Of a stretch of DNA of 64,000 nucleotides, positions 1 to 64,000 are shown piece by piece. This DNA comes from Candidatus Shapirobacteria bacterium UBA2283 (GTDB lineage: Bacteria > Patescibacteriota > Microgenomatia > UBA12405): positions 1,433-65,432 of the forward strand of contig DDWP01000020.1 of the NCBI GenBank assembly GCA_002345725.1. Direction: 5' to 3'. Position numbers and translations under genes: made by a program. Under the pieces are notes generated by a model, which was not told where the DNA came from, did not search any database, and saw only the letters and a program-made list of their open reading frames with translations. Position 1 is the first letter of the stretch. Every line of letters starts with the position of its first letter.

Positions 1-399
1 AGCGTATGGTGTTTGGTGTCGGCCGTCACCCTCAATAGCAAATTTTGTACTGGATGCGGCGTAGACAAGTTTTTTTACTTTACGTTGTCGACAAAACTCA
101 ACTACATTGAAGGTTCCGATAATATTCATATCAAAAACTTTGTTTATATCATCAAAAGATGGAGTAATTCGAGCATATTCACCTAGGTGGAAGACAATGT
201 TGGGTGTTTCAGGGATTAACTTGTCAATGTCCTTGGTGTGGCCGTGGCGGTATTCTGCCCCACTAATATGGTTATTGGTACTACCATTAAAATAGTTATC
301 AAGAGAGATAACTCGATTGTCTGGGTCGGAGACTAGTTGTTCGATAATATGTGATCCAACGTGCCCGGCTCCGCCAGTTACCAGAATTACTTTTGACAT
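1..399 (-). CDS. NAD-dependent epimerase/dehydratase family protein (GalE/RfbB-like), N-terminal part; CDS runs off window start
   Basis: Minus-strand translation from ATG at 399: MSKVILVTGGAGHVGSHIIEQLVSDPDNRVISLDNYFNGS..., Rossmann GxxGxxG typical of extended SDR epimerases. Not in ORF track because it exits the window. Confidence 0.7.
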   Translation of the reverse strand, partial: MSKVILVTGGAGHVGSHIIEQLVSDPDNRVISLDNYFNGSTNNHISGAEYRHGHTKDIDKLIPETPNIVFHLGEYARITPSFDDINKVFDMNIIGTFNVVEFCRQRKVKKLVYAASSTKFAIEGDGRHQTPYA

Positions 400-1505
400 A
401 ATTGAGTATACACTGGCTGTAATTTTTCCATAAGTATCGAATAAAAACGTAAATTGTGAATGGTGGCTAGTCTGCCGGCGGTCATTTCTCCTATTTGGAA
501 AAGATGCCGAAGATAACTGCGGTCATAACGTTGACATAATAAACAGTCGCAAGCTGAGCTAACAGGAGAATGGTCGTGGTAGTATTTTTCTTTGTCGGGA
601 ACAAAATATTGGTAAAAGTCTTTTTGACGGAGGTCTATTTCGTTAATGGACTTGGCGGTGTATGTATACAGTCTTTTGTGTCGGGCATCTCTGGTGGGAA
701 GGACGCAATCAAATACGTTCCATCCCATTTTAACCATCTCGACAATTTCGTGGGGCTTACCAACACCTAGTCCGTAAAGGAGATAATCTGGTGGGGAATT
801 TTCTCCAATAACTCTGGGGATGTCGTAATTGAATTGGCCATCGTCTTTCATGGGCCATCCACCATAACCAAGACCATCAAATCCAATTTCAACTAATCTT
901 TCGGTACATTCTTTTCGTAGTTGTAAATTGTGACCACCCTGGACAACGCCAAGAAGGTAAGGCTTTTTTGTTGGATCTAATTTTCTTGATTCACAAGACT
1001 TTGTAAAGATTTTTTTACATTCTTTGGCCCATGAGATTGTTCTTTCTACGGTTTCTCTTTGACGAGATTCATTGGCATCAAGATCTGTAAAGTCATCGAG
1101 GACGACAATCATGTCTGTCTTTAAAAGCATTTGAAAATCGATGGACATTTTTGGTGTAAAGAGAATTTTTTTGCTTGTTCCGGGAATCTTGAACTTAACA
1201 CCAGCGTCAGAGACAGAATCTTTGCCGTTAAATTGTTTGGCTAGTGACATAACTTGAAATCCTCCAGAGTCGGAGATGACTCCTCCACTCCACGACATGA
1301 AATTTCTAACACCTTTGTGTTCTTTTATGACTGAGCCTCCAGGGAAGTTGTTAAGATGAAAAGTATTAACTAATATTCCGGCAGTTTTTGTACTTTCTAT
1401 GTCACTTGAGTCAAGCGTCTTAAGTACTGCTCTAGTAGCGTCAGGGAAAAAAACTGGTAAGGGTATCGATTTGCCAGTAATGGTTTTAAAGTCGGTAGGT
1501 TTCAT
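387..1505 (-). CDS. tgt: queuine tRNA-ribosyltransferase (tRNA-guanine transglycosylase)
   Basis: Protein MKPTDFKTITGKSIPLPVFFPDATRAV...GGFQVMSLA...LLGVVQGG...CDCLLCQRYDRSYLRHL (Zn site) matches Tgt. The internal Met at aa 132 of the 503-aa track ORF is the real start; the upstream part of that ORF is antisense to tRNA genes. Stop TAA at 387-389. Confidence 0.85.
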   Translation of the reverse strand: MKPTDFKTITGKSIPLPVFFPDATRAVLKTLDSSDIESTKTAGILVNTFHLNNFPGGSVIKEHKGVRNFMSWSGGVISDSGGFQVMSLAKQFNGKDSVSDAGVKFKIPGTSKKILFTPKMSIDFQMLLKTDMIVVLDDFTDLDANESRQRETVERTISWAKECKKIFTKSCESRKLDPTKKPYLLGVVQGGHNLQLRKECTERLVEIGFDGLGYGGWPMKDDGQFNYDIPRVIGENSPPDYLLYGLGVGKPHEIVEMVKMGWNVFDCVLPTRDARHKRLYTYTAKSINEIDLRQKDFYQYFVPDKEKYYHDHSPVSSACDCLLCQRYDRSYLRHLFQIGEMTAGRLATIHNLRFYSILMEKLQPVYTQLCQK

Positions 1506-1553
1506 AAGAAAATGGTCGCCTTTGTTATTTTTCTTAACTCCGGCGACCGACGT

Positions 1554-1628
1554 TGTCGGGGATACTGGATTCGAACCAGCAACCTCACGGTCCCAAACCG
1601 TGCGCGCTAGCCAATTGCGCCAATCCCC
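1554..1628 (-). tRNA. tRNA-Pro (anticodon TGG)
   Basis: Reverse complement GGGGATTGGCGCAATTGGCTAGCGCGCACGGTTTGGGACCGTGAGGTTGCTGGTTCGAATCC...; anticodon stem CACGG/CCGTG, loop TTTGGGA. Exact 3' end +/-3 nt. Confidence 0.8.
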
Positions 1629-1654
1629 GATAAAGTAAATGTATTTTACACTAC

Positions 1655-1742
1655 TGGTGCCGCCAGAGGGGATCGAACCCCCACGCTTGTTGAGAGCACA
1701 AGATTTTAAGTCTTGCGTGTATACCAGTTTCACCATGGCGGC
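1655..1742 (-). tRNA. tRNA-Leu (anticodon TAA), long variable arm, CCA encoded
   Basis: Reverse complement GCCGCCATGGTGAAACTGGTATACACGCAAGACTTAAAATCTTG...GGGGGTTCGATCCCCTCTGGCGGCACCA; anticodon loop CTTAAAA. Confidence 0.8.
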
Positions 1743-1785
1743 AACAAAGGTATTATAGCAATTTTTTTGATAAAATATGTTCATT

Positions 1786-1859
1786 GCGGGATTAGTTAAT
1801 CGGTATAACTTCAGTTTTCCAAACTGATATGAGGGGTTCGATTCCCCTATCCCGCTCCA
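1786..1859 (+). tRNA. tRNA-Gly (anticodon TCC), CCA encoded
   Basis: GCGGGATTAGTTAATCGGTATAACTTCAGTTTTCCAAACTGATATGAGGGGTTCGATTCCCCTATCCCGCTCCA; acceptor GCGGGAT/ATCCCGC, anticodon loop TTTCCAA. Confidence 0.85.
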
Positions 1860-3408
1860 GATGTGAATAATTTTCCGACAGAAGGGGTTTATCCCCATCT
1901 ATCGGGCTATTTACAGGTTCGAGCCGAGCAATTTCACCCTTTTGCAATTTATCTACCTGTTTGAGGAAGATAAACGTATTTAGAGCCTTGATTCGGACTA
2001 ATCCGTCTTTTAGCTCGAGGTTCGAGCCAAGAATCCTCAGTATCATCCTTCTGGCTTCTGGGTCCTCTTTAGCATCATCAAATAGTTGAATTATTTTTGA
2101 GGCAAAGGCTAAAACCTCTTCCATGGTTTTGGTCCATGAATCCAATCCATCCTGGGCAATAGCACCCTTAGTTTGCGTCTCCTCTTCGAGTATTCTGCTT
2201 TTCTCCTTTTGGTATTGGGCTTCATCAATCATGCCGTCAATTTTCATTCCATACAGGTTTTTCTTTTCGGTAAGGATGGCCTCAAGTCGTTTCGTTAATT
2301 TTCCTTTTTGATTCTTTTCAAATTCAAATTCTTTTTCGTTTCTTCTTTTGAGGTTACCCCTGATCCAAGTTATTAGATCGGGAGAGATTTGCAGGTTGGC
2401 AACGAACGCCAGAACCTGTTCTTCTAGCTTTATGGCATTAAGATACGGCTGACTACAGTGGCCACCTTTTTTGGTACAGCGAGCATAGATAAAGTTTTGT
2501 GACTTGCCAGTAGTTTTATAGTGCTTGGTTTTGTTTTCAGCTGTGATGGATGCACCACACTCTCCACATTTAAGTACTCTCATGAAGTAGAAATCATTAA
2601 AGTTTTTGAAAATTCTTTTCCGACCGTCGATGATATCCTGAACACGGTGAAATTCACTGAGAGTAATCATTGGTTTTTGCTTACCTTCATACCGTTCGCC
2701 ATTGTAGTCGAATTGGCCGGTATAGAACACACGTCGAAAGAACCGAAAGGCTTCGGTCTTGCTTATTGGTTTACCAGTCCGCTTACTCCGAAGTCCCAAG
2801 GCAGTGACTTTTGCTAGAGAGCTTATAACCGTCTCTGTCCCAGTGAGCATTAATTCCCACCACTTTCGGCATAGGTCGAAACGATCAGGATCAGGGTAAA
2901 CGTCCTTTTGACCCTTAGGCTTAGTTTGGTCGTTGAGATATCCAAGCGGCGCTTCTCCAGGCATCCAACCCATCGTGAGCTTGGTGTGCATGCCTCTCTT
3001 AACATTGTCAGACAAATCCTTACTAAACTTGGTGGCCATACCAAACTCAATGAAAAGGAAGGTTGAATTATTTCTATCATAATCCATGGTAGGCGTAACG
3101 ATTTGCATTCCCTCATAATCAACCTTATCAATGAGCGTACCTCCTTCTTTGGCATTTCGACATAATCGATCAGCCTTCCAGCAAAGGATGTGTTTTGCTT
3201 CATTTCGAAGCATTCTGGACAGTAAAGCAGTAAACTCTGGTCGCCTATCGGGTCTTTTGGCTGATTTGCTTTCTCTATAGACACCAAGAATTGTAAAGCC
3301 CTTATCTTCGGCTAATTCGGTACATGTTCTTTGTTGGTCATCTAGAGAAAGGATTTGGCGGTCTTTATCCTCAGAGGATTTTCTACAGTAAATAAAACAA
3401 GTATTCAT
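1792..3408 (-). CDS. large serine recombinase (phage-type serine integrase)
   Basis: N-terminus IYCRKSSEDKDRQILSLDDQQR (serine-recombinase catalytic motif), recombinase domain, zinc-ribbon CGECG...C...HC, C-terminal coiled-coil. The last ~23 codons are antisense to tRNA-Gly(TCC). Confidence 0.8.
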   Translation of the reverse strand: MNTCFIYCRKSSEDKDRQILSLDDQQRTCTELAEDKGFTILGVYRESKSAKRPDRRPEFTALLSRMLRNEAKHILCWKADRLCRNAKEGGTLIDKVDYEGMQIVTPTMDYDRNNSTFLFIEFGMATKFSKDLSDNVKRGMHTKLTMGWMPGEAPLGYLNDQTKPKGQKDVYPDPDRFDLCRKWWELMLTGTETVISSLAKVTALGLRSKRTGKPISKTEAFRFFRRVFYTGQFDYNGERYEGKQKPMITLSEFHRVQDIIDGRKRIFKNFNDFYFMRVLKCGECGASITAENKTKHYKTTGKSQNFIYARCTKKGGHCSQPYLNAIKLEEQVLAFVANLQISPDLITWIRGNLKRRNEKEFEFEKNQKGKLTKRLEAILTEKKNLYGMKIDGMIDEAQYQKEKSRILEEETQTKGAIAQDGLDSWTKTMEEVLAFASKIIQLFDDAKEDPEARRMILRILGSNLELKDGLVRIKALNTFIFLKQVDKLQKGEIARLEPVNSPIDGDKPLLSENYSHLERDRGIEPLISVWKTEVIPIN

Positions 3409-3686
3409 AGTTTAGTAGCCATATCGGGTAAATGGCTGTTGGTGTTGATGTTAACTCGTTGCCGTGTTTTATCAAGTTTATTTTCGATCAGATAGTCAAA
3501 GAGGTTGAGAAGAGCGGTAGCTTGCTCGAATGCTTGTTCGTCGGTTAATTTAACTCCGTAGTCTTTGAGAGCAATTTCTTTGAAGCGATCCAACTCTTCT
3601 CTGGTAACTAACGAATTTGTTAGTATTAATTGGTTTCCGTCCGCTACTGGTGGCTGTGCTACAGTTTCTGTCATTGTATATAACAA
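3405..3686 (-). CDS. hypothetical small protein upstream of the integrase (possible directionality factor, unproven)
   Basis: 93-aa ORF co-oriented and overlapping the integrase start by 4 bp; no recognisable motif. Confidence 0.4.
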   Translation of the reverse strand: MLYTMTETVAQPPVADGNQLILTNSLVTREELDRFKEIALKDYGVKLTDEQAFEQATALLNLFDYLIENKLDKTRQRVNINTNSHLPDMATKL

Positions 3687-3789
3687 ACGTACAGAAACTG
3701 GTGGTTTATCTCAATAAACTTTGTGGATTTTTATGTCCACACAAGTAGACTAATGTAAGTTTCTCTCCAATTTAGCCTGGGAGGTTTGA

Positions 3790-3819
3790 TTGACAGAAAG
3801 GGGTCAAATTTGGTATATT
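3790..3819 (+). promoter_or_regulatory. sigma70-like promoter TTGACA-N18-(TGg)TATATT with extended -10
   Basis: TTGACA at 3790-3795, TGGTATATT at 3811-3819, inside a ~230-bp ORF-free stretch; a T-run lies at 3911-3917. Confidence 0.3.
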
Positions 3820-3917
3820 ACTAGTACCGAATGATCTCGGTGGTGAAAGTACCTTTTAAGGGAGCGAATGTCGGCACAGAAATGTGATCCGTCTTGGCCA
3901 CAGAGATCGAACTTTTT

Positions 3918-4547
3918 TCAGTAAGGCTTCCACAAATCTTCTTCCCTCTTTTTGATCAGCTTATAGAACGAGTCGTCGTTACGGTTATATTTCCTGTAAA
4001 TTGCCCCACAAACCATATCCGCCAGCTGTAGTAGATTGTTACTTTTGGAGTCTTTGTGCCTGATCTGGCCCAAGAGCTTCTCCATATCGGTATTGAGCTT
4101 TTTTCTCAAGTACCCGTTAAACTCCCGGATAAAGTGTTTACTGGTCAAATCGACGAACAATGATGCGTGGTTAATCCGATTCTGAGCTCTCATAAAGAGC
4201 TGGTCGGCCACCAACATGTACAGGCTGTCGGTGGGATTGAGTGGCTCTCTTTTTAGAAGCTTGGTCTTATCGATAATCACGGAGCGATAATGGAAATCAA
4301 AGCGGGACAACTTTCGCAAAAACACTTCCTTCTCATGGCTTGAAGTACCGGTGCTGAATTTAAATTCTCTACCTGGATGAAACTTCAATTCCTTCTTCAG
4401 ATCGTTAATCGCCTCGTTTGCTTTCTCGGCCGCTTCTAGGTCATCGAAAATAACGATGGTCAAGACAAAATAGGAACTAGCGACTCTCTTAAAGTTAAAT
4501 CCGGTGTCACCCGACTCATCCATAAAGATGAGCATGGCTAGTGACAT
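3918..4547 (-). CDS. DUF3800 family protein
   Basis: N-terminus MLIFMDESGDTG is the DUF3800 hallmark; overlaps the downstream ImmA-like gene by 10 bp. Confidence 0.6.
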   Translation of the reverse strand: MSLAMLIFMDESGDTGFNFKRVASSYFVLTIVIFDDLEAAEKANEAINDLKKELKFHPGREFKFSTGTSSHEKEVFLRKLSRFDFHYRSVIIDKTKLLKREPLNPTDSLYMLVADQLFMRAQNRINHASLFVDLTSKHFIREFNGYLRKKLNTDMEKLLGQIRHKDSKSNNLLQLADMVCGAIYRKYNRNDDSFYKLIKKREEDLWKPY

Positions 4548-4990
4548 AGATCCCCCTTTTGAGTTGTTCCAAACCCCAATTTCAAAAAATTTTTAGTAAC
4601 CAGGAAATAGTCAGCTGCCGTTGAAAGAGGTAGTTGTTTTGTTTTATTGAGTAATTCTCGTGGCATTAGTAGTTCGGTGGCAAAACACTGCGCTTCATGT
4701 TCCTGTTTGAAAGTAACGAATTGATCACAACCCTCGAAATAGAATTGATTTCCAGTGTGGAGAAAATGGTGACCTAAGGCGTGGGCAATAAGCTCGCGTC
4801 TTTTTCGTTTATCGGTGTGTGAGCGAATAGCAATACTATCGCCGACATAGACTTCTTTTACTCGGCCGCGAAATGACCACTCGTCCAAGGTTATCCCTTC
4901 GGCGGTAACAATTTTATGTAAATCTATTGGGGCAGTAGAAAGATTGTACTTGCGTAAAATCTGTCTAGCCCTTTTTTGGGCCTTTATCAT
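4538..4990 (-). CDS. ImmA/IrrE family (DUF955) metallopeptidase-like protein, HExxH replaced by HAxxH
   Basis: RELIAHALGHHFLH aligns with the ImmA AHELGHxxLH motif with Glu->Ala; gene is translationally coupled to the upstream XRE repressor gene. Confidence 0.6.
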   Translation of the reverse strand: MIKAQKRARQILRKYNLSTAPIDLHKIVTAEGITLDEWSFRGRVKEVYVGDSIAIRSHTDKRKRRELIAHALGHHFLHTGNQFYFEGCDQFVTFKQEHEAQCFATELLMPRELLNKTKQLPLSTAADYFLVTKNFLKLGFGTTQKGDLCH

Positions 4991-5441
4991 ATTTTTTTCG
5001 GCGTCGAGTTTTTACATACCCGATGTAGTCCATGACCGACTCCTTCTCGCTATTGGTCATGTCCTGAACTTCTTTAAGCATTAACGTAAATGAAGAATCC
5101 TGCTTAAGCTTATTGCTGGTTTTGTCCAAATACCCGGCTTTGTTTAAAAGCATCTCGTTGGGAATTTGATAGACAAACGCCAGTGCTTTCAACTTTAATG
5201 GCGAGGGATGTAAATATTTTCCTGATTCAAGATTAGATAAATACCCTCGCGAAACAGCTGACTGGGGATCTAGTTTCCCATTTTTAATTGCCTCCTTGGT
5301 TGACTCAACCACCGAACGGAGAGTGAGATCTTTTGCTTCTCGTAACTTGCACAAATACTCACCAACGGTAGCAAAATCGTCAGGTCCTTTTAATGTGGTT
5401 TCTTTGTTTGTTCTTATCTTCATATAGGTCAATAAACTCAT
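4965..5441 (-). CDS. XRE-family HTH transcriptional regulator (ImmR/cI-like prophage repressor)
   Basis: HTH-like region LCKLREAKDLTLRSVVEST...SRGYLSNLESG; divergent from a Cro-like gene and upstream of the ImmA-like gene. Confidence 0.55.
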   Translation of the reverse strand: MSLLTYMKIRTNKETTLKGPDDFATVGEYLCKLREAKDLTLRSVVESTKEAIKNGKLDPQSAVSRGYLSNLESGKYLHPSPLKLKALAFVYQIPNEMLLNKAGYLDKTSNKLKQDSSFTLMLKEVQDMTNSEKESVMDYIGYVKTRRRKKYDKGPKKG

Positions 5442-5465
5442 CGATTTTTATTGTAACAGAAAAAG

Positions 5466-5479
5466 TAAGTAATTACTTA
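5466..5479. promoter_or_regulatory. 14-bp perfect palindrome TAAGTAATTACTTA in the divergent repressor/Cro intergenic region (candidate operator)
   Basis: Sequence is self-complementary and lies between divergent HTH genes (5441 and 5578). Confidence 0.4.
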
Positions 5480-5577
5480 TTATTCATATTATAATGATAG
5501 TTGTCTACATAAATGGACACAAACAATCATAAAGTTTATTGAAGTAAATTGCAAGAATTTGTACCTTTGTATATAAC

Positions 5578-5847
5578 ATGACAAAAACGAAATCTAAAAA
5601 AACAATATTCATCAATAAGGACAAGAGAGTTAATAACGAGTTGTTCGATGAAGTGAGACTCACCAAAGGACTATCTCGATTTCAATTGGCTGTCGAGGTT
5701 GAACTTTCTCCCCAAACCGTTAGACGAGTTTTAGTTTCTGATGAAGACCCACGACCATCAACTGTTAAAAAAGTTGGTGACTTTTTAGGAATACCAGCAA
5801 AAGAGTGGTACTTAAAAAGAGAAAACAAGGAGGTGAATCATGGATAA
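5578..5847 (+). CDS. Cro/XRE-like small HTH regulator
   Basis: LTKGLSRFQLAVEVELSPQTVRRVL helix-turn-helix; divergent from the repressor. TTGCAA-N17-TATAAC ends 3 nt before the ATG with no SD (possibly leaderless). Confidence 0.6.
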   Translation: MTKTKSKKTIFINKDKRVNNELFDEVRLTKGLSRFQLAVEVELSPQTVRRVLVSDEDPRPSTVKKVGDFLGIPAKEWYLKRENKEVNHG

Positions 5848-6053
5848 GGCAATGAAATCTAGGATCCGTGCCAGGAAGCGAAGATATTATCTCTACCGCC
5901 TAAAGATATTTATGTGGAAGTGGTTGGCGATATTACTTGGCATCTGGATTATTTACCAGCTTCTTGGGACATTTTTCCACCGATGCTGGTTGTGAATATA
6001 ACAACAATTAATACAGAACATGATTATGTCCAGCAAAAAGTTAAATCGAAACA

Positions 6054-6776
6054 ATGATGGCAAGAATCAACTACACCACAATCAATCACGAGGCTCGAGT
6101 CAGGTTGGGTTTAACCATTAATGAATATTGTGTGTACGATTTAATCCACAACTTGGCCAGTAACCCCAAAAATATTCAGATGGGCTGGTGTTATGCCAAA
6201 AAAGAAACGATAGCTGATTACTTAGATCTGAGTCGAGCAACAGTCTTTCGAGCCATTAAAAAGGGCTTGGAAATAAATCTCCTTGAAAAACATCCTGAGC
6301 AACCCGCGTTCTTAAAAGCCACTAGTGATTGGTACGACTCAGTGATGATTAAAGTCGAGTCTCAAAATGAGACGGCTAGTATCAATATGAGACGCACTCC
6401 GTCTCAAAGTGAGACAAAACCGCGTCTCAAAGTGAGATCAAACAAAGATATAGAGAACAATGAAAATGACAACACAGAAGTTGTCAATTTAAAAGGATCT
6501 TCAAAAGAGATCGTTTCTATTGGCCAAGTGATCGCTCATCACCAGCCCAGCTTATTAGAAGTAAATAACGAGTGGGAAGTGGAAGCCATTCGACTGTGGC
6601 GTGAGTTAAATTTGTCTGGCGATCCGAGCGAACCGTTTGTAAAACACATCCATCGATACATCAAAAAGAATTTACAGGTAAAGCTCTCTATTGCTCTTTC
6701 GTATTGCAAAGATGCAACTAAAGTTCGTGATCGAGAAAAGTTATTTTATTGGCGCTGTGCTAACGAGCCAGCATGA
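6054..6776 (+). CDS. phage replication-initiator-like protein (lambda O-like organisation) with iterons in its linker
   Basis: N-terminal winged-helix-like region (GWCYAKKETIADYLDLSRATVFRAIKKG); central low-complexity linker SQNETASINMRRTPSQSETKPRLKVRS encoded by repeated GTCTCAAARTGAGAC palindromes. Confidence 0.45.
   Translation: MMARINYTTINHEARVRLGLTINEYCVYDLIHNLASNPKNIQMGWCYAKKETIADYLDLSRATVFRAIKKGLEINLLEKHPEQPAFLKATSDWYDSVMIKVESQNETASINMRRTPSQSETKPRLKVRSNKDIENNENDNTEVVNLKGSSKEIVSIGQVIAHHQPSLLEVNNEWEVEAIRLWRELNLSGDPSEPFVKHIHRYIKKNLQVKLSIALSYCKDATKVRDREKLFYWRCANEPA
6359..6438. repeat. iteron array: three copies of 15-bp palindrome GTCTCAAA(A/G)TGAGA(C/T) plus a TGAGAC half-site (candidate ori)
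   Basis: Copies at 6359-6373, 6401-6415 and 6424-6438; half-site 6388-6393; all inside the 6054..6776 CDS. Confidence 0.6.
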
Positions 6777-6785
6777 GCAAACATT

Positions 6786-7886
6786 ATGAAATTTATAGAT
6801 TTATTTGCAGGAATTGGAGGATTTAGATATGGACTTGAAAAAACAAAAAATTACAAATGCGTCTGGTCCAATGAATGGGATAAATTTGCCAACCAAATCT
6901 ATACTAAGCACTTTGGAGAGTGCGACTCCAGAGACATCAGAACTGTCGATACAAAAGACATCCCAGATCACGATCTCCTCTGTGCTGGCTTTCCTTGTCA
7001 ATCATTTAGTATTGCAGGAAAAAGATTGGGATTTGAAGACACCAGAGGGACGATGTTTTTTGAAATCGCTCGGATTATCCGAGACAAAAGACCGAGATAT
7101 TTTCTACTTGAAAATGTTAAGGGGTTACTTAGTCATGACGAAGGAAAAACTTTCCAGACAATACTTGGGGTACTCTCCGACCTGGGGTATGAGTATCAAT
7201 GGCAAGTTCTTAACAGCAAGAATTTTGGAGTTCCACAAAACAGGGAAAGAATATTCATTGTCGGACATCTTAGAGAAACAAGTCGACCAGAAATATTTCC
7301 TATCGGCGAAAGCTACTCAGTTCTTAATAAGAAGAAGCATTCTGAACAAGAAGGAGGGTCGAGGGTTTCGAGCACGATTGATTCCCGTTATGGATCCCTC
7401 AGAAACTCTGGAGAAACCTACTTGCAATACATCGGAGGTATCAAAGGAAAACGAGATATGTGGATAAAAGACGATAAGCAAAACAGTCGAAACTTTAGCC
7501 AAGGTCAAAGGGTTTATTCGACCAATGGTATTGCCTCAACCTTAGCTGGCAATGCCGGTGGCTTAGGTGGAAAGACTGGGCTATATGCAATTCCGGTTCT
7601 AACACCTGACAGGCAAGAAAAACGACAGAATGGGCGTCGGTTTAAAAACGATGGTGAGCCAGCCTTTACTTTGACGAGTCAAGATCGTCATGGTGTTTAT
7701 GATGGCATTAATATTAGGCGCCTTACCCCTCTTGAGTGTGAGCGCTTGCAGGGATTTCCAGACAATTGGACTGAAGGGATTAGCGATACACAAAGATATA
7801 AATGTCTGGGGAACGCGGTGACAACAAACGTTATTGCTGAAATAGGAAAAAGATTAATTTTTATTAAAGGAGGTGAAAATATATGA
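6786..7886 (+). CDS. dcm: DNA (cytosine-5)-methyltransferase
   Basis: Motif I FAGIGGF, motif IV PCQ (GFPCQSFS), motif VI ENV, QNRERIF (motif VIII). Confidence 0.85.
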   Translation: MKFIDLFAGIGGFRYGLEKTKNYKCVWSNEWDKFANQIYTKHFGECDSRDIRTVDTKDIPDHDLLCAGFPCQSFSIAGKRLGFEDTRGTMFFEIARIIRDKRPRYFLLENVKGLLSHDEGKTFQTILGVLSDLGYEYQWQVLNSKNFGVPQNRERIFIVGHLRETSRPEIFPIGESYSVLNKKKHSEQEGGSRVSSTIDSRYGSLRNSGETYLQYIGGIKGKRDMWIKDDKQNSRNFSQGQRVYSTNGIASTLAGNAGGLGGKTGLYAIPVLTPDRQEKRQNGRRFKNDGEPAFTLTSQDRHGVYDGINIRRLTPLECERLQGFPDNWTEGISDTQRYKCLGNAVTTNVIAEIGKRLIFIKGGENI

Positions 7887-8029
7887 CAACCAAGAAATAC
7901 CATTTCGAGGGAAGCAAAAAAGATACTAAGGGCAACACGGTGTATGTCGTTAGTGATTTAAAAACCGGCGAACTTCTGGAGTGGGTCCAGAAAACCTACG
8001 ATGCCCATAAAGGAGAAATTGAATATTAA
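7883..8029 (+). CDS. small hypothetical protein (48 aa), ATGA-coupled to dcm stop
   Basis: ATG overlaps the dcm TGA; MTTKKYHFEGSKKDTKGNTVYVVSDLKTGELLEWVQKTYDAHKGEIEY; below the track length cutoff. Confidence 0.3.
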   Translation: MTTKKYHFEGSKKDTKGNTVYVVSDLKTGELLEWVQKTYDAHKGEIEY

Positions 8030-8034
8030 AACCT

Positions 8035-8298
8035 ATGACTAAAACACGTAATCAATTACTAGAAGAAATTTATAACTCTGTTCATGAGGAAAAACTTCGG
8101 ATGGAAGTTGCCATTGAAACACTGGCAGATGTTGCTGATGACAAAATCATTGAAACGGTGACTCATCGGTCCCCTTTGGGGGCTAGAGAAGAAAACCTCA
8201 CCAAAAAAGATGTGATTGCCAAATATATCCAGGATATCGAAAAGCGAGAAAAAGTATTGGTAATTATTGAAAGATTATTAAAACAAAATGAAAAATAA
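8035..8298 (+). CDS. hypothetical phage protein
   Basis: 87-aa ORF co-oriented within the early gene string, overlapping the next gene start. Confidence 0.4.
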   Translation: MTKTRNQLLEEIYNSVHEEKLRMEVAIETLADVADDKIIETVTHRSPLGAREENLTKKDVIAKYIQDIEKREKVLVIIERLLKQNEK

Positions 8299-9547
8299 AG
8301 ATTACCCAACCATCGCCATAAGCTCTCTGCGATTTGCAGAGTATAACCCACGAAAAGTTACTCGAAGTGTGGTCGACCAATTGAAGCAATCATTGACCGA
8401 GTTTGGTTGTCCGGTGCCGATTGTGGTGAATAGTTATAAAGGTCGAGAGAATGTGGTTGTGGGCGGTGAGAAGCGAGTCCGGGCAGCAACCGAGCTCGGA
8501 TGGACTGAAATTCCTTACAGTCTCGTTAATATTCCACTACAAAAAGAGAAGGCACTCAATCTGGCGCTCAATAAAATCGAGGATCAATGGGACGATGAAA
8601 AACTAGCTCAGGTAATAACTGAACTTACTAAATCCGACTTCGATTTATCGCTGACTGGATTTAATGAAGTAGAAATTAGCAATCTCCTGGATACCACCAT
8701 GCTTCTGCCAGAGAACGAATCAGAGGAGGAATGGGATACTCAAAAAGAACTCGACGAGATCTCTAAACCGATATCCAAATATGGCGAAGTGTACCAACTG
8801 GGTCCACACCGACTGATGTGTGGGGATGCTACCAAGCCAGAAGATATCCAAAAGTTGATGGACGGCAAAGTGGCAGACATAGTGTTCTCTGATCCACCCT
8901 ACAACGTCGCTCACAAAAGCATGGAGAAAGCGGGTAAATTTCATACCAAGGAAGGGATTATACTAAACGACGATATGAGTGATGAAGCTTTTATCAAGTT
9001 CACTCAGGGCTTCTTCACCAGCTTTAACAATGTCCTAAAACCGGGTGGAACTATTTATGTTTGTACCGGCTATTCCTCCTACCCTTTGTTTTATTACCAG
9101 ATGTTAAATAACGGTTTTGTTTTCAGTTCCACGATTGTTTGGGTGAAGCCTTCCTTTGCCATTGGCTGGGGTGACTATAAAAAACAGTACGAACAAGTAA
9201 TGAAAGGTAAACGTGGTCCAGGCAAATCAAAGGCAGAGCCAATCTTATATGGCTGGCGACAAGGAGAGAATCATAAGTTTGAAGGTGATGCTAACGAAAG
9301 TGATGTCTGGGAAATGCCTAGAAAAGCTGTTACTGAAATGGTCCATCCAACCGAGAAGCCTGAATGGTTAATTATGAAAGCAATAAAAGGTGGGAGCCGT
9401 GTCGGACAGTTGGCGGTGGATTTATTCGGTGGATCCGGTAGCACTTTGATGGCAGCGCACAAATTAGGGCGCATTTGTTACCTTATGGAACTTGACCCAA
9501 AATTCTGTGATTTGATCAGAAAACGGGCACAAAGGCTCAAAATTTAG
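8288..9547 (+). CDS. ParB-like nuclease domain fused to DNA N6-adenine/N4-cytosine methyltransferase
   Basis: N-terminal ParB-N-like region (IVVNSYKGRENVVVGGEKRVRAA), MTase motif IV FSDPPYNV; phage-typical ParB-MTase architecture. Confidence 0.75.
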   Translation: MKNKDYPTIAISSLRFAEYNPRKVTRSVVDQLKQSLTEFGCPVPIVVNSYKGRENVVVGGEKRVRAATELGWTEIPYSLVNIPLQKEKALNLALNKIEDQWDDEKLAQVITELTKSDFDLSLTGFNEVEISNLLDTTMLLPENESEEEWDTQKELDEISKPISKYGEVYQLGPHRLMCGDATKPEDIQKLMDGKVADIVFSDPPYNVAHKSMEKAGKFHTKEGIILNDDMSDEAFIKFTQGFFTSFNNVLKPGGTIYVCTGYSSYPLFYYQMLNNGFVFSSTIVWVKPSFAIGWGDYKKQYEQVMKGKRGPGKSKAEPILYGWRQGENHKFEGDANESDVWEMPRKAVTEMVHPTEKPEWLIMKAIKGGSRVGQLAVDLFGGSGSTLMAAHKLGRICYLMELDPKFCDLIRKRAQRLKI

Positions 9548-9562
9548 GCTTTAGCTCAAGTA

Positions 9563-10204
9563 ATGAGCCCGCGTAATGCCCTGTGTGGGCAGATTCAAAT
9601 CAAGGTGGACCAGTTACACCTGCTAAAACATATGATAAAACCTAAACCAAAAAAACTACTAACACTGACAGTTTCAAAGATGCAAGACGAGACAGAACAG
9701 CAATATGCGGCATGGCTTCTTTATTGTGAGGCGGGCAGTATTGATAAGACCCAATTGGTGTGGGATAAGGTTGGACAAAACCTGGATGAAAGTTGGATGG
9801 TTTTAGCCAATCGGCTGGGCAAAAAGCCTAGTCATACAACCCTTGGTCTGTGGTCGAAGAAATATCGTTGGCCGGAGCGTCGTGATCTGAGATTGGAAGA
9901 AGAAATTGTTGAATTAAAGGATAAAGCAGACCGCTTCCGCAAGAAAAGAAAGTACCTGGTGACAGAACTACTTATCCAATCAGTGGCGAAGGTGCAGAAA
10001 CAAATCAAACAAACTCCCATATCAATCCTAGAGCTGAAATACCTTTGGGAGATGCATAGAACTGAGTACGACGAATCAATTGGAAAGAACGAGATCTCAC
10101 ACCGGATAGATGAGAGTGAGCAGGTACCACCCACTGATGAGGAAAAAGAGCTTGGTGTGGAGATTGATACAGCCATAAAAAAATATTATGACAAACAAAG
10201 ATAA
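9563..10204 (+). CDS. putative terminase small subunit
   Basis: Position immediately upstream of and overlapping terL; basic/coiled-coil protein; true start probably an internal Met (MIKPKPKK or MQDETEQ). Assigned by position only. Confidence 0.4.
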   Translation: MSPRNALCGQIQIKVDQLHLLKHMIKPKPKKLLTLTVSKMQDETEQQYAAWLLYCEAGSIDKTQLVWDKVGQNLDESWMVLANRLGKKPSHTTLGLWSKKYRWPERRDLRLEEEIVELKDKADRFRKKRKYLVTELLIQSVAKVQKQIKQTPISILELKYLWEMHRTEYDESIGKNEISHRIDESEQVPPTDEEKELGVEIDTAIKKYYDKQR

Positions 10205-11735
10205 AAACAGTGTTCTACACTGGATACTAAACAATAAAATTAAGAATGAGAACGGTGAACCCATCGAATTCGAGGACCACCGCTTCATGTTGGACATATA
10301 TGCAGATAAGTCGTCAGTACAGGTTATAAGGAAAGCGTCTCAGGTAGGAGCCAGCACAATGGAGATCCTCAAGGTTATTCACGACTCACGCTTCTGGGGC
10401 ATTAACCAAATCTACACGCTACCCACCGGGGATGATGTCCAACAGTTCGTACAAAGCAAAGTAAACCGGATAATAAACATTAATCCCTGCATGCTGGATG
10501 GCATTAACCCCAAGAGTGTGGACTCCATAGAGCAGAAGCAGATAGGCAAGGCCTTCACTTACTTTAAGGGTACGTTTACCGAGCGTGAGGCCATCATGCT
10601 GTCCTCTGACCGGAATATCCATGACGAGCTGGATAAATCTAAGCCAGAGGTGGTCCGTGACTACACCTCGCGTATGGGTTATTCCAAAATAAGAAGCCAG
10701 CACTTCTTCTCTACTCCAACCATCCCTGATTTTGGAGTGGATAAGATATTTGAACAATCAGACCAGAAATACTGGCGATTCAACTGCCCAAGCTGTCAGT
10801 ACAGGCAACACATGGAGTGGGAGAAGAACGTCGACGAGGCTCGAGGCATTTATATCTGTCAGAACTGTCAGGCAGAGATAAGCCCCAAACAAATAAATGA
10901 TGGTGGCAGCTGGGAGGCCAAGTACCCAGGTAGAGCAACCTCTGGCTACTGGATAAGCCAGTTGCACTGCCCATGGAAGACAGCGGCCGACTTAATCAAA
11001 GAGAAGGCAGATGCTGATGATGATGCCTATTTTTATAATTTTGTCTTAGGCCTACCATACTTAGCTGCCGACCAGAAAATACCAGCCAGCTTATTCCTAC
11101 GCAACGTTGTGGATAAAGAGGTGGATAACTTTGATGAATATAACGTCATGGGCATAGATACAGGGAAAGGAACCGGTAAGGGCAACCACGCCATCGTAGG
11201 CAACCAGAAGGGCATCTTTTGGGTTGGGATACTGCAAGATCATGAAGGGCATGATCGCTGGCAACAAGCGGCCGAGTTAATTACATTTTTCAATGTCAGA
11301 GTCGTGGTTATTGATGGCCAACCTTATACCGAGGAAGCTTTCCTCCTAGCCAAGCAATTCCCCTACAGGGTGTACTTATCCTGGTTTAAAGACGACCCCA
11401 AGATGCTAGAGGTAATACGCTTCTTTGATGAGAAGGAAAATAAGGACGCTGATTTTGAAGATGAGGTCAAAGTTTATTCCTCCCGGACCCGAATCATGGA
11501 TGACACCATTTCTGCCCTGCGCCGAGGAGAGATTCGATTTGCCATGCCATCCGACAGCCCAACCTTCAAACTGCTTATCACCCACGCCCAGACCATGTAC
11601 GCCAGGACAGTCACCGACAAGCTGGGACAGGCGAAACGAGAGTGGGCCAACACCGGTCCAAATGATTTTTGGTTAGCACTTATATATTGGCACATTGCCC
11701 TACGCAAAAGACTTAAATATGAACCAAACAAATAA
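10188..11735 (+). CDS. phage terminase large subunit (GpA-like)
   Basis: Deviant Walker A KASQVGAST, zinc-ribbon CPSCQY...CQNCQ, 515 aa, nuclease-like C-terminal half. Confidence 0.7.
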   Translation: MTNKDKNSVLHWILNNKIKNENGEPIEFEDHRFMLDIYADKSSVQVIRKASQVGASTMEILKVIHDSRFWGINQIYTLPTGDDVQQFVQSKVNRIININPCMLDGINPKSVDSIEQKQIGKAFTYFKGTFTEREAIMLSSDRNIHDELDKSKPEVVRDYTSRMGYSKIRSQHFFSTPTIPDFGVDKIFEQSDQKYWRFNCPSCQYRQHMEWEKNVDEARGIYICQNCQAEISPKQINDGGSWEAKYPGRATSGYWISQLHCPWKTAADLIKEKADADDDAYFYNFVLGLPYLAADQKIPASLFLRNVVDKEVDNFDEYNVMGIDTGKGTGKGNHAIVGNQKGIFWVGILQDHEGHDRWQQAAELITFFNVRVVVIDGQPYTEEAFLLAKQFPYRVYLSWFKDDPKMLEVIRFFDEKENKDADFEDEVKVYSSRTRIMDDTISALRRGEIRFAMPSDSPTFKLLITHAQTMYARTVTDKLGQAKREWANTGPNDFWLALIYWHIALRKRLKYEPNK

Positions 11736-11943
11736 CACACCAAAAGTAATAACAACTCCAGTGACAGAGGCGGAAGCCAAGATCCTGGAGGACATCCGCC
11801 GGGTGAAGTACGGACGAGTGGATGTTTATATCCAGGATGGCAAACCTTACCGTAAGGAAATCATGGAGCAAGAACGTATAACACCAGAGGAAGGTGGTAG
11901 CGCGGGACAATTCCCACGGAAACAATCTGGTATAGAGATTTAA
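11695..11943 (+). CDS. small protein, DUF2292/YezD-like (tentative)
   Basis: YGRVDVYIQDGKPYRKEIMEQE resembles the YezD core (v.iqdGk...e); probable start at MNQTNN (11719). Confidence 0.3.
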   Translation: MPYAKDLNMNQTNNTPKVITTPVTEAEAKILEDIRRVKYGRVDVYIQDGKPYRKEIMEQERITPEEGGSAGQFPRKQSGIEI

Positions 11944-12054
11944 TTACTCTCCGGACATAGGGATAAATTCACATAACCCCCAGCAATTCTTATATACTTA
12001 GAGCAGGAGAAATGTTACTTTTCCCTAACTCAACCGTTTACTTTAATAGAAGCG

Positions 12055-12579
12055 GTGGAGAATGGATTTATTAGTATGACGAAACCACCGTTTGAAGAGG
12101 TAGTTAAAAACTATATAAAACTAGTTTATTTCTTTGCCAAGAAATCCTTGTCTGATCAGGCAGACGTAGATGACATGGTACAAGAAACCTTTTTGAAGTC
12201 TATGAAAACATACGATAAATTTAACTTTAAAAGCGAGGGTGAGTTGAAAAGCTGGTTATTAACCATCTGCCGACACCTAATCATTGATCACTTCCGGTCA
12301 CAGAAGCACACAGTGACGATGGATGACGAAAAAATTGATCTGTTTGGCAATGGTGAGACAGAAGAATTGCTGGAAGCCCAAATTGATAAAGAAGATAGTG
12401 TCAAGAAAATACAGAAGGCTCTTTCCTCGTTAAAGCCCACTGAAAAACAAATAGTGAACCTGCGGGTATGTGAGGAGATGGAGTTTAAAGAGATCGCCAC
12501 CGCCCTATGTTCCAAAGAAGCTGCCGTTAAAATGCGGTTTTATCGTACGTTAATTAAGCTTAAAGAATCACTCGTATGA
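12055..12579 (+). CDS. ECF-type RNA polymerase sigma-70 family factor
   Basis: Region 2 DVDDMVQETFLKSMK...SWLLTICRHLIIDHFR; region 4 EKQIVNLRVCEEMEFKEIATALCSKEAAVKMRFYRTLIKLK; ATGA-coupled to the following gene. Confidence 0.8.
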   Translation: MENGFISMTKPPFEEVVKNYIKLVYFFAKKSLSDQADVDDMVQETFLKSMKTYDKFNFKSEGELKSWLLTICRHLIIDHFRSQKHTVTMDDEKIDLFGNGETEELLEAQIDKEDSVKKIQKALSSLKPTEKQIVNLRVCEEMEFKEIATALCSKEAAVKMRFYRTLIKLKESLV

Positions 12580-13484
12580 AATTCAAAAGTGCTATCAAAC
12601 AAGCATTCGAACAAGAGGAGCTAAAAGAAGCTAGGCATATTGATGACCTGGAGAATCAGATATTAATGAAGGTCCGCATGGAGAAGGCAGAAGAAGCTGA
12701 ACTCAAGAAATATTTTAGGCCAATAGAATCATTTTGGAACTTTAAGATTCCTTATGCATTCGCGGTGGCAGTGCTGGCGGTTATATTTATCACCTTCACT
12801 ACCTCATCTGCTTTGGCAAAAGGTTCGGTTCTGGAAATGCTGATAAACCTAAGGAATGCCTTACAACAGGAATTATCACAACTATTGAATACTGATCCAA
12901 CTTATAAAGACAAAGGGACCCAAAAATACCAGCAAGCCCAAAAGGAGTGGTGCTTGGTCAGCGCACGACCAGCAGAGGCGCGTGAGCAGGCGGTAGAAGC
13001 CGTCAGAGACTTCCTGGACCGACCTGATGCTAACGTAGAATACGAATGTGTAAGGAATCCGAGCAATGACACTGGCGAGCTACCACAAACCGAAAGTTAT
13101 ATTGTAGATTTTGACCGCTTTACCGTTGATACAAAAACAAATCAAATCATTGAAATGGCTCCCACCGGCGGTCGATGGGGAGAAAATAAAGACGGAACTA
13201 GGTGGTTTAGCCCGCAGAAGGAATATGACTACACGCCTCGTTATAGCCAAGCAGAGGCAGAACAACTAGCCAGAAGCTTTGTCGCCGATCATGAAAAATC
13301 ATTAGGTAAGATTGACCTAAATAAACTGACGTTGGAGAGCGGAAAGAAAGACGATGGATCCGGCAAAGTAAACTACTTCTTTATCTGGAAAACTGATGGA
13401 CAAGGCGAGAACATACCCCAGCTAAATATCTCCTATACCCAAGGTGGACAGTTAATAAGCTATCTTAACGAATTGGGCAAATAA
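12576..13484 (+). CDS. putative membrane-anchored anti-sigma factor with extracytoplasmic domain
   Basis: Translationally coupled to the sigma gene; single TM helix (PYAFAVAVLAVIFITFTTSSALA); C-terminal domain paralogous to the secreted protein 14795..15598. Confidence 0.55.
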   Translation: MKFKSAIKQAFEQEELKEARHIDDLENQILMKVRMEKAEEAELKKYFRPIESFWNFKIPYAFAVAVLAVIFITFTTSSALAKGSVLEMLINLRNALQQELSQLLNTDPTYKDKGTQKYQQAQKEWCLVSARPAEAREQAVEAVRDFLDRPDANVEYECVRNPSNDTGELPQTESYIVDFDRFTVDTKTNQIIEMAPTGGRWGENKDGTRWFSPQKEYDYTPRYSQAEAEQLARSFVADHEKSLGKIDLNKLTLESGKKDDGSGKVNYFFIWKTDGQGENIPQLNISYTQGGQLISYLNELGK

Positions 13485-13551
13485 CCGTCTTTACGGGCAA
13501 AGATGAAGAAAATGTCAAAAAGGGTGGATATTACAGTGATTATGGGTATAC

Positions 13552-14556
13552 TTGGGGTACCAGATCATTAATGTAGCTAGCAAATATATGAAAAGTCCAA
13601 AAATAGTATTTATAACAATAACACTACTGACACTTCTAGCTTCATCATTTTTTGTAACAAGTGCACCCCAGAAAGAGTCGACAACCACAATTTTTACTGT
13701 TTCCAAGGCTAACCAAAAACAAACAACCGAGAGACTTGTCGAAAGTGGATATCTAAGATTTTCACTTTCTCTACCTATTGCCAGGATCATGATGTTCCGG
13801 TTTGGAACAATTGACCCAGGGGGATATAAAATTTCCAAGGGAATGAATGCTCGAGAGCTAATTGTTAAACTGACATCAGAACCTCAATTGAAGTGGATTA
13901 CTATACCCGAAGGTCTTCGTAAAGAAGAAATAGGTGAACGTCTAGCAAAAGAACTTCATTGGACCAGCGAAGAATTAGATAAATGGAATACTACCTATAC
14001 AGCCATGCAATACGATTATAGGGAGGGAGTGTACTTTCCCGATACTTATCTCATACCTGTGAATGAAAATGGACTTGATACTGCTAAGCGGATGATTAAT
14101 CGTTTTAACGAAAGATTCCTAGGATACCCAGAAAAATTCACAGCAAAAAACATTAAGTGGACCACGGCTCTCACCCTTGCCTCAATTGTCCAACGTGAGG
14201 CTGCAGGATCCCACGACATGCCACTAATTGCAGGAATATTGTGGAATAGGCTTGACCAAAATAAACAACTGGAAATTGATGCTACAGTGCAATACGCGAG
14301 AGGTAAAACAGATAAAGGCTGGTGGTCACCAATTAAAGGCAGTGACACTAGAACAATAGAGTCACCTTTTAACACATATCTTAACAAAGGTTTGCCGCCA
14401 CACCCAATTTCAAATCCTGGTATGGATGCTATTGATGCGGTATTAAATCCAGAAGAAACGGACTGTATCTACTATTTGCATGACAATGATAGGATAATTC
14501 ACTGTAGCGCCTCATTCGCAGAGCATCAACTGAATATTGACCAATACCTTCGCTGA
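13552..14556 (+). CDS. mltG: endolytic murein transglycosylase MltG (YceG family)
   Basis: YFPDTYLIP, ASIVQREA, LEIDATVQYA, SPFNTYLNKGLPPHPISNPG motifs; N-terminal TM helix. Likely start at MKSPKIV. Confidence 0.85.
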   Translation: MGYQIINVASKYMKSPKIVFITITLLTLLASSFFVTSAPQKESTTTIFTVSKANQKQTTERLVESGYLRFSLSLPIARIMMFRFGTIDPGGYKISKGMNARELIVKLTSEPQLKWITIPEGLRKEEIGERLAKELHWTSEELDKWNTTYTAMQYDYREGVYFPDTYLIPVNENGLDTAKRMINRFNERFLGYPEKFTAKNIKWTTALTLASIVQREAAGSHDMPLIAGILWNRLDQNKQLEIDATVQYARGKTDKGWWSPIKGSDTRTIESPFNTYLNKGLPPHPISNPGMDAIDAVLNPEETDCIYYLHDNDRIIHCSASFAEHQLNIDQYLR

Positions 14557-14738
14557 TTTCCTGACTGTAGAAGCTAATAGTCACCACTAACAAACAGCAC
14601 TTGACATTCTCAAACTAATTTGTAATAGTTGAAGTATGAGAAGTAAGAATAGTAAGTATTTACTTATACTACACACGCTTCGTTATCTCCCCCATAAGAC
14701 ATCCAATGATTGTTCTCAAAACTCCCTTCCTTCGACAA

Positions 14739-14773
14739 CCCAGGTTATTAGTAATAACTGGGTTTATTTATAA
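14739..14773 (+). terminator. imperfect inverted repeat CCCAGGTTATTA-G-TAATAACTGGG followed by a T-run (terminator or operator)
   Basis: 11/12-bp arms around 14751 followed by TTTATTTAT; sits ~45 bp upstream of the 14795 ATG. Confidence 0.3.
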
Positions 14774-14794
14774 ATTAGTGCTTATAGAAAGGAG

Positions 14795-15598
14795 GTGAAA
14801 AATAAAAAAGCTATGAAGTATCCAAAAAGAATGTTAGTAATTCTTCCCCTACTTGCTGTCTCCGCATTTGTCGGATTCGGTCTCGCAAAGACTGATACCG
14901 TCGGCGCACAACAAGACCCAAAACAGGAGAGGATAGAAACTCTGCAAAAGAAGTATCTAGACGCTGTCGAAAATGCTAAGACAAATGGTGAGTTCACCAC
15001 GAACCAATTCGGCGAAAAAGTCTACGCTGGTAAAACAGCTGACGACCTAAAGAGTTTAGAGAAAGAGGTTGGTACCGAGATACGAGAACTGACAGCGCGT
15101 CCCGCTGAGGATAGAGCTAAGGCAGTTGAAGCCGTCAATGGATGGAATGATAAATTCCTCTATACGATAGACAAACAGCCAAAGCAAACTCTCCAATATG
15201 CTGGTCGGTCAGGACAAGTTCAAGGCAGCAAACTCATTGGCGCAGAGCAGTACTTTTCGGAAGACTATCAATTTACGATCGACCCGCAAACCAATAAAGT
15301 CGTTGAGATGTATTTACGTCCCAAAGAAGTTGGCGAACCGGCAGCGTTCGAAGACATGACCCCACGCTTTACTGAAGCTCAGTTAGAGCAAAAAGCCCGA
15401 CAATTGATCGAGGCGCAGAACTTAGGCGTGGATCTAAACTCTTTGAAGTTCGAGAAAAACCATAAGGTAGGAACCTTTTTCTACACATGGGAAGGTGAAA
15501 AGATAGCAGACGGAGTACAACCCTCTCTTTACGTGGCATTCACGCAAGGTGGGCAACTGATCGGCTACATCAATGCAGGCTTTTTTGACAAACTATGA
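14795..15598 (+). CDS. secreted protein, paralog of the anti-sigma extracytoplasmic domain
   Basis: Signal peptide MKYPKRMLVILPLLAVSAFVGFGLA. ARPAEDRAKAVEAV and FTQGGQLIGYIN match ARPAEAREQAVEAV and YTQGGQLISYLN in 12576..13484. Confidence 0.6.
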   Translation: MKNKKAMKYPKRMLVILPLLAVSAFVGFGLAKTDTVGAQQDPKQERIETLQKKYLDAVENAKTNGEFTTNQFGEKVYAGKTADDLKSLEKEVGTEIRELTARPAEDRAKAVEAVNGWNDKFLYTIDKQPKQTLQYAGRSGQVQGSKLIGAEQYFSEDYQFTIDPQTNKVVEMYLRPKEVGEPAAFEDMTPRFTEAQLEQKARQLIEAQNLGVDLNSLKFEKNHKVGTFFYTWEGEKIADGVQPSLYVAFTQGGQLIGYINAGFFDKL

Positions 15599-16218
15599 AA
15601 AACATATTTTCAAAAACCTTAATAGCATTGGCGGTGGTAGCAGTCATGGGCTTTACCAGCGTGAGTAGTGCATTGGCCTATGGCGATGCATCTATTTACT
15701 GCACGGGTGGTGGCTACTTTGACAAGTTCGGTCCAAGTCAATATTGGACTGAATTTACGAGTATGGGATGGTGTAACGCCCCAGCTGGCAACAACTGGTG
15801 CGAGAATGGGCAATGTGCCCAAAACTCACCCTACAATACTGTGACTCGCAGTATGTGGAGAACCTACTCAGGGAGTCAACAGAGTAACTACGCCCGTTGG
15901 AATATGGGTAACGATGGTGGTTGGTATTACTGGTTTGCCTTTATACCCAGTAACTATGCGACTACCTCGAGGGCGCCGTATACGATTACCTACGCGGGAG
16001 GAAGCTCGTACAACTTCACTGTTAACCAGAACGCTTATTCAAACATCTGGGTAACTCCTGGTTCAAGAACTGAGAATTTCAATCAGATCATGAACACATG
16101 GTTATCTGATGCGACGAGTGAGAGTCCGTCACAACAAATCGGTTTTGACGAAGTTCAGAAATGTTCTGAATCTGGCCAGTACAGTGCGAATTGTCCAGGC
16201 AACCATACCAGAAGGTAA
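15595..16218 (+). CDS. secreted Cys/Trp/Tyr-rich hypothetical protein
   Basis: Signal peptide then CTGGGYFDKFGPSQYWTEFTSMGWCNAPAGNNWCENGQCAQ...; ATGA-coupled to the previous gene. Confidence 0.5.
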   Translation: MKNIFSKTLIALAVVAVMGFTSVSSALAYGDASIYCTGGGYFDKFGPSQYWTEFTSMGWCNAPAGNNWCENGQCAQNSPYNTVTRSMWRTYSGSQQSNYARWNMGNDGGWYYWFAFIPSNYATTSRAPYTITYAGGSSYNFTVNQNAYSNIWVTPGSRTENFNQIMNTWLSDATSESPSQQIGFDEVQKCSESGQYSANCPGNHTRR

Positions 16219-16224
16219 TGGAGG

Positions 16225-16262
16225 AAGGTCAAGGCCAGCCCGTCAAAAGGCTGGCCTGACCC
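16225..16262 (+). terminator. GC-rich hairpin downstream of 15595..16218 (putative terminator)
   Basis: GGTCAAGGCCAGCC-loop-GGCTGGCCTGACC immediately after the stop codon; weak T-tract. Confidence 0.35.
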
Positions 16263-16301
16263 AGCAGAGAAAGAATATTTAAACTAAAATAAAAAAGCAA
16301 T

Positions 16302-16844
16302 ATGAGAAACAAAGAGATAAACACTAAGGAGATCATCCTGATCACTCTTGCCTGCCTAGCAATGGCAGTCGGCTCATATACCTTCTTTACCCACAAAGAC
16401 ACTAGATTCGAAGCAGTCGACCTGACCAACCGAGCTGAAGGCAAGGAAGTTGAAGATTACTTTGTCGAGAAACTAGGTATGAACAGCACAGAAGCTAAGA
16501 AGATTGCTGATGAGGGTGTGTCGTTTTATATCACCGGGAACACCACACTTGATGCAATTGTAAGCAATTTACACTACTACGGCCTGGTAAAGGACGAGAA
16601 AGCTTTCAGAGAGGCATTGACGAAGACTGCCGACACGCTACCTGGTAAAGAGAATGCCATCAAGGTAGGGAATAACACTATCGACATCCACGCCTACTAC
16701 GGCCTAAAAAAAGGATTAACCGCTTGGCAAGTCGCAGATGTGCTACTTAATCACCCATCTTATCTGAGAGGTGAGGAATATAATTATATTTTTATGCCGG
16801 GAGAGTATTATTATGACGCTGCCCAGAAAACACCAGCACGATGA
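16302..16844 (+). CDS. membrane-anchored hypothetical protein
   Basis: N-terminal TM (IILITLACLAMAVGSYTFF), 180 aa; no diagnostic motif. Confidence 0.45.
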   Translation: MRNKEINTKEIILITLACLAMAVGSYTFFTHKDTRFEAVDLTNRAEGKEVEDYFVEKLGMNSTEAKKIADEGVSFYITGNTTLDAIVSNLHYYGLVKDEKAFREALTKTADTLPGKENAIKVGNNTIDIHAYYGLKKGLTAWQVADVLLNHPSYLRGEEYNYIFMPGEYYYDAAQKTPAR

Positions 16845-16869
16845 TGGCAAAATTTAGTAGAATACGCTT

Positions 16870-17442
16870 ATGAAGTTAAAAACATTATTAGTATTTATCG
16901 CAGTAATTATTGGCTTAGGATTTATTATCAAAAACTTCTCTAATGGCAATTCAAAACAGGTGGCCTCCCCCACGCCATTGGAGGCGGTTAAAACGACACC
17001 GGATCCGATCCTGAGCCCAACCAGAGCACTCAAGCCAAACGAGGAGTTTATCTCGCCCTTTGGTTTATATGTTATTGTCCCCCAGGATATGACTTTTAGA
17101 AAAGAGGTAGCAGACAATGATGGCATTATCCATAGTGTCGGGTTTTATATCGAAAATAGCAGTAAAGATAATCCCTATATGTTGTATGGCCTCTACGAAG
17201 CCAAAACTGTTGTCACTGATCAAACCATGACAAGTGCTAAAAAAGACATGGTCCCATCGACAATCAAAGACATTACGATTGGTGGGTATAAGGGAGTCGA
17301 GGGATTAATAACCGGCGACAAGACCAGGTACATGGCTGTCATTGTCAAAGATGGTAAAAAGATCACCTTCTCAACTATTCCCCCAACCGAAGCAAACAAA
17401 GTAATCACAGATCAGCTTCTCTCCACTTTTAGCTTTCAGTGA
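16870..17442 (+). CDS. membrane-anchored or secreted hypothetical protein
   Basis: N-terminal TM/signal (LLVFIAVIIGLGFII), 190 aa. Confidence 0.45.
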   Translation: MKLKTLLVFIAVIIGLGFIIKNFSNGNSKQVASPTPLEAVKTTPDPILSPTRALKPNEEFISPFGLYVIVPQDMTFRKEVADNDGIIHSVGFYIENSSKDNPYMLYGLYEAKTVVTDQTMTSAKKDMVPSTIKDITIGGYKGVEGLITGDKTRYMAVIVKDGKKITFSTIPPTEANKVITDQLLSTFSFQ

Positions 17443-17452
17443 GGTAGACAAA

Positions 17453-17992
17453 TCACTCTAATTGTCTAATCGACCACTTGCTACTATTTTCTGGTTGCCA
17501 GGTAATCCATATTTCCTGAAAATATCTATCAAAATAACCATCCATTTTGAATGGGGTGTATCTTGTAGAAAAGGATTCAACATCAGAGTTTGTTAGTAAG
17601 GGGCTATGAAGATTGCAAAGTAGAAGGATTTCTCCCGTAAAACCATCATAGCTTTTCTTATTTAACTTCTCTAATTTTTTTGCTATCTCAAGTTCTAAAT
17701 TTTCAAATGTTACTAGTTTAAACTCAGGTCTTTCATTATTTACTTTTCCTCGTGCATCATTCCACATTTTGCGAGCCTGGTATTGATTGTCGTAAGCACC
17801 AACTAATTCAATAGCGGTGTTGTCACTGCAAATACAATCAGGCTCTTTTTTACTAGGATCACCCAACCTTGTGAAGCATAGATCGCTTTTATTTAGATCG
17901 TTATATAAGGTCAAGAAGCGTATTGAAGCTGCTTCTTCATGAGCTGATTTGAGTTGTGTATTTATCATTACTCTATAAGCTAATTTATCCAT
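17453..17992 (-). CDS. hypothetical protein, last gene of the defence operon
   Basis: 179 aa, 3-bp gap to the upstream gene on the same strand; no recognisable domain. Confidence 0.45.
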   Translation of the reverse strand: MDKLAYRVMINTQLKSAHEEAASIRFLTLYNDLNKSDLCFTRLGDPSKKEPDCICSDNTAIELVGAYDNQYQARKMWNDARGKVNNERPEFKLVTFENLELEIAKKLEKLNKKSYDGFTGEILLLCNLHSPLLTNSDVESFSTRYTPFKMDGYFDRYFQEIWITWQPENSSKWSIRQLE

Positions 17993-17995
17993 ACT

Positions 17996-18277
17996 CTAAA
18001 ACTTCTTACTTAGCCAATATATGATTAATCCAACAATTGAAGCGGCAACAATCTCCTTAATGAATTTGCCGATCCACCCAATGACCACCCTGATTTTCTG
18101 AAAAAGGAACTGCTTGTGAATATATAGGATGTCCGCATATTGCATCCTTTGCCAGTTCGTCAAATAACTTCTTCTAGCTCTCAAAAATAAAACATCATGC
18201 TCGGGTAATTTTTCACCTGCATTTAGTCTTAACAGGATCTTATCAAAAATGGTTTGGGCTTCTGGATTCATTGTCAT
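17996..18277 (-). CDS. small protein with C-terminal transmembrane helix
   Basis: 93 aa, ...EIVAASIVGLIIYWLSKKF; 8-bp gap after the Cas4-like gene. Confidence 0.45.
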   Translation of the reverse strand: MTMNPEAQTIFDKILLRLNAGEKLPEHDVLFLRARRSYLTNWQRMQYADILYIHKQFLFQKIRVVIGWIGKFIKEIVAASIVGLIIYWLSKKF

Positions 18278-18284
18278 AATTGTT

Positions 18285-19046
18285 TCACTTATGTTGTCCT
18301 AAAGATTTGATCGCATTGTTATACAGGCAATAGTCACAGTCCTGTCCCTGCTCTGGGTATTCGTCTGATTGTAGGCACTTGTGAGCCTCTGTAATGACAC
18401 CTTCGACCCATGAATCATCACCAACGTAGGGAATTAAGGTAATATCAAATTCAAGCTTGCTGTCGAACGCTTTTCTGTCTAGCTGTCCATTACAATAAAC
18501 AAAATAGCCAGTAGAAGAAACCTTATAGCCATTTTTACGTAGTAGCCATTGATACACCTCCATTTGACGTTTATAGCCATCTTGCCACTCTTTATTTAAC
18601 TCAGTAATCTCTTCACTTTTTGAAGTCGACTTATAGTCAACAATAATATATTCGCCTTGAGAGTTTTGCCAAAGATCATCAATGGCTCCAAAAATCAGGA
18701 GGTTGGTGGGTTTATGTAAATACTGGATACCAGTAAAATTATGCCGCCATTTTTCTAGATCAGCATGAGCAACAGGTCTTGCATCAACTCCGTATTTTTC
18801 AATTAATGGGTGTTTAGTACCATTGGCACGGTGAATGTCGAACTCTAGCTTGAGTAAATGGTCCACTGCGGAGTTGAGAGCAAAAGGGAAGCCTGGTGGA
18901 CGTGCCACGCCTAAACGACGATCAAAATAAAAACAGCGTGGGCAATTTATAAAAAGATCAATTTTTGATCGGGACAGTTTAAACGGCTCGGATGAGTTTG
19001 GATCATATAGCCCTTTGGTTCGTTGTGAGTTATAGTATTGAGACAT
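18285..19046 (-). CDS. Cas4/RecB-like PD-(D/E)xK nuclease with Fe-S cysteine cluster
   Basis: GAIDD...EYIIVDYKSTSK (D...D/ExK core); Cys at CPRCFY and C-terminal C-x12-C-x2-C; directly follows the UvrD-like gene (15-bp gap). Confidence 0.65.
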   Translation of the reverse strand: MSQYYNSQRTKGLYDPNSSEPFKLSRSKIDLFINCPRCFYFDRRLGVARPPGFPFALNSAVDHLLKLEFDIHRANGTKHPLIEKYGVDARPVAHADLEKWRHNFTGIQYLHKPTNLLIFGAIDDLWQNSQGEYIIVDYKSTSKSEEITELNKEWQDGYKRQMEVYQWLLRKNGYKVSSTGYFVYCNGQLDRKAFDSKLEFDITLIPYVGDDSWVEGVITEAHKCLQSDEYPEQGQDCDYCLYNNAIKSLGQHK

Positions 19047-19060
19047 AATTAATCAATCAA

Positions 19061-21001
19061 TTATATTTTTAGGAACGGGTATTGTTTATTCTGATTCTTA
19101 ATTATATATAAATTCTTTCTAGGTCTCGTTATCATAACGTATAATTTATTCAGTTCCTGGATATAATCATAAATTTCACCTATGTTAGCCTGGTATGTTT
19201 TCCCCCAGAAAATTGCACTGTGTAGTCCATAATTCGATTTATGTGGCAAGTCTTCAATTTTTTGGACAATCACCTGTTCGTATTCTAACCCTTTAATTTT
19301 ATGTATATATTTGATCTCAAAAGTAAGTTTTTCTGTATTTGATCTGGTAATGTACTGCAGAAAGCCCTCGAGCTTTGGTTCTGTGATGCCAGTGAGCGAA
19401 TCCATTTTGTCTGATTCGGAAATTGAAACAAAAACAGATTGTTGATTTTGATTTAAACTCAAGTTTGATTTTAGACTTGACACTAACCGCTCACTGAATG
19501 AAACAAATTCGTCAAAAATAGGCTTGTCTACGTCCAACGAAATTGACAAATCCGTGGAGTCTACCGTGATGCGAAGCAAAGCATTATTGGATATTTCGTA
19601 GTTTAATTTATCGAATGTTAATGACTGGAGCGAATAAACATATTTCTCTAAGGCTTTGGGGTATTTTAAACGGTTGTTATAAAAGTCATATTTCAAGACT
19701 AGATATTTAATGAACAATGAAAAGTACTTAAACCCATATTTGTCTTCATAGTCTTTATAAATTTCTGAGTATAAGCTAAAGTTATTTCCACTATCAGTTG
19801 TGTCGTGTAGTTTATATTGTTTGTATACATCGATAGAATTGAACCTATTTATTCCGATACAGCATACCTCTTCGTTTAGTAGTTCATTAAATTTTAGATT
19901 AACAATTTCGCTGACTGAAGAAATTGTGGATTTGATAATGACCTTGCCATCACCACCACTTCCTTGTAAATCATCAGATATCTCTAGATCATCTAGATAT
20001 CCGACGATTTCCTGATTGTTCAGGTTTTGAATGGGTCCGGATCTTTTTATTTGGTTTAAAACTTCGTTATAGTTTTTTCTTGCGAAATTAAAAACTTCAT
20101 TTGAACATCTATGAGTTTTTTCTAACTTAATTTCACAGTCAGCATTTTTATGTAATTTGTTAAAGAATGCCTTCATATCATACATACTTCTCGGATTCGC
20201 TCCTGCGAAGCCATATATTGATTGATTTGGATCGCCAACCATGAACCACTTTACCTCATTTTTCTTTTCACCACGGCTTGCACTTAGTTCCTCAATTATC
20301 TTGCACTGTATCTCAGAAACGTCTTGAAACTCATCGATAAAAATCCAATCGATAGATCTATTAAGTGCCCTTCTGACAATACGGTTCTCTTGGATAATAA
20401 ACAGGGAGAGAAGGTTAATTAGGTTAAAATCAATTAGTTTTTGTGTGCTTAGGAAATTTAGATACGATGCGATAGTGGGTATTTCATGAGCATTGCTAAC
20501 TGGTTTCCAACTTCCATTAACCAATTTCAAGTTATAATAAATTTTTCCACTCTCAAGAATCTTATTAATTTCTGACTCCTCGATGTTGTGTTTTTTCAGG
20601 TGGTCAATCAATAATTGCCCATGCTCTTGAAAGTTAAAAATCGTTTTATAAGGTCTCAAACCTTTGCTACTTTTATACAAATAGGAAAATGGTTGTAAAA
20701 CGTATTGCAAACAGAAACTGTGAAACGTAAGAAACTCAACTTTAGTTAATAATTCAGGCTTAAGTATTTTAGAGCAACTATCTTCAAGATCCTCCACATT
20801 AACATTGGTATAAGAAATACAACAAATTTTATTAATATGGGGATTATCTAACAACAAATTCTTTATCTTTAAGGTGAGGATTGTAGTTTTTCCACTACCA
20901 GGTAGAGCTCTCACAAGAGTGTCTTGATCGCGTTCAATAATTTCGATTTGTTTTGGTGATAAATCAAAATCTATGCCAAGTTTTATTTTGTAATTAACCA
21001 T
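19061..21001 (-). CDS. UvrD/Rep-family SF1 helicase (GajB-like)
   Basis: Walker A LPGSGKTT, motif II IFIDEFQD, motif III GDPNQSIY, motif VI VMITRPRKNLYI. Confidence 0.8.
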   Translation of the reverse strand: MVNYKIKLGIDFDLSPKQIEIIERDQDTLVRALPGSGKTTILTLKIKNLLLDNPHINKICCISYTNVNVEDLEDSCSKILKPELLTKVEFLTFHSFCLQYVLQPFSYLYKSSKGLRPYKTIFNFQEHGQLLIDHLKKHNIEESEINKILESGKIYYNLKLVNGSWKPVSNAHEIPTIASYLNFLSTQKLIDFNLINLLSLFIIQENRIVRRALNRSIDWIFIDEFQDVSEIQCKIIEELSASRGEKKNEVKWFMVGDPNQSIYGFAGANPRSMYDMKAFFNKLHKNADCEIKLEKTHRCSNEVFNFARKNYNEVLNQIKRSGPIQNLNNQEIVGYLDDLEISDDLQGSGGDGKVIIKSTISSVSEIVNLKFNELLNEEVCCIGINRFNSIDVYKQYKLHDTTDSGNNFSLYSEIYKDYEDKYGFKYFSLFIKYLVLKYDFYNNRLKYPKALEKYVYSLQSLTFDKLNYEISNNALLRITVDSTDLSISLDVDKPIFDEFVSFSERLVSSLKSNLSLNQNQQSVFVSISESDKMDSLTGITEPKLEGFLQYITRSNTEKLTFEIKYIHKIKGLEYEQVIVQKIEDLPHKSNYGLHSAIFWGKTYQANIGEIYDYIQELNKLYVMITRPRKNLYIIKNQNKQYPFLKI

Positions 21002-23244
21002 GATAAACCATCTTCAATATACTTCGGAATAACAAAGTCCGGTAAATCATCGAAGGCAGTAACACTGCTGCTTTTATCCACAACAGAATCACCATTCCAG
21101 GTTTCGATTTCCGCCGGGTCTTGAAGTAATTTTGCTTTAAGTAAAGATGACAAATATAACGATATGGATGGTTTAGAGACTTCGTTGCCAAGGATAATGT
21201 CAAAAAAGCTGTCGAATTTGTCCTTGTCTATACTATTAGATTTGACTTCATCTGCAAACTTATTAATGGCGTCAATTCTTTTGGAGAAAGTTTCATCTTT
21301 CTTAAAATAATCACCGTCCCTCATAAACCTGTATAGGATTAACTTCAGATACTCGACGTTATTTGCATTTGGGTTGGTCGGATCTGGAATAAAAAAACAG
21401 TCAATTTCAAAGGTATAAATATTTCTTTTTGTTACTACTAATTCTTTTTCTTGATCGGCGATTTCCGCATTTAATTCTTCATATTTTGCTTTGTAATCAG
21501 GTATCTTTTGTTCCTCTAAGTGAGAGTCTCCGTCTCGAAGATTTAAACATTTGTTATTTAAGCCTCTGGTCAAATCATTATTGAACAAAGCATTGAATGG
21601 ATCAAATATCTTTCCTCCCACCTCCACTATCTCTATACCTTCACTATCAATATCAATATTTATATCTGGATTAATGCTCTTTAAATATGAGTTGACTAAT
21701 GTTCCTAGTGTATATTTCTCAGACAACCCTTCCACTAAGATAATTTTTCGAGCAAACAACAGAGAAGATCTGGTAGCGTCTAGATATTGTTTAAGGATTC
21801 TTCTGTTATGTCCATATGTTTCGGAATTTGCTTGTAACACACTATCGATGTTAATTGCTTTTGCTTGATGGATTCCTTTTTGTAACACCACTAAGTTTTT
21901 GAGATCTGATTTAGAAGCGAGATGTGTGGAATGAGAAGTTTGTATTACTTGAGTAAAAGCAAAAAATTGTTTATCTTCATCTTCGCTTTCTTCCCCATTC
22001 GACTTATTTAATTCCATTAATTTCTGTGTTTTGTTCTCTATTTGGGTGTGTAGGTATTTTTGATTTTGGACATCTAAGTGTGCCTCTGGCTCTTCTATCA
22101 AAAGCAAATTGTATACAATCTTAATTTTTTCATCTGAATCATTAAGAATTAATTCCTTTTTGAGTTCAAATAACGCGAATATTGCCGAGATGTACGCTAG
22201 ATTTTGGTAACCCAATCCGACAACATTCATATCTTGAGATGTCTTTAAATCTTCGTTTAAGTTAACAAGAAAGTTGAAGTATCTGCCAATATTTTCTAGG
22301 GTAACTTTTGGAGTTCCAATAACAAGGTCAGCTCTATTTGACAAAAGATTAATGTCTTTATCTTGAAGACGCTTTTCAATTTCATCCAATAAAATGCTTG
22401 CTTCTGGGATAGCGCCACTTGTTCGCAAATTTTTTAAGGCGGCAGAGACTTCTTTAGAAACACTGTTATTACTATTGTTCTTAGCGCACCCTCTAATTAA
22501 TTGTGAGACTAATGAGCGGTAACCAAAGTAAAAGTCATTTTTAACGTCTCGTAAAGCGTCAAGAGCCAGTAAATTTATGTGTTTTCTAACCTTATTGGCA
22601 TAGGATTGTTTTGATAATTGTTTTTCCAGAACGACTTTGGGATTCTCTCGGATTTTTTCAATATCTTCTTCACTAAGGTAAAAGTATTTATAAAAGTCTT
22701 TTTTATCTTTACATCCGTGCAATGTCGAAATGATCGTGTCGCCGTAGTCTTTTGTTGATCCATCAGGAAGGTAATAATAACCTGAAGGGTGATATCTACC
22801 TGCAACTAAAAATCCTATGTAGTCCTCTTCGATATCGTAGCCTCCTTCCTTGTTGATGGAAGAAGGAGCGAATACAAATGATATATTTGCCTCAAGATTA
22901 TCCTCCGAGGAGTCTAGATCAATTCCGTTATTTGTAGGCGCAATAGAATATAAAAGTGATTGAATTTCTTCTTTGTTCGAGACGCTGCTGAAGGTTATAG
23001 TTATAACTATTTCCTCACCAGCAACCCAGCAATTAGCTTCCTTACTCCAACAAAAATCGTCTTCCGATAGTCTCTTGTCCCAAGGCGGCATGCTTGAATC
23101 TAGAACTAGTCGAATTGCTTGTAAAAAATTAGTTTTACCGGAGTTGTTTCCTCCAATCAGCGTAAGTGGACTTCCATCAGGAATAAACAGATCAAACTCT
23201 TCAAAGTTACGGTAATTTTTTATGTAGACTCTAGAGATGTGCAT
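20983..23244 (-). CDS. OLD-family ATP-dependent endonuclease: ABC-type ATPase plus Toprim (GajA-like, extended C-terminus)
   Basis: IKNYRNFEEF...LIGGNNSGKTNFLQAIRLVL (Walker A), LLLIEEPEAHLD (Walker B/D-loop), Toprim ILVEGLSE...GIEIVEVGGK...RDGDS; 753 aa; 19-bp overlap with the helicase gene. Confidence 0.7.
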   Translation of the reverse strand: MHISRVYIKNYRNFEEFDLFIPDGSPLTLIGGNNSGKTNFLQAIRLVLDSSMPPWDKRLSEDDFCWSKEANCWVAGEEIVITITFSSVSNKEEIQSLLYSIAPTNNGIDLDSSEDNLEANISFVFAPSSINKEGGYDIEEDYIGFLVAGRYHPSGYYYLPDGSTKDYGDTIISTLHGCKDKKDFYKYFYLSEEDIEKIRENPKVVLEKQLSKQSYANKVRKHINLLALDALRDVKNDFYFGYRSLVSQLIRGCAKNNSNNSVSKEVSAALKNLRTSGAIPEASILLDEIEKRLQDKDINLLSNRADLVIGTPKVTLENIGRYFNFLVNLNEDLKTSQDMNVVGLGYQNLAYISAIFALFELKKELILNDSDEKIKIVYNLLLIEEPEAHLDVQNQKYLHTQIENKTQKLMELNKSNGEESEDEDKQFFAFTQVIQTSHSTHLASKSDLKNLVVLQKGIHQAKAINIDSVLQANSETYGHNRRILKQYLDATRSSLLFARKIILVEGLSEKYTLGTLVNSYLKSINPDINIDIDSEGIEIVEVGGKIFDPFNALFNNDLTRGLNNKCLNLRDGDSHLEEQKIPDYKAKYEELNAEIADQEKELVVTKRNIYTFEIDCFFIPDPTNPNANNVEYLKLILYRFMRDGDYFKKDETFSKRIDAINKFADEVKSNSIDKDKFDSFFDIILGNEVSKPSISLYLSSLLKAKLLQDPAEIETWNGDSVVDKSSSVTAFDDLPDFVIPKYIEDGLSWLITK

Positions 23245-23260
23245 AGTTTATTAATTCCAA

Positions 23261-26200
23261 TCATTCACCTGATATATTAAAAAATCTTTCAAAAAATCTT
23301 GTGAGTTTGTCAAGTACGCTTTCACGCTTTTTGGTACGCTCACCTGTAGGAGAGAATCGAGATACTGGTGGTAAGATTTTTGTAATTGCCGTACCAGTTG
23401 TGGCGACGTTACCGTTTCGGAAAGCGTTCTTAATAAACGTATATGTTGCGTCATGATCTAGACCTTCACTTGTAATGATTTGCTCAAGTTCTTCTACCTT
23501 CTTGCCCTCAATAAATTTTCTCCAATCATCGTCCACAATTGAATGGACATCAAGCGATTCAATAAATTGATTGATAAGGTCTTTCTTGTTTCGCAATTCA
23601 ACGCTCGAATCGATGGCTTTATTAATATCAAGTAGAATTTCACGATTTTTTGTGTGATCCTCGTGGTACTTTTTTATCAGTCCTAGAATGTAATCAATAT
23701 TGATATCTACCTGTTTAATAAGCTCCATCTCAAATACTACATCATCATTAACATTTTCCTTACTGTCTTCTGTGCCTTTGCGGAATTCGTTATAAATATC
23801 AATATAAGCACTGTGGTAATCTTGAACGTCGCGCTCAGATAAGATCTCATTGCCCACAAATTCATCGAAGGTAGTCAGAATATTGCGTACTCGCAAAATT
23901 GCCCCATATAGTTTGATAAAGTCTTTTTGGTTTTGCTCGCCGATAATTCTTTCACCGACAGGAAATCTCTCTTGCAATTCTTTTACTAAACTTTCGTATC
24001 CCCTAATTTCTTTGCTGCCGTCGTTGTAACCATGGTAATAATCAGCATATGCCTTCAAAAGAACAATGCCGCTGGCTTCTTTATCTCCAAATAGGGCAAT
24101 GGACTCATTTGTGGCTTTCTCAAGGTTGCGAAAACAGACGATGTTCCCAAACGTTTTTACGCTATTCAAAATACGATTTGTCCGAGAATACGCTTGTAAT
24201 AATCCATGCAATCTCAAATTTTTGTCTACCCATAAAGTATTGAGAGTTGTCGCGTCAAAACCAGTTAAAAACATATTGACCACAATTAAGATGTCAATTT
24301 CCCGATTTTTCACTCGTTCGCTTACATCCTTATAATAGTTTTGAAATTTATCAGAGGAAGTATCATAGGATGTACCAAACATTTTGTTGTAATCAACAAT
24401 GGCACTTTCCAAAAAATCTCGGGAGCTTACATCAAGACCACTAGTGTCCTCCGAGTTTTCATCTATCATTCCGTCTGCATCCTCATCATTTACACCAAAA
24501 CTATAAATAGTCGCTACTTTTAGTTGTTTGTCGCTTGGGAGATCAGACAATTGTTTTTTAAACTCAGCGTAATACTTTTTGGCGACATCAATAGAAGAGA
24601 CTGCGAAGATTGAGTTAAAGCCGGCTAGTCTTCGATCCTTTAATTTATAAAAGCTATTGCGTTTAGTTTTCTGATCGAAATGTTCACGGATGTATCGAAC
24701 AATATTCTCTAGGCGTTCAGACGCAGCTAGAATTGCCTCACGGTCAATATCACTAACTTTTTTGTCTTCTATGTTTTCCGCTTCACGAACTGTCGAAATA
24801 TAGTCAACTTTAAACGGTAAAACGTTTTTATCTGCAATTGCATCTACAATGGTATATGTATGTAGCTTTTCTCCGAACGCTTGTTCGGTCGTCTTCAAAT
24901 CTGGACGACCTCCTGATGAGGCATTGATTGCAAAAATCGGTGTACCAGTAAATCCGAAGATATGGTAATTCTTAAATGTTTTGGTAATGGCGGCATGCAT
25001 GTCGCCAAACTGCGAGCGGTGACATTCATCAAATATTAGGACTACATGGTCATCAAAAATGGTGTGACCGGTATTTCGACTGATAAAACGATCGAGTTTC
25101 TGGATTGTGGTAATAATAATACGAGCATTTGAATTCTCGAGCTGTCGTGTCAAAATCGCTGTACTTGTATTACTGTTAGCAGCACCTTTTTCGAATTTGT
25201 CGTACTCTCGCATCGTCTGATAGTCCAAATCCTTGCGATCAACAATAAAAATAACCTTATCAATATAAGACAATTTGCTCGCCAATTGAGCTGTCTTGAA
25301 GCTGGTCAGGGTCTTTCCTGATCCAGTAGTATGCCAAATGTATCCACCAGCTTCTGCTGTCCCTAGTTTCTTATAGTTTGTACTAACTTCAATTCTGTTA
25401 AGAATTCTCTCTGTGGCGACTATCTGATAGGGGCGCATCACTAGAAGTAATTTGTCAGTAGTAAATACACAGTACCGAGTAAGGATATTCAAAATCGTAT
25501 GTTTTGCAAAAAAAGTCTTTGCAAAATCCATTAAGTCTGTAATAGGTCGATTGGTGGCATCCGCCCACCAACTGGTGAATTCGTAACTATTACTGGTTCG
25601 TTTGCCATTTTTAACAGAGCCTTCGTTTGAATCCTTTACATGCTGGTATCTGGTAGTGTTACTGTAATACTTGGTATGTGTGCCATTTGAAATGATAAAT
25701 ATCTGGACATATTCAAAAAGACCAGACGAAGCCCAAAAACTTTCTCGGTTATATCGATTAATCTGGTTAAACGCTTCTTGAATCGCTACTCCACGACGTT
25801 TTAGCTCGATGTGGACTAAAGGCAGCCCATTAACAAGAACTGTGACGTCATAACGATTAGCACGCTGGCCGTCTTCTGTTGCGTATTGGTTAATAACTTG
25901 CAGGCTATTGTCGTGAATTGAGTCTTTTTTAATGAGATAGATATTTTTTACTGTGCCGTCGTCACGGGTGAGATTTTTAATATGATCTTCTTGAATCGTT
26001 GCTGTTTTTTCAGTAATACTCTGATTTGGATTTGCAAGTTCACTTACAAAAAATCGTTCCCATTCGAGGTCTGAAAATGTAAATGCGTTTAGCTTTTCTA
26101 ATTGCTTACGTAAGTTCGCTATCAAATTAGCCTCTGAGCTAATAGTCACATATTCATAAGCCTGCAATTCCAGTTGCTTAATAAAAGCTCGTTCGAGTTC

Positions 26201-26308
26201 TGCCTCACTTTGATAGTTTGTCGCGCGAACACTTTCCGGTGTGTACTCGGAAACAACAGTGCTCTGCGTATTCTTAGCGACTAGATTGTATTTGTTATTA
26301 ATTGGCAT
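23261..26308 (-). CDS. hsdR: type I restriction enzyme R subunit
   Basis: SF2 helicase motifs HTTGSGKTLTSF, LIFDECHRSQ; 1015 aa; adjacent to hsdS and hsdM. Confidence 0.85.
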   Translation of the reverse strand: MPINNKYNLVAKNTQSTVVSEYTPESVRATNYQSEAELERAFIKQLELQAYEYVTISSEANLIANLRKQLEKLNAFTFSDLEWERFFVSELANPNQSITEKTATIQEDHIKNLTRDDGTVKNIYLIKKDSIHDNSLQVINQYATEDGQRANRYDVTVLVNGLPLVHIELKRRGVAIQEAFNQINRYNRESFWASSGLFEYVQIFIISNGTHTKYYSNTTRYQHVKDSNEGSVKNGKRTSNSYEFTSWWADATNRPITDLMDFAKTFFAKHTILNILTRYCVFTTDKLLLVMRPYQIVATERILNRIEVSTNYKKLGTAEAGGYIWHTTGSGKTLTSFKTAQLASKLSYIDKVIFIVDRKDLDYQTMREYDKFEKGAANSNTSTAILTRQLENSNARIIITTIQKLDRFISRNTGHTIFDDHVVLIFDECHRSQFGDMHAAITKTFKNYHIFGFTGTPIFAINASSGGRPDLKTTEQAFGEKLHTYTIVDAIADKNVLPFKVDYISTVREAENIEDKKVSDIDREAILAASERLENIVRYIREHFDQKTKRNSFYKLKDRRLAGFNSIFAVSSIDVAKKYYAEFKKQLSDLPSDKQLKVATIYSFGVNDEDADGMIDENSEDTSGLDVSSRDFLESAIVDYNKMFGTSYDTSSDKFQNYYKDVSERVKNREIDILIVVNMFLTGFDATTLNTLWVDKNLRLHGLLQAYSRTNRILNSVKTFGNIVCFRNLEKATNESIALFGDKEASGIVLLKAYADYYHGYNDGSKEIRGYESLVKELQERFPVGERIIGEQNQKDFIKLYGAILRVRNILTTFDEFVGNEILSERDVQDYHSAYIDIYNEFRKGTEDSKENVNDDVVFEMELIKQVDINIDYILGLIKKYHEDHTKNREILLDINKAIDSSVELRNKKDLINQFIESLDVHSIVDDDWRKFIEGKKVEELEQIITSEGLDHDATYTFIKNAFRNGNVATTGTAITKILPPVSRFSPTGERTKKRESVLDKLTRFFERFFNISGE

Positions 26309-27482
26309 ATTCTTTGAAACTTAACAATTTATTTCGATAGTATTCATATTGAGATCTTCTAGCGGCAAGCTCAGCAGGTAAACCTATTGAGATGTCGTTC
26401 ACTAATTTTTCAAACTTATCAAGAATAATAACGATATTTTCCTGTTGGGTTATGGTAGGAATAGGAAGTAATAACGATTTAACTATCTCAGCATTTAAAT
26501 TTTGTACAGTTCCATTCGATGCTTTTTGCGTCATTGTTTGATAGACGGCGTCTGAGCTTAAAAGGTGGTATAAAAAATCTGATATATATGTTTTGTTGAA
26601 ATCACTTATGGATAACCAACCGTCATGTATGCACCCATCGATTTTTAAAATATATGGTCGACCAAAACTCATTGAGTTTGATAATACAAAATCACCTTTT
26701 TTAACAAATCTCGATTTCTGAGCACCTTCTGGTTTAATTTTTTGCAAAGTTTGCGTTATATATTTACTTCCCTTTTCAACATCACCAATTTTTATCCAGT
26801 TGATACCGTTTTCTTCCTTAGTAAAATAATTATTAATTGGCCGTGGAGAACCACCCCTGACAATCTTTGCACTTTCTCCAAACTTCGCCCACTTTATGTC
26901 TTTGCCAAACTCCAAGAACTTTGAACGATAGTGATTGTATTGCTTCTTCCTTGCTTCCAGCTCCGCTTCCAGCTCCGCTTCCAGCTCTGTGAAATTATTA
27001 AGAATTTTGACTATTTCATTTTGTATTGCAAGCGGTGGCAATGGGATTTTAAATTTGGAATACTGGGAAATCCAATGACGAGCATGGTCTGTTGGAGTGT
27101 AGTTAATACACTTCATTGCGTAATACAAAAATCTAAAATTCACACCAGCGTTTTGTTTCGGTCTTAACATTTTCATTGCTGAAGACTTAACTTTAAATTT
27201 AAAATCAACCCAATGAAATGAAGTAGTAAAATCATCAAAGATAATTACAGGCTTATCTTTACTTGCTTCGTATATTCCTTCTGTTTCGTCTGTGTAGCCG
27301 AGGACAAAGCTTTGTCCTGCAGTCAAAACTGGAGTTGCGAAATCATTGCTATATTCTATTGAATTAACTATGTAATCCCCAGGTTGCTCATAGTCCAAGA
27401 GATCATCCAATTCTTTGAAATCAACCCCTTTGGGGCACAACTGTGTAATTAATTTTTCTATTTTGCCTTGTTTGTTAGTCAT
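26298..27482 (-). CDS. hsdS: type I restriction-modification specificity subunit
   Basis: Two TRDs separated by a central conserved coiled-coil (ELEA)x3-RKKQYNHYRSKF, and C-terminal AELAARRSQYEYYRNKLLSF. Confidence 0.8.
   Translation of the reverse strand: MTNKQGKIEKLITQLCPKGVDFKELDDLLDYEQPGDYIVNSIEYSNDFATPVLTAGQSFVLGYTDETEGIYEASKDKPVIIFDDFTTSFHWVDFKFKVKSSAMKMLRPKQNAGVNFRFLYYAMKCINYTPTDHARHWISQYSKFKIPLPPLAIQNEIVKILNNFTELEAELEAELEARKKQYNHYRSKFLEFGKDIKWAKFGESAKIVRGGSPRPINNYFTKEENGINWIKIGDVEKGSKYITQTLQKIKPEGAQKSRFVKKGDFVLSNSMSFGRPYILKIDGCIHDGWLSISDFNKTYISDFLYHLLSSDAVYQTMTQKASNGTVQNLNAEIVKSLLLPIPTITQQENIVIILDKFEKLVNDISIGLPAELAARRSQYEYYRNKLLSFKEYAN
26953..26988. repeat. 12-bp tandem repeat x3 (GCTTCCAGCTCC) encoding (ELEA)3 in the hsdS central conserved region
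   Basis: Three consecutive copies at 26953-26964, 26965-26976 and 26977-26988 (last with 1 mismatch). Confidence 0.8.
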
Positions 27483-27486
27483 ACTT

Positions 27487-29070
27487 TTATGTTGAACCTT
27501 CGATATCGTTTACAATCTCGTCGATGGCTGTTCGGAGTTCGTTTTGTCTCGCCACAATCTGGGTTATCTTTGCATTAAGCTTAGTTATATCCACTGCCTC
27601 ACGAGTATCTTCTGCTACCACATAACTTGACACCGCAACGTTGTAATCGTTATCAGCAATGGTTTTGTTGTCTATAAGTTTGGCAAAATACTCAGAGTCT
27701 TGACGGTCACAAAATGCATTCAAAATTTTTAGACGATTGGCCTCGCTAAGTTTGTTTTTATTTCCACCCCTCACAAACTCTGCAGAAGCATCAATAAAGA
27801 GAGTCTTATTGTCCTTTTTGCTCTTTTTGAGAACAATGATGCATGTTGCTATACCTGTTCCAAAAAAAAGATCTGGGGGTAGCTGAATAACAGTGTCTAC
27901 GTAGTTGTTATCGATAAGGTATTTACGAATCTTTTGTTCTGCACCGTTACGATAGAGAACTCCTGGAAATTCAACAATCGCTGCCGTGCCGCTTGTTGAG
28001 AGCCATGAAAGCATGTGCATGGTAAAAGCAAGATCGGCTTTGCTTTTCGGGGCCAAAACACCCGCTGGAGAGTAGCGTGGATCGTTTATAAGAAGTGGAT
28101 TAGCGTCACCATCCCATTTTATTGAATAGGGTGGATTAGAAACTATCGCATCAAAGGGTTCTTCGTCCCAATGTTTTGGATCAGTGAGAGTATCGCCAAG
28201 GGCAATGTCAAAGTTGTTGTAGTTAATGTCGTGCAAAAACATATTGATACGGCAGAGGTTGTAGGTAGTTAGGTTGATTTCTTGTCCAAAAAAACCTTGA
28301 CGCACATTTTCTCTTCCAAGAACCTTGGCAAATTTGAGAAGAAGCGACCCAGAACCACAAGCCGGATCATATACTTTATTAACTTCTTTCTTGCCTACTG
28401 TAGTAATCTCAGCAAGCAGCTCACTAACTTCTTGTGGAGTATAAAATTCACCACCAGATTTGCCTGCATTCGAGGCATACATGGTCATCAGAAACTCATA
28501 TGCATCCCCGAAAGCATCAATGGTGTTGTCGGAATAATTTCCAAGGCCAAGATTACCAATTGCCTCCAAAAGTTTAACGAGTTTCTGATTCCTTTTTTCT
28601 ACAGTATTGCCTAATTTGTTGGAATTCACGTCAAGATCGTCAAACAGTCCCTTAAGATCATCCTCGCTGCTTGCGCCTTTTGCTGAGTTTTCTATCTTAT
28701 TAAAAACAGTTGATAAAGTCTCGTTGAGATTTGCATCATTGCGTGCATTTTTACAAACATTTGTAAAAAGCTCGCTCGGCAAAATATAGAACCCTTTTTC
28801 CTTAACAGTATCTGTCCGACCAAATTCTGCCTCTTTATCCGATAGATTTGCGTAATCAAAACCTTTTTTGTCTGCACGACGTTCATCATCGTTAATGTAG
28901 TTAGCTAAATTCTCGCTGATAAAACGATAAAAAAGCATTCCCAGTACATACGATTTAAAATCCCAGCCATCAACGCTTCCTCTTAAATCATTAGCAATTT
29001 GCCAAATAGCACGATGCAACTCTGTACGTTCTTGTTCTTTGGTTCTATCTTGAGAATCTGTTTTTTTCAT
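27487..29070 (-). CDS. hsdM: type I restriction-modification N6-adenine methyltransferase subunit
   Basis: HsdM N-domain (IWQIANDLRG...YVLGMLFYRFIS), motif I DPACGSGSLL, motif IV SNPPYS. Confidence 0.85.
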   Translation of the reverse strand: MKKTDSQDRTKEQERTELHRAIWQIANDLRGSVDGWDFKSYVLGMLFYRFISENLANYINDDERRADKKGFDYANLSDKEAEFGRTDTVKEKGFYILPSELFTNVCKNARNDANLNETLSTVFNKIENSAKGASSEDDLKGLFDDLDVNSNKLGNTVEKRNQKLVKLLEAIGNLGLGNYSDNTIDAFGDAYEFLMTMYASNAGKSGGEFYTPQEVSELLAEITTVGKKEVNKVYDPACGSGSLLLKFAKVLGRENVRQGFFGQEINLTTYNLCRINMFLHDINYNNFDIALGDTLTDPKHWDEEPFDAIVSNPPYSIKWDGDANPLLINDPRYSPAGVLAPKSKADLAFTMHMLSWLSTSGTAAIVEFPGVLYRNGAEQKIRKYLIDNNYVDTVIQLPPDLFFGTGIATCIIVLKKSKKDNKTLFIDASAEFVRGGNKNKLSEANRLKILNAFCDRQDSEYFAKLIDNKTIADNDYNVAVSSYVVAEDTREAVDITKLNAKITQIVARQNELRTAIDEIVNDIEGST

Positions 29071-29072
29071 AA

Positions 29073-29249
29073 TTATTTTCCATTTTTATGACTAATAAAT
29101 TTTTCGATATCTTCCTTTTTGTATCTGCGAACCTTTTTAATCCCAATTCGTATGGCTTTTAGTACACCTTTCTTGTCCCATAATCTAAGAGTGTTAGGGT
29201 GTACTTTTAGTATCTGAGCTGCTTCACTTAGTGTTAATAGTTCTTCCAT
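29073..29249 (-). CDS. small HTH_17 (excisionase/AlpA/MerR-like) DNA-binding protein, 58 aa
   Basis: Minus-strand translation MEELLTLSEAAQILKVHPNTLRLWDKKGVLKAIRIGIKKVRRYKKEDIEKFISHKNGK; stop is 2 bp before the hsdM start; below the track length cutoff. Confidence 0.55.
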   Translation of the reverse strand: MEELLTLSEAAQILKVHPNTLRLWDKKGVLKAIRIGIKKVRRYKKEDIEKFISHKNGK

Positions 29250-29370
29250 ATGATTTACCTACCAATTTATACTAATAGCATACAAAAAAAACTGATATTT
29301 TTCAACAGTTGTCACCAGAAACGAGCTAGCATTTGACACTTTAATTTTATAACCTGAGATTGTAACTAAT

Positions 29371-29440
29371 TTGCCTAACGAACCTGTCGGGGCTTAGGTT
29401 TGTCTATTTCAACCGAGTAGATGAACCTAAGCCCCTTTTT
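29371..29440 (+). promoter_or_regulatory. conserved box TTGCCTAACGAACCTGTCGGGG plus 12-bp-stem hairpin and T5 (copy A), 11 bp before the portal ATG
   Basis: Stem GGGGCTTAGGTT (29389-29400) pairs with AACCTAAGCCCC (29424-29435), then TTTTT; box is repeated at 34448. Confidence 0.55.
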
Positions 29441-29451
29441 GTTATCCACAT

Positions 29452-31296
29452 ATGTCAGAGATCAAAGAAGAAAAAATAACTCAGGATAGACACTACGAGC
29501 CCACGCCAGAAGAAGAAAAGCTTCTAACTAAGTGGAAAGCGAGATTCCGACGTGCTAAAGAATTTCGTGACCCGTATCAAGCGAAATGGCTCAGGATGTA
29601 TCAGCTCTATCGTGCCTATCAGAATAAGCAAAATTACGCTTACAACACGCGCTTAATGCCCCCCATTGCCTTTGAGATAGTGAAGACTGTAGTTTCCCGA
29701 CTGGCTACTGCCAAACGGAAAACACAAATCATTCCGCGCCACAGAGATGACGTTGAATCTCCGTCGCTGGGATCTTGGGATGACCTGGTTAACTATGACT
29801 TTGACATTATTGACCTGATCAAGAAGCTTCCAAGTTGGATCGAATCATCGGTCCTGTACGGTAACGGTGTGGTTAAGCTTGCTTGGAAAGTAATTACCAG
29901 GAAGAAGAAAACTGTATACGACGACCCAACCATGGGTCTGATTGACCTTTGGGAATTGCTCCCGGCGCCGGAAACTATTGATGACCTTCAGGACGGTTGC
30001 CCGTGGCTCATTCAACGCATTGTTAAAGGAAAAGAGAAAATAGAAAAGGAAGAAGAAAGCAGGGGTGATGATAAGATTTATAAGAATTTGGAGTTTTGTG
30101 AGCCAAAAATAGTTGAAGACTGGAAAAAGGAAAGATACGAGATTAACAGTAAGAAGATGTCTCAGGTAGATGGTGGAACTAAAAAGGAAGCTGATGGGGA
30201 AAAGGTTCTTCCGGCAAAACTCGATAAGGAAAAACAACTTGAACTCTGGGAGTGTTGGGATTATGAGGAAGATAAGCTGGTAGTGATCTGCAATGGTGAG
30301 GTGGTAATAAGAGATGACGATAATCCCTATCTTGAAGTCAACAATGGTCATATCTATGTTGATTTACCAGATATGCCCCTGCTATGGGAATTCTGGGCGA
30401 CCGGTCATATCGAACCCGTAGAAACGACAATCCATGAAATTGCGGATCTGAGAAATCAGCGTATGGATGATGTCATCCTGATGTTGGACCCGGTAGTCAA
30501 AATTCGTAAGGATTCTGGAATTACCAAAAACGATATTATCTTTTCTCCAGGTGCGACTTGGGAGTTGAGAAAGATGGATGATGTGGTTATCGAACGGCCA
30601 CCAGAAATAAGCCTCATGGGTGTTAATGAAGATAAATTAATGAGGGATGAAATTTCTCGCACTCTTGCCCTTGGCGAATATATGAGTGGCCAACCACAAT
30701 CTCCCGATGAACCCCTTGGAAAAGTGGCAACACTTATTGGCCAAAGTAATCTACGGCTTAGCATGAATGCTCAAAATATCGCTGTTGCCTTGACCCAGGT
30801 GGCCAACATTCTCATTCAACTTAATCAAGAGTTTATAAGCGAGGACAAGCTATATCGATTAATAGGTAAGGATGTAGATTTCAAAGAATTCAAGAAGGAA
30901 GATAAAAAAGTAGTAGTTGATGCGATTGTTGAAATTGAGCCGATAATCCCCCCAGATAAAACTACAAAACTAAATCAGGTCCTACTCATGTATGACAAGT
31001 TCATTGCTCAGGACAAGCCGGATCCAAATAATCCCGAGGAGGTAAGGCGATGGTTGAAACGTAAGCGAGAATTGCAAAAGATGATTTTGGAAGAGTTAGA
31101 TAAAGAAGAATACATAGAGCTTTTGTTGGGTCCCGATTCAGAAGCCAAGGAGCTACCACAAAATAATGATGCACAAGCCCCCATAACACCCGCTGAGGGG
31201 CAAACTCCACCAGCAGAGCCAACTACACCCGGTCCAAACAAAATTCAACAACTTATGGGTAAGATACCAATTTTAGGGAAGATGTTGGGAGGTTAA
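29452..31296 (+). CDS. putative phage portal protein
   Basis: 614 aa, first gene of the structural string, acidic C-terminus; assignment by size and position. Confidence 0.4.
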   Translation: MSEIKEEKITQDRHYEPTPEEEKLLTKWKARFRRAKEFRDPYQAKWLRMYQLYRAYQNKQNYAYNTRLMPPIAFEIVKTVVSRLATAKRKTQIIPRHRDDVESPSLGSWDDLVNYDFDIIDLIKKLPSWIESSVLYGNGVVKLAWKVITRKKKTVYDDPTMGLIDLWELLPAPETIDDLQDGCPWLIQRIVKGKEKIEKEEESRGDDKIYKNLEFCEPKIVEDWKKERYEINSKKMSQVDGGTKKEADGEKVLPAKLDKEKQLELWECWDYEEDKLVVICNGEVVIRDDDNPYLEVNNGHIYVDLPDMPLLWEFWATGHIEPVETTIHEIADLRNQRMDDVILMLDPVVKIRKDSGITKNDIIFSPGATWELRKMDDVVIERPPEISLMGVNEDKLMRDEISRTLALGEYMSGQPQSPDEPLGKVATLIGQSNLRLSMNAQNIAVALTQVANILIQLNQEFISEDKLYRLIGKDVDFKEFKKEDKKVVVDAIVEIEPIIPPDKTTKLNQVLLMYDKFIAQDKPDPNNPEEVRRWLKRKRELQKMILEELDKEEYIELLLGPDSEAKELPQNNDAQAPITPAEGQTPPAEPTTPGPNKIQQLMGKIPILGKMLGG

Positions 31297-31904
31297 TTTG
31301 CTCCCTTGAGGAAAAGAATTATTGGACGTGAGAAAACTGTTAATGCTGCCCCAATACTAAGCATGTGTTCAGGAGTCGGCACTTTTGTATTTAATGCCCC
31401 TTGTAAAATGGTTGTCTCAGAAGGGACGAGCTCGTCCCCAAACATTGGGCGGACAGTCATTACCTTTTTCAAATCTACCTCTGATAATGAATTAAGTCTT
31501 CTCTCGCAAAGTCTCACCGAATCGGCAAAAGCCATGCTCGAACGTGTCTTTGATGCGAAAGAACGGAACCCGGAAATGGGGCCAACTCTTAATCGTCCAC
31601 ATATATTGATGACTTTATTTATAGAACCCTTACGTTCAATAAAAGCATTAAGTACGGCACTTCCACCAGCACTTGTTCCAACTAAAGAAACTGAGTCTCC
31701 ATTTTCCGTAAACCCATCAATCATCTCAATAAGTCTATGTAGTTTTGGTTCAAATGAATTTTCTCCATCACGCCACCCAACGGAATAAACTACTGGTTTC
31801 AGGCCGTAGTTCTTCCAGCTTCTTATTGCCCATTCAAGTTTTTTAGTATCATCACCTAGACCTGGAATAACAATGACTTTATGTTCTTTTGGCATAGATG
31901 ACAA
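31293..31904 (-). CDS. alpha/beta-hydrolase fold protein
   Basis: GxSxG nucleophile elbow VSLVGTSAGGSAVL; convergent with the portal gene. Confidence 0.55.
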   Translation of the reverse strand: MSSMPKEHKVIVIPGLGDDTKKLEWAIRSWKNYGLKPVVYSVGWRDGENSFEPKLHRLIEMIDGFTENGDSVSLVGTSAGGSAVLNAFIERKGSINKVINICGRLRVGPISGFRSFASKTRSSMAFADSVRLCERRLNSLSEVDLKKVMTVRPMFGDELVPSETTILQGALNTKVPTPEHMLSIGAALTVFSRPIILFLKGAN

Positions 31905-31939
31905 AAATTAGTTTACTGGCTTATATATCTAAATTATTT

Positions 31940-32866
31940 TTATCCGCTAATTTGTTTAGCATATTCTTCATCAAATACATTACTGACCTGGTCAATTCGG
32001 AATCCCTGCCCTGTTTTATCCCAATCAATTGGTAACGTTTTGTATCCAGGTGGGATAAAGTCGTTTAACTTTTGGATATCACTTGGATCCAATTTGTGTC
32101 CAATTGCTGCCAGGTGTTCGTCGATATGTGCTTTATTTTCAGACTTGGTAAGAGGTAATAAGCCTTTAGATATAATCCAACTGAGGACCACTTGGTTTTG
32201 AGTTATTCCGTACTTTTTGGAAAGCTCGACTAAAATTGGCCAATTCCTGTTTGCGGTTCGGTTCCTTCTTAAAGGCTGATAAATGGCAGTCACGATTCCA
32301 TTATTCTGGGCGTACTCAATGGTTCCTTCCGCCTCATTAGCACGAACTTCAAAGTTGAAACACACTTCATGGGAGAATAATTTGTCGCCAAATCTTTGAT
32401 GATATTTTTTGAGTAGTTCTAAGTTTTCATTGGTAATACTTGTATATCTGGATTTACCGGCAGTTACAACCTTATCGGCCATACTGCAAACCTCATCAAA
32501 TTCATAATCTAGGAAAGCACTTTGAGTGTACTGAAGGGTATCAATATAGTCAGTATCGAATATTTTTAATAATCTATCGATTTCTGCTTCGGTATCTTGG
32601 AGTTTGTTATCCTTCAGATAAACTGCCTGAACAATAAATATCTCCTCACGGTTTTTACCTGACTTTCTGAAAGCTTCGGCAAGAATCTCAGCAGAGTAAC
32701 CCTGAGAATACCAAAGATTGGCTTCGACATAATTCATGCCTTTTTGAAACATGTAGGCAATAGCGTCAACTTGTTTATTCTTATCTAGGGTCTGATCTTT
32801 TTCTGCAAATCCACCAACACCCCAGGTTCCTATACCAATTGGAAATAAATCATTTTTGGTTATCAT
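31940..32866 (-). CDS. aldo/keto reductase family oxidoreductase
   Basis: N-terminal GIGTWGVGG, YVEANLWYSQGYSAE (AKR active-site region), 308 aa. Confidence 0.65.
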   Translation of the reverse strand: MITKNDLFPIGIGTWGVGGFAEKDQTLDKNKQVDAIAYMFQKGMNYVEANLWYSQGYSAEILAEAFRKSGKNREEIFIVQAVYLKDNKLQDTEAEIDRLLKIFDTDYIDTLQYTQSAFLDYEFDEVCSMADKVVTAGKSRYTSITNENLELLKKYHQRFGDKLFSHEVCFNFEVRANEAEGTIEYAQNNGIVTAIYQPLRRNRTANRNWPILVELSKKYGITQNQVVLSWIISKGLLPLTKSENKAHIDEHLAAIGHKLDPSDIQKLNDFIPPGYKTLPIDWDKTGQGFRIDQVSNVFDEEYAKQISG

Positions 32867-32871
32867 AATTT

Positions 32872-33840
32872 CTATACCACCACGTTTTGTGGAGCTCCAT
32901 TTATAAATGCCTTAACATTGGCAATAGCTAAAGTGTACGACTTAGTATTGGCGTCTTCGGTGTTGAAGGCATTGTGTGGAGTAACCACAATACGGTGATG
33001 TTTCAAATAAGGACTATCCGTAGGAACTGGCTTCATAATTTCAGTCTCAATTCCAAAACCAAAGATTTTGCCACTCTCAAGTCCCTTCAGAACAGCCTCT
33101 TTATTTGTAATTGGCTCCATTGCAGGATTAATCAAGATGACACCATCTTTCATGAGAGTTACTTCTTTTTCAGAGATCATATCTGTGGTTTCTTCTGTTA
33201 GTGGAACTGTGGTGACAATAACGTCGCTTTCTTTGAGAAGTGTTTCCAAATCGACTTGCTTGATGCCTTCGATTGTCTTTTGGCTACGGTTATAACCAAG
33301 AATTCGCATGTCAAAGCCAGAGGCAATTCGTGCCACTTTGGTTCCAATATCACCTAGACCAATGATTCCGATCGTTTTTCCATATACCTCTTTACCCACA
33401 TAGTCAGCAAACTTAAATGCTCCTTTATTTCGAACGTCGCGATCGAACTCAGTAATCCGCTTTGCAATGTCTAGGATTAAACCCCAAGCATGCTCTGCAA
33501 CTGATTCAGCATTAGCACCCTTGATGTTGCAAATCGTAATGCCTAGTTCTTTAGCTGCTTCAATGTCTACCCAAGCAACACCGACTGTTAGAGTGGCTAT
33601 CATTTTCAAGTGCTTCATTCCAGACAACAACTCTCTTGATATTTTTTCAATACCAGAGGAACCGGCAATCAAAATCTCTGCATCTCCTGCCCTGGATATA
33701 ACCTCATCTGCGGTCATTTTTTGAGCGTTTATGACAATCAATTCACCTAAACTCTTTAACTCACCCTCCATTGCCCCAGAAATTATTGGATTAGATGTGA
33801 TTAAGTAAATTTTCATATTAAACGCCTCGTCTTTGATCAA
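32872..33840 (-). CDS. D-isomer-specific 2-hydroxyacid dehydrogenase (glyoxylate/hydroxypyruvate reductase-like)
   Basis: NAD-binding GKTIGIIGLGDIGTKVARI, catalytic region VVTPHNAFNTED. Confidence 0.8.
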   Translation of the reverse strand: MIKDEAFNMKIYLITSNPIISGAMEGELKSLGELIVINAQKMTADEVISRAGDAEILIAGSSGIEKISRELLSGMKHLKMIATLTVGVAWVDIEAAKELGITICNIKGANAESVAEHAWGLILDIAKRITEFDRDVRNKGAFKFADYVGKEVYGKTIGIIGLGDIGTKVARIASGFDMRILGYNRSQKTIEGIKQVDLETLLKESDVIVTTVPLTEETTDMISEKEVTLMKDGVILINPAMEPITNKEAVLKGLESGKIFGFGIETEIMKPVPTDSPYLKHHRIVVTPHNAFNTEDANTKSYTLAIANVKAFINGAPQNVVV

Positions 33841-34288
33841 CTAGACCACCCATATAATTAGCTTTGTATATCAACTTTTCACCTTGGGTAATTTGTTCTT
33901 CTCCTGAATATCTTTCAACGTCTCCTGTCCAAGAATTGCGATATGTAAGTTCACCAACAACTAGCTCTTTTGGTCCACGGAAAGGAGCCTCTTCTGGCAT
34001 AGCTTTTAAAGCACCTCTCAAAGTGGCGTAGACTGGATCAGTCTCCACACCTTCGGCTACCCACCCGTAGTAAACCATCATCCAAATTGGTTTATCTTCA
34101 TTAAAGACGACGACTCTACCACCATAAGGTTCACCACCAAAGAAGTTATCATGAGATCGCCATTTGCCTTGAGTATAAGGAATTGTGGTAGATCCATCTG
34201 GCTCTTTTATCCACTTTTTCTCTTCACCACCAGCGTAACCGGCTTTATTTGAATCGATTAAAAACTGTCTTAAAGTTTCTTTATTCAT
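33818..34288 (-). CDS. hypothetical protein (156 aa), first gene of the reverse-strand cassette
   Basis: Overlaps the dehydrogenase start by 23 bp; no diagnostic motif. Confidence 0.45.
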   Translation of the reverse strand: MNKETLRQFLIDSNKAGYAGGEEKKWIKEPDGSTTIPYTQGKWRSHDNFFGGEPYGGRVVVFNEDKPIWMMVYYGWVAEGVETDPVYATLRGALKAMPEEAPFRGPKELVVGELTYRNSWTGDVERYSGEEQITQGEKLIYKANYMGGLVDQRRGV

Positions 34289-34447
34289 AGGTGCTCCTGA
34301 TTACAATTGTACATTTCTTTAATTTCTTACATTGTAGCAAAACTCCCACCTCTTTACCAACCATTTTCTCGGTATAAACACCAGAAACGGACAGAAAGAT
34401 TATTGAAGATATCCGCCATCTTTGTTTACTATTAAACCATTAGGAAG

Positions 34448-34526
34448 TTAGCCTAACGAAACTATCGGGGCTGTGGCTTCTGAATATACGCAAATAGCGT
34501 GTGTTTAGAAGTTACAGCCCCTTTTT
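34448..34526 (+). promoter_or_regulatory. conserved box TTAGCCTAACGAAACTATCGGGG plus interrupted hairpin and T5 (copy B), 12 bp before the 34539 ATG
   Basis: GGGGCTGTGGCTTCT...AGAAGTTACAGCCCC then TTTTT; box shares ~19/22 nt with copy A. Confidence 0.55.
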
Positions 34527-34538
34527 ATTTACAAAGCT

Positions 34539-34859
34539 ATGCAAAAAACTGAACCCGAATTAAATAATAAAAATCAGAGCGTGCCATCCCTCGATGCAAA
34601 TAACGACCAGAATTCGACCACTCAAGATCAAGACCAAAAGCAAATTGTCTGGGGAAAAGTCGATGTGGTGTACAACGTGGCTAAAGAAGCGTTTCTTCAG
34701 GGAACTTCATCCATTGACGATGTGTTGTCCAGTCTAATTGCCACATTACAGGAGATAAAGAATGACGAGATTCAAAACTTAGGGGGTTTGGGAACAGTTC
34801 CAGCAAACGGTAATTTATTAGGTAATGAGTTAGATCAACAACCACCAGAACAACCATGA
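34539..34859 (+). CDS. hypothetical phage protein
   Basis: 106 aa, first gene after regulatory copy B. Confidence 0.45.
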   Translation: MQKTEPELNNKNQSVPSLDANNDQNSTTQDQDQKQIVWGKVDVVYNVAKEAFLQGTSSIDDVLSSLIATLQEIKNDEIQNLGGLGTVPANGNLLGNELDQQPPEQP

Positions 34860-35110
34860 CAAACACACCAGAGGAAAATTTTGAACCAGGACGAGAAATA
34901 TGGGAAATGACCCAGACAGCAGGTTGGCAAATTCTTTGTCAGCAAATAGCGCAAGAAATTGAGCTAGAGACCAATGAATTGCTTGATTGTCCACTGTCTG
35001 AGGATGTTGAACACAAACAAATGATTAAAGCATATAAAAAAGTTCTAAGCATTGTTGAAAGTTCTTTGAATAAACGTAACGAAAATACTCAGGTTAATAC
35101 AAAAATTTAA
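34856..35110 (+). CDS. hypothetical phage protein
   Basis: 84 aa, ATGA-coupled to the previous gene. Confidence 0.45.
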   Translation: MTNTPEENFEPGREIWEMTQTAGWQILCQQIAQEIELETNELLDCPLSEDVEHKQMIKAYKKVLSIVESSLNKRNENTQVNTKI

Positions 35111-35119
35111 AGGAAAAAT

Positions 35120-35911
35120 ATGGACGAAAATAAACTAAAAGAACAAGAAGAGCTTAAAAACCTACTTAATTCAGACGATACTGCTGATACTCCAGATGGG
35201 GGTGGTGATGAGGATAAAAACAAACCGGACGATTCAAACAATGATAACGAGGATGATAAGAACGATCCCGATAAGAAAACTTTGAAAGATGATCCTGATA
35301 AGGATGCTACGAGCACTGACAACAAAAAGGAAAATAAACCCGCTGATCGGTGGAGTGGTAAAAGTCGAGAGGAAGTAATTAAAGAATTTGAGACTCTCGA
35401 GACTAAAACGACTATTCCAAATAATGACAAAAAAGATGATGACCTGAAACTTCCCCCTCAGGAAGAACTTCAAAAAATGACCCCAACTGATTTTGCTAAG
35501 TGGGTATTAACCAGAATAAATGAAGGTGTCAAACAGACTCTTGAAACTCAAGAAAAAGTACGAGGTGCTGTCCGTCGGGAAATCGATGAAGCAAAAAAGA
35601 ATCATCCATTGGACGATCCTGACTATAGAAAAATGGTATTAGCCATTATTGATGCGGCGAGTGCAAAAGGGTCAAACGTACCTTTGAAAGAAGCGTGTGA
35701 ACAGGTGGATGCATTTTTGGGAAAACATACTGGGCAATCTGAAGATATATCAGATGACGAGCGTAGCCGACTTAAAAAGGCTAAGGCTCAAGTCGAGAGT
35801 GGAGCGGGCGCTCCGACTCAACCCGAGAACTCGGATGCTGAAACTCAACGCATCCAGAAAGCTCTTGGACATGGTGGGTCAAAAGGCTCCTTAGGAGGGT
35901 TGGGATTATGA
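35120..35911 (+). CDS. putative scaffolding protein (acidic, coiled-coil)
   Basis: Highly acidic D/E/K-rich N-terminal half; sits immediately upstream of the putative major capsid gene. Confidence 0.45.
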   Translation: MDENKLKEQEELKNLLNSDDTADTPDGGGDEDKNKPDDSNNDNEDDKNDPDKKTLKDDPDKDATSTDNKKENKPADRWSGKSREEVIKEFETLETKTTIPNNDKKDDDLKLPPQEELQKMTPTDFAKWVLTRINEGVKQTLETQEKVRGAVRREIDEAKKNHPLDDPDYRKMVLAIIDAASAKGSNVPLKEACEQVDAFLGKHTGQSEDISDDERSRLKKAKAQVESGAGAPTQPENSDAETQRIQKALGHGGSKGSLGGLGL

Positions 35912-35960
35912 CCTTCCTGTCTAATTATCATTTTATAAGGAAAGGGGGTGAATAAAAATT

Positions 35961-37127
35961 ATGCCATCAACAACAGGAATTAGAGGAACAGGAAATCAAG
36001 GAGTTACCAGAAAGTATGATGTCGCTGACGTTGTTTCGCTTTTGGATGTTAATAGATATCCATTGTTGGCGATTTTAACTAATGCTGGGAAAGATCCCGT
36101 TACTGGTGAGGGTAAGGCGATGAAGAAAAAAGAGTCGATGGACCCAGAATTTAAATGGTTTGAAGATGAATTCGGACGAAGACAGCTTACGGGAACGTCA
36201 ACAATTGACCCTGACGGTGGAAATCTAACGCTTACGAGCCAAGCTCAATACCTCCAGGTTGGAGATATAGTATTGGTCGCGAAGCAAAAGTGGGTTTTCC
36301 AAGTTAGTGCAATTGTCGATGCAAACACTATTTCGGTGGGACCGGAACTTGGAGGTGCGACTGGCGCCGCGGCTGATGCTTCAGGAGATGTTTGGCTTAT
36401 TGGTAACGCCAATGAAGAAGGATCTGGATTGAGAGAAATTAGATCTACAGTCATTCAAGAAATAGCTAACTACTGTCAAATTTTCAGAACTCCAGTTGGT
36501 ATCACTGAATCAGCAAAGAATACTAAGGGATGGACCAAAGAAAGCGATTTTGACTACCAGAGACGGAAAAAAGGAATTGAACACATGGTCGATATTGAAC
36601 GTTCATTTCTCTTCGGTAAAAAAGGAATTATTACTACTGGCTCACATCCAAAACGGTTTACTGGCGGTATCTTAGCTAGAATTGCAACATACGCTTCGGC
36701 GAGTGTTGATACTGAATCTGAATTCGAAGCATGGTTGGAAAGTCTATTTGCTTTTGGAAACACCGAGAAGTATCTTTTTGCGTCCGCATCTGTGGTCTCA
36801 ATGATCAACAGCTGGGCAAAAGGGAAAGTCCAGATAGTTAATCCGACAAAAACATATGGTCTTCGTATCGTAACTTATGATTCTCCGCACGGAACTTTGC
36901 ATATTATCAAGCACCCACTCTTAGCGGGTGTGACTTATGGTAACTATGCGGTCGGATTGGATATGGAAGCGTTGACTTACCGTTACTTAAGTAATCGTGA
37001 TACGAAACTATTAACTAACAGACAGGACCCTGGCGAAGATAGTCAGGTAGATGAGTATTTAACTGAATGTGGTCTGCAAATGGAGCAAGAAAAACGCCAT
37101 GCCATCATGAGCATCGGTGCTCTCTAA
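35961..37127 (+). CDS. putative major capsid protein
   Basis: 388 aa with SD AAGGGGGTGAA; position after the scaffold-like gene; assignment by size and synteny. Confidence 0.45.
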   Translation: MPSTTGIRGTGNQGVTRKYDVADVVSLLDVNRYPLLAILTNAGKDPVTGEGKAMKKKESMDPEFKWFEDEFGRRQLTGTSTIDPDGGNLTLTSQAQYLQVGDIVLVAKQKWVFQVSAIVDANTISVGPELGGATGAAADASGDVWLIGNANEEGSGLREIRSTVIQEIANYCQIFRTPVGITESAKNTKGWTKESDFDYQRRKKGIEHMVDIERSFLFGKKGIITTGSHPKRFTGGILARIATYASASVDTESEFEAWLESLFAFGNTEKYLFASASVVSMINSWAKGKVQIVNPTKTYGLRIVTYDSPHGTLHIIKHPLLAGVTYGNYAVGLDMEALTYRYLSNRDTKLLTNRQDPGEDSQVDEYLTECGLQMEQEKRHAIMSIGAL

Positions 37128-37222
37128 AAATACAGAAACGATATGAAACAGATTAGTAAATTGAAAAAAATGAAGTCACTGCACACTTTGTTACTCAGTG
37201 CAGTCGTTTAAGCCAAGGGTGA

Positions 37223-37855
37223 ATGTTATCACCCTTGCAAACTTTATTAAAGATAGGAGGTGAAAAACAAATGACAGAAATAAACGATAAAACATTAGAA
37301 GAAATGTCCATGGCAGAGCTATGGGGTGAAGCAAAACGCTTAGGAATATCGAAAGAAGGGAAAAAGGAAGACCTGATTGCTCGTATTAGAGAGGCGAAAG
37401 TAGGTGGCGCATCATCAGACAGTAACGATGATCAAGATCAGGAAAGAAAGGTAAGCAAGGAGGTTATCTATATCTCGAGATATCACGAACTTAAATTGGT
37501 CGTTGATCCATCTTACTTGAAAGAGGTTGGTGTCCGAGTGTTGACAATTAAGGGCAAGTGCATTCAGTTCCATGAGGGAATTTACAGAACCTCAGATCCT
37601 GAAGAAATTGCTTTTCTTAATAACCATCCTAATTATGGCAATGTTTTCCGCAAAATCGAACAGGTTGAAATTAAAGGAAAAAATCTTGAGCAAGTTTATA
37701 AGGATAAATTTAAAACGCTTGAAGAAAGAGAGCGGGACATTGCTATTAGAGAAGAATCCATAAAACGCAAAGAGATGGTGTCAAAAGGTCACCAAGAAGG
37801 TGCGTCTTCAGTTACTAGTGGAATTGAAGACACAACCAATCAGCCTAAATTTTAA
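37223..37855 (+). CDS. phage protein with Rho-N/SAP-like motif
   Basis: LEEMSMAELWGEAKRLGISKEGKKEDLIARIREA resembles a Rho_N/SAP motif; likely start MTEINDK (37271) after SD AGGAGGTGAAAAAC. Confidence 0.4.
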   Translation: MLSPLQTLLKIGGEKQMTEINDKTLEEMSMAELWGEAKRLGISKEGKKEDLIARIREAKVGGASSDSNDDQDQERKVSKEVIYISRYHELKLVVDPSYLKEVGVRVLTIKGKCIQFHEGIYRTSDPEEIAFLNNHPNYGNVFRKIEQVEIKGKNLEQVYKDKFKTLEERERDIAIREESIKRKEMVSKGHQEGASSVTSGIEDTTNQPKF

Positions 37856-37868
37856 AAGCTAAAAAAAT

Positions 37869-38159
37869 ATGGAAAGCAGACCTAAATTTACAACGGCCAA
37901 TGTCACATTGACCAACGCCGACACTTGGTATCCCCTGCCAGATATTGCGGTCGGCGAAGGATGTGACGTGGTGATTAAGTCGAAGACTGGGAATACTGGT
38001 GCAATAAAGGTCGCCCATGATGATGCTACCAGCAAAGCATCGCCGTTTTTACTGGATAATCCTGGAGACAGTGTGAGCTTGAGAATTAAGGGAACGACTC
38101 AAATCGTTCTCTCTTCCAGTGTCGTTGGACAAGTTGTGGAGGTTGTTGCTGAACAATAA
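37869..38159 (+). CDS. hypothetical phage structural protein
   Basis: 96 aa ORF within the structural string. Confidence 0.4.
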   Translation: MESRPKFTTANVTLTNADTWYPLPDIAVGEGCDVVIKSKTGNTGAIKVAHDDATSKASPFLLDNPGDSVSLRIKGTTQIVLSSSVVGQVVEVVAEQ

Positions 38160-38161
38160 AT

Positions 38162-38749
38162 ATGGCCAAATTTAAACCATCATTAGTAAATATTCGAAGA
38201 ATGTTCTCGAAGATGAGAATCATCGTCAATACTGATGATGGCGAAGAAGATTACGACACAACCTTCTATCCCAACGGTTTTACCGCTAACCAAATTTCAA
38301 TCGGTAACGACAACACTGGCAGTAATGATGCTGGATTGAGATTCTTAAGACCACTACTGCCTAACAACGTCAAAATAACTAAAGCCATTCTGCGAGTCAA
38401 GTCGGCCGTTAATTCCACTAAGCGCCCCATCTGGGTAATTAAGGGGATTAAGCAAGCCAGTACCTTGAGCTTTGATTCCACTCACCGACCATCACAGCAA
38501 CCTAAAACGACTACCACAGTTGCCTGGGTCCCTGGAGCGGATTGGGTAATTAATAACTGGTATGAAAGTCCAGATATCAAAACGATTATCCAAGAAATCA
38601 TTGACCAAACAGAATTTACCAATAAAGCGATTGGCTTGGTGATTGAAGACAATGCCAGTCCAGCCAATAACTACGAGAACATCTGGGACTTTAACAGTGG
38701 AGCGGCTAACGCTGCTCAGCTTGTATTAACACTTGAACCAGATTTGTAA
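38162..38749 (+). CDS. single-copy paralog of the ~170-aa repeat domain found in 39000..40685
   Basis: DDGEEDYDTTFYPNGFTANQISIGNDNTGSNDAGLRF...PSQQPKTTTTVAW...YESPDIKTIIQEIIDQ parallels both repeats of the next large gene. Confidence 0.55.
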   Translation: MAKFKPSLVNIRRMFSKMRIIVNTDDGEEDYDTTFYPNGFTANQISIGNDNTGSNDAGLRFLRPLLPNNVKITKAILRVKSAVNSTKRPIWVIKGIKQASTLSFDSTHRPSQQPKTTTTVAWVPGADWVINNWYESPDIKTIIQEIIDQTEFTNKAIGLVIEDNASPANNYENIWDFNSGAANAAQLVLTLEPDL

Positions 38750-38764
38750 GGAGGTGAAAAAAAT

Positions 38765-39079
38765 ATGCAAACAAATGATGCTGCGCTATTACAAACGATT
38801 TTAGAAGCCATAGTTGTCAGTCCCGACAAAGTGGCAGTTGAGCGAACAGTCGACGAGATGGGAGTTTTACTTAAAGTCAAAGTCGATGAAAAAGATGCTG
38901 GAGCAGTGATTGGAAAAGAAGGTGCCACTATTGCTGCGATCCGAAAATTGATGGGCGTTTTCGGAAGAAAAAATAACGCTCGAATAAACATCAAGTTAGA
39001 TGTTCCGCCCAGAAAGAAATTACAAAAGTATGAAAAACCAAGTATTGAAGATCAAAACCACGATACAGGAAAACTCTGA
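38765..39079 (+). CDS. KH-domain protein (KhpA/UPF0109-like)
   Basis: GAVIGKEGATIAAIRKLMG (GxxG KH motif); SD AGGAGGTGAAAAAAAT; 3' end overlaps the next ORF. Confidence 0.5.
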   Translation: MQTNDAALLQTILEAIVVSPDKVAVERTVDEMGVLLKVKVDEKDAGAVIGKEGATIAAIRKLMGVFGRKNNARINIKLDVPPRKKLQKYEKPSIEDQNHDTGKL

Positions 39080-40685
39080 TGATGGCCGAGAGGTGGGCGT
39101 TTCGACTTGGTATGCAGATGGTAATGCCGGTAAGGTAATCACCTTCGGCAATTTTGACGGATTAAACCAAGCAGCAGCTCTTCGTTTTCGCGGAGTTAAC
39201 ATCCCCAAATTCGCCAAAGTCTTATTTGCCAGACTTAGACTAAAAGTGGCTTCGACTGATGATGTTGACTTTCCGGTGTTATTAAAAATCAAAGGTATTA
39301 AGGAAGCTGATCCTCAACCATTTAAACAAGTAAGTAGACCGTCAACACGCACTGCGACAATCAATGGTGTCGACTGGGATATTCTCAAAAAATGGAACGC
39401 CAATGAGTGGGTTCAAACTCCAAATTTGAAACTAATCATTGACGAGCTTGTCCAACAAGCTGACTGGAAACCAGGCAACGCTATGGCGTTTGTAATCAGC
39501 GATGACGGCAGCACAACCGGGAATGCTAAAACCTGCTGGGATTCAAGTAAAGGTAAAGGTTACGAAGCGGAGCTGGAAGTTTATTACATTACTCCAGGTA
39601 TCCATGAAGAAATCTCAATCATTAGTTTATCCGGTAACGACCGTGATGGTGAAGAAGATTATGACACCACCTGGTTTTCTAGTGGCTATGCCAGTAATCG
39701 TATAAGCATTGGCAATGACAGTACAGGTAGCTGTGATGCTGGGCTGATATTCAGTCCGGTCAACATTCCTCAAGGCGCTGAAATACTTTCGGCTCGATTA
39801 CTCCTAACGAGCGAAGCCCAATGGAATGCGATGCTGAACCTGCTGATTAAAGGCTTTGCCGAAGACAATGCTCCAGTATTTGCCTCAAATGGCTCAAACC
39901 GCCCCTCTACTCGAACTAAAACAACAACCCAAGCCCAATGGACATTGGGATTTGGTCAGGGTGGAGTTTTGGTGGGTGAACATTGGGCTGCCCAAAGTGT
40001 CTATGAATCGCCAGAGTTAAAAGAAATAATTCAAGAAATTCTTGATCGACCAGATTGGGCAAAAAATAGATTAGGGTTGGTGATTGAGGATTATGACTCC
40101 CAAGCTGGAGCGGTTAAAAACATTTTCGATTCAAATCAAGATGGTGGTAAATATGGAGCAAAACTTGTTATTGCTTGGACTTGTGAGCGACGAGTGACAT
40201 CAAGAGATAAAGACACTAAGGGTTATGACAAAGCAAATTACCCAGAATATATTGTGGTCCACCACTCTGCAACTCCTCGGGATAATACCCACTTTGCCAC
40301 CATAAAAAAATCACATATTGGTTATGGCTGGGATGACATCGGCTATCACAAATGGATTGCAGGAGGACTTGATGGTCTAGGGACTTTGATTCCTGGCCGA
40401 CCAGAAAACAAAATCGGCTCCCATAACGACAGCAACAAAATGAACTACCGTTCCATTGGTATTTGTGTCTGTGGTAGCTTCCACTCGACCGGTGGTAACG
40501 AGCAACCATCAGCCGAGCAGTTGGCCACCTTACAGACACTTCTGGATGATATCCGGATGAAGCGCAGGATTCCCAAAGAACGAGTCATGGGACACGGTGA
40601 GACACCGGAATCGACGACTGATTGCCCTGGTGATCACTTACTGGCTTATATCAAAAATTACCGGAAAACCGGGTCATTAACTTAA
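39000..40685 (+). CDS. N-acetylmuramoyl-L-alanine amidase (Amidase_2/PGRP) with two N-terminal copies of a novel repeat domain
   Basis: C-terminus YIVVHHSATPRD...GYHKWI...IGSHNDSNKMNYRSIGICVCG...TDCPGDH (amidase_2 zinc site); two ~170-aa repeats with S/GIGNDxTGSxDAGL and PSTRTxT motifs. Probable start MKNQVL (39030). Confidence 0.7.
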   Translation: MFRPERNYKSMKNQVLKIKTTIQENSDDGREVGVSTWYADGNAGKVITFGNFDGLNQAAALRFRGVNIPKFAKVLFARLRLKVASTDDVDFPVLLKIKGIKEADPQPFKQVSRPSTRTATINGVDWDILKKWNANEWVQTPNLKLIIDELVQQADWKPGNAMAFVISDDGSTTGNAKTCWDSSKGKGYEAELEVYYITPGIHEEISIISLSGNDRDGEEDYDTTWFSSGYASNRISIGNDSTGSCDAGLIFSPVNIPQGAEILSARLLLTSEAQWNAMLNLLIKGFAEDNAPVFASNGSNRPSTRTKTTTQAQWTLGFGQGGVLVGEHWAAQSVYESPELKEIIQEILDRPDWAKNRLGLVIEDYDSQAGAVKNIFDSNQDGGKYGAKLVIAWTCERRVTSRDKDTKGYDKANYPEYIVVHHSATPRDNTHFATIKKSHIGYGWDDIGYHKWIAGGLDGLGTLIPGRPENKIGSHNDSNKMNYRSIGICVCGSFHSTGGNEQPSAEQLATLQTLLDDIRMKRRIPKERVMGHGETPESTTDCPGDHLLAYIKNYRKTGSLT

Positions 40686-40689
40686 AAAT

Positions 40690-41334
40690 ATGCAATTACA
40701 AGAATTTAGACAAGATCTCGATGCCAGAATGTCGGCCGCTAAAATAAACGGATTCTGGAAGCAGCCGGACAAAGATCGCTGGATTAACAAAGGTATTGTC
40801 CGGGCGTGTAACTATGCCCGTTGGAAATTCTTGAGTAAACATGCCACTCAACTGGTTGAGAAAAACCCTAACGGAACTCTCAAAGAGAATTATTTTCTAC
40901 CGTTTGACTTCAAACCAGGTGGATTCATAACAATCAAAGTTGGTGGAATTCCCCATCATAAAATCAGTGAAGACGAATATACCCAACAGACCTATTCCTA
41001 TGAGCGAGTGGTGGCCATTATTGGTGACGAGTATCACCTTAATTTAAGTGAACTCACGGATGTTGCTGAAGGAGCGATCATCGACATTTATTACAAACGA
41101 CGTCCAGTGAGATTGGTCGAGGATGATGACGAGCCAATTACTCCTGAAGAAATGGATGAACCGGTCGTCAAGTTAGCACTTTCCGTTTGTTTAACCAAAA
41201 CCCCTGGTAAACAATCTGACTCCCAAAAAGAAGTAGTAGAGGCTCATACCATCCTGCAACAAATTAAAGATAGAGAGGATGAGGAACCAACCAGTGTCTA
41301 TAAAGGACAAGCTGGTAGTTCCCGGTGGGAATAA
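40690..41334 (+). CDS. hypothetical phage structural protein
   Basis: 214 aa, co-linear in the structural string. Confidence 0.4.
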   Translation: MQLQEFRQDLDARMSAAKINGFWKQPDKDRWINKGIVRACNYARWKFLSKHATQLVEKNPNGTLKENYFLPFDFKPGGFITIKVGGIPHHKISEDEYTQQTYSYERVVAIIGDEYHLNLSELTDVAEGAIIDIYYKRRPVRLVEDDDEPITPEEMDEPVVKLALSVCLTKTPGKQSDSQKEVVEAHTILQQIKDREDEEPTSVYKGQAGSSRWE

Positions 41335-42800
41335 AAACTATGGCATTAAACGCATATAAAATACAAGGTTTTCGAGGAGGGATCGCCGACGACCCCTATC
41401 AAGGAGTGCGTGAAGCATTCCGATTTGGCTATGGCTTAAATATCCGTGATGACGGCAACACCCTTAAATGCAACCAAGCTCTCAAAGAAGATCTAGGTAG
41501 TTTGGAAGTAATAACGGATTTGATTCTGTTTTATGTCCCGGCATCCAACGGCAAACTCTATGGCTTTGGCGACTCTGGAAATATTTATTGTAAAGACACG
41601 GTCGATGATGCCTGGGCCCTGGTTTATCACGATGCTAATGGAAAAATAACCGGAGCTGCTGAGTACACCAATAATGATGGTTCTGATAACTACATTCCCT
41701 ACCTCTACTGGGCAACAGAAACCAAAGTCAGTCGAATCAAACTCTCTGGCACTTGGACTACTGATGTTGAGCATGACTGGGGTGCCTTAAACGGTGATCC
41801 CGCTTGGCACACGATGGTCGAAGCTCTAGGAGTGCTTCTTATTTGCGATGCTAAAGATCTGGCCATGGTTGATTACGAAGGAGCCTTTGCCGGTGGTATC
41901 TCTCCAGCACTTGATCTGCCTAAAGGACATCGTAATAAATGTTTGCTTGGACAAGATCAGTTGGTGATTTTTGGCTCAACTAAAGGTGACAAAGTCGAAG
42001 AAGGCTGGCTCTGGACTTGGGACAAAATTCAACCCTCTTGGATTCAACGCCGAATGGTGGCAGAACGCGGTATCAACGCCATGATTCAAGGCGAATATCT
42101 TCTAATACAAGCTGGGGTCTATGGTGGGCTCTATTTCTGGGATACCGCCACCTTGATGCGAATCAAAAAGTTCCCCGGAGAAAATGGCTGGGTTAATCCG
42201 GGAGCCGTTTGTAACATGCATGGGCTCCCCTTATTCGGGCTGAATGGCTCAGATAAATGTGGCGTCTATTCATACGGTCGACTGAGTAAAAACGATCCCT
42301 ATGCTCTCAATCTAGAATACGTTCCTTCGCATGGCAAGTTGGCAGATGTCTCGATCGGTGCCTTGACTATGTACACCGACCAATTGTTTGTTTCCTGGAA
42401 AGATGGAGCTACGTTTGGCGTCGATACCATCGATGTAACTAAAAAAGCTGAAGGTCGGTATGAAGGCTTGGTATTTGATGCCAATGAGATCTTTACTCAA
42501 AAAGGTTTTCGTCACATTAAGCTCGTCACTAAATCGCTTCCCAAAGATTCAAGTATCGAAGTGTTTTATAAAGTAAACGAACAAACTGACTGGCAAAAAG
42601 CCACCATGGAAAACGGCAATGAAGCCTTTGATCAGGAAGGTAAAACCAAAGCCATATTTACGATTGAAACCGGTGGAGACGAAGACGAACCAGATCGAGG
42701 TGAGGAATATGAAGTGGCACTCAACATTCACCCCGCTGATAACGAAACACCCGACATCAAATCAATTATTACCTATTTTGAACCGATGGGAATTTTATAA
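41325..42800 (+). CDS. hypothetical phage structural protein (491 aa)
   Basis: Overlaps the upstream gene; no diagnostic motif. Confidence 0.4.
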   Translation: MGIKTMALNAYKIQGFRGGIADDPYQGVREAFRFGYGLNIRDDGNTLKCNQALKEDLGSLEVITDLILFYVPASNGKLYGFGDSGNIYCKDTVDDAWALVYHDANGKITGAAEYTNNDGSDNYIPYLYWATETKVSRIKLSGTWTTDVEHDWGALNGDPAWHTMVEALGVLLICDAKDLAMVDYEGAFAGGISPALDLPKGHRNKCLLGQDQLVIFGSTKGDKVEEGWLWTWDKIQPSWIQRRMVAERGINAMIQGEYLLIQAGVYGGLYFWDTATLMRIKKFPGENGWVNPGAVCNMHGLPLFGLNGSDKCGVYSYGRLSKNDPYALNLEYVPSHGKLADVSIGALTMYTDQLFVSWKDGATFGVDTIDVTKKAEGRYEGLVFDANEIFTQKGFRHIKLVTKSLPKDSSIEVFYKVNEQTDWQKATMENGNEAFDQEGKTKAIFTIETGGDEDEPDRGEEYEVALNIHPADNETPDIKSIITYFEPMGIL

Positions 42801-42802
42801 CT

Positions 42803-44104
42803 ATGTTGACTGATTTAATACAAAAAGTATTTGGAAATAAGGAGGTTACCGATACTCCGTTTCCAGTCGTGCCAACTCACACTCATAACAGCATTGACTC
42901 ACCAGCCCTAGCTCCTGGATCTGTTAGTACAGTCAATATTAAACCTAATGCAGTTGATGAAAGTAAGCTCATGGATTTATCGGTAACTGAGGAAAAGTTG
43001 GCTGAAGCAGCTGTCGCCACCCAAAAAATAAAAGATGATGCGATTACTGCCGCCAAAGTCTGGAAAGGAGGGTCAGTAATTACCCTCTCTGCCCAAATTG
43101 CAGAAGCGATTATCTTAACGGCACATATTCAAGACTTAGCGGTGAAATGGGCCAAGATTGGAAATCTTGAGGTTGGCAATAGCAAAATTATGGATGCAGC
43201 AATAAGCAATGCCAAGATTCAGGACTTATCAGTCACCAATGGCAAAATCGGACTTTTGGAAGTTGGTAACTCTCGAATAATGAATGCTGCCATCAGTACC
43301 GCAAAAATACAAGAATTGGCCGTTGAGTGGGCTCAGATTGCAACGCTCGCAGTTGGCAACTCAAAAATTATGGATGCCGCTATTAGTACGGCCAAGATTC
43401 AAAACTTAGCTGTCACTGATGCTGAAGTAAATGATTTGAATGCAGCCAAAATATCGGCAGGACTGATGACCGCTGACAGGATTTGGGGTGGTGCTGGGTA
43501 TTTTGATTACATCCAAGTTCGTGAATGTGGTACTCAAGCGGTTAATGTTGCTGGAAATATTAATAAAACAGGAACCTGCAACTTTGCTATCCCTCACCCA
43601 CTGAAACCTGGCAAGCAGTTAGTTTATACCGGAATTGAATCGGCCGAGGTAATGCTCGTCGAGCGCGGGAGTAGCCAACTCCAAAACGGTCAAAAACGAA
43701 TTGATTTCTCTGATCACTACAAAGCAGTCAGTGATCCCAGAAAAGCGACAGCCTATCTCACCCCTCGAGAAGATTGCAAAGGATTACTACTCCTAGAAAC
43801 CGCTGAAGACCACATCACTGTTAAAGAAATGAGTAATGGTAGATCAAACGCCAAATTTGATTACATTATTTTTACGGTCCGTAAAGGTTTCTATGGATTT
43901 GATTTTGAACCAGAGGATCTCTCACTTCTCCAAAATGACGGTGAAGATGAAGAATCGTTCAAACAACGCTATCACGATCACCGGATCAAATTAATTCGTA
44001 AAAAAGGCGGTCCAGATATTGATACCAAAGTCGCTGAATTTCACCAAGCGTGGATCTCAACTCAAGGAAATAAAAAAGTTAATCAAAAGGAGGTGAACAC
44101 ATAA
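42803..44104 (+). CDS. tail-fibre-like protein with 22-aa tandem repeats
   Basis: Four consecutive ~22-aa units AKIQ(D/E/N)LAVxWAxIxxLEVGNSKIMDAAIS(N/T); 66-bp DNA periodicity. Confidence 0.5.
   Translation: MLTDLIQKVFGNKEVTDTPFPVVPTHTHNSIDSPALAPGSVSTVNIKPNAVDESKLMDLSVTEEKLAEAAVATQKIKDDAITAAKVWKGGSVITLSAQIAEAIILTAHIQDLAVKWAKIGNLEVGNSKIMDAAISNAKIQDLSVTNGKIGLLEVGNSRIMNAAISTAKIQELAVEWAQIATLAVGNSKIMDAAISTAKIQNLAVTDAEVNDLNAAKISAGLMTADRIWGGAGYFDYIQVRECGTQAVNVAGNINKTGTCNFAIPHPLKPGKQLVYTGIESAEVMLVERGSSQLQNGQKRIDFSDHYKAVSDPRKATAYLTPREDCKGLLLLETAEDHITVKEMSNGRSNAKFDYIIFTVRKGFYGFDFEPEDLSLLQNDGEDEESFKQRYHDHRIKLIRKKGGPDIDTKVAEFHQAWISTQGNKKVNQKEVNT
43125..43450. repeat. ~66-bp tandem coding repeats (about 4 units) inside the tail-fibre-like gene
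   Basis: Repeated GCCAAGATTCA(G/A)GA(C/A)TTA...GTTGGCAA(T/C)(AGC/TCA)AAAATTATGGATGC(A/C)GC units. Confidence 0.6.
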
Positions 44105-45168
44105 TGGCAACAAAACAATTAGGCGGTTGGTATTGGCAACCAGAACAAAATAAAGCTCTCCGGTGGTGGGGTACTGACTCTGCTGGAAAAGATATTTATA
44201 CCGAAGGCGACGAACCAAGTAAGCCCCAAACTGTATCCAATTTAAGCACGGGGTTAAGTACAATCGGATCCGGAAACGTTTTGGGCTTTGACATGGGAAC
44301 TCTCAACACTAAATTTCAAGATACCTATGGCCAGATTCAAGGGCTATCGACCGAACTAGAAGACTACTCAACCCGTCGATATGATGAGGAATACAGCAAG
44401 GCAGGCTTGAGTAAAACTAAAGATGAAATTGCAGCATTAGACGCTAGTATCGCCAGTGAGAAAAATGTCCGAGATGAATCAGTAAGCAAGGTTAGGAAAA
44501 ATCCTGGCTACTCAGCTGCAACCATTACGGGCGAAACTGGAGAGGTCCAAAAACTGGCTGGCTCTAAAATTGGTAATTTAATTGAAGAGCGAAACGCCAA
44601 AGCCCAAACCTACAATGCGACACTGGGTGAAATCACCCAAAAAGTAGCGACGGAAACTCAAGGTAAACAAAGTAAGCTCAACAACTTGCGTTCTGATTTG
44701 CAGCTTATAAGCGGACTGGTTGATTCCTACAACAAAACCAGATCGACCGAGCTTTCGAGTCAAACCGATGAAACACATTGGGAAAAAGAGTTTGAACTCA
44801 AACTCTATGGTGCCCAAACCGATCGAATGAAAACTGGTGATGGTGGTGGCACGTACGCTAAACAACAGGTTAAGGATGCCTTTGGTAATGTGACTGGTTT
44901 TTTTGATCCAGTATCAGGCCAAACAACACCTTATCAAACTGATTCTCAAAAACAACAAACCACGACCGTAAACGAAGGCGAACTGCGAAATGAAATTCGA
45001 TCAGCCTGGAAAACTGGGCTATCAGCCGATCAACTAAAAACGAATCTGGCCAACGTCACGACCGATAAAGGCAAAAACGCCTCACAGGTCATTGATGAAG
45101 AATGGCAGTTAAAAACACAACCGGGAGTTATGGGCTTTCTAAGAAGGCTCTTTACTCCGGGGGTTTAA
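44104..45168 (+). CDS. hypothetical phage structural protein (354 aa)
   Basis: SD AAGGAGGTGAACACATA; Ser/Thr/Gln-rich with a coiled-coil-like region. Confidence 0.4.
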   Translation: MATKQLGGWYWQPEQNKALRWWGTDSAGKDIYTEGDEPSKPQTVSNLSTGLSTIGSGNVLGFDMGTLNTKFQDTYGQIQGLSTELEDYSTRRYDEEYSKAGLSKTKDEIAALDASIASEKNVRDESVSKVRKNPGYSAATITGETGEVQKLAGSKIGNLIEERNAKAQTYNATLGEITQKVATETQGKQSKLNNLRSDLQLISGLVDSYNKTRSTELSSQTDETHWEKEFELKLYGAQTDRMKTGDGGGTYAKQQVKDAFGNVTGFFDPVSGQTTPYQTDSQKQQTTTVNEGELRNEIRSAWKTGLSADQLKTNLANVTTDKGKNASQVIDEEWQLKTQPGVMGFLRRLFTPGV

Positions 45169-45172
45169 ATTT

Positions 45173-48100
45173 ATGGACAACTTTTTAGAACAACTAAAGA
45201 AAAACATTACCTCGTCGTTTGCCAATACCAAACAGTCAGTGGGTGATATTTTTGGTAAGGCTCAAACAAGTCTGACTAGTCTGGTGCGTGGTGGTCAACA
45301 AAAAGTTGATGAGGTTATTAAACCACTGCAATACGATATCGCAATCTCTGGCCCAACAAGTGGAAGCTACAAACCGTTCAAGAATTTATATTTGGAGACG
45401 GCAGCCCAAGCGTTAGGAGTTGGAGCTCGGGACACTGATGTTTTGGAGAGATTGCCCAGTGCAACTTTTGGTGCACTTAAGGGTGCTGGCAATGGATTAG
45501 GTGAAGCGTTGTCGTTTGGTTGGTGGAAACCAGAAATAAAGTATGCCGATGATATAGAAAAACAAGCTGGTGACATGACTGAGATTGAGTTCAACGTCTT
45601 GGGAACCATTGGAACGTTTTTGGTTGGTGGCGAATTGGTCCAAGGAGCTTTGCGCGGTGTGCCCCTTCTGGCACGGGTAGCAACTGTCGCTCCTAGAACT
45701 TTCAATGTGTTATCTACTGGGCTGACGTTTGCTGGACTCACTCAAATTCAAAAAGATGAAGCGCAAAAGAATGCATTACAGCGAGCAAAAGATTTTATGG
45801 GTGATTTTGCTCTCGGTGGAGCCTTCTCAATTGCCGGAATGAAAACATCATTTCTGAAGTCATCAGCCATTATCGGTCCAGCAACTTATGTCACCTCACT
45901 TCTAAAAGGAGAGTCAAACGGTGATGCGCTTAAAGATACAGCAGCCATGATGGGGCTCCACTCCCTTAATTTCGCGGTGGCTAAGTTTCTACCTAATGGA
46001 TCAGAAATAGAAAATCGAATAGAAAAAGCGGCCAGTGAGCAGCTCAAAATAACAAAGGCTGAAGCCATGGAGTATCTGGGCATTAGTGACAAAGCTACTG
46101 CTCAGGAGATGAAACAAGCCTGGAAGAATAAGGTGGTTGATATTACTAAGCGCTTCCCAGCTCAGGCCAATCAAACACCACAAGAAATGGGAGTATTTAA
46201 TCAAGCTTGGAATACTGCCAACAGAGCCTATGAGTTTTTAGCTAAAGTCAGTAACCCAGAGGGTTATACAGGGAAATCATTCGCTCAAGAGTTTCAAGAT
46301 CTATATTACCAACTCTGGAGAGATGTTCCCGATAAGCGTTCTGCGATTGTCAAAGCCGTCCGTAGTTTACCTGCGGGACTGTCAGTTCGGGCTACTCTTA
46401 ATGATGGCCAGCGTAATGAAATTGTTTCGGCGCTTGGTGGTGAAGGGGCACAAACGAGACTGGGGAAAGTGGCGGAACTGACTGATGCAGATTTGGTGTC
46501 AGTGGCCATGGAAAACAAAATAAAAGTGACTCCTTCAAAACCCGCAGTCACTGAAGAGTTGGATATAAGCACTGAAACATATAAGCATGGCACACCTGTG
46601 CCAGATAAAATTTTGAAGGAAGGTTTTAGTTTAGTAAAAACAGGTGAAACGAGCGGTTATGGAGGTGTTATGGGTAGAGGTATTTACCTTGATCTCACTC
46701 CCGAAGGCGAAGGGGCAAAACTGTACGGTACAGTTGTTGATGCAAAGATTAAAAAGGGGCTGAATTTATTCGAGTGGTCAGGAAAACTTGATGAATTGTA
46801 CACAGAAGCTACAAAGTATGGAGATCCAGAAACAATAACCGATGTTTTACTTAAGAAGGGATATGACGGAGTAAAGGGATTGAATCAAATGGTGATTTTT
46901 GACCCAAAAAATGTCGTACCAGTTGTAGACGGAAAACCTACTGTCACCTCAAAAATATCTTTGTCACCACAAGAACAAAAAGCTGTCAAAGCGGCCGAGA
47001 TCCGAGATAAATATATAACACCAGAAGAAAAAGAATTGGCAGATGCGGAAAAGATTCCTAGTATCGGGGACATTCTCCAGTCATCAAGCTTTCAGGACAG
47101 ATTACAAGGAAAAGTAATTGCGCCGACCACCCCGAGAGCTGATCAATTGAGAGAACCACCTTCCGGTAAACCGCCTCGTTCACCTCAGGAGATCTCCTTA
47201 AACGACGCCCCACCTTCACCTGAAGGCAGTGCCTTGGATGAGATCGATAAAATGGTTGGCAAGATCTCAACCGCAAAGTCGATTCTGGGAAATGTAAAGG
47301 ATGCAATTCAATCTTTCCCACGAATGTTTACTGACCGCTTTGCTCCCATTAAACAATTTGAGGATCAAATTACCAAACTTCAAGGACAGCCAATTGATAT
47401 TGATTCCAGTCCATATGTGGCAGCCAGAATGTATGCTGGTCGCTTTGGAATTGTTGAGGGAAGCTTCAAAGATTTATATAACATCATACAGCCGGTTCGA
47501 AAGCTTCGAGCTGACTTTACTCGATTTGTTTTGTCCGAACGCGCTATTGAACGAGGAGAGCGAGGGTTTGATAACCCAAATGGAGTTACAAAGGAAACTG
47601 CAGAGCAAGCACTCGTCGAGCTAAAAGATAAAGTAGGTGACAAGGCCTTCAAAGCCTTCGAGCAGGTCGGCCAGGGAATTCAAAATTGGTCCATTAAATC
47701 AATTCTCCAGCCGATGAAAGATGCCGGAATCCTGGGTAAAGAAGCTTTTACTTCAATTATTGAGAACAATAAAAAATGGATGCCATTCCATGTTTTGGAA
47801 TATATGCCCTCAATTGAGCAAGCCGATCACATGGCGGTAGGAAGCGAAACGTTTTCAGTAAGTAAACAAGGCATCGTTAAATCTCTAGAAGGAACTGAGA
47901 AAATCATCCGTGATCCATTTATGTCGATCGTGGATAACCTGACAAAGTCGGTAAGTCTGATAGAACGTAATAAAGTAGCCCAGAAACTCATTGAACTGAG
48001 AAATAGCCATCCAGATACAGCTAAAGAGTTTATAAAGTTTTTACCGGATGGTCTGCGACCACCACCAGAATGGGAAGCGATTAGTGTCTTTATTGATGGC

Positions 48101-49798
48101 AAAGTAACCAAGTGGGCGGTTCCCAAAGATCTCTCAGAAGCCATGCATGCCCTGTCACCGGCTGAAACCGGTTTAATGGGTAAAATGATCCTAGCTTCTT
48201 CGAAAGTCTTCAAAGCCGGAACCACCTCACTCTATTTCCCTTTTACTCTTTCAAACGCCATTCGGGATTACCAAACTGCCACAATCGTTTCCAAATGGGG
48301 TTTCAATCCGGCCAACTGGCTGTCGGGATTTAAGGATGGTCTAAAAGCTGCCTTTAAGTTTGACTCCAAAGCCTACGACGAATTTATGACTAACAAAGGT
48401 GGTTATGGTGGTTACATCGAATCAGCCAAGGGGCTAGCTGTTGCCTCTGAACAACTTTTCACCCCTGAGTGGATGAATCGAGCAAAAATTGTCGTCAATC
48501 CATTTCAACTGATTAGTACCTTCTCGGAAGCGATCGAGCTGGCTCCACGACTCGGAGTTTATAAAAAAGGAATCGCTCAGGGTGCAACCCAACTAGAAGC
48601 TGCCTATGAAGCTCGGAATGTGACGGTAGATTTTGCTAAAGCCGGAATTGAGGGTCGACTCATCAATATGTGGATTCCTTTCGTGAATGCCCGTTGGCAA
48701 GGGCTTCTCACCATCGGCCGAGTAATGAAAGAGAATCCAATCAGAACGACGGCTCGTGCTTTGGCATTGACGGTCCTACCTGGTGTGGCTACTTACTTTT
48801 ATAACGTCATGACCCATGAAGATCTTTGGGACGATATTCCTCAATGGGCTAAAGATACTTATTTTATTATGATCGTAGGTGAAGGCCAGGATAGTCAGGG
48901 CAATCGGGTACCAAAAGTGGTTCAGATTCCCAAGGGCGATATGGGAACGATTTTCTTCAACCCGTTAATGTATGCGTTGGAGTATGTCCGAAAACAAGAG
49001 CCAACCAACCTCTTCAAACTAGGTCTGGAGTGGATGAGCCAATTATCGCCGGTTGCGTTTACCAGAGATGGAGAATTGTCGGCTCAGTCCTTCCTTGGTA
49101 GCGCCCTGCCTCCAGCATTAAAGGTGCCGTTGGAACTAGCGACAAACACTAATCTTTTCACCGGATTCCCAATTGTCCCACAACGTCTCGAGAAAGTGGC
49201 TCCAACGGAACAATATGACGAAAAAACGCCACAAGTCGCCGTTACGGTTGGACGAGCTTTGGGCATCAGCCCGATGAAGCTGACCCATGCTATTTCCGGA
49301 CTTGCCGGAAGCTTCTCTCGCCAAGTGATGAACCCGGCCGATATCATCAACCTCACCACTCAGCGCTTCTATCGGCTTCAGGGTGGGCAAAAACAACAAG
49401 CTGCCTGGGATATTAAGTACGATGCCGAAGTCGGTTATAACACCACACGGCTACAGATGAAACGATTGATCGAGCAAGGCAAGCTGCAGGAAGCTCAACA
49501 GATGGCCCTCAAATGGAACCAGGAGGCAGGAAAGCTCATTCCCGAGGTTGTACCACTCTTAATGAAAGATGACCCCAAGGAAGCGGCGTTATTCCAAAGT
49601 AGCATCACCTTTGATGCTGCAGATTTACAGCGACTCTTAAAAACAACTCTCCCTGGTGGAGTTCCGGAAAATACTGGAACTGATCAAACACTAATCCCGC
49701 TTCAACCTGGACTTAATACTAATTCGACCATGGGACAACTATTCCAGGGTGGTCAACAAAATAGTGGTGACACTATAAGGAGGTTAATTTACAAATGA
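45173..49798 (+). CDS. giant (1541 aa) virion/ejection-type polyvalent protein with embedded ADP-ribosyltransferase-like domain
   Basis: Hydrophobic Gly/Ala-rich N-terminal segments; internal KHGTPVP...GYGGVMGRGIYLDL...GLNQMVIFDPKNV resembles the H-Y-[EDQ] ART motif triad. Confidence 0.45.
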   Translation: MDNFLEQLKKNITSSFANTKQSVGDIFGKAQTSLTSLVRGGQQKVDEVIKPLQYDIAISGPTSGSYKPFKNLYLETAAQALGVGARDTDVLERLPSATFGALKGAGNGLGEALSFGWWKPEIKYADDIEKQAGDMTEIEFNVLGTIGTFLVGGELVQGALRGVPLLARVATVAPRTFNVLSTGLTFAGLTQIQKDEAQKNALQRAKDFMGDFALGGAFSIAGMKTSFLKSSAIIGPATYVTSLLKGESNGDALKDTAAMMGLHSLNFAVAKFLPNGSEIENRIEKAASEQLKITKAEAMEYLGISDKATAQEMKQAWKNKVVDITKRFPAQANQTPQEMGVFNQAWNTANRAYEFLAKVSNPEGYTGKSFAQEFQDLYYQLWRDVPDKRSAIVKAVRSLPAGLSVRATLNDGQRNEIVSALGGEGAQTRLGKVAELTDADLVSVAMENKIKVTPSKPAVTEELDISTETYKHGTPVPDKILKEGFSLVKTGETSGYGGVMGRGIYLDLTPEGEGAKLYGTVVDAKIKKGLNLFEWSGKLDELYTEATKYGDPETITDVLLKKGYDGVKGLNQMVIFDPKNVVPVVDGKPTVTSKISLSPQEQKAVKAAEIRDKYITPEEKELADAEKIPSIGDILQSSSFQDRLQGKVIAPTTPRADQLREPPSGKPPRSPQEISLNDAPPSPEGSALDEIDKMVGKISTAKSILGNVKDAIQSFPRMFTDRFAPIKQFEDQITKLQGQPIDIDSSPYVAARMYAGRFGIVEGSFKDLYNIIQPVRKLRADFTRFVLSERAIERGERGFDNPNGVTKETAEQALVELKDKVGDKAFKAFEQVGQGIQNWSIKSILQPMKDAGILGKEAFTSIIENNKKWMPFHVLEYMPSIEQADHMAVGSETFSVSKQGIVKSLEGTEKIIRDPFMSIVDNLTKSVSLIERNKVAQKLIELRNSHPDTAKEFIKFLPDGLRPPPEWEAISVFIDGKVTKWAVPKDLSEAMHALSPAETGLMGKMILASSKVFKAGTTSLYFPFTLSNAIRDYQTATIVSKWGFNPANWLSGFKDGLKAAFKFDSKAYDEFMTNKGGYGGYIESAKGLAVASEQLFTPEWMNRAKIVVNPFQLISTFSEAIELAPRLGVYKKGIAQGATQLEAAYEARNVTVDFAKAGIEGRLINMWIPFVNARWQGLLTIGRVMKENPIRTTARALALTVLPGVATYFYNVMTHEDLWDDIPQWAKDTYFIMIVGEGQDSQGNRVPKVVQIPKGDMGTIFFNPLMYALEYVRKQEPTNLFKLGLEWMSQLSPVAFTRDGELSAQSFLGSALPPALKVPLELATNTNLFTGFPIVPQRLEKVAPTEQYDEKTPQVAVTVGRALGISPMKLTHAISGLAGSFSRQVMNPADIINLTTQRFYRLQGGQKQQAAWDIKYDAEVGYNTTRLQMKRLIEQGKLQEAQQMALKWNQEAGKLIPEVVPLLMKDDPKEAALFQSSITFDAADLQRLLKTTLPGGVPENTGTDQTLIPLQPGLNTNSTMGQLFQGGQQNSGDTIRRLIYK

Positions 49799-50898
49799 AA
49801 CAACTAACACTGCCCGTAACTTTTAGTCAAAACGACAGTCGATGGAAAACTAGTCCTTTAGGAACCAGAGGCACGATTGGCTCATATGGTTGCTTGGAGA
49901 ACGATGCAACTATGGTAGCCAATTATTATGGCTTTCAAGAGACTCCACTTACCTTAAACGAGAAACTGACCAACAATGCCGGATATCAGGATGGCAATAA
50001 ATTCGTCTGGAGTGTATTTGCTCGATTATTTGGTCTGAAGTATTCTGGTCAATGGTCCAATGCGGGAGCACTAACTCAAACCCAGATGGATCAAATCAGA
50101 AAAGCCATTGATAATGGATATCCCGTTTTTCTACAGATCGACACAATTCCTTTAACATCTGCCCTTGATGAACACTGGATCCTAGCAATTGGCTATGAGG
50201 GTGACGACTTTCTGGTTCAGGATCCTTGGGATGGAGCGACTAAACGAATCACCAGCTGGGGTGTCACTCCTCAAAAACTGATCTATGCCTGGTGTTGGTT
50301 TGAAGGGAAACCAGCTCAGGTCGATGTGGCCGTAGGATGTCTGGTCCCAAATACTCCGGAGTGGCGTACCAAGTATGAGCAAATTGTGGCTTTAGCTACC
50401 AAGTGGGCTGATACCCTTAAGGTTTTGGAGATTACCGACGACCCTAACACTACCCCTACCGACAAAATTAAGAGCATCCTGGCAGGGTATAAAAGTCGTG
50501 AAACTGACCTATCTAACAAGCTAAATGATAAACAGGGCTTGCTCGACAATGCCAATAAGGAGATTGAGAACAGAACCGAACAGGTAAGCAGACTCGAGGG
50601 TGATCTGCTAGAGAAGGATAAATACTATAAATCCCTAGTTGACGCACTAAATAAGCAGGTCAAAAACGGCTCAGATGCCCTACCCTTGGCTCAGGCTAGA
50701 GTTGGGGTGCTTGAGGGGGAACTGGATGAAGCCAATAAAGCCAAGGGCCGTGCCTTGTTGGATGCCCAGCAAAACAAAAGCCAGCTGGAAGCCTGTCAAA
50801 AGGGAATCATTACGCCCACTCCTCAACTAATTATGAAGATGACCATTCAATACATTACAAATTTAGTAACCAAAAAAGGAGGTGAGAATAATGGATAA
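49795..50898 (+). CDS. peptidase C39-like (papain-fold) cell-wall hydrolase, putative endolysin
   Basis: FSQNDSRW...GSYGCLENDATMVANYYG (Cys motif), DEHWILAIGYEGDDFLVQDPWDG (His/Asp); followed by holin genes; C-terminal coiled-coil. Confidence 0.5.
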   Translation: MKQLTLPVTFSQNDSRWKTSPLGTRGTIGSYGCLENDATMVANYYGFQETPLTLNEKLTNNAGYQDGNKFVWSVFARLFGLKYSGQWSNAGALTQTQMDQIRKAIDNGYPVFLQIDTIPLTSALDEHWILAIGYEGDDFLVQDPWDGATKRITSWGVTPQKLIYAWCWFEGKPAQVDVAVGCLVPNTPEWRTKYEQIVALATKWADTLKVLEITDDPNTTPTDKIKSILAGYKSRETDLSNKLNDKQGLLDNANKEIENRTEQVSRLEGDLLEKDKYYKSLVDALNKQVKNGSDALPLAQARVGVLEGELDEANKAKGRALLDAQQNKSQLEACQKGIITPTPQLIMKMTIQYITNLVTKKGGENNG

Positions 50899-51154
50899 CA
50901 TATATCCCGAATGGAAGAAAGTCGCTTGGAGGTTTCTCCGAGTGTTTATATCAGCCTTTTTATTCACCGGATCGATGGTGTTGATAAACGCCCAGCCAGT
51001 AGCACTGAGTAGTTGGGACAAATTTCTCAATACTCTGATATTGCCATTTTTATTGGCAGGTGGGGTGGCTGGCTTAAATGCAGTAGGAAAACTTTTGAGA
51101 GATTTGTTTGGCACTGAGGATCAAACAGGCCTCGTCGACAAATTACCATTCTAA
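50882..51154 (+). CDS. holin (two TM helices)
   Basis: TM1 FLRVFISAFLFTGSMVLI, TM2 FLNTLILPFLLAGGVAGLNAV; SD AAAGGAGGTGAGAATA; overlaps the endolysin gene end. Confidence 0.6.
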   Translation: MRIMDNIYPEWKKVAWRFLRVFISAFLFTGSMVLINAQPVALSSWDKFLNTLILPFLLAGGVAGLNAVGKLLRDLFGTEDQTGLVDKLPF

Positions 51155-51159
51155 GCACT

Positions 51160-51411
51160 ATGAATAACAATAGCCAATCCACTGACACAAATATGAGAGA
51201 AAGAATTGCCAAGCTCGAGGAACGAGTGGACGGTGGATTGGGTTATATCAATAAAGAGCTGGTGGAAATTAAAGAGAACCATCTCTATCACCTACAAGCC
51301 GATGTAACGGATTTGAAAATGAAGGTTAATACTCTAGCGGTGAAAGTAAGTGTGGGAGTAGCAATTGCGACAATTCTAATCGATTTAGTTTTTCGCTTCC
51401 TACTGAAGTAG
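51160..51411 (+). CDS. XhlA-like lysis-associated protein
   Basis: N-terminal coiled-coil RIAKLEERVDG plus C-terminal TM VSVGVAIATILIDLVF. Confidence 0.45.
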   Translation: MNNNSQSTDTNMRERIAKLEERVDGGLGYINKELVEIKENHLYHLQADVTDLKMKVNTLAVKVSVGVAIATILIDLVFRFLLK

Positions 51412-51412
51412 T

Positions 51413-51715
51413 TTATTGGCCTTTTTTCTCTTTCTTGGTATCTGGCTCAAGTAAATTGTGGAGATCCTTAGTGAAGCCATCAAAGGCATTGGCATTTAAA
51501 ACGGTGAAATAGGTGGATCCAGGAACACCAGTAAAGACTAAAGTATCACCAGGCTGAATGTTCTGGGCTTTTCTTAGTTTGGCAGGTATAACGAGCTGAC
51601 CGCGTGAACTTACCGGCGACGTACCGAATACAACGGTCTTAGCTGACTTTTTATCTTTTGGCTTACTTTTATCGTTCATATTTGAAATCAACTTGCTTTG
51701 AGACAGGTAAAGCAA
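51413..51715 (-). CDS. AbrB/MazE/SpoVT-type DNA-binding domain protein
   Basis: SSRGQLVIPAKLRKAQNIQPGDTLVF swapped-hairpin motif; probable start MNDKSKP. Confidence 0.55.
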   Translation of the reverse strand: MLYLSQSKLISNMNDKSKPKDKKSAKTVVFGTSPVSSRGQLVIPAKLRKAQNIQPGDTLVFTGVPGSTYFTVLNANAFDGFTKDLHNLLEPDTKKEKKGQ

Positions 51716-52015
51716 TTCCCTATAATTAAGAATATTCTTTAATTACAGTAGTCGTATTATACAATAAATCAGTGTCGAGAAGCACGAAGACTGGAAAATG
51801 ACAGAAAGATACAGTAACAACCTTGTACAGACAGGGGTTAAGAAGTAGAATATACACAGGGTCGACGGTATGTAATGAAAGAATCGATACCCATTCGTTC
51901 TTTAAGCACATTAAGTTTGAGTTCCAAATCAGGAGTGATTAAGGAACGGAGGTTCGAGCTGAGTACCGTCCCCAGCTCACTTATGAGAAGCGACTTATTC
52001 TTTGTGAATTTCTAA

Positions 52016-52453
52016 GTGGTAGAAAATGTGTTAATTAAAGTAATGAAAAATGAGTCTAGTGTCAGTTCTGGAGGAGTGGTAATAAATAGTCTTGGCCAGA
52101 TCCTGGTTGTTAAACAACTGGGTGATACGTGGTCTTTACCCAAAGGACATGTGAACGAGGATGAAGACATTTTGGTGGCTGCTCAGAGAGAGGTATCTGA
52201 AGAGTCAGGTGTTTCTGACTTGGAGTTGGTTAAGGGTTTGGGTTTTTACTATAGACCAAGAATTGATAAGCCGGAAGAAATAAAAAAGATCTATATGTTT
52301 TTGTTTATAACCTATTGCAGTGAGTTGTTGCCTAAAGATGATGACAACAAAGAAGCAGTGTGGTTGAATATGGCTGAGGCTGTGGATAGGTTGTCAGCAA
52401 AAAAAGATAAAGAGTTTTTGATGAAGGTGGCTAGAGAGAACAATTTAGGTTAA
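52016..52453 (+). CDS. NUDIX hydrolase
   Basis: Nudix box [23 protein letters not shown]. Confidence 0.8.
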
Positions 52454-52467
52454 AATAAGAGGAAATT

Positions 52468-52549
52468 GTCGCTGTGGTGAAATTGGTATACACGTACGTC
52501 TCAGAAGCGTATGGAGCAATCCGTGGAGGTTCGATTCCTCTCAGCGACA
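52468..52549 (+). tRNA. tRNA-Leu (anticodon CAG)
   Basis: GTCGCTGTGGTGAAATTGGTATACACGTACGTCTCAGAAGCGTA...GGTTCGATTCCTCTCAGCGACA; loop CTCAGAA; long variable arm. Confidence 0.75.
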
Positions 52550-52610
52550 CATTTAGTTAATAACTACGAATTAACAATTATAAATTAATTGGTATAATAA
52601 CTTTACTTCC

Positions 52611-52682
52611 GCCGAAGTAGCCAAGATGGTCACGGCACTGGTCTGAAAAACCTGGGATGTTGGTCCGAGTCCAACCTTCGGC
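52611..52682 (+). tRNA. tRNA-Phe (anticodon GAA), imperfect anticodon stem
   Basis: GCCGAAGTAGCCAAGATGGTCACGGCACTGGTCTGAAAACCTGG...GTTGGTCCGAGTCCAACCTTCGGCA; loop CTGAAAA is the canonical Phe loop; the anticodon stem has one mismatch and two wobbles. Confidence 0.55.
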
Positions 52683-52708
52683 ACATTGTATTGAAATATT
52701 AATAATTT

Positions 52709-52781
52709 GCGAGAGTAGCTCAATTGGTTGAGCATCTCCTTGCCAAGGAGAAGGTTGCGGGTTCGAGTCCCGTCTCTCGCT
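52709..52781 (+). tRNA. tRNA-Gly (anticodon GCC)
   Basis: GCGAGAGTAGCTCAATTGGTTGAGCATCTCCTTGCCAAGGAGAAGGTTGCGGGTTCGAGTCCCGTCTCTCGCT. Confidence 0.8.
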
Positions 52782-52844
52782 CAAAATAATCCTCCTTTTG
52801 ATATGTTTAGGGGGATTTTTGTTGGTATAATAGCCTTAGCTTAA

Positions 52845-52917
52845 GGCTGTTTAGCTCAGTTGGTAGAGCATCCCGTTTACATCGGGGCGGTCGGGAGTTC
52901 GAGTCTCTCAACAGCCA
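52845..52917 (+). tRNA. tRNA-Val (anticodon TAC)
   Basis: GGCTGTTTAGCTCAGTTGGTAGAGCATCCCGTTTACATCGGGGCGGTCGGGAGTTCGAGTCTCTCAACAGCCA. Confidence 0.8.
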
Positions 52918-52954
52918 CTTGGCTTGATATAATAAGCCTGTCCTTTGACAATCT

Positions 52955-53039
52955 GCCGTCGTGGTGAAATTGGTATACACGTACGCTTGAGGTGCGTATG
53001 CCGCAAGGTGTGGAGGTTCAAGTCCTCTCGACGGCACCA
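52955..53039 (+). tRNA. tRNA-Leu (anticodon GAG), CCA encoded
   Basis: GCCGTCGTGGTGAAATTGGTATACACGTACGCTTGAGGTGCGTATGCCGCAAGGTGTGGAGGTTCAAGTCCTCTCGACGGCACCA. Confidence 0.8.
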
Positions 53040-53089
53040 GTATCTACTGAACAGAAATTTTATTCATAATAATGTTTTTGTTTATCTTT

Positions 53090-53158
53090 GCCCCGTCGTC
53101 TAATGGTAGGACAGCAGCCTTTGGAGCTGTTTATTGTGGTTCAAATCCATGCGGGGCA
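53090..53158 (+). tRNA. tRNA-Gln (anticodon TTG), compact
   Basis: GCCCCGTCGTCTAATGGTAGGACAGCAGCCTTTGGAGCTGTTTATTGTGGTTCAAATCCATGCGGGGCA; acceptor GCCCCGT/GCGGGGC. Confidence 0.7.
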
Positions 53159-53281
53159 ACAAAATAGAACACTGAGGTTTTGATGATGAATAATAATTGG
53201 ATATTTCCGATAGACTGTGCAGTTCGAAAGTCTTGTCCTTATTTTTGATTAGTTTTAGTTGTGTTGAGTTATAATTGAATA

Positions 53282-53881
53282 ATGACTCGATTTTCTAAAT
53301 ATAGGAATAGAATAATAGTGGTAATAATGTGCTTTTTGGTTGCTCCTTTTATTTATTGGTATTTTGGACCTAGAGTTTGCTCTATTAGCCGTCTTGGAGT
53401 GCAGTTCTTGTGTTCTAGGGGTACAGTTATCCAATATTGGCCAAATATATTTGAAAATGAATTTGTTCTAGTAAATCCTTCCACAGCTATTATTGATGAG
53501 TATCAGAATTCTGATGAGAACATGTATAAGACTGGAGTGGTTATTTCTCGCTATCACCTTTTGGATGACCAACTAAGTATAAAAACAGCAAGAGATTTGG
53601 TTGAATATGAATTGCTTCAGCAGACAATGGTGGAAAAGAATGGCCAACCGCCGGTTGTGCCTGGTTCAGGGAAGTTGTTGTTGAACGTATCTCCATCTTT
53701 GTCCCAATGGGATGGTGTGGTTGTTCAGGAAATTGTTGGTGGAGGTAACGTTTATATTAATGTTAAAGATGGTTATGTTTATAAGCTTCAAGTGAATCAA
53801 GGAAAATCTTTTTCAGATTTGGAACTGAATCAAATATTATCATCATTTAGATGGAGCATAAAAAATGAAAGAAAAGAATAA
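53282..53881 (+). CDS. membrane-anchored hypothetical protein
   Basis: N-terminal TM IIVVIMCFLVAPFIYWYF; 199 aa. Confidence 0.45.
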   Translation: MTRFSKYRNRIIVVIMCFLVAPFIYWYFGPRVCSISRLGVQFLCSRGTVIQYWPNIFENEFVLVNPSTAIIDEYQNSDENMYKTGVVISRYHLLDDQLSIKTARDLVEYELLQQTMVEKNGQPPVVPGSGKLLLNVSPSLSQWDGVVVQEIVGGGNVYINVKDGYVYKLQVNQGKSFSDLELNQILSSFRWSIKNERKE

Positions 53882-54188
53882 GATGAATAATCATCGTCTA
53901 GTTGCTGGAATTATCGGGTGTATTCCGATTGTGGGTGTGGTTGGTTTTTTTACTCTTCTTATGTCTGCTTTTTCGACTGATGCCCCAGGACAAGATAATA
54001 GCTCTGCTGTTGCGATTTTATTTAGTATTTATCTATCTTTGAGTGCAGTTTATGTTTTTGTTTTTGGAATATCACCTGAAATACTTTGGTCTAAAAGTCA
54101 TAAGAATTGGGCACGATTGTTGTGGGTAATATCTTTACTTGTAAATTTGTGGTTAGTGTTATTTTTTAAAAATGGTTTTTATAATTGA
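53865..54188 (+). CDS. small integral membrane protein
   Basis: Three predicted hydrophobic helices; 107 aa. Confidence 0.45.
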   Translation: MKEKNKMNNHRLVAGIIGCIPIVGVVGFFTLLMSAFSTDAPGQDNSSAVAILFSIYLSLSAVYVFVFGISPEILWSKSHKNWARLLWVISLLVNLWLVLFFKNGFYN

Positions 54189-54224
54189 TTTAATGTTTAT
54201 GAAGAGACTGGAATAACATAGACT

Positions 54225-54557
54225 ATGTACGTAGTGTATATATTAAGAACTAATGGAAATACCTTATATACCGGACAGACAAATAATTTGGAAAAGAGAC
54301 TGATACAACATCGAGAAGGTAAGGGTGCTAAGTATATGAGAAAGTTTAAGTATTTTATACTTGTTTACACTGAAGAGGTTAGTTCTCTGTCGTTGGCGCT
54401 GAAGAGGGAGTGGGAGATAAAGAAGATGGTGAAGGTGAAGAAGGAGGATCTGGTAAGACAAGGGGCTGTGATTCGAGACGATCAAGGACAGTCCAGTCTA
54501 TACTTTGATGGGCTAAATAGCCAGCGTAAGAAAGAAGTGTTAAAAAAACAAAAATAA
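54225..54557 (+). CDS. GIY-YIG nuclease domain protein (UPF0213-like)
   Basis: YVVYILRTNGNTLYTGQTNNLEKRLIQHREG matches the GIY...YIG core. Confidence 0.7.
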   Translation: MYVVYILRTNGNTLYTGQTNNLEKRLIQHREGKGAKYMRKFKYFILVYTEEVSSLSLALKREWEIKKMVKVKKEDLVRQGAVIRDDQGQSSLYFDGLNSQRKKEVLKKQK

Positions 54558-54597
54558 TTAGGTACCCAAAAAAATCTAATTTTTCAATAGTCATTGT

Positions 54598-55935
54598 TTA
54601 TTTTAAACGAGAAATTGTATAAGTGGTAGGGAACTCTAAGAAAACAACCGGTGATTCTTCTAGTAAGAACCTTTGGAAATCATAATATATATTTTTTCGT
54701 TCTTGTTGATCAAATGATAATCTACCATCTTCAAGTAACTTATCTATTCTGGAGTTGTCGAAGTGGGTTATGTTGGTATTTTTTTGAGTTGAATGCCAGA
54801 AAATGTATTGGTCAGGGTCGACTGGTATCTGTCCAAATGCAAGTATCGTTTGATAATCTAGAAGGTTGGCTTGTTGATGTCGAAGCGTAATTTTGACGGA
54901 GATGTTGAATGTTTCTGACCAGCTTTTTTTTATTTCTTCTGCCATCCCCATTAATTGTCTGTCGGCAACCATTAACTCTAGTTGTTCGATTTCGTTTTTT
55001 TCAAACAACTCTTTTGCTCGAGTGACGTTAAATCTGTATTCTTTTACTTGGGGATTATATGCCCAAGAGTTGGGTGATATTGGACTTAGACACCTGGTGT
55101 TTTTGTCGGTAGTTTTAGGAGTGGCGTAAGCGATGGCTTGTCGTAGCTGCTTATTGTCTATCTTATCTGTATTTATAAATAAAGCAATGTATTGGTCGGT
55201 TGGGATCGAAGATGATAACTTGGTGTTTGGCCATTTTGAGAGTTCCTCGTTTAGTTGGTCGGTAGAAATCTGGTGCACTTCACCTAACTTAAAGGCATTA
55301 ATTAAATCGGTAGAATTGTTATAAAAATAATAAGTTAATCGGTCTTCCTTGGTGTCGATCGGTACGAGACTCAGAATTTTAATGTACCCATCTCGGTAGC
55401 TAATTTTGTCTACTTTGTATGACCCGAGACCGACATTTGTTTTTTTAAAAAATATGGGTTCATTAAGTTTTGATAGTAAGGGTGAAAAAACTTCAGGTGC
55501 TTTTATTTCTAATTGATGGGGGGAGATGGCTTTAGAGGTAGTCCCGGGGATATTGATCTCTATATCGTCTGCCTCCAGTTCTTTCTGATTGTGCCACAAT
55601 ATTCCTTTCTTAAGAGTGAACAAATAAGTCTTGTTATCATCTTTCATTTCTAGACTATCAACAATGGGAGAGATACTAGATCTTTCGTTTTCAGAGGTAA
55701 TAGACAGGCCATAGCTAATTTTGTGGCTAATGTCTTCAGGTAGTGTTTGAATGGTATAAAGACCTTCAATGCCAATTTTTTGTGTCCTTGGTTGAATTAT
55801 TGAGTAAATTTCGGACAGATTTTGTCTTTGGGTAAATATAATCGACCCAAATAGAATTCCACCAATAATGGCAAAGGCGTAGCTTTTTAGATAGTGAAAA
55901 CTGTATTCGAGAAAGAAACGAATTTTCTTGGGCAA
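54598..55935 (-). CDS. ABC transporter substrate-binding protein (family 5, peptide/nickel type), membrane-anchored
   Basis: N-terminal TM, SBP_bac_5-like segments (YRDGYIKILSLVP..., PVVFLEFPTTY). Confidence 0.6.
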   Translation of the reverse strand: MPKKIRFFLEYSFHYLKSYAFAIIGGILFGSIIFTQRQNLSEIYSIIQPRTQKIGIEGLYTIQTLPEDISHKISYGLSITSENERSSISPIVDSLEMKDDNKTYLFTLKKGILWHNQKELEADDIEINIPGTTSKAISPHQLEIKAPEVFSPLLSKLNEPIFFKKTNVGLGSYKVDKISYRDGYIKILSLVPIDTKEDRLTYYFYNNSTDLINAFKLGEVHQISTDQLNEELSKWPNTKLSSSIPTDQYIALFINTDKIDNKQLRQAIAYATPKTTDKNTRCLSPISPNSWAYNPQVKEYRFNVTRAKELFEKNEIEQLELMVADRQLMGMAEEIKKSWSETFNISVKITLRHQQANLLDYQTILAFGQIPVDPDQYIFWHSTQKNTNITHFDNSRIDKLLEDGRLSFDQQERKNIYYDFQRFLLEESPVVFLEFPTTYTISRLK

Positions 55936-55945
55936 GATGGTAGTT

Positions 55946-56155
55946 TTAAATAGTAGTTTGAATTATTGATGAGACTAGGAACAATATTAAGATAATTATA
56001 GTTATGTAAAACATAATTTTTTCCCAACCTCTTTTTTGAAAAGAGACGGAAGACATAATGTTTCCCCTGGAGTTGTCGTCACTAGCTTGTAAGAATATTA
56101 AAACACTTAAGCTGACAGAGAGTATGATTTGGAAAATGGTGAGAGCTGTTTTCAT
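55946..56155 (-). CDS. small membrane protein
   Basis: 69 aa with two hydrophobic helices. Confidence 0.35.
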   Translation of the reverse strand: MKTALTIFQIILSVSLSVLIFLQASDDNSRGNIMSSVSFQKRGWEKIMFYITIIILILFLVSSIIQTTI

Positions 56156-56613
56156 TTTTTTTCTTTTTTAGGTTTAATAATTGATTGAAAAAAGTATAGT
56201 AGGAAATTGGTAGAAGCGGAACTGATTACATACGTCCAGAATCCATAGAAACTAAGTTCTGGTATTGAAAACCCTTGCCAACTGGTGGCTGGTAAGTGGA
56301 TATTTTTGACAACAAAATCTGATAATAGAAAAACAGATAAATAGAATCCGACAGTATTAATAACTATCCTGAAAAAACCGAGGGTTAAGATGTTAATCGG
56401 AATTAGGAGGAGTTTGATAATGGGTTTAAGTAGGAGTTCAAACAGGGTTAGTACAAAAGCAACTTTAACAATAGTCCAGACACCATTTTCAAAAGTTAAA
56501 TTTTGCCAAAATTGGTTTTGGAGAGATAAGGCAAATGATATTAATAAGATAAATTTAAGAATTTTTTTCATGTTTTTTTGATATTTACTGTTAGTATTAT
56601 ACCGCTTATGCAA
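56152..56613 (-). CDS. integral membrane protein (4 TM)
   Basis: 153 aa, multiple hydrophobic helices. Confidence 0.45.
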   Translation of the reverse strand: MHKRYNTNSKYQKNMKKILKFILLISFALSLQNQFWQNLTFENGVWTIVKVAFVLTLFELLLKPIIKLLLIPINILTLGFFRIVINTVGFYLSVFLLSDFVVKNIHLPATSWQGFSIPELSFYGFWTYVISSASTNFLLYFFQSIIKPKKEKK

Positions 56614-58298
56614 AGTAAGAGTATGGTTGTGCCGACAAAAATACTCAGATTAAGATAATGATTTTTGTTTTCCAGGGTGAACTCCGTGTAAGGAACGGAA
56701 CCTTCTGAAGTAAGATAGATTTTTTTTGAAGACGGTAGAATTGACTGTAAGAATGATTGCTTGGGTATTTCTGTTTCAGTTGAACCGAAGGGTGGTAGCT
56801 GGATAACTGGTGACTGCCAACTGTTATCTTTGAGTTTTAGGGTGAAGTTATCGAGGCTGGTGGAATTTTGGTTATAAATATTTAAGGTCTGACCGTTTAA
56901 TTTTATTTTAGGAGGTACAATTTCAGATGTTAGATTTTTTGTGGCAAAATCTATAAAAACGGATTTGTTTGAATTACCATTTTTGTATGAGCCTGGTGGT
57001 GGTGGCAATTGGCTGTTTAAACCATGGATGACAAAGGTGACGTGGTTTAAGTCAAGCTCATTAAAGTAATCAATACCATTGGTAGTTTTTTCCCAAGTTG
57101 GGTCAATTGGTATCCATTGTTGAGTTTTGTTGTCGTAGTATTCTGGCCATGCATGCAAAACGTCAGAGTTTTGGTTAATAGGTTTTATTTTTAAGTCGTT
57201 GCTGTAGGCAAAACCCTCGATTTCTCGAGCAGGTATACCTTTGTTTCTGGCTAGTGTTATAAAAAGATCTGTGAACTCGGTACAGAGTGAGCTCGATGGA
57301 TTGTCTAGTGCACCAAGGGCGCCAACTCTCTTGGCATAGTTAATCCTGTTGTAGTCGTACTCTAAGTGATTTATGACGTAATTGTGAATGTCTTTGGGTC
57401 CAGACAAGCTTTGGCTGATAGAAGTTATCTTGGGGTGGTTCACGGGCCAGTAGGTTTGGTCAATTAAATATTCGGCAGGGTTTATGGAGTGCTGTCTTTT
57501 TATCGGTAAGTGAGTTTTTACCTGACCAGTGGCGGTAACGTCAATTTTTTCACCTGGGCTTAGGTTATAAGTGGCCAGCCAATTACCGTCCCCGTCGATA
57601 ATGACGTTTTGTGGTGCTGGCTCGATATTTCTATAAGTGACACTTTGGTTGTCTGTATTTGGTGGTATAGGAATTTGTCGAATAATTACCTTTGAGGTGT
57701 CGTTACCTAAATGGTAGTGTAGCTTGAAATCGAATAGTTGATGATCACCAAAAATTAAAAGTATTTTTTTTTCAAGTTGAGTTTGGTCAAATTTTATTTG
57801 AGTAGACTGGTTAAGTTGGTGTGTGCTATTGACTGGTGTTGAAGAAAAAGACAGATTGCCGAAATAAGAAGGTACCTCAACTGTTACTTGGATGATACTG
57901 TCGTTAAATGAATGTTTGTAAACTGGGAGCTGGACTTCCCAAGTATTACCCTTTTTCTTGGCAAATTCTGAAATGGTATATGTAAGGAAAAACTGGTTTG
58001 TCTGGTCTTTACCTATTATGGGTTTGTCAAACTTAACTAAAATTTTACTTAGGTTTTCTGCAGAAGAAGTAAGTTGTCCGCCAGCGATATTGTCTATCTT
58101 TGATCCGGATATGCTGAATTCATATTCTTTGGCGTATATTTGCGAAATGTTGTTTGTTAGATTGATTTCTTGTTTAACGCTGGCATTTCCACTTTGGTCA
58201 ACAAGATAATGAACTTTTTGATTAACTCTAAATTCTTCGAGTGCTCTTGCGGGAGAGATAAAGAGAAGGAATAAAGTTAAGAAAAAGAAAATAAACAT
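56568..58298 (-). CDS. transglutaminase-like domain protein (secreted, C-terminal TM anchor)
   Basis: Cys-His-Asp core SLCTEFTDLFITLARNKGIPAREIEGFAY...VLHAWPEYYD; signal peptide and C-terminal TM. Confidence 0.65.
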   Translation of the reverse strand: MFIFFFLTLFLLFISPARALEEFRVNQKVHYLVDQSGNASVKQEINLTNNISQIYAKEYEFSISGSKIDNIAGGQLTSSAENLSKILVKFDKPIIGKDQTNQFFLTYTISEFAKKKGNTWEVQLPVYKHSFNDSIIQVTVEVPSYFGNLSFSSTPVNSTHQLNQSTQIKFDQTQLEKKILLIFGDHQLFDFKLHYHLGNDTSKVIIRQIPIPPNTDNQSVTYRNIEPAPQNVIIDGDGNWLATYNLSPGEKIDVTATGQVKTHLPIKRQHSINPAEYLIDQTYWPVNHPKITSISQSLSGPKDIHNYVINHLEYDYNRINYAKRVGALGALDNPSSSLCTEFTDLFITLARNKGIPAREIEGFAYSNDLKIKPINQNSDVLHAWPEYYDNKTQQWIPIDPTWEKTTNGIDYFNELDLNHVTFVIHGLNSQLPPPPGSYKNGNSNKSVFIDFATKNLTSEIVPPKIKLNGQTLNIYNQNSTSLDNFTLKLKDNSWQSPVIQLPPFGSTETEIPKQSFLQSILPSSKKIYLTSEGSVPYTEFTLENKNHYLNLSIFVGTTILLLCISGIILTVNIKKT

Positions 58299-58986
58299 GA
58301 TAGTACTACTATATCAAATAGACAAATATCTTGACTTCGGGTATTGTTCGTGTCATGCTACTAACATGACAGCAACTTTATATAAACGACAAAAGCAGAT
58401 ACTTGAATATATTAATAATAATATTGATAAATTTGGATGTGCTCCGACATTAACTGAGATTGCTTCTCATTTGGGATTGTCGTCTCTGGCAACTGTGCAT
58501 GAACACTTGGGGGTATTGGAGAAAAAAGGTTTGATAAGACGTTATCGAGGTGCAGTGAGGGGTATCGAAGTGTTGGGGCAGAAAATAAAAAGTAAGGTGT
58601 CTCAACTTGTAGAGTTGCCGGTATTAGGTTTTATTGCTTGCGGAGCTCCTTTGGAGCCATATACTGATCCAAATGCAACTTTGGCGGTTAATTCTAGTTT
58701 TGTTAAAGAGGGTGATGATTCTTATGTTCTACAAGCAAAGGGTGATTCGATGATGGACGACGGTATTTTGAGCGGTGACTATCTAGTTATTAAAAAACAA
58801 AAAAGTGCTAATAATGGAGATATCGTGGTAGCAGTGTTGTCAAATGGGTTTGCTACTTTAAAGAGATTTTATCGAGAAGCAGATAGAGTCAGGTTGCAGC
58901 CAGCCAATTCAACGATGTCCCCTATTTATGTTAAAAACGTAGAGATACAGGGTAAGGTTGTGGCGGTTATTAGACAATTTAATTAA
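58297..58986 (+). CDS. lexA: LexA repressor (S24 peptidase)
   Basis: N-terminal LexA DNA-binding wHTH (KRQKQILEYI...LTEIASHLGLSS...VHEHLGVLEKKGLIRR), C-terminal S24 domain with GDSM and Lys (VVAVLSNGFATLKRF). Probable start MTATLYK (58366). Confidence 0.8.
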   Translation: MIVLLYQIDKYLDFGYCSCHATNMTATLYKRQKQILEYINNNIDKFGCAPTLTEIASHLGLSSLATVHEHLGVLEKKGLIRRYRGAVRGIEVLGQKIKSKVSQLVELPVLGFIACGAPLEPYTDPNATLAVNSSFVKEGDDSYVLQAKGDSMMDDGILSGDYLVIKKQKSANNGDIVVAVLSNGFATLKRFYREADRVRLQPANSTMSPIYVKNVEIQGKVVAVIRQFN

Positions 58987-58994
58987 AAACTAGA

Positions 58995-59624
58995 ATGTTG
59001 TATATAATTGCGACACCTATTGGAAATTTGAAAGATATTACTTTGAGGGCAGTGGAAACATTGGAGCAGATTGATGTGTTGTTGTGTGAGGACACTAGAA
59101 AGACTGGTTTGTTGTTGCAGAATTTGAAGATTGGTAACAAGCCAAAGTTATTGTCTTTTTATGATGAGGTTGAACAACAAAAAATACCTCAGATTATAGA
59201 AATGTTAAAAGAAGGGTTGGAAATTGGGCTGGTGACAGATGCAGGTACCCCTTTGATTTCAGATCCTGGATGGCTTCTAGTCAAAAAGTGCCAAGAACTA
59301 GGTTTAAGTTACACGGCTTTGCCTGGAGCTTGTGCTGTGGTTAATGCTGCTGTTTTGTCTGGGTTACCAATACAGAGGTTCTGTTTTCTTGGCTTTATGC
59401 CAAAGAAAGAAGGTGATATTAGAAAAGTCTTGGAAAAATACAAAGGTTTTGATGGTGCAAAAATAATTTACGAATCCCCTCTTCGAACTGAGAAAACTGT
59501 CAAAATAGTACAAGAAATGGGTGGAGAAGTTCGAATAATTCGAGAAATGACAAAAAAATTTGAAGAGGTAAAGACGAATCTTGATGGTGATACTAGAGGT
59601 GAGGTGGTGATTGTTTTTACTTAG
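58995..59624 (+). CDS. rsmI: 16S rRNA (cytidine1402-2'-O)-methyltransferase
   Basis: MLYIIATPIGNLKDITLRAVETLEQIDVLLCEDTRKTGLLL, tetrapyrrole-methylase-like RsmI signature. Confidence 0.8.
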   Translation: MLYIIATPIGNLKDITLRAVETLEQIDVLLCEDTRKTGLLLQNLKIGNKPKLLSFYDEVEQQKIPQIIEMLKEGLEIGLVTDAGTPLISDPGWLLVKKCQELGLSYTALPGACAVVNAAVLSGLPIQRFCFLGFMPKKEGDIRKVLEKYKGFDGAKIIYESPLRTEKTVKIVQEMGGEVRIIREMTKKFEEVKTNLDGDTRGEVVIVFT

Positions 59625-61887
59625 ATACCTTCCTTTTTTCTGCCCAGGAGACAACTTCCCGAGTTCGATCGATAGCATCGGGACTAACAGATATACTGGT
59701 GACTCCCCAACGAACAAGTTTTTCGACAAGGTCAGGATGATTGCTGGGTGCTTGTCCGCAAATTGAAGAAGTTATTCCACGCTTTTTTGCCTTAGTAACG
59801 GCTCTTTTAAGACTCCAAAGTACTGCTGGATCCATTTCGTTGAAATCTTTAGCTACTTCACCATTGTCACGATCTAGGCCAAGCGTGAGCATGGTTAAGT
59901 CGTTGCTGCCGATACTGATACCATCAATTCCGACATCAATGAATTTATCGAGCAGGATAACGTTGCTGGGAATCTCGACCATCATAAATAATTTGAAGGT
60001 AGGTGATCGGAGTAGCCCATGGTCAGTGATGATTTGTTTCACCCGGGCCATTTCTTGCGGTGTTCTGACAAAAGGAATCATTAACCAGAGGTTTTTTAAA
60101 TTAAATTTGTTACGAACCATTTTGATAGCCTCAAGTTCCATACTAAAAACATCTGGAGAGTTGATATAACGTGTAGCACCGCGAAAACCTAGAAGTGGAT
60201 TTGGTTCTTCAGGCTCATAGAGTTTGCCCCATTTCAGAAAGCGATACTCGTTTGTTTTGAAGTCAGTGGCCCGGTAAATTACTGGACGGGGGTTGAAGTT
60301 TTTACAAAACTGAGATAGTCCGAGTGCTAGTTTTTCTATATATTCTTTTTGTTTACCGTCAGCAATCATTTTTTTTGGGTGGATGCCGATATTAGCAATC
60401 ATAAATTCGGCTCGGAGGAGACCGACACCGTCGACATGACGCTTACTGACGGTCTTTGCTAGTTCTGGCTCGCCAAGGTTGACATATATTTTAGTAGCAG
60501 TCTTGGTTGGAGTTTTAGAGCCGTGGTGTTTTGGAACGTTAGTGGAAGGGAGGCTTGACATAACGTTTCCGTGCCAGATTTCTCCGGTAGTACCATTTAT
60601 GGTGACGACTTCTCCTTCTTTAAAATTCTTGGTGGCAGTCTTAGCCCCAACAACACAAGGAACACCTAATTCGCGACTAACGATAGCAGCATGGGAGGTC
60701 TGTCCGCCTTTATCGGTGATTATGCCATTAACACGTTTCATAGCAGGGACAAAGTCTGGTGATGTCATTGAAGTGACAAGGATGTGTCCTTTTTTAACTT
60801 TGTTAATTTCTTTGGGGGATTTAATGAGAACAGCTATACCTGTGGCTGTACCTGGACTGGCGGGCTCTCCTTTAAGGTCTGCCTCTTTGCTGATGTCTAC
60901 TTGTTTGTCAATTGTTTTTTGATTGCTGGTGATGGTGGTGATTGGTCGGGTCTGGACAATATAAAGTTGATCTTTGTAAATAGCAAATTCTATGTCTTGT
61001 GGTTTGCCGTAATGATTGTGGAGTTTTTGACCTATTTTGGCAATTTTTTTGGCCATTTCGTCACTAATCTTAGCTTTTTTTTGCTTGGATTTAGGGACTG
61101 AAACCTCTCTTGTTTCTTGGTTTGATTTTACTAATTGAACATCTTGAGTTACGTGATTTTTAGAGATGATGCTCCAATTGCTTTTATCGAGAATTATCTG
61201 GTCAGGGGTCACTTGGCCTTGGACAATATATTCCCCGAGCCCCCAAATTGTCTCGACAATTATTTCATTTTTGTTGTTGTTTACTGGATTGACTGTAAAC
61301 ATTATTCCGGATACTTCGCTTTGAATTTGTTTTTGAACTGGGACGGCTACGCCAACTTTAAAATGGTTGTATCTTTTCTTAACTCGATAAAATATTGAAC
61401 GAGGGGTAAATAGGCTGGCCCAACAATCTCTAACTCTTTGAACAACGTTTGCTTCACCGATGACGTTAAGAAAGGTTTCTTGTTGTCCAGCAAAGGAGGC
61501 ATCGGCGGAATCTTCGGCAGTAGCAGATGAACGGACAGCTACTGGCATGTCTTGTAAACTGGCAAAACCAGAGAGTTTTTTATAGCCTTTCATAATATCG
61601 ATGGCAATATCGTTGGGCATTGGGCTAGTTTTAATAAGTTGTTTTATTTTGCGTGAAGCGGCAAGTAGTTGATCTGGCTGATCAACGTCGGTGGTTTCGA
61701 GTATGTCACTGATTTTTGGTTTTAGATTGTTTTCTTTGACGAAACGAAAATACGAGTTAGAAGTAACCACAAAGCCGTTGGGTACCGGAATACCCAGATT
61801 GTACATTTCTCCTAGATTTGCTCCTTTCCCCCCGACGAGAGGAACATCTTCAAAACTAATTTCTTTGAACCATAAGATGTTTGTCAT
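59617..61887 (-). CDS. ppsA: phosphoenolpyruvate synthase (pyruvate, water dikinase)
   Basis: N-terminal PPDK_N (VGGKGANLGEM), phospho-His domain GGQTSHAAIVSRELGVPCVVG, C-terminal PEP-utilising TIM barrel; 756 aa. Confidence 0.8.
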   Translation of the reverse strand: MTNILWFKEISFEDVPLVGGKGANLGEMYNLGIPVPNGFVVTSNSYFRFVKENNLKPKISDILETTDVDQPDQLLAASRKIKQLIKTSPMPNDIAIDIMKGYKKLSGFASLQDMPVAVRSSATAEDSADASFAGQQETFLNVIGEANVVQRVRDCWASLFTPRSIFYRVKKRYNHFKVGVAVPVQKQIQSEVSGIMFTVNPVNNNKNEIIVETIWGLGEYIVQGQVTPDQIILDKSNWSIISKNHVTQDVQLVKSNQETREVSVPKSKQKKAKISDEMAKKIAKIGQKLHNHYGKPQDIEFAIYKDQLYIVQTRPITTITSNQKTIDKQVDISKEADLKGEPASPGTATGIAVLIKSPKEINKVKKGHILVTSMTSPDFVPAMKRVNGIITDKGGQTSHAAIVSRELGVPCVVGAKTATKNFKEGEVVTINGTTGEIWHGNVMSSLPSTNVPKHHGSKTPTKTATKIYVNLGEPELAKTVSKRHVDGVGLLRAEFMIANIGIHPKKMIADGKQKEYIEKLALGLSQFCKNFNPRPVIYRATDFKTNEYRFLKWGKLYEPEEPNPLLGFRGATRYINSPDVFSMELEAIKMVRNKFNLKNLWLMIPFVRTPQEMARVKQIITDHGLLRSPTFKLFMMVEIPSNVILLDKFIDVGIDGISIGSNDLTMLTLGLDRDNGEVAKDFNEMDPAVLWSLKRAVTKAKKRGITSSICGQAPSNHPDLVEKLVRWGVTSISVSPDAIDRTREVVSWAEKRKVSK

Positions 61888-62264
61888 TGTTGGTAACCTC
61901 GATTGGGTGAATTTCTAATTGATTCGGTTTCTGTGGGGCGGGAGTAGTCGTCTTCGATTCTGATAGTGTTACCCACTTCTGGAGTTGAGGCTTCGATAGT
62001 GACACAGTCAGTGATGGCTTCAAAACGATGAATGGTATTGGTGGTAATTGTATAGCCAGTGTTGGGGATCATGTCAAAAATTGAATCTCCTATTCTGAAC
62101 TTGGCTTGACCAGAGAGGAGGGTGATGGTTTCAGTTTTTTGGTCGTGGCTTTGGAGAGACCAGCGTTGACCTGCTTTGGTAAAAGCAATCTTACTGGTAT
62201 ATGGCAGATTATCTTCGGTTAGTTTTATTTCAAAGCCCCAGGGCTTATTTATTTTTATAGACAC
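61884..62264 (-). CDS. cupin domain protein
   Basis: KPWGFE...WSLQSHDQKTETITLLSGQAKF cupin motifs. Confidence 0.6.
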   Translation of the reverse strand: MSIKINKPWGFEIKLTEDNLPYTSKIAFTKAGQRWSLQSHDQKTETITLLSGQAKFRIGDSIFDMIPNTGYTITTNTIHRFEAITDCVTIEASTPEVGNTIRIEDDYSRPTETESIRNSPNRGYQQ

Positions 62265-62286
62265 TATAAAAATAATAGCAGATTTA

Positions 62287-62904
62287 CTACTTTACTAGTG
62301 GGGTTAGTACACGAATTAAGGCTGTTTCTCGGGGTAAGGACAGTTGTCCTGTTTTGTATTGGAACTCCAATTCAATTACTTGGAGGTAAGCCTTTTTGAG
62401 TAGATTCTGATCAAATTTGGAACTAGTTTGGATTTGTTTGCGAAAACTACCTTTAAGTAAATAAACAAACAGATCAAATAAACCTGAAGAGACAACTTGT
62501 TCAAATAGTGGGGCAAAACTATTTAACTGATGAGGCCTAATGCTGTTGAGGCAAGCAAATAATTTGTTATCAAGTTTGAAGGAAAGTATTTTTGGTTGAG
62601 AAAATACTTTTTGTTGGGTAGGTGTAATTGTTTTGTCCTGCCAGATGAGTAGATCGGTTGAATTACTATTTATAATAGTGACTAATTTGTCTAGAATTGG
62701 TTTGGAGATAGAGAAGAGGTTATCGATAGCTAAAGTTTTTGAATCCTCAAATAAAGAGCCGCTACTGAGAAAGTTGTTGACTTGGTTGAGGTCGATGCCT
62801 TTGGCGTTAATCTGGAGGACAGAGCCGTTCTTTGCTTGAGAGATAGCCTCTAGATAAGCGCTACGTGATTGAGCAGTGTTGTCACCGTGAAATATTGTTA
62901 TCAC
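62287..62904 (-). CDS. putative DNA polymerase III delta subunit (HolA-like, short)
   Basis: MITIFHGDN...YLEAISQ N-terminus and overall layout resemble small HolA proteins; weak call. Confidence 0.35.
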   Translation of the reverse strand: MITIFHGDNTAQSRSAYLEAISQAKNGSVLQINAKGIDLNQVNNFLSSGSLFEDSKTLAIDNLFSISKPILDKLVTIINSNSTDLLIWQDKTITPTQQKVFSQPKILSFKLDNKLFACLNSIRPHQLNSFAPLFEQVVSSGLFDLFVYLLKGSFRKQIQTSSKFDQNLLKKAYLQVIELEFQYKTGQLSLPRETALIRVLTPLVK

Positions 62905-62908
62905 AAGG

Positions 62909-62982
62909 TGACTCCGGAGGGAGTCGAACCCTCGATTGCCTGGATGAAAGCCAGGAGTCCTAGGCCACTAGACGACGGAGCC
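62909..62982 (-). tRNA. tRNA-Glu (anticodon TTC)
   Basis: Reverse complement GGCTCCGTCGTCTAGTGGCCTAGGACTCCTGGCTTTCATCCAGGCAATCGAGGGTTCGACTCCCTCCGGAGTCA. Confidence 0.8.
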
Positions 62983-63017
62983 GTTTAATAATGGAGTATT
63001 TTAACATCTGTAAAGTG

Positions 63018-64000
63018 CTAATTATAGCCTTTAGCCTGAAGAAGAAAAGATTTGGCGTAAAGACCATTAGCTTTAATTAAATCATCATGGCTCCCCTGCT
63101 CGACAATGCTGCCTTTATCGATCACGATAATTCTTTGGGCGTTTCTGACGGTAGAGAAGCGGTGAGACACGATAATTAAGGTGTTACCATGGATGTCTTG
63201 GTAAAGTTGATTAAAAATTTTGCTTTCAGAAACAGCATCGATACTGGCTGTGGGTTCGTCAAGAATAATTATAGGGCTGTTTCGATAAAAAATCCTTGCG
63301 ATAGCAATTTTTTGCATTTGACCCCATGAAGGTTCTTCACCGTCGTATCTCTGGCTAAGCATGGTATCTAGACCTTTAGAATATTTGTCTACAAAACTAG
63401 CATCGGCTTTTTTCAGGGCTGATAACACTTGTTTATCGTTGGGTTTGCCTAGTTTACCGATAGTGACATTGTCGCGTAAGCTTAAATTGCCATAGCGGTT
63501 GAATTCTTGGGATAGATATGACAACTGTGTGTGCCAAGATTCTATGTTGATATCTTTTAAGTTGATGTCATTTATAAATATATTACCGGAGGTTGGGTCA
63601 TAAAAACGACAGATTAACTTTACTAAAGTACTTTTGCCGGCGCCATTTTCACCGACAATGGCGATTTCTTCACTGGTGTTGATAGTTAAATTTAGGTTTT
63701 TGTAAACGTAACGTTTGCTGTTGGGATATTTAAAGCTGACATTGTCAAAACGGATAGTGGGAGGGACAGAGATGTTGATTTCTTGGGATCCACTAACAAC
63801 GACATTTTTTAAGTTCATAACTTGGCGAAAATTGCCGATGTGGTAGCTATTTTCGGTGATGCTAACCGAGTTGTAGACTAGACTGCTAAAAAAATCGCCA
63901 GCTTGGGTGATTGTTTGAAAATAGAAAGTAAACAGACCAATAGTAAGAAGACCATCATGGGTCTGTCCAACAAGCGTATAAAGGCAATAGGCTGTGATGG
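63018..64000 (-). CDS. ABC transporter permease/ATP-binding fusion protein (exporter type), 5' part beyond window end
   Basis: NBD motifs GENGAGKSTLVKL, LSGGQ-like QMQKIAIARI, ILDEPTASID. The same frame stays open upstream of the Met at 63818 and reads ...LVGQTHDGLLTIGLFTFYFQTITQAGDFFSSLVYNSVSITEN (TM helix), so the CDS continues past 64000. Confidence 0.75.
   Translation of the reverse strand, partial: ITAYCLYTLVGQTHDGLLTIGLFTFYFQTITQAGDFFSSLVYNSVSITENSYHIGNFRQVMNLKNVVVSGSQEINISVPPTIRFDNVSFKYPNSKRYVYKNLNLTINTSEEIAIVGENGAGKSTLVKLICRFYDPTSGNIFINDINLKDINIESWHTQLSYLSQEFNRYGNLSLRDNVTIGKLGKPNDKQVLSALKKADASFVDKYSKGLDTMLSQRYDGEEPSWGQMQKIAIARIFYRNSPIIILDEPTASIDAVSESKIFNQLYQDIHGNTLIIVSHRFSTVRNAQRIIVIDKGSIVEQGSHDDLIKANGLYAKSFLLQAKGYN

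Follow-up and report, generated by a model that had tools for sequence, protein, structure and literature searches.

A divergent, PARP-like ART-PolyVal domain in a multidomain phage protein of a probable Shapirobacteria-group host

Described ADP-ribosyltransferases related to the domain

Among the protein-modifying modules predicted in phage polyvalent proteins, ADP-ribosyltransferase (ART) domains are the most frequent. ART-PolyVal (PF18760) has been described as the ART domain of polyvalent proteins from phages and conjugative elements, and its prototype as an H-Y-D enzyme, with the His in strand 1, the Tyr in strand 2 and the Asp in strand 5 (Iyer, Burroughs, Anand, de Souza and Aravind, 2017; PMC5512222). 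A literature search found no biochemical study of any ART-PolyVal enzyme. The domain reported here, which is located in a 1541-aa phage protein, is similar to this family in size (~125-140 aa), in the motifs YHGT, GxGxY, YG, GYDG and [EQ]xVxFDP, and in its occurrence in very large phage proteins of many domains, LPD domains (here LPD38) among them, or else solo or MuF-fused. Unlike the described family, it lies below the detection of the Pfam model, and its third catalytic position is probably a Gln (Glu in most relatives).

The best matches among solved structures, by profile as well as by fold, are found with the PARPs (PF00644), namely tankyrase-1/2 and the mono-ARTs PARP10/12/14/15. The His, the Tyr and the stacking Tyr are aligned, and the strand pattern N-[EQ]-x-[VI]-[IV]-[FY]-D is held in common. 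However, the present domain has ~110 aa compared with ~200 aa, is devoid of the helical regulatory domain and has Gln for Glu, so that poly-ADP-ribose synthesis is not expected; no full-length PF00644 match with an H-Y-E triad was obtained with it. Diphtheria toxin and Pseudomonas exotoxin A (ExoA) belong to the same H-Y-E clade and have the same fold (ExoA is matched at a Foldseek probability of 0.98-0.99), but there is no detectable sequence similarity to them, and the domain exhibits no diphthamide-targeting features and has Gln at the Glu position.

Regarding phage enzymes, T4 Alt is a late-made, head-packaged ART that is injected with the DNA and modifies host RNA polymerase and others (PMC5512222; PMC9503650). 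It provides the functional model for the delivery proposed below, in which the present protein would be packaged. While Alt is a separate myovirus protein of the R-S-E (Alt/VIP2) clade, the present ART belongs to the H-Y-E clade and is a domain of a giant podovirus protein. MuF-fused phage toxins and effectors are comparable in that one relative (P0007) has the same ART fused to a Phage_Mu_F head domain and a MuF-like fusion is among the best BFVD matches. In contrast, the carrier protein has no MuF, and its packaging would presumably depend on the C-terminal region that contains LPD38.

The carrier protein and its gene neighbourhood

In the window (the whole stretch of DNA analysed, 64,000 nucleotides), the carrier gene is the last of an SU10-like block of capsid, adaptor and tail genes, i.e., of podovirus type. 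The relevant features are as follows.

35961-45168, forward strand: upstream structural and tail gene block as a whole (Pfam, gene order)
35961-37127, forward strand: SU10-type major capsid protein (Pfam)
39000-40685, forward strand: 561-aa protein with a C-terminal Amidase_2 domain (Pfam)
40690-41334, forward strand: SU10-type adaptor (Pfam)
41325-42800, 42803-44104 and 44104-45168, forward strand: three tail or ejection-module ORFs (Pfam)
45173-49798, forward strand: multidomain (polyvalent-type) carrier protein, 1541 aa (ORF list)
45173-46585, forward strand: N-terminal region, aa 1-471, without recognisable domain
46586-46915, forward strand: predicted ART domain, aa 472-581, ART-PolyVal/PARP-like, H-Y-Q (BLAST boundaries against 30 relatives)
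46916-47272, forward strand: Pro/Ser/Lys-rich linker, aa 582-700 (composition)
47105-49795, forward strand: conserved, mostly alpha-helical C-terminal module, aa ~645-1541 (LPD38 and homologs)
48821-49357, forward strand: Pfam LPD38, aa 1217-1395, within the C-terminal module (E 1.1e-22)
49795-50898, forward strand: Peptidase_C39_2-like cysteine peptidase with a coiled-coil tail, 367 aa (Pfam 8.3e-11)

The same gene order is found in a Parcubacteria prophage (L007) and in another SU10-like phage (L003); the large terminal protein of L003 carries this ART as well. The peptidase gene overlaps the carrier stop codon and adjoins the carrier gene on independent contigs too; a lysin and a processing protease are candidate roles for its product. 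One carrier ortholog lies within the prophage of a 223-kb Parcubacteria contig. In the window, a flanking PPDK gene shows 71-82% identity to MAGs of Shapirobacteria, Microgenomates and Patescibacteria, and the phage region looks like a prophage beside Shapirobacteria-like (CPR) genes; att-like direct repeats of 14 bp or more were not found between positions 1-6000 and 50001-58000. The phage probably infects a CPR bacterium from the Microgenomates/Shapirobacteria group.

The carrier protein is found with identical sequence on five metagenome contigs, three of them of 51.0, 53.6 and 8.0 kb, and IMG/VR holds two full-length orthologs (L012 and L013) at 72% identity. Its N-terminal region (aa 1-471) gives nothing of note in Pfam, PHROG and NCBIfam and is conserved only in the two full-length orthologs (64-81% identity); similarity of the N-terminal 470 aa to the fetched homologs was sought and none was seen. 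Gly/Ala-rich, moderately hydrophobic segments occur at aa ~140-275, but the hydropathy maximum (1.39) stays under the transmembrane threshold and no convincing transmembrane segment was found in this region.

The C-terminal module matches phrog_9854 (E 6e-63) and exhibits 32-76% identity to 22 LPD38 proteins (23% for one distant member), which, where they look complete, have about 910-1225 aa; none of the 22 harbors the ART or the N-terminus of the 1541-aa protein. By tblastn, the module also matches large proteins of Bacillus Pagevirus, Pelagibacter and Vibrio phages. Its AlphaFold (AF2) model is helical (pLDDT 71.6) and retrieved from the PDB only noise, namely helical transporters at a probability of at most 0.12. 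The module could not be identified with a known ejection protein, the profile search against PDB sequences being empty and the fold search yielding noise.

Family, fold and catalytic residues of the domain

A sequence-only reading of the window had proposed that an ART-like segment of the diphtheria-toxin/PARP type (H-Y-[EDQ]) lies at positions 46570-46920 within the 1541-aa ORF. The ORF exists and contains the quoted peptide, and these coordinates bracket the domain as delimited by homology (aa 472-581, nt 46586-46915). Within it, KHGT, GRGIY, KLYG, GYDG and NQMVIFDP can be recognized; the starts lie at aa 471 for KHGTP (nt 46583), aa 501 for GRGIYL (nt 46673) and aa 571 for NQMVIFD (nt 46883).

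An exhaustive phmmer (HMMER) search with aa 459-593 against 1.84 billion representative proteins returned 33 matches at E<=1e-3, including 15 at E<=1e-10. Together with the residues singled out beforehand being among those at least 90% conserved, this shows that the motifs are not due to chance. Three matches (P0002, P0015 and P0025) were discarded as repeat proteins in which a piece of 30-45 residues matched many times, leaving 30 true relatives with E down to 6e-24. A word-indexed protein search with the domain found one homolog, and the exhaustive search was needed for the rest. No match was obtained either with the domain by tblastn against 50,697 phage genomes or with 24 kb of the window by megablast against phages, and, as far as these comparisons reach, the sub-branch of the domain is known only from metagenomes.

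Neither the 1541-aa protein nor the isolated domain matches PF18760 or PF00644 in Pfam, even at E<=10, the domain sequence matches no other Pfam model at this limit either, and single-sequence searches gave nothing relevant in NCBIfam, PDB sequences or PADLOC. Among the 31 family members, however, 23 match ART-PolyVal (PF18760) and 15 the PARP catalytic domain. When ten members were scanned singly, all but one of the PF18760 matches extended over approximately positions 4-137 of the 140-position model; P0033 exceeds its gathering threshold (41.5 versus 31.2 bits), others scoring 15.8-29.7 bits. The family profile in turn finds proteins already annotated with PF18760 (E 7.5e-11 to 9e-4), which have YHGT, GxGxY, YG, GYDG and EVVxFDP in common with the family. 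The PARP matches of the relatives fall mostly within the N-terminal half of the 199-position model (~35-136), and P0019 barely reaches the PF00644 threshold (26.7 bits). Since the domain itself lies below every curated family threshold, its predicted membership in ART-PolyVal is transitive, i.e., established via its relatives.

Against the PDB, the family profile matches tankyrase-2 (8e-6), then PARP15, PARP10 and PARP12 (5e-4 to 7e-3) and, only at E 0.15, PARP1, and in these alignments HG[ST] and GxGIY are superimposed on the catalytic His and Tyr. The AlphaFold (AF2) model of the domain (pLDDT 91.8, pTM 0.86) predicts a split beta-sheet ART fold, for which the best Foldseek matches in the PDB are tankyrase-1/2, PARP10/12/14/15 and exotoxin A (probability 0.98-1.00). 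The significant PDB matches are nearly all PARPs, tankyrases or ExoA, with a TM score (query) of 0.46-0.58. In BFVD, the best matches are ART-PolyVal-like, MuF-fusion and PARP-like proteins (E down to 3.5e-6), some of them annotated as ART-PolyVal (E ~8e-6). The result named beforehand as refuting an ART was a confident match to a non-ART fold or HMM; the outcome was the opposite, the model retrieving from the PDB almost only ARTs of the H-Y-E clade, and the assignment to this type is further upheld by the ART-PolyVal and PARP matches and the PDB profile alignments.

A weak fold match was also obtained between the model and one chain of the pre-ejectosome of cyanophage A4 (9k3a_B; E 3e-3, rmsd 7.5). 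It was not accepted as proof of an ART in a solved ejectosome, given that the match is loose (7.5 A over 190 columns) and that the corresponding paper describes no such domain.

The residues at least 90% conserved in the family alignment are, in domain numbering, H14, G15, G26, F27, G45, G61, G105, D107, G108 and F118. The putative active-site elements are located as follows.

46586-46594, forward strand: H472-G473-T474, NAD-binding/catalytic His motif in strand 1 (H and G at least 90% conserved)
46673-46687, forward strand: G501-R-G-I-Y505, Tyr of the H-Y-E triad in strand 2 (alignment to PARPs)
46724-46726, forward strand: Y518 (KLYG), second, nicotinamide-stacking Tyr (aligned with PARP1 Y907)
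46859-46870, forward strand: G563-Y-D565-G566, near-invariant strand ahead of the catalytic strand (G105, D107 and G108 at least 90% conserved)
46883-46906, forward strand: N571-Q572-M-V-I-F-D-P578, catalytic strand with Q572 at the presumed catalytic Glu position (alignment, model strand order)

The His motif aligns with HGS of tankyrase-2 and H862 of PARP1, and GRGIY with GAGIYF of tankyrase and GKGIY(896) of PARP1; by hhalign, H862, Y896 and Y907 of PARP1 are all aligned. A Tyr is present at the Y505 column in 25 of the 30 members covering it, and Tyr or Phe at the Y518 column in 28/31. In the model, H472 and Y505 sit on strands 1 and 2, and D565 one strand before Q572. The position taken as equivalent to the PARP catalytic Glu is Gln572, a column in which the family has E in 22 members, Q in seven and M or T in two (31 in total); either Gln572 or the near-invariant Asp565 may correspond to the Asp of the published His/Tyr/Asp site. 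The Gln is encoded by CAA and is kept in the 72% ortholog. The third motif, N-Q-x-V-I-F-D, had been read as the strand completing the triad, and it does fall on N-E-Y-I-V-Y-D of PARP1, with Q572 on E988, in a forced global hhalign profile alignment of low confidence and low probability; this placement fits the strand order of the model. The proposed equivalence of Q572 and E988, which draws on strand topology and on this alignment, is therefore of low confidence. The conserved GYDG motif, which the earlier reading had not mentioned, is also found in PF18760-annotated proteins, and its Asp565 may instead be the "D in strand 5" of Iyer et al. (2017).

Mobility, proposed function and competing explanations

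Similarity to all 30 relatives is limited to residues 415-674, mostly 472-581. The relatives are either proteins of 630-2722 aa with LPD14, MuF, nucleotidyltransferase and other domains, or solo proteins of 130-220 aa. By these comparisons, the ART domain is a mobile cassette, free-standing or fused to many carriers. In P0009, it is fused to a CCA-adding/poly(A) polymerase head, an HD domain and DUF192; one relative also matches the Tpt1/KptA RNA 2'-phosphotransferase model at 3e-4; and P0010 has this ART at the corresponding place in the gene order of an SU10-like phage other than that of the window. Free-standing homologs, e.g., P0001, lie among small non-structural genes, and therefore the domain does not need packaging. 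Compared with the 72%-identical ortholog, the ART exhibits the highest identity of any segment (82.7%), all motifs including the Q being kept, and a dN of 0.11, against 0.18 overall and 0.39 for the linker, which is the least conserved segment (52% identity); a dN/dS ratio is not given because synonymous sites are saturated. Strong purifying selection acts on the ART domain.

Fold and family make it very probable that aa 472-581 form an ART domain of the H-Y-[E/D/Q] clade, in a divergent branch of ART-PolyVal; its nearest solved relatives are PARP catalytic domains. Its predicted NAD+-dependent catalytic activity can be put forward with moderate confidence. The residues by which PARPs hold NAD+ are intact (His472, Tyr505 and Tyr518). 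In H-Y-E-clade toxins, replacement of the catalytic Glu by Gln greatly lowers activity, and the change from Glu to Gln therefore makes weak activity or a different action possible. However, Q572 is compatible with activity, since PARP1 E988Q is a mono-ADP-ribosyltransferase (PMC5552275). For the same reason, and considering that Gln occurs in seven relatives with the other motifs intact, the compact ~110-aa domain is predicted to bind NAD+ and to move one ADP-ribose to its target, acting as a mono- and not a poly-transferase.

The carrier would be made late, alongside the tail genes; the LPD38-containing C-terminal module would mediate its packaging, as an internal or ejection protein, into the head of the podovirus, and the carrier would go into the cell together with the DNA. 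There, the ART, held on flexible linkers, would modify a host macromolecule early, i.e., a transcription, translation or defence protein, or possibly nucleic acid. SU10 ejection proteins are encoded in a block of the capsid/adaptor/tail type (PMC9509320), and virion delivery of the present carrier is, by analogy, reasonably likely. That the carrier may be a virion protein, and that it may modify host defence components, had also been suggested by the sequence-only reading; both suggestions are drawn from gene order and the polyvalent-protein literature. Taken as a whole, the combination of an ART domain, mono-transfer, virion delivery and a CPR host is the best explanation and somewhat probable.

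That the likeness of the motifs is coincidental and the segment not an ART has next to no likelihood: the single sequence is without match in Pfam, NCBIfam and PDB sequences, but the profiles, the fold searches and the family relationships all lead to the ART fold and effectively refute this reading. PARP10 and PARP15, which are among the closest solved folds, ADP-ribosylate phosphorylated nucleic-acid ends, and the ART-fold enzyme might thus act not on protein but on RNA/DNA ends or bases of the host, or of the co-packaged phage genome; if located inside the head, the carrier would be packed against DNA. The P0009 fusion, an RNA-end-processing context, and the Tpt1/KptA match also point to nucleic acid. 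Yet most relatives occur in polyvalent or MuF contexts, for which the published prediction is protein targets (PMC5512222). With, in addition, no nucleic-acid-binding domain detected in the carrier (Pfam, PHROG) and no specific DarT- or Tpt1-type motifs in the domain, a nucleic-acid acceptor appears fairly unlikely.

Many active mono-PARPs have no catalytic Glu at all, and the NAD-contacting motifs of the present domain are all exactly as in Glu-type relatives. Both points, like the ADP-ribose transfer retained by PARP1 E988Q (PMC5552275), argue against a domain attenuated by the Glu-to-Gln change and working as a NAD+ glycohydrolase, or as a binder or sponge of NAD+ or of ADP-ribose-derived immune signals. 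Such attenuation is quite unlikely, even though Q572 stands in place of the catalytic Glu, its retention in a subset of relatives and in the ortholog indicates a selected rather than a decaying site, and immune signalling centred on NAD+ is one of the main fields of conflict between phages and hosts (PMC9503650). It can also be supposed that the ART is real while its carrier is not delivered by the virion, acting late in the producing cell or being a structural tail protein with a passenger ART. The C-terminal module has no detectable similarity, by sequence profile or fold, to solved ejection proteins, and close carrier orthologs function without any ART. But in each of three independent phage lineages the gene comes last in the tail/ejection block, LPD38 and ART domains typically mark proteins that are predicted to be packaged and injected (PMC5512222), the fusion of one relative to MuF suggests a place inside the head, and a passenger ART is argued against because the strongest purifying selection on the protein falls on the ART. 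The absence of delivery is accordingly judged distinctly unlikely.

With regard to what these observations mean, the domain is a divergent member of a known family and the current picture of ARTs and polyvalent proteins is unchanged. We know of no characterised injected effector in CPR/Patescibacteria. A bolder reading, quite doubtful as it stands, would be that the Gln-type (H-Y-Q) branch constitutes a distinct class of virion-delivered ARTs with a non-protein acceptor (host tRNA/RNA ends, DNA), or a dedicated counter-defence in phages of CPR/Patescibacteria; since close carrier orthologs are without the cassette, it would in that case be a specific acquisition of this phage lineage. Returning to the predicted mono-transferase, the ART domain is small, confidently modelled, strongly conserved and clearly bounded, and could be expressed alone. 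Its close relatives are naturally divided between Glu and Gln at the catalytic position, and carriers with and without the cassette provide a clean comparison. As the host is probably a Shapirobacteria-like CPR bacterium, the finding bears on the manipulation of ultra-small bacteria by their phages.

Family and fold of the ADP-ribosyltransferase domain

The domain lies within a single large gene, referred to here as the carrier:

45173-49798, + strand, carrier ORF, 1541 aa

The peptide on which the sequence-only reading had based an ADP-ribosyltransferase (ART) domain is found in this ORF, and the interval proposed for it, 46570-46920, brackets the domain (aa 472-581), with KHGTP starting at residue 471 (nt 46583), GRGIYL at 501 (nt 46673) and NQMVIFD at 571 (nt 46883). 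With the window sequence alone, LPD38 (aa 1217-1395, 1.1e-22) is the sole Pfam match of the whole carrier by hmmscan, PHROGs returns only families of unknown function (aa ~700-1370) and NCBIfam gives no match to the carrier. The isolated ART segment has no Pfam match even at E<=10 and no meaningful match among PDB sequences, and a word-indexed search of 5.8 billion proteins yields a single homolog, P0001 (152 aa).

A phmmer search with aa 459-593 against 1.84 billion representative proteins gave 33 matches at E<=1e-3, of which 15 at E<=1e-10. Three were removed as repeat proteins in which one short piece was matched many times over, and the other 30 were aligned with the window sequence. Columns conserved in at least 90% of members are H14, G15, G26, F27, G45, G61, G105, D107, G108 and F118 (domain numbering), the consensus being YHGT...I.K.GF...G.G.YL...A.LYG...GYDGI...E.VIFDP.NV. 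When the 31 members were scanned one by one, 23 matched ART-PolyVal (PF18760; best 2.8e-10) and 15 the Pfam PARP catalytic domain. Among ten members whose matches were examined singly, all but one of the ART-PolyVal matches extend over nearly the whole model (~positions 4-137 of 140), and one member lies above the gathering score (41.5 vs 31.2 bits); the PARP matches fall mainly in the N-terminal half of their model. The profile of the alignment reaches proteins pre-annotated as PF18760 (E 7.5e-11 to 9e-4), with every motif in common. Among PDB sequences it reaches tankyrase-2 and tankyrase-1 (8e-6 to 3e-5), then PARP15 and PARP10/12 (5e-4 to 7e-3), and PARP1 only at E 0.15; the catalytic His is matched by HG[ST] and the catalytic Tyr by GxGIY. 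Alignment with the PARP1 catalytic fragment (hhalign) pairs H472 with H862, Y505 with Y896 and Y518 with Y907.

The AlphaFold2 model built from the alignment (pLDDT 91.8, pTM 0.86) has the strand order beta1 (His), helix, beta2 (Tyr), beta3 and beta4, two inserted helices, beta(GVKG), beta(QMVI) and a final strand. Foldseek matches in the PDB are almost exclusively ARTs of the H-Y-E clade, namely tankyrase-2 (4TJU; E 2e-3, probability 1.00, TM 0.56), tankyrase-1, PARP10/12/14/15 and exotoxin A. The best BFVD matches (E 3.5e-6 to 1e-3) include an "ART-PolyVal-like domain-containing protein" of Salmonella phage Mutine, a "PolyVal ADP-ribosyltransferase", a MuF-like fusion of Microbacterium phage Schubert, a 127-aa "PARP catalytic domain-containing protein", the iridovirus PARP-like 100L and several phage proteins of 1300-1500 aa. 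Chain B of the cyanophage A4 pre-ejectosome (PDB 9k3a) is a loose match (E 3e-3, rmsd 7.5 A), a better one being gp26 of the podophage Pf-WMP3 of Phormidium (A5HL40, 1495 aa; E 1e-3, TM 0.58). An ART-like domain is not among the features described in the cyanophage A4 paper, and going by these model matches, one may have gone unrecognised in the ejection proteins of cyanopodophages.

When the full carrier was compared by BLAST with the 30 homologs, similarity was confined to aa 415-674, and mostly to just 472-581, so the ART domain is a discrete mobile cassette. Family members are also found free-standing (130-220 aa) or embedded in proteins of 630-2722 aa, with LPD14, intein and Mrr among the fusion partners. 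Two metagenomic members are unusual fusions: in P0007 (633 aa) the same ART occurs together with a weak match to an R-S-E-type ART and with MuF, a head domain, at the C-terminus, and in P0009 (985 aa) together with a CCA-adding/poly(A) polymerase head, an RNA-binding domain, HD and DUF192. P0001, which is of the Gln type and the closest relative of the window domain (~50% identity), stands alone as a gene at 10001-10459 of a 72.9-kb phage-like contig (GCA_044240345.1, JAZHCG011466348.1; locus L001), among small ORFs; the same contig has genes for glycosyltransferases and for the DNA-hypermodification enzymes aGPT-Pplase3/ADDT.

Third catalytic residue and selection

At the third catalytic position the window has Gln572 (codon CAA), in a column with Glu in 22 members, Gln in 7 (window, P0001, P0003, P0004, P0007, P0010, P0011), Met in 1 and Thr in 1. 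A forced global profile alignment, of low confidence, places this column on PARP1 E988 (N-Q-M-V-I-F-D vs N-E-Y-I-V-Y-D), and in the model Gln572 opens the penultimate strand, which fits ART topology. Glu is absent from many mono-PARPs. Gln at the Glu position is compatible with activity, PARP1 E988Q being routinely used as a mono-ADP-ribosyltransferase (PMC5552275). Since the prototype polyvalent-protein ART was described as H-Y-D (Iyer et al., 2017; PMC5512222), the near-invariant Asp565 of GYDG is an alternative candidate for the third residue.

A full-length carrier ortholog (1521 aa, 72% identical), present on two IMG/VR contigs, keeps all ART motifs, Gln included. ART is the best conserved segment (82.7% identity), compared with 64-81% in the N-terminal region, 67-77% in the C-terminal module and 52% in the linker. 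Synonymous sites are saturated (pS ~0.78), and dN for the whole carrier is 0.18, with 0.11 in ART and 0.39 in the linker. Judged from these rates, strong purifying selection acts on the domain, and it is no decaying passenger.

Carrier architecture and probable prophage context

The window resembles a prophage bordered by host flanks (1-3408 and 52468-64000), its features around the carrier being:

1555-1859, tRNA-Pro/Leu/Gly, left flank, which also has a TGT-like ORF
1792-3408, large serine recombinase, left flank
19061-21001, - strand, GajB-type UvrD helicase
20983-23244, - strand, GajA-type AAA_15/OLD-TOPRIM protein
23261-26308, - strand, HsdR
26298-27482, - strand, HsdS
27487-29070, - strand, HsdM
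39000-40685, + strand, 561-aa protein with C-terminal Amidase_2 (N-acetylmuramoyl-L-alanine amidase)
49795-50898, + strand, 367-aa protein with N-terminal Peptidase_C39_2-like cysteine peptidase and long coiled-coil tail
52468-53160, six-tRNA array, right flank
59617-61887, PPDK, right flank, which also has a transglutaminase-like gene and tRNA-Glu

The PPDK is 71-82% identical to those of Candidatus Shapirobacteria, Microgenomates and Patescibacteria MAGs, which makes a CPR bacterium the probable host. Positions 1-6000 and 50001-58000 share no att-like direct repeat of at least 14 bp. A defence island (19061-29070, - strand) lies between the terminase and portal genes, with a Gabija-like pair identified by PADLOC (E 3e-50 for the GajB-type gene, 8e-63 for the GajA-type gene) and a complete Type I restriction-modification system (HsdR, HsdS and HsdM).

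Residues ~645-1541 of the carrier are 32-76% identical to 22 LPD38 proteins (one distant member 23%), which are about 910-1225 aa long where they look complete. None of them has ART or the N-terminal 586 residues of the window protein, so ART belongs to a variable N-terminal part that is specific to the lineage. By tblastn the C-terminal module also matches, more weakly, large proteins encoded by Bacillus Pagevirus, Pelagibacter and Vibrio phages. The homolog in phage Page closes the block of structural genes, directly before the holin and endolysin genes. In the window, the carrier is preceded by genes for an SU10-type portal, the major capsid protein, the 561-aa Amidase_2 protein, the adaptor and three tail-module ORFs. 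A Parcubacteria MAG contains an orthologous prophage (L007; JGI 3300037810 Ga0376277_0000438, 223-kb contig, locus 80-16031) in which the capsid, amidase, adaptor and tail genes keep the same order and the carrier ortholog is an ART-less LPD38 protein of 1159 aa, followed by an Amidase_2 lysin, a tyrosine integrase and host NUDIX, SecDF and PheS. The 561-aa protein, encoded between the capsid and adaptor genes and kept in position in this prophage, is probably a virion-associated peptidoglycan hydrolase. The start of the C39_2 ORF overlaps the stop of the carrier gene; in the related Parcubacteria prophage this slot holds a small ORF and an Amidase_2 lysin instead. The peptidase-like protein may act as a lysin or, alternatively, in proteolytic processing.

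Proposed role and alternatives

The carrier would be made late, put into the head via its conserved C-terminal module and enter the cell together with the genome. ART lies between a short stretch rich in Pro and Ser and a Pro/Ser/Lys-rich linker of ~120 residues, which would tether it, and early in infection it would use NAD+ to transfer single ADP-ribose units onto a host target. This role would be analogous in function to that of T4 Alt, although the latter belongs to another ART clade. Fold, family, intact motifs, selection, modularity and gene context are what the analysis shows; activity, transfer of single units, packaging and target are inferred from them and from precedent.

Gene context is consistent with packaging of the carrier in the virion. 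P0010 (1382 aa), unrelated to the carrier outside ART, is the terminal large protein of another SU10-like phage, with the same Gln-type ART and the same arrangement, and gp20-24 of SU10 are ejection proteins by mass spectrometry (PMC9509320). The C-terminal module, for its part, matches no solved ejection protein by profile search or model (pLDDT 71.6), and a role of the carrier without delivery from the virion is a rival to the reading as an ejected effector. With regard to activity, the domain could alternatively modify nucleic acid, or act as an NADase or a binder. A chance likeness of the motifs is a further rival; the refuting result named in the sequence-only reading, a confident non-ART fold or HMM match, did not appear, and the profile and fold matches favour ART. 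The ART domains of phage polyvalent proteins are an already described family, of which the window domain represents a divergent branch known only from metagenomes, with Gln in the catalytic position and in a phage whose host is probably a CPR bacterium.
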